Shown here piece by piece: positions 1 to 64,000 of a stretch of DNA of 64,000 nucleotides. The position numbers and the translations under genes are program-made. The notes under the pieces were generated by a model. That model ran no database searches. It was not told the DNA's origin and saw nothing but the letters and a program-made list of their open reading frames with translations. Within the stretch, counting starts at the first letter, position 1. Every line of letters starts with the position of its first letter. This DNA comes from Paraphysomonas bandaiensis. Taxonomy: Eukaryota; Protista; Chrysophyceae. The stretch is taken from assembly GCA_965644295.1 (NCBI GenBank), contig CBFFRP010000296.1, forward strand, positions 345,946-409,945, given 5' to 3'.

Positions 1-641
1 TATTATAAGTAAGTTCGATATCTGATATGATCTCATCAGTAAATCTGTTAACACAAAATATAAGGTCAAATCGATCAAACAAAGCACAATATGCTCTAAC
101 CGCTGAAACATGCCCTCAAAAAATTCTTTTTCGTTGGAGGGAAGAGAGGTGGGGTAGGGGAGCTCCAGGGCGAGAGGATCGGTAGCAGGTGTGCTGAGGA
201 TATGCTTCGTGTGCTCTTTCTCAGGAACCCCAATGGTGACGTTGCTCACATAGAGTGCACCACCGAAATATGATGCACCGATGACGAACAATGCCAAAAA
301 GTACTTATACTCGAAAGATAGTTTGTGGTATTTGTTCCAGAAATCGAGTTCAGTCTGCCCGGAGAGACTGTGCATCTGATAGGCGGCATAGCCACAGAGA
401 GGACCTAACACACACCACTGCATCAGCAGCTTCCCACGACCCTTCATAGAATTGGAGAGCATGATGATAAATGCACTTGTAGCCATTGCACCGAGGAACG
501 GTCCAATCATCGTATATATGACATCCCATCTGCACGACATACAATCCATTAGCCCCTTACGCAAACAAAAGAAGCAACACTGAAATAATAATCCTACCTG
601 GGGTCATCAGTCCCCATCAATAGTGAACTAAGAGAAGACAT
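1..641 (-). CDS. Membrane protein, truncated by window start; C-terminal part resembles the first helix of a farnesyl-diphosphate synthase (tentative)
   Basis: Manual splice 641-598, 529-101, 44-1 (GT-AG introns of 68 and 56 nt) gives an open frame MSSLSSLLMGTDDPRWDVIYTMIGPFLGAMATSAFIIML...YFLALFVIGASYFGGALYV...EKEFFEGMFQRFTDEIISDIELTYN with about 3 hydrophobic segments. Function is a recalled resemblance only. Confidence 0.55.
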
Positions 642-1013
642 GTCAAAATTTCCTACTGCGATCTCTTTGTGCAGATGAGGTTTGAGTGCATAGGAATATT
701 ATTATTGTAGGGGTCATGTAGGCTTGGTACAGTATGCTATGCTTTCAATGGACCAAATCGAACTATAGTATCATACGGTATACATACTGTATTTCTGATA
801 TCAATTTAATTTGTACATGCCGTTTATCCCAACAATCCAACTGCTGGCTCTGGTTGTGTGGTGCGAGTAGAGTACAGCCAGAGGAATATGGATATATGTG
901 TGCATCTATCATCTATGTGGAGCATGTACATGGCAGTCTCCTGTCCATATCAACTTCATTAATTAATTTTAAACCTGAAATTAAGGAGTTGTTGTTTACT
1001 CTGATATTCTAAA

Positions 1014-2318
1014 ATGGTAAAAATTGAACCCCCAAAGAGTCTGGCAGAGCTCTTCTCTGAATCCAGTAAGGCCAATTTCGCTCGAACTCATAAGCCTGAA
1101 GAATTTCAACCTAAAAAACGGCCTCAGGACGAAAAGGAAGAGCCCCCCAAAAGAGTGAAGAAACCTAAACATAAACATACCAAGAAAGAGCAAGATGAAG
1201 CTAGTGATGTCGCTCAAGATAGCACTCAAGCTGTGGACAATGACACATCTGATGAGGAGGCCAAAAAGCAGCGAACTGTCTTTGTTGGAAACATACCTAT
1301 ATCAGCAACATTAAAATCTGTACGTAAAATATTTAGTGAGTTTGGAGATATTGAATCTATAAGGATGCGATCGGTACCTATATCTGGAACTGCTGTCGAT
1401 GATCATGGCAATCAGAATCTTGTGAAGAAAGTATGTGTCAATACTGCTAAATTCGGTGACCAGAAGGGGTCATTCAACGCATATATTGTATATCGTAAAG
1501 CTGACTCAGTTTCGAATGCTTTGAGTGCAAATAATCGCGTGGTAGGAAATCGCCACCTTCGAGTTGATAGAGCAATTCCCACGATGTTTAATCCTAAGCT
1601 ATCTGTTTTCTTGGGTTCTCTGCCGTTCTACACTGATGAAGAAGAGCTGCGTAGTTTTTTTGCTGAGGTATTCATATTTTTTGTGGTGTTGCATATTTTT
1701 AATTCCTCTGTAGGCACTCCCAAATGGTCAGGAAGACATAGAGGGCATCCGTGTAGTGCGCGACCCCAATACACTTATCGGAAAAGGCATTGGATACCTG
1801 GCTCTTCGAAACCATGACGCAGTAATGAAAGCACTGTCTCTGGACGAGGTAAGAGTCTTACTTGTTGTGTATTCAGCCAATTGTATTACATTGGTAGACG
1901 AAGTTCAAGAAGAGAAAAATCCGAGTTACTACATGTGGTAAACGAACGAAACGGTCCGAGAAACAAAAGGCGGAAAGAGCTTCACAAACAACCACTTCTC
2001 AGAGCGATAGCAACAACTCAACGCAACCGGGATCAAGTTCCACGAATAGTGCTGGTGCAACCGGAGGAAGTAAAAAGAGGAAACGTGATTCTAAAGGTGA
2101 CGACAACCCTGCGGTCCGGAGAATGAAAATGAAGGTGATATCACTTTTTTAATATAATTCGGCGTGTTCATGATTCTTGTGAGCAGAAAGCCCTGTCTCA
2201 AATGGCTAAGAAAAAATCAACTCCGCATCAAAAGGTAAAAAGTAAGAAGAAGCTTGGTGGGGTGATCAAGACAGCTATGAAGGCAATGAAAATGACTAAG
2301 AAAATGAAATCGAAATAA
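1014..2318 (+). CDS. RBM34: Nucleolar RNA-binding protein with two RRMs, RBM34/Nop12-like (spliced)
   Basis: RTVFVGNIP (RNP2), FGDIESIRMRS, NAYIVY, HLRVDRA, second RRM SVFLGSLPF...GKGIGYL, Lys-rich termini; short GT-AG introns near 1668, 1848, 2134; stop TAA 2316-2318. Confidence 0.8.
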
Positions 2319-2718
2319 GGTTTATATTAGTTCCTTGTATAGTATTAACCTTTAGATAATTATAGTAAAACAATTGTTTCATGAGTATTTTTGGATTGAA
2401 TGTGGACACAACTCTTTGTGAACCCGTGCAACATAGCTAGTAGAACCGTAGGGCCTCTATTCATTACATTAGCACAGTGTGGGATGTTCGTTTTATCCGT
2501 ACTCCATACTGGAGGAAAAAGGAACTATCCGAAGTCGAAGTGGACACTCATCTAACCCAATCATTTCACCTCATACACATATACATATATATATATATAT
2601 ATATCATATGCAGGGCGACTGTATTAATGGTATATATATGAGCCATGAGGCTCTCTGTATTTAGCTTCTCTATTTGTTTGTATACCGGCATTGGTGTGGA
2701 CTGATATATTTCAACGAA

Positions 2719-5700
2719 ATGTCATCCTCTACCAAGGCCGGAAAGTTGAGAGGAAAGATCGGGACGTTTGCTCGTGAACGTGAAGAGTTTGAACAGAAAA
2801 AGAAGGAGCTTCAGGAGGAAATGATGAAAGAGAAACAAAACATGGGGAGAATAAGGAGAGGTATGTGAGGGAATGATATGAGAATGCAGGCTGATAGCGA
2901 AGACCCCTCTCCTGATGAGAATACAGTTCCTAAACTAAAGTCCAAGAAGTCTGTGCGGCATATGTATAAATCAGCTGAGCAATCGACACCTGATAACATC
3001 CCTAAAATGCCACCGATTCCCAGTTGTTCGAAAGTTAGCGACTGGGCCTATACCGGAAATATCTATTCTTCTCCCCCAGTGGTTAAAAGTCAAGAGCTAT
3101 ATGAAGATGTACGATTTCTGGGTAGAGGGTCATATGGAACTGTGGACTTAGTCAAGAGCAGAGAGGATAATAGATTGTGAGATTTATATGCCGTTTAGAG
3201 TGATGTGATATATTATATACTATGACGTCAGTTTATTACGTGCTGGGATAATAATGCGCGGTTTATAGATCGTTACATACATATATGCGGAAGTATATGA
3301 CTCTACATTTTCCGTTTAGGTGGCATTAGCTCTGTCTTATCTTCACTCTTTTGGTATCGCTCACCGTGATATTAAACCAGTAAATATTCTCTTGACTGAT
3401 TGCGGTAAGTTTCTCCATTGGTCGTCACTCTGTTGACTCGTTTATTTTCTCATGAGACAACGCTATATTATGCAGCTACAACGATGACTCTTTGATATAA
3501 CAGGGGAGGTGGCCCAGCTTGCAGATTTTGGTCTGGCAACAGAAGTATCAGATCCGGCCGCCTTGGAGACTGCAGAAGTAGGTACTCCATACTACACCTC
3601 CCCGGAGATGATAAATAAAAGTCCAAGTGTTCTCGCATCAGATAATTGGGCTTTAGGTGAGGGACAATATCTGTAGTTTCCAGCTGATATCTCTCTAATG
3701 TGTCTGTTGATTTGATACGATTTGTGGATATTTGATGTACTGAATGTACTGCTGCAGATGTAGTTATCATTCGTGATATAATATTAAATATGACTGTGCG
3801 TACAGGGGTGGTGCTGTTCGAGATGCTCGCGCTTCAACTTCCTTTTGACGGAGCTTCCACTGTGGATCTCGTCAGGAGTATTCTAAATGAGCCACCGCAC
3901 CGGCATCTCATCCCTCCGAAACATTACACGAACGACGTGATTCAACTGGTTGACGGTATAGTTCACGTAGCATATTTCTGTGGATAGGTGTGATGCTGGT
4001 TTGAACATACAATGAAGTGTATTATATTGCGTCCTAAAATTAGTGTGTTATTGATTTTTTTGATATCAACTATTTTTGAAATATTTAAATCGACTGCGTA
4101 GGTCTGCTTACGAAGAAAGCATATGCACGTATGACGGTGAATCAGTTCTTGCAACAACCAGTGATCTATCACAAGGTGTGTTCTTGTCACGGCATGCGTT
4201 CTGGTTTCATAAGTCGTTTCGCTTTGCCACTGTTTTCAGTCCATCTGTTGTTATGCCTACATATGATATGCCTACAGGTTACAATGTTACCCGCTTGCTA
4301 TCGACCCAAGTACTTAGAAGAGAGACTACGCCGCTATCACGTACGACAGATGATGATACAATGTGACAACCTCAGTACTGTCCCTGTATCGAATAAATTT
4401 CAAAGGGTACTCCCCGGACAGAAAAATGCGGACCGTGCGGTGCATCCGCCAGTAGAAAGCTCACCTACTGTAACTTCGACCCTAAGCCAATTCCATTTAG
4501 AGAGGAAGTAAACGTGAATTTATCACCTCTACTACTACGCAGGCCATAACTACTCCTCCTGATGCAAAAGACACTGATATCACAATAATGACAGTCTCAT
4601 CTAGCCTCCCCGCGCTAGATTTCTCAGGGTCCTGCACTTCAAGTGCTAACCCTGACTCAGCCGGACCCACTCTACTCCCGTCTAACGAGAATTCGCCTAA
4701 GGAGAACATATCCGCGAGTAATACGAGGAATCCATTCTCAGGCACGGCGACGGATGACGCGGACATGCTACACAAACATGCCATGGGGGCAATAGAGCAA
4801 CTTGCCGATTGGTACAACTGGCAAGACAGTCGTTCTTACCTCGGATAAAAATGAAACCGCAATAAACACTGGTATATCTGATCTTGACGGTTTTATTTTA
4901 TCGGGGAGTATGTCATATTTGGAGTCTAACAACCGATTTTTTCGTCCGAACAGTTCCGCATCGGAGATATCACCTCTCACAAATTCTGCATCCCTTAATT
5001 CGGCAAGCGGTGCTGCAGAGTCTGCATTGTCGGAGACATCACTTGTTTTACGAACCACCAGTGATGTAGCTGACCTCTGTAGTATTGTCGGATCGCTCCC
5101 TCCTCTCAAATTTATTACAGAACGCCCACCATCCGCTGACGGAATAGCCAAGAGCGCCAGGGAGATGAGGAAAAAATCAATTGAGAACCGGGTCAAGAGT
5201 TCAGAATCTTGCCGCGGGAGCAAATCGAGTCGAAGTAGTAGAGGTAGTCTTACGACGGTAGCAAATGATTTGGAGGTGCCGACTTTGACTCATATTCAAT
5301 TGGCAGTATCTGAAACTATTGATCAACTGACTATAGAGAACTTCGTCAATGGCAAGTTCATGGGTGGTGAACCAGAGAAGAATGCTGTGCGAACCGCGCT
5401 GAATGAGCCCCATGACGAAAAAGATTACAAAGTCGTGTGTGCTGGGGATGTATCTCGAATTTATTCAACCGAGAATTCGATGGTGAAACTATCACCATCT
5501 GAACAAGAGTGTAATTTGATATGTGAAGTTGATGCTAGCTCGCCTTTTGTGGAAGATATGCCTTCTAAACACAGCGCAGATGTCAGACATAACACCAGTG
5601 CTTCTGGCAACGACGTTGATATCGAGCAAGATATGAATGTGGAACGCGCTTTGATACCTGAACTATCAACTGAGGAACTCACTAACAATAATACCAATCG

Positions 5701-5809
5701 AATCACACAATCTTCGCTATTGGAAACTGTACGGAGCCATGGGCCTCCTGTTATTATTTCGTCGCTGAACTTATCAAGTGACGGGGCAGTCGTGGTCGAA
5801 AACGGTTAA
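2719..5809 (+). CDS. NEK/NIMA-like Ser/Thr kinase with long low-complexity tail; subdomains II-V not found (possible pseudogene or assembly lesion)
   Basis: Exons encode [12 protein letters not shown] (Gly loop), [57 protein letters not shown]; Ser-rich tail ORF 4802-5809. Tail splicing uncertain. Confidence 0.7.
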
Positions 5810-7125
5810 GTCTAGCTTATGGTTTAAGTTTAGATGGTTGTGTGTCTGTCCGTGTGCATGAAATATCTATTCCACTTCGTTATTTGAAGATATAAAAGGA
5901 ATAGATTTTATATAACGAGGGTGTAATATTTCCTCTGTATTTTTGTAGAACTAAGTAAATTATTAATATAGTATTTTGACAAGAGTGACATTCGCGTCAT
6001 TTTGTGTTTGTGTATGTATGGGAATATGTTTCCAACTTAGTATCGCCAAAAACACATTCGAATTATATTTCGATTAATGCTCGGTTTGAACAGAAGTTAT
6101 CTTCTATCTTAAATATGATAATACACGATTTTAGGGAAACTACAATGATGAACTGCACATGTTTACACTGAAGGACTACACGTCCGTGCAGCTCTCACAC
6201 TTACTTCAGGAAGCGTGTCTGGCTTTTACACACCTACTGCTAATAATCATACATTCACTGCTAGTTGATCTAGTACAATTGCCGTTCCCGAAGCTTTTAC
6301 ATTTATACATACCATTGATTTGAAACAATACTTTGATTTGTTTGTTTGTTTTCTTATTAATGCCAATCACCTATTTCCCTTATGAGAAAGCAAGCTACAA
6401 AGAGCTATACATTTATATATATATTAGACTTATAGCATCATGAGGATAAAAACTACAATTTAATCTAGGGTAAAGAACCCTATATACCATCTCTTGTCCA
6501 AATTTTAAAACTCGAGGTTTTCGCCCTCGTTTCATATATAGCCTCCTTATTACCCGTGGTTATTAGAATATGGATCTTATTCTAGTACATTCAGTATGTC
6601 ACTTGAAGACAATGTGCGAGAACACAGTGAGATATAGTGACGTACAAATGCTGTGATGATATTGAGAAACTTAAATAGTTTGATCTTACAAGATGTGTTT
6701 AGTAACGAGAGGTTCACACATGTAGGAGAGTATGCGCGGAACAAAATGAGTTTGTGTTGCTTATCACAACTACGTATATCTATCTATTCTAACGACAAAT
6801 TCTCTCTGAGATCTAGTTTAGAATGAGCAATTTCCAACAGTGGTTATATCTAACTATATCGGCATCCCGTTTATTAATTTTCATATATATAAATGGAGAA
6901 GATCAGAATTATATAAAATGCACTAAAATTGAAATCTCAAGTCGCTATATCGCAATGTCACTATACCCCAGGGCAATACCCTGACATCATGTATCAGTAT
7001 TTTGAGTAGAAAAGTATTGTTATAAGAACTAGAAGTACCATTCCTTAAAGCTGGCATATAATAGCAACCACTTCATACACATTGTTCAATGCTAATCTTT
7101 TCTTTTTATTGCAATGAATATGAAA

Positions 7126-8049
7126 TTACATGTCGTCATTGACATCATCACAGTTCATTCCAAAGTCCCCTCGATGGGTTTCATTGGTGGTTCTGCCTCG
7201 CGGCACCCATGAATAGAGCAAATTTCTTATATTTTTGTTTGTGCGTACAAATGCAACTACATTCATCAGACCCAAAAGGGTGGGGGATATATCAGATAGT
7301 GCATCAAGTGCAGCGTATCCGGCGAAATTCCGTACACCGAGTCCGACCAATATGTCAAACACTGTCGGTATGGACCAACAAATAAGCACATTGATTGGAT
7401 ACCACACAAATTTCTGCAAACTACGCACTACCTGCGCTCGAAAGTCTGTTGTAAGGGTAGTGCGCACTTCTGTGTGAGTTGTGTATATTCGCCTAACTTC
7501 CACCACAAGAGCAACTAAAAGCGTAAAATATATCAACATCGAAGACCACATCCAGAAATAAAAAGAAACTATCACCCAGAACGTAATCGTCCATTCTGGA
7601 GAGTCAGATCGCTCAGCAATGAAGCACCACCCGTTCTCATGCCTTCCATTTGTACCATATGTATTCGTAGTCAGCGGCAAGATTGTTAGTATGGCCGGAA
7701 CAGTCCAGCAGAAGCAATAAATCTTCCAGGAAAATATATCTACAACTTTTCGCCGGTATATATTAAGACATAACATGTACGATATAAGCGTTGTCCAAAA
7801 TACACCGGCTACAGGAAATAAGTTCGTCAAGATGCCTTGGATCCAACACGCAGCACTTCCCTCTGACGGGTGTCCCAACAGCATGCCGACAGATGAGAAT
7901 AAATCAGATACACATATAAAAAATATGAGTCGGTTGAATACAGTCTTTCTGACGGTTTCATGTTGAGCGAATAAGATAATTATACGTAAACACGCGACAC
8001 ATGACAGAGATGCAAACACACGCATCACGAGCACTGTAGTGGCTGCCAT
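7126..8049 (-). CDS. 7-TM GPCR, cAMP-receptor (CAR/GCR1)-like family
   Basis: Intronless 307-aa ORF with seven hydrophobic segments and motifs NRLIFFICVSD, CWIQG, FWTTLIS, GWCFI, WYPINVLICW. Confidence 0.8.
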   Translation of the reverse strand: MAATTVLVMRVFASLSCVACLRIIILFAQHETVRKTVFNRLIFFICVSDLFSSVGMLLGHPSEGSAACWIQGILTNLFPVAGVFWTTLISYMLCLNIYRRKVVDIFSWKIYCFCWTVPAILTILPLTTNTYGTNGRHENGWCFIAERSDSPEWTITFWVIVSFYFWMWSSMLIYFTLLVALVVEVRRIYTTHTEVRTTLTTDFRAQVVRSLQKFVWYPINVLICWSIPTVFDILVGLGVRNFAGYAALDALSDISPTLLGLMNVVAFVRTNKNIRNLLYSWVPRGRTTNETHRGDFGMNCDDVNDDM

Positions 8050-8564
8050 TGCTGTGGATGTATTGAGTTACCCACTCCGCACTGGTCAATACCCCTTTAA
8101 CAATACAAACTCTATATACTCTAATGGCAGTGTCTGATAGTGTTCTGAGAGGTATGAGTGTGAGGGGCTGGAGCTGAGCTGACATGAAGATGAACATGTG
8201 CACGTGAAGATGATGATGTGCTCCGAGCTCTTCGGACTACACACCACACACCCGATAAGATATCCAATCAACACTATAAATATCGTGGTTCTATGATATA
8301 ATTGGTTAAGCACTCTATATACAAAAGTACGTATTGGTGGTCCCGTCCTACGTGTGTATTCCCGAGTATACCACTTGTAGTGCTCAGTCCGTTAACGTTA
8401 CGGCACATATGATCCATACAGCATACAGAGTACTCCACATGACCCACGTACATAGACTTGCCTCCAATATAGCCAGCGATCCCGCATCTTCATGAACAAA
8501 CTCCTGTAAGCGATCTCCAACACCTTCAACTCATATTTTGGAGCTAGCAAGTAAAGAAGGATTG

Positions 8565-9416
8565 ATGGATGATGAGGAAATTAAACTCAAAATTCAAGCG
8601 ATACGTGACTCTGCGGAGCTGCCATCGCCCCCACCCAGCCCACGCCTGCCTGATCTCCATGCTGACCACACAGTTCGACAAAAAGTTTTTATTATACAGA
8701 GATTTATTGCATGTTTTCAATACAATTACACCGGACGACCTTTTGTCAAGATGCAAAAGAATAGAGGGATGAAACATATATCAAGTTGCGCTAAACAGAT
8801 CATTCATGCTGCTCTTCCCATACAGTGTGTGGAAGCAGTATTTCTTGGCTGTTTATTGACTGCTGGTATGACTCCTCTTGACCGCGTTCCACTTAGTTTC
8901 AAGAGCAAATTCGGATCGAACACCCACCGGCATATTGTGTTGGCAGTCCGATTTGATGGAAAGTGGGGTGCCATAGGAATCTCACGAAGAGCTAACCTAA
9001 TGAACAAAGATATTCGTTTTGATTCTCTTCCTGACATGGTGGAGGACTACAAGCGATGTTATGAGAAGTGTCGTCACCGACTGGTATCAGTGTACGTGGG
9101 TTTGCCTTTCTCCCACGATGTGTTTTCTGACATGCCCGTAAAATGGAAGGTACTAAAGGTAAATGTGAGCGACATTGAGCGTATGGAGTATGTGGAGCAA
9201 TTGAATCACTTCACAACAACAATGGGGAAAATGTTTGAGTATTTCCGACGAGAAGGTACTCTCCCAAGCAATAACTCTCGACGTGAGCAGGTGCCTGTAT
9301 TTCGCCGTTCGAGCACGAAAAAAACATCCAAAAAGAGAGACAGAACTAATAGTAAGAAAACTTTATTAGATGGTGATGCAAACGATGAAGGAAGTTTATT
9401 AGAGAGCAACCCGTAG
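8565..9416 (+). CDS. VASH: Vasohibin-family tubulin tyrosine carboxypeptidase
   Basis: FQYNYTG, LPIQCVEAVFLG (catalytic Cys), RVPLSFKS, HRHIVLAV (His), GKWGAIGISRR (Ser). First in-frame ATG 8565; an upstream exon is possible. Confidence 0.9.
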   Translation: MDDEEIKLKIQAIRDSAELPSPPPSPRLPDLHADHTVRQKVFIIQRFIACFQYNYTGRPFVKMQKNRGMKHISSCAKQIIHAALPIQCVEAVFLGCLLTAGMTPLDRVPLSFKSKFGSNTHRHIVLAVRFDGKWGAIGISRRANLMNKDIRFDSLPDMVEDYKRCYEKCRHRLVSVYVGLPFSHDVFSDMPVKWKVLKVNVSDIERMEYVEQLNHFTTTMGKMFEYFRREGTLPSNNSRREQVPVFRRSSTKKTSKKRDRTNSKKTLLDGDANDEGSLLESNP

Positions 9417-10084
9417 AATCGAATACGTATTCTGTGTTTGTCTCTTGTAAAAATGTTTTCGTGTTGCCTTTACGTACGTGGTTGATAGTACGACTACATG
9501 CACGATATGTGTGGAATGTGTTCATTACAATCAATTGCGGGGCACATTGTAGAGTGGTTAGATTAGATATTGTACTGTTATATGTTCGCATACATATTCA
9601 TTGTAAATAAATAAATATCTCTTCTCCTCCTCTAAGTTTATATATAGCGGTTCACTGGCACGAATCTGATGTCGAAGCATTCAGTAGTAGTGCCATATTA
9701 TTAGAACTGCGTAGTCCTTTAGTCATATTCAAGTTGATCACTGTTCATTGTAAACGTATCAACACTGTATAGAGTATAGATAATACTTGTCTTCTATATT
9801 GATGCACGCGTCAAAGGAAGCTGTTTAAATTTTAGTTAAGGTTAGAATGACTTTGAGATTATCAGCATAAGAACATATTAATGAATATCAGTTTCACTAC
9901 TATTGTTCTTATGATATCTTTAGTTTATGTAGTACTGTTAGTCACTGCTATATTATTCTAGTAACGGTCATAATTCACATTCTTATGAATACAGCTTTAA
10001 TTTCTGTGGCAGCAGCGGAATGTGACAATGAGATTGCAGCAACCATCAACACCAATACTTTCTCGACAAAACATATATATCGAC

Positions 10085-10112
10085 AAAAAGTCGGACTCGC
10101 ACCTTTTCGTGG
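10085..10112 (+). repeat. Dispersed 28-bp repeat, copy 1
   Basis: AAAAAGTCGGACTCGCACCTTTTCGTGG, identical at 17847-17874. Confidence 0.8.
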
Positions 10113-10418
10113 TGTTCTGGGGGAATAATTACCGGAGATACTTCTCCAGGTAACTAACGTGAACAATTCATTATAGTTCTACCCATTCAATGCCAAACGC
10201 TTGTGTGGTACAACGGACACAAATATAAAAGGGACAGGCGCAATCTTAAAGGCAGCTTTTAATCGCTTAATCAACAGTGGCGATTATCGGTCAGTGCTGG
10301 GCCATATTAGGTACGATTAGGTAGAGTACAAACTCAAAACAATCATAAGTTACCCAACCTTTGCAGATGTAGTCAACACGCCAATGTTTATTAACTGCAA
10401 TATATATACAACATCGAG

Positions 10419-12397
10419 CTACACTTTCGGAGTAATATCAATTCCTCTATCACGAGCGGTACTACTCTTCACACAGTTTACGATAAGACTTTTCCACTCG
10501 GCTTCAGGTATAATAATGTCCTAAGTGGGAATAAGTAATATAGGCACATTTCCAGAAATACTTTTACCTGGTTGATCCAGAACATCAGAGTTTCACGGCC
10601 ATCCGCCTTCTTCTGTCCCTCAGCCAATATCGCTTCCTTTCCTTTCCTATGGTATGTACGTATGGAATGATGGCAACCAGGACAAAGAAACAGCGTTCAA
10701 CCTTTTCAGTTTCTCCTTGTTGGCTTGCTCGTATAGGTCCCAGTGAAAGACAACATCATCTCTATAAAGTATATTTAAAAAGTTTTTACTTGTTCTATAT
10801 ATCACATTCCTGACCTATTTTTAACCTGCCACTCCTTGTAGACGACATTGGCGTTCAAAGTGGAGTCTTTAAATGTCGCTCTATGCTCATTTTTGTATGG
10901 CAATATCTGCAATAAGACAGATCTAGGGTGAAGAAATATGACATTGTCGAGCCCAGATCCATGCATTCCAATCAGCACATCCAACGATCGGAACTCTCGA
11001 ACCTGCTCGTATATAGTCATCTCCTCAAGAGGGAGCAGTACACATTCATAGCCCATTTCGGCCACAATGTCAGCAAGGTCGTACTCATTTAGGATAAATC
11101 TTTTCTTGCGCCGTGAGATTAGGCCGACCTTTACCCGATCTGCTGGGGGGGTCACGTGGTCCAGGTCAAGATACGAGACTATACTTCTAACAGTCCTTCC
11201 AGGGTCAGTTCGACTTTGACTGGCACGCAATTCTGACATGGAACAGAAACATGCCCCAGCGGGTACTTGTTGATTCGATCTCCTCCAACAGTAGTCGGTG
11301 ATTGTACCAAAAAAAGGAAACAGCATAGGGTCCCCAAGATTTCCAATAAGATAGTGTATATGTCTGGCCGATTCCTCGCCGACGTTGGAGATTACTCGCT
11401 CACGAGCGCCGAGAATGCTGGACCAAGACGCCATCCTGTTCGTGAACACAGCAGTAAGTACCGGTCTATACAAACTACTAGAAAACGACATAGGCGTACC
11501 AATGATAAAACATGGCTTGTGACTCACTGTCAATGTCCACGAGAACTGATGGTTGATTTACCCACACCTTACACATACCCGGCCTGTTCTCTCTCGAAAG
11601 ACGTCCTTGTGGGTTTACTGTTACGGGGTTAGGGCAACGAGCTCCCTGCTGTTGCGAGGAGGACACAGATGAAGATCCAAAGTCTACACAAATCAATCGC
11701 TTATTGTCCCACACACATAACTCATTGCTAACACAGGCCTCGTAACCGTGTATCATACAGCTGTCTCCAAGAATGTTGCTGCCACAGAACTACTATTAGC
11801 AACGCAAACCACACGGGGAACTGGGTCAGCAATATACAGAGCCAGCATATATTACTCAAAGGCAAGAAAGCAAACTTACCATCCGCTGTAGTTCATCAAT
11901 GGACCATGGTTCTTGCCAAACCGCTTCCCTATACCACTCTCGTGATATCTCGTCAAGTAATCCGTCAGCTGCTCCTCTTTGGACACCAATAATCTTAAGT
12001 TCCCTTGGTTTGCGCCGAATCTCTGCCAAGAACTAAAGTGTTTTGGAATAATATGATGCCAATCAATTTTGGCTTGCCGCCAAGCCTGGACAATGGGCGG
12101 AAGTTCCAAAAAGTCTCTAAATAACTGTGTGTACGAGCTCTCTGCGCTCTGCTTTTCATATGCATTCGACACGATAACCTCCTTGATTTGATGCGCCTCT
12201 ACACTAATATTATTATTCATAGAAGAAGGATCTTTCCGATCCCCTCTGAGGAGAGTGTCGGTGGACACCTGTGTGAGAGATCCGCTGTTGATGTCGTGCA
12301 TACCACTGGCGACTATTATCTGAAATAACAGACCTAACACAAAGAAGACAACAGCTGCGGATAGGAGGATAATGTAGAAGCAACGTCCTTTCCTCAT
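10419..12397 (-). CDS. Glycosyltransferase family 61 (EOGT/xylosyltransferase-like), type II membrane protein (spliced)
   Basis: N-terminal TM anchor; MFYHW; VGLISRRKKRFILNE; PLEEMTIYEQV; LIGMHGSGLDNVIFL; terminal FWINQDIIIP exons; stop at 10419-10421. Confidence 0.85.
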
Positions 12398-12562
12398 GGT
12401 CCTTCTAGTGTAGGGAGATGAGGGCTAGGGATGCATATCGGTGCAACTTAAAGTGCCCAACAGATCCACAGCGCAGTCAGAGCAGCTGAGCAAGTGGTCA
12501 ACAGCGGTATTCTATGTATACACACTGTATTCATATACCGCTCCATACGCTCAAACTATTCT

Positions 12563-12580
12563 CTGTATACCGGTATACAG
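12563..12580. promoter_or_regulatory. 18-bp perfect palindrome CTGTATACCGGTATACAG in a divergent intergenic spacer (candidate promoter element)
   Basis: Two inverted CGGTATAC copies; the same 8-mer recurs upstream of other genes. Regulatory role is inferred. Confidence 0.45.
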
Positions 12581-12869
12581 TGTATTCTACGATTCCAAAA
12601 AAATTCCGTTTCAACCAACCGCTCTGCAGGTAGATATACGCATTTCTCCAGGCACACACACACCCACCTGAGGAGTGATGTACAGCAGCAGTATGTACTT
12701 GTATATGTATGTATGTCTATGTATATGCATGTATTCCTCAACTGAAACAGCCTCTGCTCTCAACACTCGAACTATTAATGCAAGCTGACTCTAACCACAG
12801 CAGCTAGAACACCGATATTCGTTACAGCACCTGCTACAGACACAACATGTTGCTCTTTTAACCGTGATA

Positions 12870-15800
12870 ATGGTCGAGTTGTATCTGTTTGGCCGCCTAT
12901 TGGCGCAGTGGTGGTGTATATTTGTACTCGTCGAATTACGACACGTTTATGGCTCTAATTGGGCTCAAACAACGGGACCAGTGTCTCAAAATGTAGCAAT
13001 TCCTAGACAACCAACACCAGCGTATTTGCACTGGCGAGAAAGATTTGGCCATGCGGTGGTTCTTGCAGCGGATAGAATTGCAGGAGACGCCGACTCGGAG
13101 CCCATAGTATATCTCCTCGGGGGCGACACATACGAAGGAGATTTTTCGGGTTATGAGGTGCATGCTGATGGTGTAGTGATAATTTTGGTCACGATGTGTT
13201 TATAGCAAAATGTTCGTCAAACAAGGTGGCCTGTAGGTTACAAAAACGATGTGTGGCGTTCTTCAGGAACTGAGTGGACAGTGCGCTCAGACATTCGTCT
13301 GCAAACACGGTACCACCAGAAGATTCCTCGGATTATATCTAATATGGAATGGACTTTAGTGATAAATGGTGAAATGCCCCCACCAGGTGATTTTAATTAC
13401 ATGTAGTGTATACCCAATCGGTTATATCGAACATTCATCAGGTGAGTCGTACGACTACTGGTTGAGGTGTCAACCAGCATTCAGAACTAGACTCCCGAAC
13501 CCATCGATATGTAATCTGGAGGAAAATCAGTACAAGGTAGGTAGTAACAGAAATTGCGGCACTTTTGAATTTGTCAAACGTAATGTTTTTTCTTCTGTTG
13601 TAGGTACAATGGTCACCGCGGAGGAATCATGGTGCCGTATTTTTCAATGGTGAGCACTACTGTCGAATCATTATATGTTTTTTCTCATTTTTCCCTGCTC
13701 TTTGTGTATAAGGCTATATATGGGTGCTGGGCGGACGTGCCCGAGAGCTGACGGATTTACCAGAGTCAGATGCCATAGGTGGTATCCTCACCCCTCGCGT
13801 TCAGGTCTGTGTTTTAACCTTCATAGTAATTGAATGACTTGTATGATAACACTCCACGAATAGGATATATACCGAGAACGGTTCGGTGAGAACTTCGACC
13901 AGTGGTTCACGATGCAAAGAGAAGTTTCTACTCTCAAATCAGATGTCTGGCGGTCCACTGATGGTGAAGAATGGGAAATGGTGACACCAGGGTGCAGAGC
14001 GCCACAAATAAATCTTGTTGCCGGTGGTAACCCCGTGGAGGGTAAGAGTGGCACTTTAGAAAACGCCTGCGAGACGGATGAAGATTGCTATAGCCCCGCT
14101 GAGAAGTGCGTTAATAACGGCGGGCACTATACTTGCGTATGCCAGATGTGGTCACCTCGAGAGGAACATACTGTTGGAGTTTTCGGGGACTATATGTACG
14201 TGGTTGGGGGATACGCTAGCCGTTTATTCAGTCAGATGAGCAATTGTGGGGCCTTTTCTTGCGGAGATATTAATGCTGGGTCCTACAGATTTTATATGAA
14301 TGTAAGATGAAAATGTTGTCTCTCATTTGTGTTGATAAATGCCGACAGGATGTGTGGCGAAGTAAAGACGGAGAGATATGGGAGCCAGCATCCCTTGGTG
14401 GTGATACGAGTTTTCCAGGTCGTGGTGGACATCAAATGATTATTCTGCCAAACGAATTGAACCCTACCAGTATCGATGCCGCACGTTTAATGATATTTGG
14501 TGGATCTGGAGGTGTACCAGAGACTAATGAAGTGTACTACTTCAATGATATATGGTAAGGAGGTTGAGTTTTAACGTTTGGCTTGACATGCATACAGGAC
14601 CGCCCCACTGTCTAATCCATCGGATTGGACTCTGGAAGTGGAACATGCACCCTGGCCTGCAAGGTAAGGGAATTTTCAATATTCTGGCTAGCTCTAACCC
14701 GTTACAGAGCTGGACATACGGTTACTCTAGAGCCGAAATCATCGAGCAATGGGAACATCCGTTTTATTCACTTAGTTGGTGGTATATCAGACGAAGGAAT
14801 TATGGATGACGTATGGTGAGTGTAAATGTATTATTTGTACACACATAATTTTGTGAGTTCAGGTCATGGCGTCCTGATGTAGACGGCGATATATGGCGCA
14901 AGGACTACACCAGTGATGCCTTATTTAGGAAGTCTAATTCACGGTCGGGAAATCTTTATGAAGATAACTCTCCAGCAATTTACTACGTTACACCTGATAG
15001 TAACCTAACGTACATGCGAAAATTTTGGGTTCCCACTGCCAGTAATATTGATGTTCGAGAAGATGGGTCTCGTCCACTTGAGAGGTATAAGATTCTCCAC
15101 ACTCTAACGTGATATACATCTCTCATGCTAAATCATCAGGGAGTGGCTGAACGAACATCAAATTAGTATGCTGCATGGAGAAGGGATTTTCACTATTCGA
15201 CAGCTTGCGGAGGCTGACAAGTATACTATCCTGAAGCTCAGAGGGCATGACTTTCCAGGCGTACCCGAAGAAGATTTGTTGGACTTTTACGACGTTTGTG
15301 ACTACAGAGAACTTGCACTCGCGATAGTGGAGAAATGCAGGTATATTTTAATATAGTCGCATTAGTTTGGAAGTAATACTGGAGTTTCTGTAGAATAAAA
15401 ACCGAGTACACCTATTATGATGGGGAGCTTCAAATGCCCTGGAACAATAACGTCGGTAAGGGAACGAAAAACTTTCAGACGTTTCTGTAATTTTTTGGCG
15501 TCAGAGTTCGATGGTCCCCCGCCTGTCACACTCCCCGCTGAGTGGCATAACAGAGATTACATCGATATGATGGACGTGACAGACCCAGAGGTGATGGTTG
15601 AGGAGTGGGATGGGTGTTCTATATTGCCACTAAATTCCCGACCGAATGTCAACGGACTTGGAAAGGTGTATCAAGTTGAGTCTATTCGCAATCCAAAATA
15701 TGAGATCCAGGAACTGCACTGTCGATATAATCCAGGGCCGAGAGCATATCATGCGGCGCTTTATTTTGAAGAACGGCTGTATATATTTGGAGGCAGGAAG

Positions 15801-17018
15801 TCCGAGACAGAGTTCTACGGCGATAGTTGGTACCGCGACAACCGCATGCCATCAGTAAGTATCAAAGATAAGCCGAAACAGAATTCTCCGAACAGTATAT
15901 TTCGATTTGAACCGGATGAACCTGGCTGTCATTTCGAATACCGTGTATGGGATGTGTTTAGATACAAGGAGATAAGGGAGTGGACTCCTGTGGTGTGGAA
16001 AACTAATGTTGGTACGTGATGTACATTGGATGCGTTATACGTGCCTTACATATAGCGCAGAGTGGCTGGATTGGCGTAAAGGAGGACCTGGTAATGGTCG
16101 ATATGTTTTATACGTTCGTGGGGTTGATGCAGCAGGGAACAGAGACGAAACGTATCGTCTTGGGAGGAATGTCTTTTTATGGGATTACGTGTCACCCACG
16201 CCATGGGATATTATATTCGGTTGTATTGCTGGTTTCTTATTCTTGGCCTTCCTTGCCTACCTCGAATACAGGCGGCGAGTGAAAAAGGCGGCAATGGAAC
16301 GATACGCAATGAAGCGAATGAGAAGAAAATTTAAGGCCATGCAAAGAGATTTGGATGGAAGAGCCGTCGACTGGCGAACACTTTATCAAGAGGTCGGTGT
16401 ATGATTGTTTGTCTACTACTTTATCGGTGTAACCCAATGACACTTGCATGCAGCACAAAGAGGCGAAAGAAAATGAAGATAAGGATGGCAAAAAGCGTCA
16501 AAAAGAAATGAAAAAGGTCGATTTCTCACTTACATGTTACATATTGTATGGGCTGATATTCGGAAATGTTTTCAGAAACGAGAGAAGGCGAAGGAGGCAC
16601 GAGAGAAAGAAAAGGCGAAGCGAGAGAAGGAAAAAGAAAAAATACGCAAGAAGCTGAAGGATAAGGAAAAGCAAAAAGGAACGGCATCTATTGCAGCACC
16701 TATCCCTGCGAAACAAATCGAGCATGTGAAGAAAACAGATGATGTATAAAGCTGCGTAGTGAATGCTTCATCTTGGCTCATAGTTTTTTCAGAAATATTT
16801 GACGTCGGAGAAGAAAGAAAGGCGGGGAATAAAATCCGGGGACACTGCAGTAGTAGCGAAAGGTGATACAGGTATTGGTAGATTTGTGTTACTATGTCTG
16901 TGTCTCATTTATTTCGTCAAAAGGGGGAGAGCTTGTAAAGCGCCAAAGTAAGCGATTCAAAGATTATGAGACTGGAAGTGATGGAGGGAAAACACAGCAC
17001 AGCAAGAAGAATGTGTAG
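12870..17018 (+). CDS. Multi-exon Kelch-repeat type I membrane protein with Lys/Glu-rich cytosolic tail
   Basis: N-terminal hydrophobic leader; repeated R.GH/H, (Y/W)(V/L).GG and (N/S/D)DVW Kelch motifs; TM IIFGCIAGFLFLAFLAYLEY followed by RRRVKK; charged tail; last exon ends ...SKKNV TAG 17016-17018. Confidence 0.75.
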
Positions 17019-17846
17019 TTTTTGTATTTGGGTATTTTGTTATATATGTATGTTTCCATACTTAGTTACGCGGACTGTTAATAATGATGGCAACCACCAG
17101 GTGATGGTGGCATATATTTTGTACCTCGTATTGGAAATCTGTTTTAACTCCTCATTTAATGATAGTATACATTCGTGCTGAAATTGAGTTATATTTACTC
17201 GTCGGTACTGCTGTCTGTATCGAAGGGTCGCAGGTATAGGCTACAGATTTCTATTCGTGTAAATCTTAAGATATATCATACTTTACGATATACGCTATTA
17301 GTAGAACCAATAAAGTCTATAATTTATAAAAGTTTCATTGCGGTATTAAAATAAACTACCTATAAATAGCTTAGCCTGAATTTCGAAAGAATAACATTTC
17401 CACAAGCCATCGTCCGAATCACCACACACACAATTTATTATCGACGTTGTGCTTGTGAGTACCATTATCGGTCCCAAGGTCACGGTCACACCCAACCAGA
17501 ATCCGTTGTGGGCATGCATGCTTGCATGCATTAGGCCAGGGCAGGTGTGATGCAAGTAATATAGCCTTCAGAATCAAAATCATGTCATGTGTTTTGCATG
17601 TATCGAACACGGACGCAAACTCGACAAAATAAATATGGCAGTACTAAGAAAGCCGTTTGTATATATTTTCTGTTTACACTACAATAAACATTGCACATAA
17701 AAATAAAAATTTTTAACTGATTCATTTGTCGAGTAGATGGTCTCATCAAGAATTCCGCATATATACATTAGCATCCACAACATCAATTTCTGTGCCAGAG
17801 AGGTATCATTGAGAAATTGAGTTTGAATAAAGCGAGAAATTCCGTA

Positions 17847-17874
17847 AAAAAGTCGGACTCGCACCTTTTCGTGG
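17847..17874 (+). repeat. Dispersed 28-bp repeat, copy 2
   Basis: Identical to 10085-10112; both are followed shortly by TTACC(A/G)GAGAT. Confidence 0.8.
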
Positions 17875-19439
17875 CGTTACCAGAGATGTCATGTATATCA
17901 ACATTCTGCTTGCTCACTGCGTTTGCTTTAAGTGATTGATGCCGAGTTAACATTTATTCGGGATCTGTGTTGCCGATGACCGAGGTAATGCGTCAAACTT
18001 TCCTCATGGGTGCATGGCAATGGCAATGTGATTAGAGACCTGTTATGTCTTCCCACACGTCTACTTCCTAGTCTCCTGAACCAGGCCATTGAGTTATAAC
18101 AAGGCTCTCACACTGTTTGGAGAACAGTGTCAGGTACATTTTTGGTGCTTTTATGTTAGTCTTGCTTATAGTAAGTTTTCATCCGAGCGTGGAAGGAGCA
18201 CGGTTTCCTACTACTAGCGTAAGTCACTCGGGAGAAGAGTGTAAGGTGGATGCATGTGTTGGACGAGTGCACACAATGGATAGAAGACATTGGAGTCAGA
18301 TTGAAGTTGTAACAGATATTCATAGATGTCTTTTTCATGCGTCAGTGTGCAAAATTGCACCAGTAAGACCGCTTCGTGGCCGTGGGAGGACCCGGCGCTA
18401 GTACTACTCTACTCTCCCCTCCAGAGACTATTAAGCAAGAAATTAAAAGCTGTAGTGAAATATATATAACCGTTGATGAAGAAAACAATAGCTAAAGGCA
18501 GTATTTTTTTTATATGTCGTGATGAAATGTTGCAAACTAGATTATACAGCTAAACTGAAATATCGAGACTGTCTAATATTATTCTTATAACTGATTGTAA
18601 AGCCAATCAAAGCGGCAAGTTGCGATAAATTATTCGGCCTAATTGCAGCTTTGTCCTGGCGTGCTGCATGAAACCATATAAGTGCCTTTTCAGTAAATGC
18701 CTTTTAATCTTGAAATGGACACCCAGAGGTTTTGGGCAGCCTACCGAAGCCAAGCATCTGGGATGAGTTTTCAGCTCTAAGAATTATGAGAAGTTAGCAA
18801 GGGTGAGTAAAGCATTATTCTGTTCGCTCTCTGCGCCTGTTTCGCGTAAACAATGCTGCACAAGAGTTCACAATATTCACTGTCTCAGTGGCCAATGATT
18901 GAGGTAAATCGTGAAACTTTCTGGTTATGACAATCTGATTAGACCTCCTAAACCTTTATTGCCAGGCCTTAGTTGCTCCTGCTTCAGAGCATTGGGGTTA
19001 AAACAAGGCTCTGACAGTGTTCATCAAGCAGTAACAGGTACAGTTGCGCATTTTATGTCATTCTTGCACAAGTTTTTTGATTGAGCTGATAATGTGTACA
19101 TTTTCTATTCCTGAAGGGGGTAAAGTGGATTCATGTGCTGGAGAATAAAAACAAGAGAAGAAAAAATAGAAATTACTTCAAATAGTTGTAGATTTCGGTA
19201 GAAAACTGCCTATGAAATCTGTACCCTCGCTGTCTATACGTCGACGATATATCATCAAGCTTGGGTAACAATTAATTGGCGAGAGGTATCCAACAATAAC
19301 AATAGCAATTATTAATTAAGCGTCCAACTATTGGCATTGTAATTAACGGAATATAATTGCCCACTAATTGTCTTCAATTCTATTGCTGGCCTTTAAATAG
19401 CTTTCTGAACTACAAGCTCATCCCAAAGATGTATATTTT

Positions 19440-20011
19440 TACGCAGAAACATCAAAACATTTCAAGGTGTCTAGGTGTCACTCGCTTGCGACAAGCAGTT
19501 ATAAAATCTTCGTGCTTCTTAATTCTAAACAACCTCTCACAATCACTGGTAGTACTATATCAATGCTTCATACAACGATATCGCATATTGTAAGTTTTGT
19601 GCGTGCTTTCTTGAGCTTTCCGTTGTCTTCAAGTAAAGGAAATGCCTCGTTGACCTCATCAACATCTTTCTCTTCATCAAATACATCTTCATCTGGAGGT
19701 ACGTCATTTATCAAAAAGCGTCGCACCTGTGGTTTTTCAGCTCTTCCTTACCACGCTGAATCTTGACTACTGTATTCTCGAAATCTGCAGTCTGAACAAT
19801 GTTCGCGTCTGTACCCAGGTGGCATTTCATCCCAACAAGGATACTCACGAATTATATCATCAAATTGTACCCGGACATCATCAAACAAACTGTTATTCTC
19901 CATCTGAATGCAAATGTTTGCGTACAATATCATCATTGCATCAAAAAGCGACGAAGGCTTGCAGCAAGCCAAATCAAAATTTATGCCCACACAGAGAGAG
20001 GGGAGGAGCAA
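19440..20011 (-). pseudogene. Possible decayed coding fragment
   Basis: The ORF 19748-20011 frame continues past its TAA as protein-like text (GRAEKPQVRRFLINDVPPDEDVFDEEKDVDEVNEAFPLLEDNGKLKK...) with further in-frame stops. Family not recognised. Confidence 0.3.
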
Positions 20012-20393
20012 GGGGGCGCTGATATCGCGATCTCAGTACTCTTGATTTGCCTGCCACTTCGGAATCTTCGTCACGCAAGAACTGGACTCAGAGACAACCA
20101 CGGTTCACCGGTGGTGCATTTGGGACTTCTTAGAAGAAATCAACATGGAGGACTGTTCATAGGGCCTACGTTAATGTCAACAAAACTCCATGTTGATATC
20201 CCTTATATATCTTGGAGATCGCATATGTCTTTAACACCCCTGCATGATTCAGCCAGACTTAACACCAAGCCAACACGACTAATTGTCTCCGGCAATGCGT
20301 AGATAATATCGCGAAGAGGTAATATACTCAATGAATTATTATGGTGGCATGTGTATTATTTTTCTGGCGCTATTTACAGTCAATACACAGACA

Positions 20394-22543
20394 CTACATT
20401 CGTATATTATTCGTTTGTTGTTGTATCCAATCGTATTGAGTGGTTCGTGGATTATCTATACTTTCTTTAAGCAAATATTGAACATCTGTTGGAGTTGATA
20501 CGAATTCGAACCTACGGAATAATTAGTGTCTAACGACAGTGTTGATTTCTTAAGACATCCTCACCTGGTTCGAATGGACTCAGAAGAACTTCCTGCTGTC
20601 CCACATGCACCCTACGTGCGAGATTTCAAAAATAACACAGAACATTGCACTGAGCTCTCTGACCTGTTCTATAGCGCATATGTTTTCAATATTCCGCTTG
20701 ATAGCAAAAAAACCTTTGATCAATAAGTCTTCAAAGGTTCTAAACGCATCACTACTATATCCCCCCATCAATTCTACGTACTCGGCCGTCATCTTGAACG
20801 GTGCGGTTTCAAAGTTCATGTTGAACGCAGGCGATTCTCCTAGTATAAATCCAAAATCTATGTGAATAATGCGTCCTCTGTCGTCTATAAGGATGTTGCC
20901 ATTGTGTCTGTCCTTCACTTGAAGCGCGTATGTAACAAGGGAATATCCAACCAGACTTCTGATAAACTGATTAAGTGCACGCTCGAACTGCGAAGAATTG
21001 CGTTGTCCAAACTTGAATTCGAAATATTGCAACAATGTCGCACCGGAGGGGCGCGATGACACTTTTGTCCCCATCCACCTCCCAACCCCTGCATCAGCGC
21101 CTTTCAAAGCTACACCGTGACCCTCTTTCAGAGATATCTCACACTTCTTTATCGCGTCCACTGAGAGTGCGTCGTCTAGATACTCCACGAGGCCAGAAGA
21201 TGGGCCAGTGGGATATATGCGATACGGTCGTAAAACAATATCCAAGCCTTGAGAAGAAAACACCTCGCTAAAAGCTTCTATAAATTGCATAGCCAAGGCT
21301 TCACGTTGAAGGTCCGCACCCGCCTTCACAACTAGTGCTGTCATATCCCAACCAGGGAGGTGGCCGAACGGACTCCGTGCCTTGACCTGCTCCTTCTTCT
21401 CAGTCCAGGAAGTCGGTGGACTGAATGTCGGAAGAGAAGTGTGAGCAGTATCGAAATCAGTCTGCCCCCCACGGGTAGAGCTAGAATGTGCAAACGAATC
21501 CCCAGGCTCGTGGCCAGAATAGTTCGGTGTCCATGATAAAGAACTAACAGTTGCTGCACACTCATGCGGTGTGAGTCTTCGAATGCGTCTTCTTCCAACA
21601 CCAGTCAAATTGTGCATAGATGTAGAATTCAATTTTGATTGTGCAAGAGCGAGTCTTTCCCGTAACTCCCCCTGACAGTATGTCTGCATGCTGTCCCCTG
21701 TGAACTCCTGTCGTATAACTTCTACAGTGAGGAGGTATGGGGAACGGTCCCTGCTGGGCAACACCCGACACTCTGGTAGCACCACATTCACTAGTCGAAG
21801 GACATGATCCGTGCACCTCGAAAGAGGGTAGTGCAATGCAAATGCTGGATCAGGCCCGAAACGGCGATTAAACACTCGGGAGCGAATGAGCGCATTCACG
21901 TCCCGCAATCCTAGCATCAGCTGACCGTGTCGCCTCTCGACTGGCGTAGAAATTAGTACGAGCAGCATTTACAGGACTACAACAATACCTGGTAGGCCAT
22001 TAATAGAAACACTTAGTGCAGTCAACAGCTCAACGAGAGAGATGCAATTCCAGAAGTATTCTGATCGTATTGCAGCCAGTGCCGCAGGTAGATTGTCGCC
22101 TTGTGCTATTGACTGTAATACACGTGCTTTCAGAGCATTAATTCTTTCACTTCGTTTGCTATGGGCGGTGTTCAGCAATGAACCATAGAGAAGTTTGTTG
22201 TTCATATTGGATAAGCTCGCCTGCAGTCACATCATCACTATCAGATGTGGTCGCAGCTGTCAGTTACCTTCACAGTATGATGAGCTTTCAGTCCGAATAT
22301 AAAGTTCTTCTTGCATCTGTCAATCACAGAGCTCTCCAGTGAACTATAAGCCGGTAGTTCCGTACTCTCATCAGGTGCATTAACCACTACACTGCAGAGC
22401 TGTGGCAGATACTCCTCAATGACATCATCTCCAACACCCTCTAACACACTCACAGGGTTACCTCCCCACCCCTTATCACCACTACGAGTCAACGAAAACA
22501 GACGAATCAATAGGGGCAAGAAACCAAGCACCCCCACTCCCAT
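20394..22543 (-). CDS. Phosphatidylinositol 4-kinase type III beta-like (spliced)
   Basis: EYLPQL helical segment, VVKAGADLQREALAMQ, SLVGYSLVTYALQVKDRHNGNIL, HIDFGF, FETAPFKMT, terminal exon TTQYDWIQQQTNNIRM; a 48-nt intron (21941-21988) joins the 21969-22205 and 20580-21968 ORFs. Confidence 0.9.
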
Positions 22544-22609
22544 TGCACTCCTTGTTATGCTGATGCATAGATGTGCATACAGAGCAGACTTTGCATGATG
22601 ATGCCTGTC

Positions 22610-22799
22610 TATGTATGTATGTATGTATGTATGTATGTATGTATGTATGTATGTATGTATGTATGTATGTATGTATGTATGTATGTATGTATGTATGTAT
22701 GTATGTATGTATGTATGTATGTATGTATGTATGTATGTATGTATGTATGTATGTATGTATGTATGTATGTATGTATGTATGTATGTATGTATGTATGTA
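22610..22799. repeat. (TATG)n microsatellite, about 47 perfect units
   Basis: Uninterrupted tetranucleotide run of about 190 bp. Confidence 0.98.
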
Positions 22800-23006
22800 C
22801 AGCAGTATGTACAAAAAGTCGACCAGGCAAAAACTCCCGGGTTTTTAGCTGTACTGTATAGTATACTCAAACAACCACAAAGGGCAATTTTTGCCTGTTT
22901 GATTTCGCGGATATGCATGTACAGGTCTAGAGGCAGGTTGTGTGTATACTGTACCTACATGTATGCATGTAGTTGAACAGCAGGTATGAATAGGAGGTAG
23001 ACGCAT

Positions 23007-24059
23007 ATGCTCTATATCTCATTCTTACTTGTACTCCTCTCCCCCGCCTTTGCGGGATGGTCTGTAGTCCCTCTATCGGAGTGCACAGAGTGTCTTCAGA
23101 GCGGTTACTGTGAGCGTATTAATTCATGGTGTCTACAATACACTCCTGACCCTTCACACACCCGCATCACCCCCTCAGAGTTCACCAAACAGATCTCTCC
23201 TGGGTCAGTGATAGTATTCTATGGCGATAGTGTGATTCGAGGGTTGTTTATTGCGGCGTTAGAGTATTTCGGACTGGGTGAGTGGTACGATCAGACCCAC
23301 CAAGCGATCGTTCACGCCATGCTGGCATCTGGCAAGTCGCTTCCAAGGGCGCATGCTATAATGGATCATACCTATCTCTGTCCGCCGCCTATTGTGGAGC
23401 ATAAGAATCTGACTCTCGCTTTTATGTGGAACCCTTCTCTTCACATCCCGCACTTTTTTACCAAGCGACCATGGGCAACAAATTGCACCCATAGGTGCCC
23501 CTCGACTGTGAATATTTCGAACTGTGATGGTAGTCATCGACCTACCGTTGACTTGCGATGGCGATGTGGCAATGCGTTGGATAGTCTTCAAGTGAATGGT
23601 TCAAGTAAGAGGCAATTCATTATCGTATCTGGTACAGGGATTCATTCAATCATCTATCAATTTTCTTCGCTTAAAGCACCACACAATATGAGTGATCAGG
23701 GAACTTATAAAGAAACCGAGAGAAAAATTTATGAGTGGGTAAAGGATTTCAGCTCTTGGGCAGAATGCCAGGGTAATTTAAGAGCGCATAATGCCTTGGA
23801 AATTCTCGTGCCTACCCTGGAACTACAGAAACTTGGGTGGGTCAAATCACGGGTTTTTGAGTACAATACGATCAGTGAAATTGTATTGCGTGCCATGAAG
23901 GAAAACGACTACCTCTCTAAAGTAGTGTTTCATGAGTATTTAAATGCGACTTCTTATATAAACCATCTCGCCTCTGTGGATGGAATTCACTACAAAAATG
24001 TTTTTAACCGATTGGTAGTCGAGAAAATACTAGGCGAGGCAGTTTTGGCTTTTAAGTAG
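23007..24059 (+). CDS. Secreted SGNH/GDSL-type hydrolase or O-acyltransferase (PC-esterase-like)
   Basis: Intronless 350 aa; signal peptide MLYISFLLVLLSPAFA; IVFYGDSVIR and C-terminal DGIHY motifs. Confidence 0.8.
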   Translation: MLYISFLLVLLSPAFAGWSVVPLSECTECLQSGYCERINSWCLQYTPDPSHTRITPSEFTKQISPGSVIVFYGDSVIRGLFIAALEYFGLGEWYDQTHQAIVHAMLASGKSLPRAHAIMDHTYLCPPPIVEHKNLTLAFMWNPSLHIPHFFTKRPWATNCTHRCPSTVNISNCDGSHRPTVDLRWRCGNALDSLQVNGSSKRQFIIVSGTGIHSIIYQFSSLKAPHNMSDQGTYKETERKIYEWVKDFSSWAECQGNLRAHNALEILVPTLELQKLGWVKSRVFEYNTISEIVLRAMKENDYLSKVVFHEYLNATSYINHLASVDGIHYKNVFNRLVVEKILGEAVLAFK

Positions 24060-24161
24060 ATCTTTTGTTGTAATAGTAACTTCAGCGCAATGTATATAAA
24101 ATCCGCTATTTCATGACCAGCAGCAATATATGTGGTGTACTCCCATTACATGTATTTACTC

Positions 24162-24919
24162 CAGGGTCTGGTAACCATTAATGGTTGTCTAGTTCCCGGC
24201 AATTATAGTGGCCATTAATACCTAAGTAGAAAATACCGCTCATAATAGATAGTGTGGTGCTCCCTTGTTAATTACTAATTTAGTAAATTAACAGACTACG
24301 AATCGCAACTACTTCTCGCTCTCCACTGGCACATCAAGATCTTCTCGCAGGGCTTCATGGTTCATGGAGGGCATAAGCATCCCACAACATGTAATTGGCT
24401 CGTAAAAATAGCATCGATTCTATACGATATTGATTCATGTTTCTACGCTCAGGTGTTATAATAAACTTTGCACGACTAAAGAGCCTCTCAACAACAATAT
24501 TAAATGTTTCGATATAAAGCAACCAGTGGTAGTTGGACTCATAAGTACCAAGTAGAGTTCTCTTGGTGATCTCGGCGCTATCCAGAACACGCTGTGCAAA
24601 ATCAGTTCCTTCATTTTGTCGTGATTTCTGTCGGACCAGAGCAAGCTGGCATTCTTAAGCACCTTTAGATCTTTGTAATGCCAGTTTGCTTGCTCAGAAA
24701 ACAAAGTAATTGATAATGAACAAAGTTGCCACAAAGTAGCTGTAGAATTGCATGAACTTGCTTAACATTGTTTAGATTTCACTTAGTTCTATATATAGCG
24801 TATATCAATTACCAGTACATGCCATTAATGGTAGCCCAGTTCCCGGCAATTATAGTGGAAACAATGAAAAACGTCCCGGCAATTATAATGGCATTACCAT
24901 TAACGGCTATTAGGCCCTG
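24162..24919. mobile_element. Non-autonomous hAT-type DNA transposon, 758 bp
   Basis: Imperfect TIRs CAGGGTCTGGTAACCATTAATGGT / CAGGGCCTAATAGCCGTTAATGGT (19/24); perfect 8-bp TSD ATTTACTC at 24154-24161 and 24920-24927; subterminal TCCCGGCAATTATA repeats near 24194, 24841, 24874. Confidence 0.85.
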
Positions 24920-25925
24920 ATTTACTCGAGATATATTATTCAATCTCATCAAAGTAGTTGATTTATCTCGCCATTATAAATTCCAAGATTTGTCTATGAT
25001 TAGGCCTAGTCAATTTGTTTTAATTGAAAACCTTGCATAAATTAAAAGGTCTTTTCTACAACCATCGCTGAAACATTATGACTGTTCACGTTACTAGCTT
25101 CACACTCCACACCATATTATCGGATTGTTGGAGAGCTTCAAAAACAACTCCTACACTACAGTGAATTCGTACATATGCACTTGAAACACTGCATGTGTAT
25201 ACTAATATAGTATATTCGTCATAATAGGATAGATTCCTTAAGTCAGAAGAAGAGAAGTTGGTCAATGATCAATGATGCTGTGCTGCCATCTTCCTCCTCT
25301 TTTATTTTACTGCAGAAACACCTTTTATTTGTTATGAGTTTTTATTTCAAATTTCAATTACCCCAAAGAGGAATGCGTGAAAAATCCTGTGTATACCAGT
25401 GAAGAAAAATAGGTTTTTATGTAGTATAAAGTATAAAGTAATCACTGTATTACAGGTATCCCATATATGTGTGGTTTGGGAGGCCCGATACAAAATCAAG
25501 TGCAAGGCCTAGTATCGTTCCTGACTGCAATTCTACGCGGTTTTGGAACTACTGGCCCCGCTTGCTAGCAGTACATAAATTATGTACTTGGAATACTGCG
25601 AAGTGCCAAGAACTAAAAAAACTTAGTTGTAGTTCCGGATCTCTAATGTTCCTGATAGAGTTCTTGTCCCTCCAAATATTGTGGGGTTCAACGCCCATAA
25701 GACGAAGAAGGGTGTGGAACTTCATTGGAGAGACTGAGCAGTTCTCATTCGATAGCAAAAATTAAGTGTGATGTGGCGTACTGCATGCGTATACGTGGCT
25801 GCAACTAGATGTCGCGTGTATATTGACATCGATTGTTTGTGGAGTATGTCATCCTGTTCAAGTGAATACTTTGGTTTTGAGGAAGTGAATACCATAAACA
25901 CCTGCAACCTCATCATTGGAAAGCT

Positions 25926-26296
25926 CAAATTCGTAATTAATTTATGACGAGGTATTACACCAATATTGGTGTGATAAGGTAAATTACACCTACCATTTTG
26001 CTCAACATTACTTCAGCTATAACGCTGTGAATACCACAAATTTACACAAGTGCTACAATTGTGCTGCCCATTACAGTCATTCTGTTGTCGGCATCTGTTG
26101 TTTCGCAACAAATTCGTAATTAATTTATGACGAGGTATTACACCAATATTGGTGTGATAAGGTAAATTACACCTACCATTTTGCTCAACATTACTTCAGC
26201 TATAACGCTGTGAATACCACAAATTTACACAAGTCCTACAATTGTGCTGCCCATTACAGTCATTCTGTTGTCGGCATCTGTTGTTTCGCAACAAAT
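25926..26296. repeat. 183-bp tandem duplication just downstream of the ABCC stop codon
   Basis: 25926-26108 and 26109-26291 differ at one base that I could see; CAAAT microhomology at the junctions. Confidence 0.92.
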
Positions 26297-26325
26297 CATT
26301 CAAGAATAGCGTCATTGATATTGCA

Positions 26326-31530
<5,205 letters not shown>

Positions 31531-32049
31531 CGCCCGATATCTTCAGTTAACTATAGGCTAAGAACAAGCCTGTACAGTTGTAGTAGAAGCTTCGGTATGA
31601 GAGATCGAGAGAGTATGAACTAGAGGATACACGGCACAGTGCTGTGAGACACTGATGTGATATGGTCCAGCTGTACTGTATATCTGCTGTATATCATGTA
31701 TACCTATACTGCCACTCCATATCACTCCACATTCATGTATTCTGCTGTACATCAATGTACAGCTGCTGTAGGTACATAAATTGCCATATGTTAGTGATAA
31801 ACCCAATCAACCTATCATATAGCTGGTGTAAAGATTAATTGGCTAATATTCTCTGTTACCTATTGCACTGGTCAGGGGCCACACCTGCAGATTGGCTCTA
31901 CTCACTCAGCAATATCACTACTACCTCCAGCTGCCCAGAGGTCCACCTCACTAGAAACAATGCCCGGCATGTTAGCGGCAGCGTAATTATATTTCAGCCA
32001 GGAAGTGGGCTAGCAATATACGTGAGGCACCTGCCATATGAGGAGTCTC

Positions 32050-33933
32050 ATGCTGCAGTACATTTTTAATCTTTTTATCCACCTTTCCTTTGCAAGGTAT
32101 TTCGTTTGCATGTTAATACTGTAATCAGCGGTCTCTACATAGTGCAAATTTTTCGATCACGAAAGGAGGTAGGATTCGTGTGGGGTCTTGCAATTTTTCA
32201 GAAACCCTATATCACCCTATCGACGACCCGACGACATGGTCAGCATGCGAAGATGCTACTTCGTTCACATGGACATACGATTTTGACAATGACATAGGTA
32301 TCACAAAAAACTGCTTATGATTGTTTTCACATGCCTTTGAACAGATATGCTGTCCGAGGTTGACAGAGTACGTCTCTCACGCTCCAATGGATTTTGTCCG
32401 CATCGGTTAGAACCGCATTTGTTTTTTTGTGTGGAAATCTGTTTCGTATGTTTTGTAATGCTTCTACACAGTCGAAATTGATGTATATATTGTATGATGG
32501 TATATGTTTTCCAGAAGGTGTCAGTTACTCAATATTTCGAGTTCTGGTCCCAACGATACGTGCCCAAGCGGCCTCTGCTACACAAAAGTGGAGGTATGCT
32601 CTCCAGCACGCCGTATTTGAAATTTTAGTGATTTTGTAATATTATTATGTTTCTAGAATGGTCGACCTTCTTTCGGAGCATGCTGTTTCAAGCAAGGTGT
32701 CTATAACCACGGTAAGGTGATTCACGTCGCTCCTAAGTACTTAAGTTGACGCGCTTAGGATCACTGATTGGCTATTTTTATAAGTCTCAGCCAACTCCGA
32801 AGCCTATATACAAGCATAACAGGGTTATACTTGGTGGAAATAGTAGCCTTGAAAGTTATGAGAGATTTATAAATGCGAATGAGGTGAGGTGCGCGCCAGC
32901 AATATGTTAACCTACAGAGAACACATTTTCAATTACGTATATGTTAGCGTAGCTCAACAGCAGTATTTTAGGTATTACCTAGGCTGATTGCAACGCAGTG
33001 TCCACTTACTGGCAACCCATCCGGATATGCGAACACCGTAAATGACGTGAAAGTTATGGCACTGGAGCGAAATATATCATACTGGGTACAGATTGCTCCT
33101 TACTCTGAAGACGGAAGTTTACCACCTCCGTATGAGCTATCTGTCCCATCAAAATTCTGTGATATATTTCCACTTAAGTATTTTTCCGATTCCACTGACT
33201 CAAACGCTGTTGGCGTCAGGGACTTTGCGTATACTCATCACAAAGAAAATTTTTATTATAATATGACATATACACTATATGGACACATGATGGCAGGTGG
33301 AGTAGCTCTCGGTAAGCCTCCAAACGACTCTATGAATGCAGAGGTATGCGCATATACATTCAATTTTGCAGCCTGTTAAGAAATATCCCCGTAAGATTTG
33401 TATACAGTGTTCGACATCAAGTGAAGTAGTAAGGCGAGTGACACACGTTTGGTTTTATCGATGGGACGACTTTTCCGTTCCCGATGCAGTGCATTTTTCT
33501 GTTCTGGATAAAATATCAACAGAGGCTTCGAGTCATATGGATAGAAATCACTCAATTGCTATTTCATGTTTCAGTGGCAGAGGAAGGTATGAATTGGCAT
33601 ATATTACTGTGATGAATATAGTCATGCTGCACGCACCTAGAGTCACTTCATTGGTATAGATCTGGAACATTTGCTGCCGTTGTCGCTGCGAAGCATCGTC
33701 GGGCACGTACTTACAGTGAGGTTGTTGATTTAATCATTGAAATGAGGCGAAGTAGAGATGGTCTTGTAGAAACTCCTGCGCAAATGAAGTTCATACTGCG
33801 CCTTCTCGATGAATATTACTTCGATGAAATAAAAATGGGTCCATTCGATGTGCAAGTTGGAATATTACGCGCTTTCCTGGCTTTTATCGTATCCATTGCC
33901 GTGTATGTCTTCTATGTGGGTACTTGTGATTAG
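32050..33933 (+). CDS. Classical protein-tyrosine-phosphatase domain protein with predicted signal peptide and C-terminal TM helix (about 9 exons)
   Basis: Manual splicing gives MLQYIFNLFIHLSFASANFS..., Cys-rich region, PIYKHNRVIL, FINANE, LIATQCPL, HVWFYRWDDFSVP, ISCFSGRGRSGT (CX5R), MRRSRDGLVETPAQ, TM GILRAFLAFIVSIAVYVFYV. Confidence 0.8.
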
Positions 33934-34537
33934 AGTGTGGATGGCATCAGTGTGTATGCGATATGTAAGCATGATGTATATAATGTAATTATTAATAGTT
34001 AATAGTTAATAGTAATCAGTTCGATACGTGCATACTGAAAGTAAAATCTGCAAATCATAAGTTTATATATATATTATATGACGCACATAATCCTGATGAG
34101 CAAAATGGCCCAAATAGTTTGGTTGTCACCACTCCAAATCAACTCCCGCATCAGAACTCTCCAGTAATATTCTTGACGTGTTATTGCGAAGTCCGGCGTT
34201 TGAAGAGAGGTCACTTACATTGACATCGTCCTGGTATTTTTCATCAGATGACGAGCCAAAATATCTCTCGGGGTGTTTGATAATCTGTTGCTGAGAGAAG
34301 TGATTCATCAGTTCCCAGTATTATAATGATGAACTGTCAATATCATAATCAGTTGTGTATGTTTGAACAGAATATTAAGTTGAATGTCTATAGTCTATTA
34401 AGTTGAATGCCCGGTGCTTATATGAGCCTTCTGTTGAACCCAGTTCAGGTCAAAAGGCAAAATGGGATAACTACAATTTCGCTATGTTATGTTGCAGATA
34501 CTATAATAACACGCTTTCACTAGATATATATTGAGCC

Positions 34538-34732
34538 TTTGGGTCGCACGTTGGTGCTTGCGGCGACGCACAAGCAGCTTCTGTAGCGCTAAATAGTAGG
34601 ATAATAATAATGAGTTTGTGCTGATTAGTTATGGATAGCGGTCTAGATACTAGATAGTCTGTCTAGCATTCAACTAGCCACTACATTGGTGCAGATTTTT
34701 AACGCCTACTGCTAAATAATAAGACTTTCAAT
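34538..34732 (+). mobile_element. SINE-like or 5'-truncated non-LTR retroelement insert, about 195 bp
   Basis: Flanked by 14-bp direct repeat ATATATATTGAGCC (34524-34537, 34733-34746); a diverged inverted copy lies at about 39732-39910. Confidence 0.65.
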
Positions 34733-35013
34733 ATATATATTGAGCCAAAACACAGCTAATACTTGAAGTATTTCTACATAGTGAGTAATCAACTTGACGT
34801 AATTTAGAAATATATTGTCTGGATTTTTGGCTTTAAAGTAACATTATGAATATCTGGGCTAAATTTGTAACTAAAACTAAAATCGTAGCCGCGAATCATT
34901 ACATACATCGAACTGCGTTCATTTTACAATATAGCTTGCCCGCAAACTTCAGGACAAGCATCGCAGTTTATTCTAACATACGTAGTAGAAGGGTGATTGA
35001 CACGACTAAGGTG

Positions 35014-35856
35014 TCAACTAGCTTTGGCTAGTCTCTGAATCCATAAAATACCATCCGGCTCGCCGTTGACACGTGGTTTACTAAGCTTTATCATATACTC
35101 ATTGAGTTGACTATATTTCGCTACTATTTTCTCGTGAATGCTTGGGGAGTGCGTTCCAATGAGAATATTGTCGACCCTGGTGTTATCTACAGTCCAATTT
35201 CTCAGTATCTTCTCCTCCTGTCCCTGCACGTCGATCATCATCAACCCGATGCGAGCGCTCTGGCTCTGGTCTCGTAAAGCTATAGGAAGAAGGGAATTCA
35301 TAGTCATTGCCGCTACATGCTCGGCATGGTGATTACTACTTCGACCACTTATGATACCAGAACCAAACCCTTTGTGTATATTGACAAACTTTGTTTCGTT
35401 GTTGTCGGTGATTGCATGTGGAACGGAGATATACGGGAAACCCCCATTAAGGCCCACATGCTCCGCCATCATGTCGCGAAATTTTTTCACGGGATTTACA
35501 GCCACAATGTGTAAGGTTGGACATAGTTTCTTCGCCAAAATGCAATAATATCCACCAGCAGCACCAATGTCAAGGAAGATTCTATCCTCAGTGCATATCG
35601 ATTGGAGAATACTACTGAACACCTTCTCTACCTCTGGCTCGTGTATGTTGACAGTACTGTACCGTGAAATTTGCACCGGAATCAAATGCTTCTTCAGGAA
35701 TATTACACCATTGTCAAACACATGGACCTCTGACGGTGGCAAAACAGCAGCGGATGGGTTTATTTCGCGCACACTCTCATCGAGTTCTGCTCCTGAAGGG
35801 GTCAATAATAACACCAACAAGCAAAACCAAACTAACCAAGCACTGATGACATACAT
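35014..35856 (-). CDS. FkbM-family SAM-dependent methyltransferase with signal peptide
   Basis: Intronless; hydrophobic leader ending PSGA; FLDIGAAGGYY; MIDVQGQEEKIL; ILIGTHS. Confidence 0.85.
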   Translation of the reverse strand: MYVISAWLVWFCLLVLLLTPSGAELDESVREINPSAAVLPPSEVHVFDNGVIFLKKHLIPVQISRYSTVNIHEPEVEKVFSSILQSICTEDRIFLDIGAAGGYYCILAKKLCPTLHIVAVNPVKKFRDMMAEHVGLNGGFPYISVPHAITDNNETKFVNIHKGFGSGIISGRSSNHHAEHVAAMTMNSLLPIALRDQSQSARIGLMMIDVQGQEEKILRNWTVDNTRVDNILIGTHSPSIHEKIVAKYSQLNEYMIKLSKPRVNGEPDGILWIQRLAKAS

Positions 35857-36307
35857 TGCAATGTAGTCCTGGCAATGTATGTAATATTCGTGAAGGCTGA
35901 TAATTATTTTGACAGAGTGACAGATGGAGATGTGCCATATATGTACCTATAGCCTATAGGTATACCGGGATACGGTATACTACGAAAGTACAACAATACC
36001 GACGTAGTTTTAGTTTAGTATACTTGAATAATACGTTATATGCAGAGAGAGAATACCGCGGTACGGCAACTCCACTACAAAATTATCTCATCCACACATT
36101 TATTGCTGGAGTGGAATGAGACAATAGAAAAACGAAGTTTCGATACCGAAGGCTGCGTATGTATGTATGTGTGTGGGTTGGCATGTGGTGTATGAGTGTA
36201 CGGCAGCAAACAGCATACAGCACAGGCATATATACTACCAACTTGCCGTTTTCACATCCCTGGCATTTCCCATACAATAGGCATTGCCCCAACTTGGTGT
36301 GGCGATC

Positions 36308-37915
36308 ATGGTTGAAGCAGTCTCATCCACCCCCGACGTAGTGGTTCCAGAACAGCCTGTAAAGGTGCGTAAAGCTCACGTGCCTAAACCAGACAAGTCC
36401 GAGCTACAGGCCCGAAGCGATGAGATTCAGGCACAGATTTCTGCTTTGCAAAATGAGGCAAAGGAAATTAAGGCGAAGATGGATAAGATTTTCAACGATA
36501 GGAGTGGATCGAAGGTAGTTTATTATTATCGCATGAGTGCAGTAGAGGTGACTGGCTTTGTGCTTGTGTAGGGAGAGTTTGAAGCGGCCAAAACCCTGAT
36601 GCAGGCACTCATTGCCGAGAAGAAGCAACTAGTTGCAGAGAAAAATGCACTAGGAGATGCCAGAGATGCGGCCCGGGATAAGATCAATGCTCGTATCAAT
36701 GCGGAGAAAGCAGCGCGCTCTGACCTCAAATTCAGCAGCCTAGAGGCAATCGACAAGCAGATAAGAGACCTTGAGTCTAAACAGGCTCGCACAACCATGT
36801 CTCTTACTGATGAGAAGAAAATTATTAAGGAAATCAAAGCTCTTCAGGCTAGCAAAAAGACTGTTGCGACTTTGGCTGATATGAAGCAAGCAATTGAGGC
36901 ATTGAAGGTGGAGAAGTCGGCCATCGACAAAAATTACTTAGACAAAGCCAGCGAAGTAAAGAGAGTTAACGAACGCCTCACTGCTCAAAGAGAGGTTCTA
37001 GATAGCCTCAACAAGGATAATTCGCAAAATCGTGAGGCCATTCCCAGTCTCCGCCAGAAACAGTCAGAAATCAAAGAGCAGGTGAATTCCAAGTACCAGC
37101 AGATAAAAGCTCTGCGAGCTGAGTTCAAAGCCAAGGAAGATGCGTACTACGCACATTTGGCTGAGGAACGTGCCAGGAAGAAGGAAGCACGACAGAAGGA
37201 GATCGAGGCGCGCAAGGCACAGGAAGAGGAACGCAGAAAGGCTCTGTGAGTATTGCCTTCTTGTCCACCAACTATGACTATGATTTAATGTTATCATAAT
37301 TTTGACAGTGAGGCTGCGGAACTTGCCAGAATACCTTACGAGGAAGAGATCAATCTCTGTGACTACCTCGTTACTTATCTCGAGACTTTTGTGGACACTT
37401 CCAAAAGCACAGGTTCTGCTGACACTGCTGCTAATTCGTCACAAGCTGCTGCAGTCGAGGGCTTTGCCGGCATGAAGGTCCTTAAGCGCGATCAGGAGGA
37501 CTTTGCTGTGTTGGGTAACTCCAAGAAGAGGGGCAAGAAGAAGGGTGGAGGAAATACGAAGAAGGATGTCATCTCTCACGGAGTCGATACGATAGACTCC
37601 TTTGCCATGTTGGACGTAGTTCCACCAACTAACGTACAAGGTGTTCCCGCCGCAATTGAACAGCTAAAGGAAAAGAAAACTTATTACCAGGGCCTGGAGC
37701 GGGGGGCTGTTGAGAGTATTTCTTCCCGCCTCAGGAATGAGAAGGAGAAGAAGGCTGCGGCCGAAGGGAAAAAGAAGACCGGAAAGACTGTGTTCAACCT
37801 CGAGTCTGATTTTCCTGGCCTTACCGTAGCTGAAGTGACCGCTAAAAAGGATGCTGTGAACTCATCTACTGATCAGCCGGTGGAAGAAGCCACACCTGTA
37901 TCTGACAGCGCATAG
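36308..37915 (+). CDS. Bfr1 / nuclear segregation protein-like coiled-coil protein (3 exons)
   Basis: VPKPD, long K/E coiled coil, TMSLTDEKKIIKEI, PYEEEINLCDYLVTYL, DSFAMLDVVPP...AIEQLKEKK; introns about 36514-36571 and 37246-37308. Confidence 0.7.
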
Positions 37916-38133
37916 TCAGAGAACAAAATGACTTGATCTGCTCCATTCCGTATAAGCGATTGTGGTGTGAATGTTACTTGGCCGACTGTTCTTTCTGTTT
38001 GGCAGCATGGTCATTGTTTCCCCTAATAATATCTTATCTCGGGTTGGCAATTTCAATATAGTTGATGTACAAGTCATTCTTTATATTTGTGATAGAATTA
38101 GTTTAGTTGAACCACTTCGAAATACGTATGTTA

Positions 38134-39393
38134 CAGGGCTAGGAAACAATACATTGTACAATATATTGCAATATATTGTAAAATATATTGATTGTTCGAC
38201 CGGCCGAAAATCCCATCAATATTGTTTCTGTTAAAGTGGCTCACAATATATTGCAGTCAATATTATCATAGTCATATAAGAGAAGATCCTTAACTGTAGG
38301 GTAAAAAATACAAGTCCATGTATATAAATATCCGGAAAATAAGAAAAAAAGCCTATTTTTGATGTTATTTTCTATTTTCTATGTATCGCCAGCTCAAACA
38401 ATACTCTACACCTCTCCACATGTATGTACAGTACTTCTCTTAATATAGTATATATATCCTATACTACAGTGATAAGAAGAGACAACTGAACGATGAATGT
38501 ATACAAAAGTAGAGATATTTACCGCTGTTTTTGGAGTTCGGTTGAAGGTGAGCCAAACAAGCATGAATGAAAAGTCTGTGGGCGCATACGAGTACAAAAG
38601 ATATCGAATGGCTACAACAACTTGAAGTGCCACACATCGTCACATGTATGATGGTGAGTGGGAAGATTCCATGAAGAAATATTTACGGGTTGTCTGCACC
38701 AATGGTCCCATGGATGCTTTTGTTTTCCAACCTTCGGGCAAAGCAAAAACATTTTTGAGAGTGGGTAGAGTGATTAATGCTGATAATGTTTGCATTATTG
38801 TTGAGTTTTGCATTGGGAACAACTGCGTTACAAACAGAAAGCTGGCAAACGATTCCGGTAATACCTTTGTTTGAGTAAAATCGTCGTCTGTTATAACTTT
38901 TCAATAGTGTATAGGTGTGCCCCTAGTTGGATGTCATCTCATCGACTTAACCTTGCGGTCAATGAACTCCTCGGGAACAAAGAGAAGCGAAATAAGGAAG
39001 GAGTTGTGACAAGACCTGACCAAGGCATTAGATCTCTCATTCGGCACGTAGACCTACTCATGGGGAAGCTTAAGCAGCCTCAGAATTAATTTTGGATGAA
39101 TATGGTGATGTTGACGTCAGCGATGATGGCTCAGAGGATGAGAACGAGGTGGATTTTTAGTAGCTATAAGCAGTTGTGGGTTTGGTTGTCATAAGATCTT
39201 AATGACTAATACTAAAAATGGAATCTACGGATGTGTTTACTTACTGATTAGTCATACTAATATATTGCAATATATTGACAATATATTGCAATATATTGTA
39301 ATTGTATTGTTGAGTCTGTTTAAAATCTCCATCAATAGTATTGTTGGAACGCTATCTATCAATAGTATTGCAATATATTGTTTCCTAGCCCTG
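38134..39393 (+). mobile_element. Internally deleted hAT DNA transposon with decayed BED-finger transposase, 1260 bp
   Basis: TIRs CAGGGCTAGGAAACAATA(C/T)ATTG (22/23); perfect 8-bp TSD GTATGTTA at 38126-38133 and 39394-39401; many CAATATATTG subterminal repeats. Confidence 0.93.
38493..39160 (+). pseudogene. hAT transposase remnant
   Basis: BED finger FWSSVEGEPNKHE*KVCGRIRVQKISNGYNNLKCHTSSH (a Cys codon now TGA), then frameshifted FVFQPSGKAK..EWVE, VPLVGC/SHRLNLAV (CxxH motif) and acidic end DEYGDVDVSDDGSEDENEVDF. Confidence 0.8.
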
Positions 39394-39423
39394 GTATGTT
39401 ATTTATTCGGTGTGTGTTCTGCT

Positions 39424-39739
39424 CAGGGCTAGGGAACAAAACATTGAATTGCAATATATTGTAAAATATATTCATTGGTAGACTGGCCAAAAAAACATCA
39501 ATATTGCTACTGTTAAGTTAGCTCACAATATATATCGCAATATGTTGCAATCAGTATTTTGATAGTCATATATAGAAAGATTCTGAATTGTACTGTACAA
39601 CAAATAAGTTCATGAACATAAATATCCGGAAAAGGTCTATTTTTGATGTCGTTTTCTGTTTTTATTTTTTATGTATAGCCCGCTTTACAATACTCACTAC
39701 TCATTAGATGTATACTACTTCTCTTAATATAATATATAT
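39424..39739 (+). mobile_element. Diverged left end of a related hAT copy
   Basis: Starts CAGGGCTAGGGAACAA and aligns with 38134-38456 (AAATATCCGGAAAA, CTATTTTTGATGT, TACTTCTCTTAATATA); no right end seen. Confidence 0.85.
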
Positions 39740-39910
39740 TGAAAGTCTTATTATTAGCAATAGGCGTTAAAAACCTGCACCAACTTAGTAGCTAGATGAA
39801 TGCTAGACAAACTAGTTACACCTCTACCTGTAACTAATCAGTACACTCTTTCTTTATCCTACTATTTAACGCTACAGAAAAGCTGTTTGTGCGTCATCGC
39901 AGACACCAAG
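39732..39910 (-). repeat. Inverted, diverged copy of the 34538-34732 element
   Basis: GAAAGTCTTATTATT, TAGGCGTTAAAAA, CTGCACCAA, TGAATGCTAGACA, TAACTAATCAG and TATCCTACTATTTA blocks match the reverse complement of 34550-34740. Confidence 0.85.
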
Positions 39911-40931
39911 GTCTTATCACTATTGCTCTCTATCACACAAAGCAAACACAGTGAACACGCAGAATATTGATAATCTGCTGACTCCAGGATTTTTGAGTCC
40001 TTTTATGGTGAACTCATCCCAGATGCTTGACTTCAGCAGCAGACAGCCCAATACCGCGGATGCCCTTGAGGTGGGCCCAGTCCCTGATGCCTGTTTATTC
40101 GTCAGACACACAAGAAGGAAGGCAACGGGTCGCTCTGCGCCGCTTAGGCATCCCTCTTCGTCTCAAAATATAATAACAAAGTTTTATTACTCTTTCCTCT
40201 TATCACTCTAAGCTCTTATATAATAATATTACATAGTAATTACCATATGGTTCAACTCGCGGTTGCTGAATCAGCAAATTCATCACATTAAGATCCCAAT
40301 GTCAAACCATACATATTCTCCAAAATACATATTCTCCCAATGCTGAGAATTATAAATTATAATCAATATCTCATATCATTCACTACTTCATGTTATCTCT
40401 ACTACCACTCAAGTGACTCTTATACCTTGTACTGTAACTCTACATCATTACTTTCAGTTTTACATTCGAACTACTATCTACCTCATGTCAATATATTAGT
40501 TCTAACTGCTATATGCGTAGTACCATTTACATTAGAAAACTAACGGTTATTTCAACGTTTGCGCTATTCTTAACAGGAAACGGGCAACTGACTTATAGTG
40601 GATTGTATGACAGAACAACTATTACAATTCTACCTTCAAACCTATAACGTAATTGTAGATACTACTGATCATAATCAAACGTGCGGTGACATCCATCATC
40701 CCTGGCTACAATAAGCTTTCGTATACATACATGTATGCACTAACCACTAACGTACTATTCCCATACAAAGGAACAATTTTCAAGACTGTGTATAGTAGAT
40801 TGATAACAGTATTATTTTTAGTGAAGTAATAAAGAAATGATGCAGACAAGTAAATTGCCGTTTTAACACAATATTATATACCCGTTTCTGTTTCTTCTCC
40901 AGCGATTTACCCACTGGATCAAATCACCTAG

Positions 40932-42456
40932 CTACTCACATACCTCTTGCTCTCGCAGTAAATCCATTACACTCTGTACTTGCTCGTATCCAATTCTCAT
41001 AAGAAAAGCGCTTCCTCGTCCATATGATTTCATTCCAATCACGAATACAGAAGATTCTGGGCAACGAAGAGTATCTTTACCTGTATGTTGTACGTTGTAC
41101 ATTATACCCAACTTAGACGGAAATAGCTAATAGTAAACATGAATAAAACTCTGACGGTACCTTGCGCAACTTGTGCAAGGCAGTCTCCACCACCGCCTCC
41201 TGAGGTCAGAAGAGATGCTGCCAGTTTCATGGGTCCTTCCGACGCATAGCAGTAATGAACCTGCAATTCGCGGGTAATTTCCATATCTGGGCGATATCCT
41301 ACGTTGGCATATATTGCACCAACACACACAGACTGTATCCCCTCCGCTCCATCCTTTTCTCGATTCTGAAGAGTTAGCTGATAAAACGGATCTGAATCAG
41401 AAGCCGACTCCTCCTTTACGCCAGTAATATCTACATTGCATAAATATGTCACCGCCGGCAGGCCGGAAAGTGTGCTACCCTTCGCTATATTATTTCCTAT
41501 AGTTGCAAACTCTGTCAGTCTATGAACAGGAATAAAATGCAATTGTGTACAGATTAAAAAGGTACTTATATACCTAAGGCATAAAGAGAATCCCTCTGAG
41601 GCAAAGGGTCTCCAGGGATCCTTTTGTAGGGATCCTGTCCTGGAGGAGTGCGGGTGATCCAAATTACCTCTCGTCCACTTTCTAGTAGAGAGTTGATGCT
41701 CGTGATGGCAGATGCCCCAGAGCCCACCACAGCAACTGGAAGACAAGGCCGCGTGGAAATATTCGATGGAATATGGGTATAATAACTGATTTTTCCCGCC
41801 TGCCTGAGCTGCCGCTCACCAAGGGCAGGTACGCCACCTGGGCCAAGGTAATTAGGATTACTGTACGTGCCAGAAGCGTCAACCACAACATCGCATTCAA
41901 TGACACGTTCTAACTCTTTTCCTTCCGCTCTAGAAGCAGTGAACACACAAAAAGGTTTGCATTTCCTATTCGGATGGTTGGCACTGAATTGGGCCTTACT
42001 TAAGCCTTTTCGCCCCACACTGACAACTTCAGTTGCAAACAAAACTGTGCATCGATTAGATGATTGCATGTACTCAACTAGGGGCGCTAGATACTGTGAC
42101 AAAAACACGCCGGCCAAGAGAAACTCATCGTCTGCGATAAGTTAATGACCTCATATCGCCGAAAGCACAATGCTCTCTCTTACCTGCTGGTGATACCTTT
42201 CCTAACTCTTTCAAAACCTCGCGTCCAGTTTCAGACATATTCAGATGGTTCGGCGAGAAAAGAGATACATGCTTCCAGCTGGACATATTGGCGGCAAATG
42301 AATCCCCTTTCTCTATCAAGGTGACATTATACTCGTTTCGTATGAGTACAAGAGCCATTTCAATGCCCACAGGGCCAGCACCTGCACCATTGTCAGATGC
42401 AACACATATATATCGAGCTATCAGTAACTACCTATAACAGCTACATGTTTACCCAT
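40932..42456 (-). CDS. FAD/NAD(P)-dependent flavoprotein monooxygenase-like oxidoreductase (spliced)
   Basis: VAVIGAGPVG (FAD), WKHVSLFSP, VVDASGTY, VVGSGASA (NADP), ANVGYRPD, ELQVHYCYASEGPMKLAA, GMKSYGRGSAFLMRIGYEQV. Exact 3' end uncertain. Confidence 0.85.
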
Positions 42457-42992
42457 TGTACCCACTTGAATTACAAACAAATGTCAATTGTTCAAATGAA
42501 TCAATATAAACTTGTTGTATGTGATGAACACACCTCCTCAAGTCCACACTGACACTGAGCTGAGTAGAAGCAACAGCAGACCAATATTTGACGGCTCTTT
42601 CTGGACATCATCATGATCTCAAAAATACACTCTTGTATGGGAATTTTCAGATATCCAGCACCCTAGATACACAGCCGTATAGTACGGTATACGGTTTGTA
42701 TACCTTTACAGCAGGACAATCTTGTAGGAGGGAAGGAATACCGCAGCATAAATACTACCATATATATGCAGAGTTTCAGTGAGGGGATGGGTGAGTAGTA
42801 GCCAAGCATGAAGTTTCAGTGCCCTGCAGAGCCCTGAGGCAAGATTACATAGAGACCTACTCGTTCTTTAATATATATACGTATACATGCGACGCACTCA
42901 TCGTATCACGTTTCTGTAATGGCTACGCATATGTTCCGCCTCTACTATCTTTTCAGACATGCGTATTGAACATTCGCAGCTGTTTTAAACTC

Positions 42993-45900
42993 ATGCAAAG
43001 ACTAGTTTGGCTATTATGTGCGTGTATGATGTGCGTCTGGAGGTGTGGTATGTCATACTCACATACAGGTACGCGCATTCCTTGTTCCCTGCCTTTTCAC
43101 TTATATATGTACGACATTAGGTCCAATGACGCATATTCGAAGAGAATTAACTGAGGCTGTCCTGGCTATGGATTTGCCTCCAACTGATTTAAATTTAAGC
43201 TGCACACAGACGTGTTCACCCTCACTCACGAATGTATCGTCCTATGACTTTTGCAAAGGGGTTATTGTTCTTGCGAATTGTAGTTATGAAGAAGTTGCGA
43301 CCTATTCATGCAACACTGACAGCTGTTTGAGAAACTGTAGTCAAGACGTAACATGTTTCTTGGAATCAGCAGCTGAAGTACTGTGCCCAATACTCATCAA
43401 TGCCGAATTAATTCCAACAACGTCACCCATTATAAGTCCAGCGTCTGCACCAACAGTGTCCCCTACATCGAACCCGACGTTTACTCCAAGTGTAGATCCA
43501 AGTGGTGTTCCTAGCATGGTACCTAGTGGTGAGCCGAGTTCATCACCAGTGACGTCACATCCTACGGTGGATGGGGAAACGAACGCACCCACTCATTCTC
43601 CAACGGCTCGGCCTACACGAAGTCCGACAGTGCATCCTACATCACTACCTACTGTATTTCCTACTCTGAGTCCAACGGGTGTTCCCAGTAGTATTCCCAG
43701 TAGGGTTCCGACAAGTGTTCCGACGTTGAGTCCGACAGCGACTCCAACCCACGATCCGACGTCAGTACCGAGTGTATCTCCTACGGTGGATCCAACGCGT
43801 TCCCCAACTGTATCTCCAACAGTGTCCCCTACATCGAACCCGACTTTTACTCCAAGTGGTGTTCCTAGCATGGTACCTAGTGGTGAGCCGAGTTCATCAC
43901 CAGTGACGTCACATCCTACGGTGGATGGGGAAACGAACGCACCCACTCATTCTCCAACGGCTCGGCCTACACGAAGTCCGACAGTGCATCCTACATCACT
44001 ACCTACTGTATTTCCTACTCTGAGTCCAACGGGTGTTCCCAGTAGTATTCCCAGTAGGGTTCCGACAAGTGTTCCGACGTTGAGTCCGACAGCGACTCCA
44101 ACCCACGATCCGACGTCAGTACCGAGTATATCTCCTACGGTGGATCCAACGCGTTCCCCAACTGTATCTCCAACAGTGTCCCCTACATCGAACCCGACTT
44201 TTACTCCAAGTGTAGATCCAAGTGGTGTTCCTAGCATGGTACCTAGTGGTGAGCCGAGTTCATCACCAGTGACGTCACATCCTACGGTGGATGGGGAAAC
44301 GAACGCACCCACTCATTCTCCAACGGCTCGGCCTACACGAAGTCCGACAGTGCATCCTACATCACTACCTACTGTATTTCCTACTCTGAGTCCAACGGGT
44401 GTTCCCAGTAGTATTCCCAGTAGGGTTCCGACAAGTGTTCCGACGTTGAGTCCGACAGTGACTCCAACCCACGATCCGACGTCAATACCGAGTGTATCTC
44501 CTACAGTGGATCCAACGCGTTCCCCAACTGTATCTCCAACAGTGTCCCCTACATCGAACCCGACTTTTACTCCAAGTGTAGATCCAAGTGGTGTTCCTAG
44601 CATGGTACCTAGTGGTGAGCCGAGTTCATCACCAGTGACGTCACATCCTACGGTGGATGGGGAAACGAACGCACCCACTCATTCTCCAACGGCTCGGCCT
44701 ACACGAAGTCCGACAGTGCATCCTACATCACTACCTACTGTATTTCCTACTCTGAGTCCAACGGGTGTTCCCAGTAGTATTCCCAGTAGGGTTCCGACAA
44801 GTGTTCCGACGTTGAGTCCGACAGCGACTCCAACCCACGATCCGACGTCAATACCGAGTGTATCTCCTACAGTGGATCCAACGCGTTCCCCAACTGTATC
44901 TCCAACAGTGTCCCCTACATCGAACCCGACTTTTACTCCAAGTGTAGATCCAAGTGGTGTTCCTAGCATGGTACCTAGTGGTGAGCCGAGTTCATCACCA
45001 GTGACGTCACATCCTACGGTGGATGGGGAAACGAACGCACCCACTCATTCTCCAACGGCTCGGCCTACACGAAGTCCGACAGTGCATCCTACATCACTAC
45101 CTACTGTATTTCCTACTCTGAGTCCAACGGGTGTTCCCAGTAGTATTCCCAGTAGGGTTCCGACAAGTGTTCCGACGTTGAGTCCGACAGTGACTCCAAC
45201 CCACGATCCGACGTCAGTACCGAGTGTATCTCCTACAGTGGACCCAACGCGTTCCCCAACTGTATCTCCAACAGTGTCCCCTACATCGAACCCGACTTTT
45301 ACTCCAAGTGTAGATCCAAGTGGTGTTCCTGGCATGGTACCTAGTGGTGAGCCGAGTTCATCACCAGTGACGTCACATCCTACGGTGGATGGGGAAACGA
45401 ACGCACCCACTCATTCTCCAACGGCTCGGCCTACACGAAGTCCGACAGTGCATCCTACATCACTACCTACTGTATGTCCTACTCTGAGTCCAACGGGTGT
45501 TCCCAGTAATATTCCCAGTAGGGTTCCGACAAGTGTTCCGACGTTGAGTCCGACAGTGACTCCAACCCACGATCCGACGTCAGTACCGAGTGTATCTCCT
45601 ACAGTGGATCCAACGCGTTCCCCAACTGTATCTCCAACAGTGTCCCCTACATCGAACCCGACTTTTACTCCAAGTGTAGATCCAAGTGGTGTTCCTAGCA
45701 TGGTACCTAGTGGTGAGCCGAGTTCATCACCAGTGACGTCACATCCTACGGTGGATGGGGAAACGAACGCACCCACTCATTCTCCAACGGCTCGGCCTAC
45801 ACCAAGTCCGACAGTGCATCCTACATCACTACCTACTGTATTTCCTACTCTGAGTCCAACGGGTGTTCCCAGTAGTATTCCCAGTAGGGTTCCGACAAGT

Positions 45901-48900
45901 GTTCCGACGTTGAGTCCGACAGTGACTCCAACCCACGATCCGACGTCAGTACCGAGTGTATCTCCTACAGTGGACCCAACGCGTTCCCCAACTGTATCTC
46001 CAACAGTGTCCCCTACATCGAACCCGACTTTTACTCCAAGTGTAGATCCAAGTGGTGTTCCTAGCATGGTACCTAGTGGTGAGCCGAGTTCATCACCAGT
46101 GACGTCACATCCTACGGTGGATGGGGAAACGAACGCACCCACTCATTCTCCAACGGCTCGGCCTACACCAAGTCCGACAGTGCATCCTACATCACTACCT
46201 ACTGTATTTCCTACTCTGAGTCCAACGGGTGTTCCCAGTAGTATTCCCAGTAGGGTTCCGACAAGTGTTCCGACGTTGAGTCCGACAGTGACTCCAACCC
46301 ACGATCCGACGTCAGTACCGAGTGTATCTCCTACAGTGGACCCAACGCGTTCCCCAACTGTATCTCCAACAGTGTCCCCTACATCGAACCCGACTTTTAC
46401 TCCAAGTGTAGATCCAAGTGGTGTTCCTAGCATGGTACCTAGTGGTGAGCCGAGTTCATCACCAGTGACGTCACATCCTACGGTGAATGGGGAAACGAAC
46501 GCACCCACTCATTCTCCAACGGCTCGGCCTACACGAAGTCCGACAGTGCATCCTACATCACTACCTACTGTATGTCCTACTCTGAGTCCAACGGGTGTTC
46601 CCAGTAGTATTCCCAGTAGGGTTCCGACAAGTGTTCCGACGTTGAGTCCGACAGTGACTCCAACCCACGATCCGACGTCAGTACCGAGTGTATCTCCTAC
46701 AGTGGACCCAACGCGTTCCCCAACTGTATCTCCAACAGTGTCCCCTACATCGAACCCGACTTTTACTCCAAGTGTAGATCCAAGTGGTGTTCCTAGCATG
46801 GTACCTAGTGGTGAGCCGAGTTCATCACCAGTGACGTCACATCCTACGGTGAATGGGGAAACGAACGCACCCACTCATTCTCCAACGGCTCGGCCTACAC
46901 CAAGTCCGACAGTGCATCCTACATCACTACCTACTGTATTTCCTACTCTGAGTCCAACGGGTGTTCCCAGTAGTATTCCCAGTAGGGTTCCGACAAGTGT
47001 TCCGACGTTGAGTCCGACAGTGACTCCAACCCACGATCCGACGTCAGTACCGAGTGTATCTCCTACAGTGGATCCAACGCGTTCCCCAACTGTATCTCCA
47101 ACAGTGTCCCCTACATCGAACCCGACTTTTACTCCAAGTGTAGATCCAAGTGGTGTTCCTAGCATGGTACCTAGTGGTGAGCCGAGTTCATCACCAGTGA
47201 CGTCACATCCTACGGTGGATGGGGAAACGAACGCACCCACTCATTCTCCAACGGCTCGGCCTACACGAAGTCCGACAGTGCATCCTACATCACTACCTAC
47301 TGTATTTCCTACTCTGAGTCCAACGGGTGTTCCCAGTAGTATTCCCAGTAGGGTTCCGACAAGTGTTCCGACGTTTAGTCCGACAGCGACTCCAACCCAC
47401 GATCCGACGTCAATACCGAGTGTATCTCCTACAGTGGATCCAACGCGTTCCCCAACTGTATCTCCAACAGTGTCCCCTACATCGAACCCGACGTTTACTC
47501 CAAGTGTAGATCCAAGTGGTGTTCCTAGCATGGTACCTAGTGGTGAGCCGAGTTCATCACCAGTGACGTCACATCCTACGGTGGATGGGGAAACGAACGC
47601 ACCCACTCATTCTCCAACGGCTCGGCCTACACGAAGTCCGACAGTGCATCCTACATCACTACCTACTGTATTTCCTACTCTGAGTCCAACGGGTGTTCCC
47701 AGTAGTATTCCCAGTAGGGTTCCGACAAGTGTTCCGACGTTGAGTCCGACAGCGACTCCAACCCACGATCCGACGTCAGTACCGAGTGTATCTCCTACAG
47801 TGGACCCAACGCGTTCCCCAACTGTATCTCCAACAGTGTCCCCTACATCGAACCCGACTTTTACTCCAAGTGTAGATCCAAGTGGTGTTCCTAGCATGGT
47901 ACCTAGTGGTGAGCCGAGTTCATCACCAGTGACGTCACATCCTACGGTGGATGGGGAAACGAACGCACCCACTCATTCTCCAACGGCTCGGCCTACACGA
48001 AGTCCGACAGTGCATCCTACATCACTACCTACTGTATGTCCTACTCTGAGTCCAACGGGTGTTCCCAGTAGTATTCCCAGTAGGGTTCCGACAAGTGTTC
48101 CGACGTTGAGTCCGACAGCGACTCCAACCCACGATCCGACGTCAGTACCGAGTGTATCTCCTACAGTGGACCCAACGCGTTCCCCAACTGTATCTCCAAC
48201 AGTGTCCCCTACATCGAACCCGACTTTTACTCCAAGTGTAGATCCAAGTGGTGTTCCTAGCATGGTACCTAGTGGTGAGCCGAGTTCATCACCAGTGACG
48301 TCACATCCTACGGTGGATGGGGAAACGAACGCACCCACTCATTCTCCAACGGCTCGGCCTACACGAAGTCCGACAGTGCATCCTACATCACTACCTACTG
48401 TATTTCCTACTCTGAGTCCAACGGGTGTTCCCAGTAGTATTCCCAGTAGGGTTCCGACAAGTGTTCCGACGTTGAGTCCGACAGCGACTCCAACCCACGA
48501 TCCGACGTCAGTACCGAGTGTATCTCCTACAGTGGACCCAACGCGTTCCCCAACTGTATCTCCAACAGTGTCCCCTACATCGAACCCGACGTTTACTCCA
48601 AGTGTAGATCCAAGTGGTGTTCCTAGCATGGTACCTAGTGGTGAGCCGAGTTCATCACCAGTGACGTCACATCCTACGGTGGATGGGGAAACGAACGCAC
48701 CCACTCATTCTCCAACGGCTCGGCCTACACGAAGTCCGACAGTGCATCCTACATCACTACCTACTGTATTTCCTACTCTGAGTCCAACGGGTGTTCCCAG
48801 TAGTATTCCCAGTAGGGTTCCGACAAGTGTTCCGACGTTGAGTCCGACAGCGACTCCAACCCACGATCCGACGTCAGTACCGAGTGTATCTCCTACAGTG

Positions 48901-51900
48901 GATCCAACGCGTTCCCCAACTGTATCTCCAACAGTGTCCCCTACATCGAACCCGACGTTTACTCCAAGTGTAGATCCAAGTGGTGTTCCTAGCATGGTAC
49001 CTAGTGGTGAGCCGAGTTCATCACCAGTGACGTCACATCCTACGGTGGATGGGGAAACGAACGCACCCACTCATTCTCCAACGGCTCGGCCTACACGAAG
49101 TCCGACAGTGCATCCTACATCACTACCTACTGTATTTCCTACTCTGAGTCCAACGGGTGTTCCCAGTAGTATTCCCAGTAGGGTTCCGACAAGTGTTCCG
49201 ACGTTGAGTCCGACAGCGACTCCAACCCACGATCCGACGTCAGTACCGAGTGTATCTCCTACAGTGGACCCAACGCGTTCCCCAACTGTATCTCCAACAG
49301 TGTCCCCTACATCGAACCCGACGTTTACTCCAAGTGTAGATCCAAGTGGTGTTCCTAGCATGGTACCTAGTGGTGAGCCGAGTTCATCACCAGTGACGTC
49401 ACATCCTACGGTGGATGGGGAAACGAACGCACCCACTCATTCTCCAACGGCTCGGCCTACACGAAGTCCGACAGTGCATCCTACATCACTACCTACTGTA
49501 TTTCCTACTCTGAGTCCAACGGGTGTTCCCAGTAGTATTCCCAGTAGGGTTCCGACAAGTGTTCCGACGTTGAGTCCGACAGCGACTCCAACCCACGATC
49601 CGACGTCAGTACCGAGTGTATCTCCTACAGTGGACCCAACGCGTTCCCCAACTGTATCTCCAACAGTGTCCCCTACATCGAACCCGACGTTTACTCCAAG
49701 TGTAGATCCAAGTGGTGTTCCTAGCATGGTACCTAGTGGTGAGCCGAGTTCATCACCAGTGACGTCACATCCTACGGTGGATGGGGAAACGAACGCACCC
49801 ACTCATTCTCCAACGGCTCGGCCTACACGAAGTCCGACAGTGCATCCTACATCACTACCTACTGTATTTCCTACTCTGAGTCCAACGGGTGTTCCCAGTA
49901 GTATTCCCAGTAGGGTTCCGACAAGTGTTCCGACGTTGAGTCCGACAGCGACTCCAACCCACGATCCGACGTCAGTACCGAGTGTATCTCCTACAGTGGA
50001 CCCAACGCGTTCCCCAACTGTATCTCCAACAGTGTCCCCTACATCGAACCCGACGTTTACTCCAAGTGTAGATCCAAGTGGTGTTCCTAGCATGGTACCT
50101 AGTGGTGAGCCGAGTTCATCACCAGTGACGTCACATCCTACGGTGGATGGGGAAACGAACGCACCCACTCATTCTCCAACGGCTCGGCCTACACCAAGTC
50201 CGACAGTGCATCCTACATCACTACCTACTGTATTTCCTACTCTGAGTCCAACGGGTGTTCCCAGTAGTATTCCCAGTAGGGTTCCGACAAGTGTTCCGAC
50301 GTTGAGTCCGACAGCGACTCCAACCCACGATCCGACGTCAGTACCGAGTGTATCTCCTACAGTGGACCCAACGCGTTCCCCAACTGTATCTCCAACAGTG
50401 TCCCCTACATCGAACCCGACGTTTACTCCAAGTGTAGATCCAAGTGGTGTTCCTAGCATGGTACCTAGTGGTGAGCCGAGTTCGTCACCAGTGACGTCAC
50501 ATCCTACGGTGGATGGGGAAACGAACGCACCCACTCATTCTCCAACGGCTCGGCCTACACGAAGTCCGACAGTGCATCCTACATCACTACCTACTGTATT
50601 TCCTACTCTGTGTCCAACGGGTGTTCCCAGTAGTATTCCCAGTAGGGTTCCGACAAGTGTTCCGACGTTGAGTCCGACAGCGACTCCAACCCACGATCCG
50701 ACATCAGTACCGAGTGTATCTCCTACAGTGGATCCAACGCGTTCCCCAACTGTATCTCCAACAGTGTCCCCTACATCGAACCCGACGTTTACTCCAAGTG
50801 TAGATCCAAGTGGTGTTCCTAGCATGGTACCTAGTGGTGAGCCGAGTGAATCTCCGACGTCACCGACGCTAGCTCCATCTATTGATTATAGATTTGTTAA
50901 TGTGTCTACATATTTGGTTCGTGGTGGTGTAGTTGGAGTTGAGTTTGGGCAATATTTAGGCGATTCTGGTGTGTTTGTGAGTAATGGTACTACAGTACTC
51001 TTTATAGTTGGTGTCAGTGTGGATTCATATGATTCCACCGCATTCCACCAAGTTTTGATGGTGGCTGGTGGCTCAGTATCAGGCAGTCGGGATGGCAGTT
51101 TTGATAGCAGTGACGCTTTATTTGCGAGTGTTAGTAGGATGAAATACGACGATATATCGAGCGTATTGTACGCATGCAGCGACGAGAGTAATGTGATTCG
51201 AATACTTGATTTGGAAGGACGACATGTGCATACTATCTCTGATGTGGGTGGTAATCGATTGTTGTTTAGCAGTCGTCAAGGATACAGCACGGGAGGTCGA
51301 TTTCCTGGTATGGATATTGACAAGGCAGGTTCGTATTTATATGTGACGGATCGCACGAACTTGTACAACCTTACTCGAGACACGACATCTTCATCGATAT
51401 CAGCGTATGTTCGTGAGGAATATGTAGCATTGACACAATTCAAGGCAGCTAATTCGTGGCCTGAGAATGTGTACATATTTGGTGTTGCTTCTGTCGAGAG
51501 TCACGGCATGGTGTATGTGACAGTGTCCTTGGGTTTGAATCTGTTGTTGAAGATACCAATGCGTGTGGCGCACTATTCGGAGATATCAGTGTTAGCGGGC
51601 AATCCAAGTGAAGTGTATGGGGGTATTTCTGATGATACTCACACCCCTTACCTTCAGGACGGGTTTGGCACAGATGCGTTACTGGCTTTTCCATCGAGTA
51701 TAGCATATGACCCTGTGGAGGATGCTCTGTACTTCACAGAGAGTTTTACGGAGTTTAGCGATATTATCGATGATTTATATGTTGGCTCTATGACGGTTCG
51801 GAAGTACTCTGTGTACTCTGGCTATGTGAGTACGTATGCTGGTTATGACTTTTCTCAAAATCGCGATGAGCAAGGTTCATATTTCACCGCTGGTGGTTAT

Positions 51901-54900
51901 CAGGACGGTTGGGCTGGAGTAGCTCAGTTTTCGTATCCACTAACGATATGTTATGCGTTCTCTCATTTGAACCGGCCAGTGTTGTTTTTAACGGATTTCT
52001 TCAACGATGCAATTCGTGTGGTATATACTGGTATTGGGGCTGTGCCAGCATTGTCAACCACGTCGCCCACAATGCGGCCAACGCGTCTCCCAACATCTTT
52101 CCCTACGCAAGAGCCAACAATTACTCTAACATCACATCCCACCATCCGACCGAGTTTGAGTCCTACATCCACTCCTACACAAGTCCCATCTGTATCTCCG
52201 ACATTGATACCTTCATATTTACCGACGACGTATCCCAGTACTACACCAAGTGGTGTTCCGACAAGGGTTCCTAGTGATGAACCTAGTCTACGTCCTACAA
52301 CATCACGTCCTACGGTAGATGGAGAAACTGTGCAGCCGACACCCCTCCCCACATTACATCCTACACGTAGTCCTACACAGCATCCGACATCGAATCCCAG
52401 TTGCAGCCCAACCTTTCGACCAACCTTACCACCTACTTTCAATCCCACCCGAATTCCAACAACAATACCAACTTCATTACCCACGTCGAATCCGTCGTTT
52501 GCTCCAACATTATCCCCTACATCGAACCCGACGTTTACTCCAAGTGTAGATCCAAGTGGTGTTCCTAGCATGGTACCTAGTGGTGAGCCGAGTTCGTCAC
52601 CAGTGACGTCACATCCTACGGTGGATGGGGAAACGAACGCACCCACTCATTCTCCAACGGCTCGGCCTACACGAAGTCCGACAGTGCATCCTACATCACT
52701 ACCTACTGTATTTCCTACTCTGTGTCCAACGGGTGTTCCCAGTAGTATTCCCAGTAGGGTTCCGACAAGTGTTCCGACGTTGAGTCCGACAGCGACTCCA
52801 ACCCACGATCCGACATCAGTACCGAGTGTATCTCCTACAGTGGATCCAACGCGTTCCCCAACTGTATCTCCAACAGTGTCCCCTACATCGAACCCGACGT
52901 TTACTCCAAGTGTAGATCCAAGTGGTGTTCCTAGCATGGTACCTAGTGGTGAGCCGAGTGAATCTCCGACGTCACCGACGCTAGCTCCATCTATTGATTA
53001 TAGATTTGTTAATGTGTCTACATATTTGGTTCGTGGTGGTGTAGTTGGAGTTGAGTTTGGGCAATATTTAGGCGATTCTGGTGTGTTTGTGAGTAATGGT
53101 ACTACAGTACTCTTTATAGTTGGTGTCAGTGTGGATTCATATGATTCCACCGCATTCCACCAAGTTTTGATGGTGGCTGGTGGCTCAGTATCAGGCAGTC
53201 GGGATGGCAGTTTTGATAGCAGTGACGCTTTATTTGCGAGTGTTAGTAGGATGAAATACGACGATATATCGAGCGTATTGTACGCATGCAGCGACGAGAG
53301 TAATGTGATTCGAATACTTGATTTGGAAGGACGATATGTGCATACTATCTCTGATGTGGGTGGTAATCGATTGTTGTTTAGCAGTCGTCAAGGATACAGC
53401 ACGGGAGGTCGATTTCCTGGTATGGATATTGACAAGGCAGGTTCGTATTTATATGTGACGGATCGCACGAACTTGTACAACCTTACTCGAGACACGACAT
53501 CTTCATCGATATCAGCGTATGTTCGTGAGGAATATGTAGCATTGACACAATTCAAGGCAGCTAATTCGTGGCCTGAGAATGTGTACATATTTGGTGTTGC
53601 TTCTGTCGAGAGTCACGGCATGGTGTATGTGACAGTGTCCTTGGGTTTGAATCTGTTGTTGAAGATACCAATGCGTGTGGCGCACTATTCGGAGATATCA
53701 GTGTTAGCGGGCAATCCAAGTGAAGTGTATGGGGGTATTTCTGATGATACTCACACCCCTTACCTTCAGGACGGGTTTGGCACAGATGCGTTACTGGCTT
53801 TTCCATCGAGTATAGCATATGACCCTGTGGAGGATGCTCTGTACTTCACAGAGAGTTTTACGGAGTTTAGCGATATTATCGATGATTTATATGTTGGCTC
53901 TATGACGGTTCGGAAGTACTCTGTGTACTCTGGCTATGTGAGTACGTATGCTGGTTATGACTTTTCTCAAAATCGCGATGAGCAAGGTTCATATTTCACC
54001 GCTGGTGGTTATCAGGACGGTTGGGCTGGAGTAGCTCAGTTTTCGTATCCACTAACGATATGTTATGCGTTCTCTCATTTGAACCGGCCAGTGTTGTTTT
54101 TAACGGATTTCTTCAACGATGCAATTCGTGTGGTATATACTGGTATTGGGGCTGTGCCAGCATTGTCAACCACGTCGCCCACAATGCGGCCAACGCGTCT
54201 CCCAACATCTTTCCCTACGCAAGAGCCAACAATTACTCTAACATCACATCCCACCATCCGACCGAGTTTGAGTCCTACATCCACTCCTACACAAGTCCCA
54301 TCTGTATCTCCGACATTGATACCTTCATATTTACCGACGACGTATCCCAGTACTACACCAAGTGGTGTTCCGACAAGGGTTCCTAGTGATGAACCTAGTC
54401 TACGTCCTACAACATCACGTCCTACGGTAGATGGAGAAACTGTGCAGCCGACACCCTTCCCCACATTACATCCTACACGTAGTCCTACACAGCATCCGAC
54501 ATCGAATCCCAGTTGCAGCCCAACCTTTCGACCAACCTTACCACCTACTTTCAATCCCACCCGAATTCCAACAACAATACCAACTTCATTACCCACGTCG
54601 AATCCGTCGTTTGCTCCAACATTATCCCCTACATCGAACCCGACGTTTACTCCAAGTGTAGATCCAAGTGGTGTTCCTAGCATGGTACCTAGTGGTGAGC
54701 CGAGTTCATCACCAGTGACGTCACATCCTACGGTGGATGGGGAAACGAACGCACCCACTCATTCTCCAACGGCTCGGCCTACACGAAGTCCGACAGTGCA
54801 TCCTACATCACTACCTACTGTATTTCCTACTCTGAGTCCAACGGGTGTTCCCAGTAGTATTCCCAGTAGGGTTCCGACAAGTGTTCCGACGTTGAGTCCG

Positions 54901-57900
54901 ACAGCGACTCCAACCCACGATCCGACGTCAGTACCGAGTGTATCTCCTACAGTGGATCCAACGCGTTCCCCAACTGTATCTCCAACAGTGTCCCCTACAT
55001 CGAACCCGACGTTTACTCCAAGTGTAGATCCAAGTGGTGTTCCTAGCATGGTACCTAGTGGTGAGCCGAGTGAATCTCCGACGTCACCGACGCTAGCTCC
55101 ATCTATTGATTATAGATTTGTTAATGTGTCTACATATTTGGTTCGTGGTGGTGTAGTTGGAGTTGAGTTTGGGCAATATTTAGGCGATTCTGGTGTGTTT
55201 GTGAGTAATGGTACTACAGTACTCTTTATAGTTGGTGTCAGTGTGGATTCATATGATTCCACCGCATTCCACCAAGTTTTGATGGTGGCTGGTGGCTCAG
55301 TATCAGGCAGTCGGGATGGCAGTTTTGATAGCAGTGACGCTTTATTTGCGAGTGTTAGTAGGATGAAATACGACGATATATCGAGCGTATTGTACGCATG
55401 CAGCGACGAGAGTAATGTGATTCGAATACTTGATTTGGAAGGACGATATGTGCATACTATCTCTGATGTGGGTGGTAATCGATTGTTGTTTAGCAGTCGT
55501 CAAGGATACAGCACGGGAGGTCGATTTCCTGGTATGGATATTGACAAGGCAGGTTCGTATTTATATGTGACGGATCGCACGAACTTGTACAACCTTACTC
55601 GAGACACGACATCTTCATCGATATCAGCGTATGTTCGTGAGGAATATGTAGCATTGACACAATTCAAGGCAGCTAATTCGTGGCCTGAGAATGTGTACAT
55701 ATTTGGTGTTGCTTCTGTCGAGAGTCACGGCATGGTGTATGTGACAGTGTCCTTGGGTTTGAATCTGTTGTTGAAGATACCAATGCGTGTGGCGCACTAT
55801 TCGGAGATATCAGTGTTAGCGGGCAATCCAAGTGAAGTGTATGGGGGTATTTCTGATGATACTCACACCCCTTACCTTCAGGACGGGTTTGGCACAGATG
55901 CGTTACTGGCTTTTCCATCGAGTATAGCATATGACCCTGTGGAGGATGCTCTGTACTTCACAGAGAGTTTTACGGAGTTTAGCGATATTATCGATGATTT
56001 ATATGTTGGCTCTATGACGGTTCGGAAGTACTCTGTGTACTCTGGCTATGTGAGTACGTATGCTGGTTATGACTTTTCTCAAAATCGCGATGAGCAAGGT
56101 TCATATTTCACCGCTGGTGGTTATCAGGACGGTTGGGCTGGAGTAGCTCAGTTTTCGTATCCACTAACGATATGTTATGCGTTCTCTCATTTGAACCGGC
56201 CAGTGTTGTTTTTAACGGATTTCTTCAACGATGCAATTCGTGTGGTATATACTGGTATTGGGGCTGTGCCAGCATTGTCAACCACGTCGCCCACAATGCG
56301 GCCAACGCGTCTCCCAACATCTTTCCCTACGCAAGAGCCAACAATTACTCCAACATCACATCCCACCATCCGACCGAGTTTGAGTCTTACATCCACTCCT
56401 ACACAAGTCCCATCTGTATCTCCGACATTGATACCTTCATATTTACCGACGTCATATCCCAGTACTACACCAAGTGGTGTTCCGACAAGGGTTCCTAGTG
56501 ATGAACCTAGTCTACGTCCTACAACATCACGTCCTACAACATCACGTCCTACGGTAGATGGAGAAACTGTGCAGCCGACACCCTTCCCCACATTACATCC
56601 TACACGTAGTCCTACACAGCATCCGACATCGAATCCCAGTTGCAGCCCAACCTTTCGACCAACCTTACCACCTACTTTCAATCCCACCCGAATTCCAACA
56701 ACAATACCAACTTCATTACCCACGTCGAATCCGTCGTTTGCTCCAACATTATCCCCTACATCGAACCCGACGTTTACTCCAAGTGTAGATCCAAGTGGTG
56801 TTCCTAGCATGGTACCTAGTGGTGAGCCGAGTTCATCACCAGTGACGTCACATCCTACGGTGGATGGGGAAACGAACGCACCCACTCATTCTCCAACGGC
56901 TCGGCCTACACTAAGTCCGACAGTGCATCCTACATCACTACCTACTGTATTTCCTACTCTGAGTCCAACGGGTGTTCCCAGTAGTATTCCCAGTAGGGTT
57001 CCGACAAGTGTTCCGACGTTGAGTCCGACAGCGACTCCAACCCACGATCCGACGTCAGTACCGAGTGTATCTCCAACAGTGTCCCCTACATCGAACCCGA
57101 CGTTTACTCCAAGTGTAGATTCAAGTGGTGTTCCTAGCATGGTACCTAGTGGTGAGCCGAGTGAATCTCCGACGTCACCGACGCTAGCTCCATCTATTGA
57201 TTATAGATTTGTTAATGTGTCTACATATTTGGTTCGTGGTGGTGTAGTTGGAGTTGAGTTTGGGCAATATTTAGGCGATTCTGGTGTGTTTGTGAGTAAT
57301 GGTACTACAGTACTCTTTATAGTTGGTGTCAGTGTGGATTCATATGATTCCACCGCATTCCACCAAGTTTTGATGGTGGCTGGTGGCTCAGTATCAGGCA
57401 GTCGGGATGGCAGTTTTGATAGCAGTGACGCTTTATTTGCGAGTGTTAGTAGGATGAAATACGACGATATATCGAGCGTATTGTACGCATGCAGCGACGA
57501 GAGTAATGTGATTCGAATACTTGATTTGGAAGGACGACATGTGCATACTATCTCTGATGTGGGTGGTAATCGATTGTTGTTTAGCAGTCGTCAAGGATAC
57601 AACACGGGAGGTCGATTTCCTGGTATGGATATTGACAAGGCAGGTTCGTATTTATATGTGACGGATCGCACGAACTTGTACAACCTTACTCGAGACACGA
57701 CATCTTCATCGATATCAGCGTATGTTCGTGAGGAATATGTAGCATTGACACAATTCAAGGCAGCTAATTCGTGGCCTGAGAATGTGTACATATTTGGTGT
57801 TGCTTCTGTCGAGAGTCACGGCATGGTGTATGTGACAGTGTCCTTGGGTTTGAATCTGTTGTTAAAGATACCAATGCGTGTGGCGCACTATTCGGAGATA

Positions 57901-60900
57901 TCAGTGTTAGCGGGCAATCCAAGTGAAGTGTATGGGGGTATTTCTGATGATACTCACACCCCTTACCTTCAGGACGGGTTTGGCACAGATGCGTTACTGG
58001 CTTTTCCATCGAGTATAGCATATGACCCTGTGGAGGATGCTCTGTACTTCACAGAGAGTTTTACGGAGTTTAGCGATATTATCGATGATTTATATGTTGG
58101 CTCTATGACGGTTCGGAAGTACTCTGTGTACTCTGGCTATGTGAGTACGTATGCTGGTTATGACTTTTCTCAAAATCGCGATGAGCAAGGTTCATATTTC
58201 ACCGCTGGTGGTTATCAGGACGGTTGGGCTGGAGTAGCTCAGTTTTCGTATCCACTAACGATATGTTATGCGTTCTCTCATTTGAACCGGCCAGTGTTGT
58301 TTTTAACGGATTTCTTCAACGATGCAATTCGTGTGGTATATACTGGTATTGGGGCTGTGCCAGCATTGTCAACCACGTCGCCCACAATGCGGCCAACGCG
58401 TCTCCCAACATCTTTCCCTACGCAAGAGCCAACAATTACTCTAACATCACATCCCACCATCCGACCGAGTTTGAGTCCTACATCCACTCCTACACAAGTC
58501 CCATCTGTATCTCCGACATTGATACCTTCATATTTACCGACGACGTATCCCAGTACTACACCAAGTGGTGTTCCGACAAGGGTTCCTAGTGATGAACCTA
58601 GTCTACGTCCTACAACATCACGTCCTACGGTAGATGGAGAAACTGTGCAGCCGACACCCCTCCCCACATTACATCCTACACGTAGTCCTACACAGCATCC
58701 GACATCGAATCCCAGTTGCAGCCCAACCTTTCGACCAACCTTACCACCTACTTTCAATCCCACCCGAATTCCAACAACAATACCAACTTCATTACCCACG
58801 TCGAATCCGTCGTTTGCTCCAACATTATCCCCTACATCGAACCCGACGTTTACTCCAAGTGTAGATCCAAGTGGTGTTCCTAGCATGGTACCTAGTGGTG
58901 AGCCGAGTTCATCACCAGTGACGTCACATCCTACGGTGGATGGGGAAACGAACGCACCCACTCATTCTCCAACGGCTCGGCCTACACGAAGTCCGACAGT
59001 GCATCCTACATCACTACCTACTGTATTTCCTACTCTGAGTCCAACGGGTGTTCCCAGTAGTATTCCCAGTAGGGTTCCGACAAGTGTTCCGACGTTGAGT
59101 CCGACAGCGACTCCAACCCACGATCCGACGTCAGTACCGAGTGTATCTCCTACAGTGGATCCAACGCGTTCCCCAACTGTATCTCCAACAGTGTCCCCTA
59201 CATCGAACCCGACGTTTACTCCAAGTGTAGATCCAAGTGGTGTTCCTAGCATGGTACCTAGTGGTGAGCCGAGTGAATCTCCGACGTCACCGACGCTAGC
59301 TCCATCTATTGATTATAGATTTGTTAATGTGTCTACATATTTGGTTCGTGGTGGTGTAGTTGGAGTTGAGTTTGGGCAATATTTAGGCGATTCTGGTGTG
59401 TTTGTGAGTAATGGCACTACAGTACTCTTTATAGTTGGTGTCAGTGTGGATTCATATGATTCCACCGCATTCCACCAAGTTTTGATGGTGGCTGGTGGCT
59501 CAGTATCAGGCAGTCGGGATGGCAGTTTTGATAACAGTGACGCTTTATTTGCGAGTGTTAGTAGGATGAAATACGACGATATATCGAGCGTATTGTACGC
59601 ATGCAGCGACGAGAGTAATGTGATTCGAATACTTGATTTGGAAGGACGACATGTGCATACTATCTCTGATGTGGGTGGTACTCGATTGTTGTTTAGCAGT
59701 CGTCAAGGATACAACACGGGAGGTCGATTTCCTGGTATGGATATTGACAAGGCAGGTTCGTATTTATATGTGACGGATCGCACGAACTTGTACAACCTTA
59801 CTCGAGACGCGACATCTTCATCGATATCAGCGTATGTTCGTGAGGAATATGTAGCATTGACACAATTCAAGGCAGCTAATTCGTGGCCTGAGAATGTGTA
59901 CATATTTGGTGTTGCTTCTGTCGAGAGTCACGGCATGGTGTATGTGACAGTGTCCTTGGGTTTGAATCTGTTGTTAAAGATACCAATGCGTGTGGCGCAC
60001 TATTCGGAGATATCAGTGTTAGCGGGCAATCCAAGTGAAGTGTATGGGGGTATTTCTGATGATACTCACACCCCTTACCTTCAGGACGGGTTTGGCACAG
60101 ATGCGTTACTGGCTTTTCCATCGAGTATAGCATATGATCCTGTGGAGGATGCTCTGTACTTCACAGAGAGTTTTACGGAGTTTAGCGATATTATCGATGA
60201 TTTATATGTTGGCTCTATGACGGTTCGGAAGTACTCTGTGTACTCTGGCTATGTGAGTACGTATGCTGGTTATGACTTTTCTCAAAATCGCGATGAGCAA
60301 GGTTCATATTTCACCGCTGGTGGTTATCAGGACGGTTGGGCTGGAGTAGCTCAGTTTTCGTATCCACTAACGATATGTTATGCGTTCTCTCATTTGAACC
60401 GGCCAGTGTTGTTTTTAACGGATTTCTTCAACGATGCAATTCGTGTGGTATATACTGGTATTGGGGCTGTGCCAGCATTGTCAACCACGTCGCCCACAAT
60501 GCGGCCAACGCGTCTCCCAACATCTTTCCCTACGCAAGAGCCAACAATTACTCTAACATCACATCCCACCATCCGACCGAGTTTGAGTCCTACATCCACT
60601 CCTACACAAGTCCCATCTGTATCTCCGACATTGATACCTTCATATTTACCGACGACATATCCCAGTACTACACCAAGTGGTGTTCCGACAAGGGTTCCTA
60701 GTGATGAACCTAGTCTACGTCCTACAACATCACGTCCTACGGTAGATGGAGAAACTGTGCAGCCGACACCCTTCCCCACATTACATCCTACACGTAGTCC
60801 TACACAGCATCCGACATCGAATCCCAGTTGCAGCCCAACCTTTCGACCAACCTTACCACCTACTTTCAATCCCACCCGAATTCCAACAACAATACCAACT

Positions 60901-63900
60901 TCATTACCCACGTCGAATCCGTCGTTTGCTCCAACATTATCCCCTACATCGAACCCGACATTTACTCCAAGTGTAGATCCAAGTGGTGTTCCTAGCATGG
61001 TACCTAGTGGTGAGCCGAGTTCATCACCAGTGACGTCACATCCTACGGTGGATGGGGAAACGAACGCACCCACTCATTCTCCAACGGCTCGGCCTACACG
61101 AAGTCCGACAGTGCATCCTACATCACTACCTACTGTATTTCCTACTCTGAGTCCAACGGGTGTTCCCAGTAGTATTCCCAGTAGGGTTCCGACAAGTGTT
61201 CCGACGTTGAGTCCGACAGCGACTCCAACCCATGATCCGACGTCAGTACCGAGTGTATCTCCTACAGTGGATCCAACGCGTTCCCCAACTGTATCTCCAA
61301 CAGTGTCCCCTACATCGAACCCGACGTTTACTCCAAGTGTAGATCCAAGTGGTGTTCCTAGCATGGTACCTAGTGGTGAGCCGAGTGAATCTCCGACGTC
61401 ACCGACGCTAGCTCCATCTATTGATTATAGATTTGTTAATGTGTCTACATATTTGGTTCGTGGTGGTGTAGTTGGAGTTGAGTTTGGGCAATATTTAGGC
61501 GATTCTGGTGTGTTTGTGAGTAATGGTACTACAGTACTCTTTATAGTTGGTGTCAGTGTGGATTCATATGATTCCACCGCATTCCACCAAGTTTTGATGG
61601 TGGCTGGTGGCTCAGTATCAGGCAGTCGGGATGGCAGTTTTGATAGCAGTGACGCTTTATTTGCGAGTGTTAGTAGGATGAAATACGACGATATATCGAG
61701 CGTATTGTACGCATGCAACGACGAGAGTAATGTGATTCGAATACTTGATTTGGAAGGACGACATGTGCATACTATCTCTGATGTGGGTGGTAATCGATTG
61801 TTATTTAGCAGTCGTCAAGGATACAACACGGGAGGTCGATTTCCTGGTATGGATATTGACAAGGCAGGTTCGTATTTATATGTGACGGATCGCACGAACT
61901 TGTACAACCTTACTCGAGACACGACATCTTCATCGATATCAGCGTATGTTCGTGAGGAATATGTAGCATTGACACAATTCAAGGCAGCTAATTCGTGGCC
62001 TGAGAATGTGTACATATTTGGTGTTGCTTCTGTCGAGAGTCACGGCATGGTGTATGTGACAGTGTCCTTGGGTTTGAATCTGTTGTTGAAGATACCAATG
62101 CGTGTGGCGCACTATTCGGAGATATCAGTATTAGCGGGCAATCCAAGTGAAGTGTATGGGGGTATTTCTGATGATACTCACACCCCTTACCTTCAGGACG
62201 GGTTTGGCACAGATGCGTTACTGGCTTTTCCATCGAGTATAGCATATGACCCTGTGGAGGATGCTCTGTACTTCACAGAGAGTTTTACGGAGTTTAGCGA
62301 TATTATCGATGATTTATATGTTGGCTCTATGACGGTTCGGAAGTACTCTGTGTACTCTGGCTATGTGAGTACGTATGCTGGTTATGACTTTTCTCAAAAT
62401 CGCGATGAGCAAGGTTCATATTTCACCGCTGGTGGTTATCAGGACGGTTGGGCTGGAGTAGCTCAGTTTTCGTATCCACTAACGATATGTTATGCGTTCT
62501 CTCATTTGAACCGGCCAGTGTTGTTTTTAACGGATTTCTTCAACGATGCAATTCGTGTGGTATATACAGGTATTGGGGCTGTGCCAGTATTGTCAACCAC
62601 GTCGCCCACAATGCGGCCAACGCGTCTCCCAACATCTTTCCCTACGCAAGAGCCACCGATTACTCTAACATCACATCCCACCATCCGACCGAGTTTGAGT
62701 CCTACATCCACTCCTACACAAGTCCCATCTGTATCTCCGACATTGATACCTTCATATTTACCGACGTCATATCCCAGTACTACACCAAGTGGTGTTCCGA
62801 CAAGGGTTCCTAGTGATGAACCTAGTCTACGTCCTACAACATCACGTCCTACGGTAGATGGAGAAACTGTGCAGCCGACACCCTTCCCCACATTACATCC
62901 TACACGTAGTCCTACACAGCATCCGACATCGAATCCCAGTTGCAGCCCAACCTTTCGACCAACCTTACCACCTACTTTCAATCCCACCCGAATTCCAACA
63001 ACAATACCAACTTCATCACCCACGTCGAATCCGTCGTTTGCTCCAACATTATCCCCTACATCGAACCCGACGTTTACTCCAAGTATAGATCCAAGTGGTG
63101 TTCCTAGCATGGTACCTAGTGGTGAGCCGAGTTCATCACCAGTGACGTCACATCCTACGGTGGATGGGGAAACGAACGCACCCACTCATTCTCCAACGGC
63201 TCGGCCTACACGAAGTCCGACAGTGCATCCTACATCACTACCTACTGTATTTCCTACTCTGTGTCCAACGGGTGTTCCCAGTAGTATTCCCAGTAGGGTT
63301 CCGACAAGTGTTCCGACGTTGAGTCCGACAGCGACTCCAACCCACGATCCGACGTCAGTACCGAGTGTATCTCCTACAGTGGATCCAACGCGTTCCCCAA
63401 CTGTATCTCCAACAGTGTCCCCTACATCGAACCCGACGTTTACTCCAAGTGTAGATCCAAGTGGTGTTCCTAGCATGGTACCTAGTGGTGAGCCGAGTGA
63501 ATCTCCGACGTCACCGACGCTAGCTCCATCTATTGATTATAGATTTGTTAATGTGTCTACATATTTGGTTCGTGGTGGTGTAGTTGGAGTTGAGTTTGGG
63601 CAATATTTAGGCGATTCTGGTGTGTTTGTGAGTAATGGTACTACAGTACTCTTTATAGTTGGTGTCAGTGTGGATTCATATGATTCCACCGCATTCCACC
63701 AAGTTTTGATGGTGGCTGGTGGCTCAGTATCAGGCAGTCGGGATGGCAGTTTTGATAGCAGTGACGCTTTATTTGCGAGTGTTAGTAGGATGAAATACGA
63801 CGATATATCGAGCGTATTGTACGCATGCAGCGACGAGAGTAATGTGATTCGAATACTTGATTTGGAAGGACGATATGTGCATACTATCTCTGATGTGGGT

Positions 63901-64000
63901 GGTAATCGATTGTTGTTTAGCAGTCGTCAAGGATACAGCACGGGAGGTCGATTTCCTGGTATGGATATTGACAAGGCAGGTTCGTATTTATATGTGACGG
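42993..64000 (+). CDS. Giant secreted mucin-like protein with tandem NHL-type beta-propellers, >6,970 aa, runs off window
   Basis: Exon 1 42993-43047 (MQRLVWLLCACMMCVWRC), GT-AG intron 43048-43120, exon 2 from 43121 with no stop seen to 64000; Cys-rich head, Pro/Thr/Ser repeats, repeated globular domains. Confidence 0.9.
43450..50848 (+). repeat. Coding tandem array of 366-bp (122-aa) units, 19 full plus 2 partial
   Basis: Unit THSPTARPTRSPTVHPTSLPTVFP...SGEPSSSPVTSHPTVDGETNAP; 366-bp spacing visible in the antisense ORF starts; first unit has a 12-bp deletion. Confidence 0.97.
50535..64000 (+). repeat. Higher-order coding repeat of 2112 bp (704 aa): beta-propeller plus mucin linker, 6 complete and 1 partial
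   Basis: Propeller starts (ATTGATTATAGA) at 50881, 52993, 55105, 57196, 59308, 61420, 63532; one spacing is 2091 bp (+15 and -36 bp indels). Confidence 0.97.

What the first reader, a model, noticed from the sequence alone, without database searches (positions are those of the whole stretch)
42993..64000. Hidden giant surface protein: long mucin stalk followed by at least 7 beta-propeller beads
Seen: one + strand frame open for >20.8 kb after a short signal-peptide exon, missed by the ORF track. Layout is signal peptide, roughly 95-aa head with 8 Cys, about 2,490-aa Pro/Thr/Ser stalk, then repeats of [about 385-aa globular domain + about 320-aa PTS linker]. Established: AG...DG.G..A.F..P..IAYD...LY..D..N.IR motifs are typical of NHL-repeat propellers, and PTS tracts form O-glycosylated extended rods. 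Inference: a multivalent adhesin, prey-capture filament or gel/lorica scaffold; at an assumed 0.25-0.3 nm per residue the stalk alone would reach about 0.6-0.75 micrometre. I do not recognise this architecture from any characterised protein.
Basis: partly seen in the sequence, partly recalled or inferred. Interest (0 to 1): 0.85.

Follow-up and report, generated by a model that had tools for sequence, protein, structure and literature searches.

The report
Giant diatom propeller-array surface receptor
This is a real, transcribed gene for an enormous (about 10,000-residue) membrane-anchored surface glycoprotein of a marine diatom: at least eight NHL beta-propellers on proline/threonine-rich spacers above a polycystin-like REJ-GAIN base, an architecture found in no characterised protein.

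Summary
One + frame is open from 43030 to the window end (6,990 codons). The window end is also the end of contig C296. An RNA contig shows a 52-nt GT..AG intron (43069-43120) that joins ATG 42993, a signal-peptide exon, in frame to the giant exon.

The layout is signal peptide, Cys-rich head, a stalk of about 20 x 122-aa Pro/Thr/Ser units, then 704-aa units of one globular domain plus a PT linker. The window holds six full globular domains and one cut copy. AlphaFold (pLDDT 88) with Foldseek shows the globular domain is a six-bladed NHL-type propeller.

The missing C-terminus is very probably on contig C369. C369 starts in frame with an eighth propeller, 100% identical over about 810 nt. It continues through a Cys-rich region, a REJ domain, a GAIN-fold domain, one transmembrane helix and a TPR tail. 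A paralogue on contig C2 carries the whole plan in one 7,050-codon frame.

The genome has silicon-transporter genes, so the organism is probably a diatom, and about 90 REJ loci. So this is a receptor-like, membrane-anchored protein, not a prey-capture filament or lorica. Its ligand and function are unknown, and its copy number is uncertain. The scan's first readers noted related REJ giants elsewhere in this genome.

The parts
42945..42992 (+). Minimum 5' UTR. It contains a 9-codon upstream ORF (ATG 42959 to TAA 42986-42988).
   Evidence: RNA-type contig of run X10 begins at 42945. Sequence read.
42993..43068 (+). Exon 1. It encodes MQRLVWLLCACMMCVWRCGMSYSHT plus the first base of a Gly codon. 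It is a probable signal peptide, with a hydrophobic core VWLLCACMMCV.
   Evidence: The spliced contig 42945-43066|43119-43260 keeps ATG 42993 in frame. Paralogue C2 has the same structure: a signal-peptide exon followed by a phase-1 intron.
43069..43120 (+). Phase-1 intron, 52 nt, GT..AG.
   Evidence: Joint in run X10, 'skips 52, GT..AG (cut +2)'. Introns of 50-52 nt are also seen in the neighbouring gene.
43121..43449 (+). Cys-rich head of about 110 aa, with 9 Cys and 4 N-x-S/T sequons. It has no Pfam match.
   Evidence: All 8 Cys in the aligned stretch are conserved in the head of paralogue C2. RNA contigs cover 43119-43478.
43450..50847 (+). Distal Pro/Thr/Ser/Val rod: a 366-nt (122-aa) unit x 20.2 copies at 99% identity.
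   Evidence: Tandem Repeats Finder; composition. Unit-length contigs are present in two metatranscriptomes and one transcriptome.
50881..52050 (+). NHL-type six-bladed beta-propeller 1.
   Evidence: AlphaFold pLDDT 88, pTM 0.90. Foldseek matches NHLRC2, SOQ1 and teneurin NHL domains at E down to 2e-12.
52051..52992 (+). PT linker 1, about 313 aa. The first roughly 165 aa are a distinct PT sequence and the rest is stalk-type units.
   Evidence: PF04886 PT repeat, E 5e-26; alignment to the stalk unit.
52993..54162 (+). Propeller 2.
55105..56274 (+). Propeller 3. The linker after it is 7 aa shorter than the others.
57196..58365 (+). Propeller 4.
59308..60477 (+). Propeller 5.
61420..62589 (+). 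Propeller 6.
63532..63999 (+). Propeller 7, first 156 residues only. It is cut by the end of contig C296, which is the window end.

Best explanation
The window holds the N-terminal 7,000 or so residues of one gene for a type I, single-pass surface glycoprotein of at least about 9,900 residues, in an organism that is probably a marine diatom.

From the membrane outwards the parts are:
- a cytoplasmic tail with a TPR module and an acidic, Ser-rich end;
- one transmembrane helix;
- a GAIN-fold domain that lacks the HL-T/S self-cleavage motif;
- a REJ domain, a beta-rich region and a Cys-rich region;
- at least eight NHL-type six-bladed propellers, each separated by about 315 residues of Pro/Thr/Ser spacer;
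- a Pro/Thr/Ser rod of about 2,470 residues;
- a small eight-cysteine head at the tip.

Shown here: the gene, its splice, its repeats, the two folds, the domain order and the family.

Inferred:
- The spacers are O-glycosylated and extended, so the ectodomain could reach a micrometre or more. That would be far enough to pass the cell coat and silica wall.
- The identical propellers bind a repeated extracellular ligand (a glycan polymer or surface protein) multivalently.
- Binding or pulling is reported through the membrane-proximal REJ-GAIN module to partners recruited by the TPR tail, as in polycystin-1, sea-urchin REJ and adhesion-GPCR ectodomains.

It is one of three such propeller-array genes, within an expansion of about 90 REJ-domain receptor genes in this genome.
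For: - Open frame and repeats.
- Transcription and splicing: run X10 has the GT..AG joint 43069-43120, which puts ATG 42993 in frame. Stalk-unit contigs occur in metatranscriptomes X15 and X16 and in transcriptome X18. An X10 contig runs from the stalk unit into the stalk-to-propeller junction sequence.
- Propeller fold: pLDDT 88, pTM 0.90. The best PDB matches are NHL domains of NHLRC2, SOQ1 and teneurins. Language-model neighbours are NHL clusters. The weak sequence hits are true PF01436 NHL proteins.
- Complete plan in one frame: paralogue C2:146915-168064 has head, stalk, 3 propellers, REJ, GAIN-like region, TM and TPR tail, with the same arrangement of signal-peptide exon and phase-1 intron.
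- Further relatives: C578 has stalk, 6 propellers and the same base. Metagenome relatives P0001, P0002 and P0006 share the base, and P0001 even shares the C-terminal ...RSFSKML.
- Genome context: at least 7 silicon-transporter loci and about 90 REJ loci.
Against: - The join between C296 and C369 is inferred from sequence identity, frame and paralogue architecture. No read spans it, and an unknown number of units lies between.
- The repeats are 99-100% identical and the assembly broke inside them, so copy numbers may be wrong.
- RNA evidence comes from assembled contigs only. The 5' exon contig has depth about 4, and nothing shows one full-length transcript.
- No signal-peptide predictor was available.
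- O-glycosylation, surface location, ligand and signalling are all untested.
- Pfam's NHL models do not reach their thresholds on the propeller.
- The GAIN model rests on six sequences (pLDDT 75).
Confidence: 0.62

Rival explanations
1. Shed structural or adhesive mucilage protein. The membrane anchor would serve only for delivery. The ectodomain would be cut near the membrane, for example at the basic loop SRKRKRRK in the GAIN domain, and released as a micrometre-long glycoprotein. That fibre would cross-link exopolymer, link cells into chains or aggregates, or coat the frustule.
For: - Composition is mucin-like and the length is extreme.
- The tandem identical propellers suit cross-linking of polymers.
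- A dibasic stretch sits exactly where GAIN domains normally self-cleave, in this gene and in C578.
- Teneurin and adhesion-GPCR ectodomains are known to be shed (general knowledge; PMC3278476 abstract for teneurins).
Against: - The dibasic loop is absent in C2, P0002 and P0006.
- The cytoplasmic TPR tail and the C-terminal motif are conserved, which argues for a function inside the cell.
- There are no proteomic data.
Confidence: 0.2
2. Gamete or mating recognition receptor, analogous to the sea-urchin sperm receptor for egg jelly. The propellers would recognise a partner-cell coat polymer, and REJ-GAIN would trigger the response.
For: - The REJ + GAIN + single TM base resembles suREJ1 (my recollection of Moy et al. 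1996).
- A REJ/GPS protein is a positively selected male-gamete candidate in the stramenopile Ectocarpus (PMC4700764).
- The first two blades of the propeller differ strongly between copies and paralogues, while the rest is kept identical.
Against: - Transcripts of the stalk unit occur in ordinary culture transcriptomes and bulk marine metatranscriptomes, where sexual stages are rare.
- About 90 REJ genes is far more than gamete recognition needs.
- No sex-specific expression data were available.
Confidence: 0.1
3. Partly an assembly artefact. The array of near-identical 366-nt and 2,112-nt units would be mis-assembled (copies inflated, collapsed or chimeric), and C296 and C369 would belong to different genes, so the true protein would be much smaller or differently built.
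For: - The contig ends inside the array.
- A metagenome relative's contig also ends inside its array.
- Short-read RNA and DNA contigs collapse the stalk to a single unit.
Against: - Units are not identical; they carry 4-19 private differences and one unit has its own indels, as expected of real copies.
- Only C296 and C369 hold this 100%-identical propeller in the whole assembly.
- Two paralogues show the same giant plan, and one of them is complete within a contig.
Confidence: 0.08

Closest known systems
Sea-urchin sperm receptor for egg jelly (suREJ1) and the polycystin-1 / PKDREJ ectodomain
   Same: Ligand-binding modules sit on top of a REJ domain (PF02010, E 4.7e-34) and a GAIN/GPS-fold domain next to the membrane. 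Like suREJ1 (from memory), there is a single transmembrane helix.
   Different: - There are no C-type lectin, EGF, PKD or LRR modules. Instead there are at least 8 NHL propellers on PT spacers, plus a 2,470-aa PT rod and a Cys head.
- There is no PLAT domain and no 11-TM or channel part.
- The HL-T/S cleavage site is missing.
- The cytoplasmic tail carries a TPR module.
- The protein is about seven times longer than suREJ1.
Adhesion GPCRs (latrophilin, BAI, CELSR) and their GAIN domain
   Different: There is one TM helix instead of seven. There is no HL-T/S autoproteolysis motif and no hormone-receptor domain. Sequence identity is only 9-12%.
NHL-repeat propellers of NHLRC2, SOQ1, teneurins and Bacteroides surface proteins (BT_3476 type)
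   Same: Six-bladed NHL-type propeller (Foldseek E 2e-12 to 1e-8, TM about 0.55-0.6). In teneurins and the Bacteroides proteins it is likewise an extracellular binding module.
   Different: Identity is 14-17%. The Pfam NHL and TEN_NHL models stay below threshold. Here the propeller is repeated in tandem as near-identical copies. There is no YD shell, Trx domain or TRIM context.
Membrane-tethered mucins (e.g. MUC1/MUC4/MUC16 type)
   Same: A very long Pro/Thr/Ser tandem-repeat ectodomain (63% P+T+S) on a single-pass anchor, with a juxtamembrane domain that can act as a breakable joint.
   Different: There is no SEA, VWD or EGF module. Folded propellers are interspersed in the PTS tracts. The family belongs to stramenopiles and has no sequence relation to animal mucins. 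Glycosylation is unproven.

Membership tests
NHL-repeat six-bladed beta-propeller (Pfam PF01436 / PF25021, clan Beta_propeller) | Fold of six four-stranded blades that superposes on solved NHL domains. | tested here: met
   AlphaFold pLDDT 88, pTM 0.90, about 26 strands. Foldseek top hits are NHLRC2 6gc1/6g7w at E 2.4e-12, SOQ1 7djl, and the teneurin NHL domain.
NHL-repeat six-bladed beta-propeller (Pfam PF01436 / PF25021, clan Beta_propeller) | Pfam NHL or TEN_NHL model matched above the gathering score. | tested here: not met
   PF01436 gave no hit. TEN_NHL scored 15.4 bits against a cut-off of 27.1, and SdiA-regulated scored 20 against 21.
NHL-repeat six-bladed beta-propeller (Pfam PF01436 / PF25021, clan Beta_propeller) | Significant sequence similarity to proteins that do carry PF01436. 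| tested here: met
   phmmer hits P0040-P0062 at E 2e-9 to 7e-5. These carry PF01436 at E 1e-14 to 1e-54. ESM Atlas neighbours are NHL clusters.
REJ-domain proteins (PF02010; polycystin-1, PKDREJ, suREJ) | REJ domain above the Pfam cut-off. | tested here: met
   E 4.7e-34, 118 bits against a cut-off of 25, residues 1174-1572 of the C369 frame. It lies on the inferred continuation, not inside the window.
REJ-domain proteins (PF02010; polycystin-1, PKDREJ, suREJ) | For polycystin-1 / PKDREJ proper: a PLAT domain and an 11-TM, channel-like C-terminal part. | tested here: not met
   The 2,328-aa C-terminal frame has only one hydrophobic segment (residues 2043-2061). There is no PLAT or PKD_channel Pfam hit.
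GAIN/GPS domain (adhesion GPCRs, polycystin-1) | GAIN fold: a helical subdomain A plus a beta-sandwich subdomain B, directly before the first TM helix. | tested here: met
GAIN/GPS domain (adhesion GPCRs, polycystin-1) | GPS autoproteolysis motif (CxC-x-HL-T/S) and a match to the Pfam GPS model. | tested here: not met
   The Cys pattern ...C..W...C...TTCxC is present, but it is followed by PASL, PVSF or SSFA instead of HL-T/S. A disordered loop of 10-20 aa precedes the last strand. PF01825 was not reported.
Mucin-like PTS domain | Long tandem repeats dominated by Pro, Thr and Ser. | tested here: met
   20.2 x 122 aa at 99% identity. Composition is P 24%, T 20%, S 20%. PF04886 PT repeat scores E 5e-26 in the linker.
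Mucin-like PTS domain | Dense O-glycosylation giving an extended rod. | not testable with these tools
   This needs glycoproteomics or electron microscopy. The length estimate of 0.25-0.3 nm per residue is an assumption.
Teneurins | Type II topology, EGF repeats, YD-repeat shell and Tox-GHH end. | tested here: not met
   Only the NHL propeller resembles teneurins. The topology is type I, and there are no YD/RHS or EGF Pfam hits.

The most novel reading that the evidence does not exclude
A micrometre-long tether that spans the silica wall and senses force or contact. The propeller array and Cys head would reach outside the frustule and bind polymers, bacteria or neighbouring cells. Tension would be passed down the glycosylated rod to a GAIN domain whose self-cleaving site has been replaced by a protease-accessible basic loop. 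Cleavage or unfolding there would switch the TPR tail's cytoplasmic partners. The roughly 90 REJ-GAIN giants of this diatom would then form a previously unrecognised, combinatorial surface-sensing system, with heads (NHL, LRR, lectin-like) swapped on a common chassis.
Probability: 0.15. Interest if true: 0.85.

Novelty: new variant of a known kind. Interest (0 to 1): 0.66.

Why it matters
Diatoms fix a large share of ocean carbon. How these walled cells sense and stick to surfaces, partners, bacteria and each other is poorly understood at the molecular level.

This gene shows that a diatom builds giant single-pass receptors on the same REJ-GAIN juxtamembrane module that animals use in polycystin-1, sperm egg-jelly receptors and adhesion GPCRs. 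Here the module is topped by tandem NHL propellers on mucin-like spacers. The genome carries about 90 genes on this chassis.

The finding gives concrete, testable objects: a soluble 390-residue propeller, a GAIN domain without the canonical cleavage site, and a TPR tail. These can be used to study diatom surface recognition, aggregation and possibly mating.

It is also a caution for annotation. Such genes are missed or truncated by ORF tracks, and assemblies break inside them. Here C296 ends in the array, and a metagenome relative's contig (P0002) does the same.

Tried and rejected
- Pfam on the head gave nothing meaningful; the only hit was Cytochrom_C1 at E 0.13.
- Pfam on the propeller gave only sub-threshold hits.
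- phmmer of the whole C369 frame against PDB sequences found nothing at E 0.01 or better.
- An ESM Atlas search of the region between the last propeller and REJ gave only weak leads, with a best score of 0.88 for a REJ-containing cluster. That region stays unassigned. One Atlas call failed on length.
- The search for homologous proteins on the C-terminal part returned only distant, unnamed REJ proteins at 24-30% identity. It missed the closer relatives that the exhaustive search had found.
- An HMM of the GAIN region found no match in those distant REJ proteins, so the GAIN model had to rest on six sequences.
- Literature searches for diatom REJ, polycystin or NHL receptors found no description of this family. 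One search was wasted because 'rej' matched 'rejection'.
- I tried to name the species and could not. Run and organism names are coded, and cluster look-ups gave only metagenome sources plus one Mallomonas relative.
- Counting synonymous and non-synonymous differences among stalk units failed, because an indel in the first unit puts fixed-length slices out of register. I report no such ratio for the stalk.
- Depths of assembled contigs were not used for copy number or expression level, as the tool warns against it.
- The prey-capture and lorica readings were rejected because of the silicon-transporter genes and the membrane anchor.

Full report

Yes. A six-frame scan finds one open stretch of 6,990 codons, 43030-63999 on the + strand. 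The next longest in the window is 462 codons. The mechanical ORF list misses it only because it runs off the window end.

- Head: Cys-rich.
- Stalk: a 366-nt (122-aa) unit repeated 20.2 times at 99% identity, 43450-50847, with P 24%, T 20%, S 20% and V 12%.
- Propeller array: a 2,112-nt (704-aa) unit made of a globular domain of about 390 aa and a PT linker of about 313 aa. Globular domains start at 50881, 52993, 55105, 57196, 59308, 61420 and 63532.
- Copy count: six copies are complete. The seventh stops at residue 156 because the window end is the end of contig C296, which is 409,945 bp long.
- Unit differences: the 2,112-nt units differ from each other at 4-19 positions. One unit has its own small indels and is 2,091 nt. 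That is what real, recently homogenised copies look like, rather than an assembler loop.

**2. Is it a gene, and where does it start?**

Public runs hold the stretch, including marine metatranscriptomes and culture transcriptomes. I laid contigs of four runs on 41700-44100, with these results.
- Run X10 behaves as RNA. The neighbouring minus-strand gene appears with two introns removed (42132-42183 and 42380-42429).
- Run X10 has a contig 42945-43066|43119-43260 with a GT..AG joint. Placed on its GT and AG, the intron is 43069-43120 (52 nt).
- With that intron, ATG 42993 is in frame with the giant exon. The product begins MQRLVWLLCACMMCVWRCGMSYSHT-G-PMTHIRR..., with a hydrophobic core typical of a signal peptide. 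I had no predictor to confirm this.
- A 9-codon upstream ORF precedes it.
- Stalk-unit contigs are present in metatranscriptomes X15 and X16 and in transcriptome X18.
- One X10 contig leaves the stalk unit into letters that encode ESPTSPTLAP, which is the stalk-to-propeller junction.

These are assembled contigs, and the 5' one has low depth. They show splicing and presence in RNA libraries. They do not show a full-length transcript.

**3. What is the globular domain?**

Pfam gives only sub-threshold hits: SdiA-regulated at 20 bits against a cut-off of 21, and TEN_NHL at 15.4 against 27.1.

An exhaustive phmmer search of 1.84 billion representative proteins finds only 87 relatives, 37 of them below E 1e-10. 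The close relatives have no Pfam domain. The weak tail consists of genuine PF01436 NHL-repeat proteins.

I predicted the structure with an alignment of 26 family members. AlphaFold gave pLDDT 88 and pTM 0.90, with about 26 strands. Foldseek against the PDB puts NHL domains first:
- NHLRC2 (E 2.4e-12);
- the lumenal NHL domain of SOQ1;
- Bacteroides surface proteins of the BT_3476 type;
- teneurin NHL domains.

ESM Atlas neighbours are NHL clusters. It is a divergent subfamily that Pfam does not model.

**4. Where is the C-terminus?**

A search of the whole assembly finds this propeller at 99-100% identity only on C296 and at the very start of contig C369.

C369 begins in frame, five codons before a propeller. 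The first 340 nt or so of that propeller are only about 60% identical to the window copies. The next 810 nt or so are 100% identical, and the sequence diverges again after the propeller.

The frame continues for 2,328 codons to a TGA. It contains, in order:
- a Cys-rich module;
- a beta-rich region;
- a REJ domain (PF02010, E 4.7e-34);
- a further region of about 450 aa;
- one strongly hydrophobic helix (residues 2043-2061, followed by RRRHHRR);
- a 267-aa tail with a TPR_12 match (E 4e-7) and an acidic, Ser-rich end.

The GPS-type cysteine pattern is visible (C..W...C...TTCxC). The HL-T/S cleavage triplet is absent. In this gene a disordered basic loop, SRKRKRRK, sits between the CxC and the last strand. 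That loop is not conserved in all relatives.

**5. Is the C296-to-C369 join believable?**

No read spans it, so it is an inference. Three things support it.
- Only these two contig ends carry the identical unit.
- The paralogue on C2 (146915-168064) has the complete plan in one 7,050-codon frame: head with the same eight cysteines, PT stalk of about 3,800 aa, three propellers, REJ, GAIN-like region, TM and TPR tail. It is preceded by a classic signal-peptide exon (MSIRLILRLFFLLSGAIKA...) and a phase-1 intron, the same gene structure as here.
- A second paralogue on C578 has a stalk of the same PTVDGET type, six propellers and the same base. Metagenome relatives P0001, P0002 and P0006 share the base, and P0001 shares the terminal ...RSFSKML.

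If the two contigs abut with no further units, the protein has at least 8 propellers and about 9,900 residues. This is my arithmetic.

**6. Organism and family context**

The genome is 62.6 Mb in 669 contigs. It has at least 7 loci matching the silicon-transporter family above its cut-off. One relative of the propeller comes from the stramenopile Mallomonas, and the sequence occurs in marine plankton metatranscriptomes. I infer a marine diatom but could not name the species.

The REJ model hits about 90 loci, nearly all inside open frames of 1,500-7,900 codons.

This propeller subtype occurs in the three giants and in three small single-copy genes on C377, C179 and C418.

First-stage notes of this scan describe other REJ-based giants in the same genome with LRR or lectin-like heads. 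I checked only the REJ count, not those individual notes.

**7. How it most likely works**

Shown: a spliced, secretory-type N-terminus; a PTS rod; tandem NHL propellers on PTS spacers; and, on the inferred continuation, REJ, GAIN, one TM helix and a TPR tail.

Inferred:
- The PTS tracts are O-glycosylated and extended. That is enough to pass a cell coat and silica wall.
- The near-identical propellers would bind a repeated ligand with high avidity.
- By analogy with polycystin-1, suREJ and adhesion GPCRs, the REJ-GAIN module next to the membrane would be the mechanical or proteolytic joint, and the TPR tail would be the cytoplasmic adaptor.

The rivals are a shed mucilage or adhesive fibre, a gamete-recognition receptor (compare the Ectocarpus REJ candidate, PMC4700764), and partial mis-assembly. 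None can be excluded without experiments.

**8. Comparison with what is known**

- The base works like suREJ1 or the polycystin-1 ectodomain and meets the REJ and GAIN-fold criteria.
- It fails the polycystin-1 criteria (PLAT, 11 TM), the GPS cleavage motif and the 7TM of adhesion GPCRs.
- The propeller is an NHL-type fold but does not meet Pfam's thresholds.
- The spacers are mucin-like by composition only.
- I found no paper describing this family. Database names for relatives are 'hypothetical protein' or 'TPR repeat protein'.

I therefore rate it a new variant of known kinds, assembled in an architecture not described before, and part of a large lineage-specific expansion.

**9. Verdict**

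The fold call and the 'unknown architecture' claim are supported. The functional guesses are narrowed to a membrane-anchored, receptor-like adhesin or sensor of a diatom. Copy number, the contig join, glycosylation, location and ligand remain open.

Noticed in passing
window 50881-51220 and equivalents; L011:1-340; C578:54483-62690: Mosaic propellers. In paralogue C578 the six copies are only 39-53% identical over the first 115 residues or so (velcro strand plus blades 1-2), but 98-100% identical over the remaining 275 or so. The last propeller of this gene, on C369, shows the same sharp switch: about 60% and then 100% DNA identity. Either gene conversion stops at a fixed boundary, or two blades are kept diverse while four are homogenised.
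   Followed up: partly
whole genome G000: About 90 loci match the REJ domain above its cut-off, almost all inside open frames of 1,500-7,900 codons. This is a very large expansion of REJ-based giant surface proteins in one diatom genome of about 63 Mb.
   Followed up: partly
L011 residues 1969-1978 (C369), aligned: The loop that replaces the GPS cleavage site carries SRKRKRRK in this gene, DRRHRR in C578 and SSRR in P0001. There is no basic run in C2, P0002 or P0006. It may be a dibasic-protease processing site.
   Followed up: no
window 40800-42620, minus strand: The neighbouring gene encodes a protein whose N-terminus reads like a dinucleotide-binding fold (MGKHVAVIGAGPVG...); I ran no family search on it. 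It has two tiny introns (42132-42183 and 42380-42429). Its contig depth in run X10 is about 140 times that of the giant gene's 5' exon.
   Followed up: partly
window 42959-42988: A 9-codon upstream ORF (ATG...TAA) lies inside the transcribed leader, 5 nt before the main ATG.
   Followed up: no
window 43459-43926 versus 42945-43478: In run X10 the collapsed stalk-unit contig has depth 285, against about 4 for the unique 5' part. That ratio is about 70, more than the roughly 30 stalk-type units assembled. It could mean more copies than assembled, 3' bias or cross-mapping. Contig depths are unreliable.
   Followed up: no
window 56514-56552 and the third 704-aa unit (55105-57195): The third unit is 2,091 nt instead of 2,112. 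It has a 15-nt triplication-like insert (RPTTS repeated) and lacks a 36-nt stretch (VDPTRSPTVSPT) in its stalk-type part.
   Followed up: partly
window 8538-9416 (+): An open frame with a strong Vasohibin match (PF14822, E 2.4e-57), the family of tubulin-detyrosinating peptidases.
   Followed up: no
window 10802-11533 (-), 20580-21968 (-), 28209-31530 (-), 35014-35856 (-): Other genes in the window: a glycosyltransferase family 61 fragment, a PI3/PI4-kinase domain, ABC-transporter membrane domains and an FkbM-type methyltransferase. The GT61 gene is a candidate protein glycosyltransferase, but nothing links it to the giant gene.
   Followed up: no
L025 (ENA metagenome scaffold, P0002): The closest metagenomic relative is also cut by its contig end inside the propeller array. 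Published fragments of this family are systematically N-terminally truncated.
   Followed up: partly
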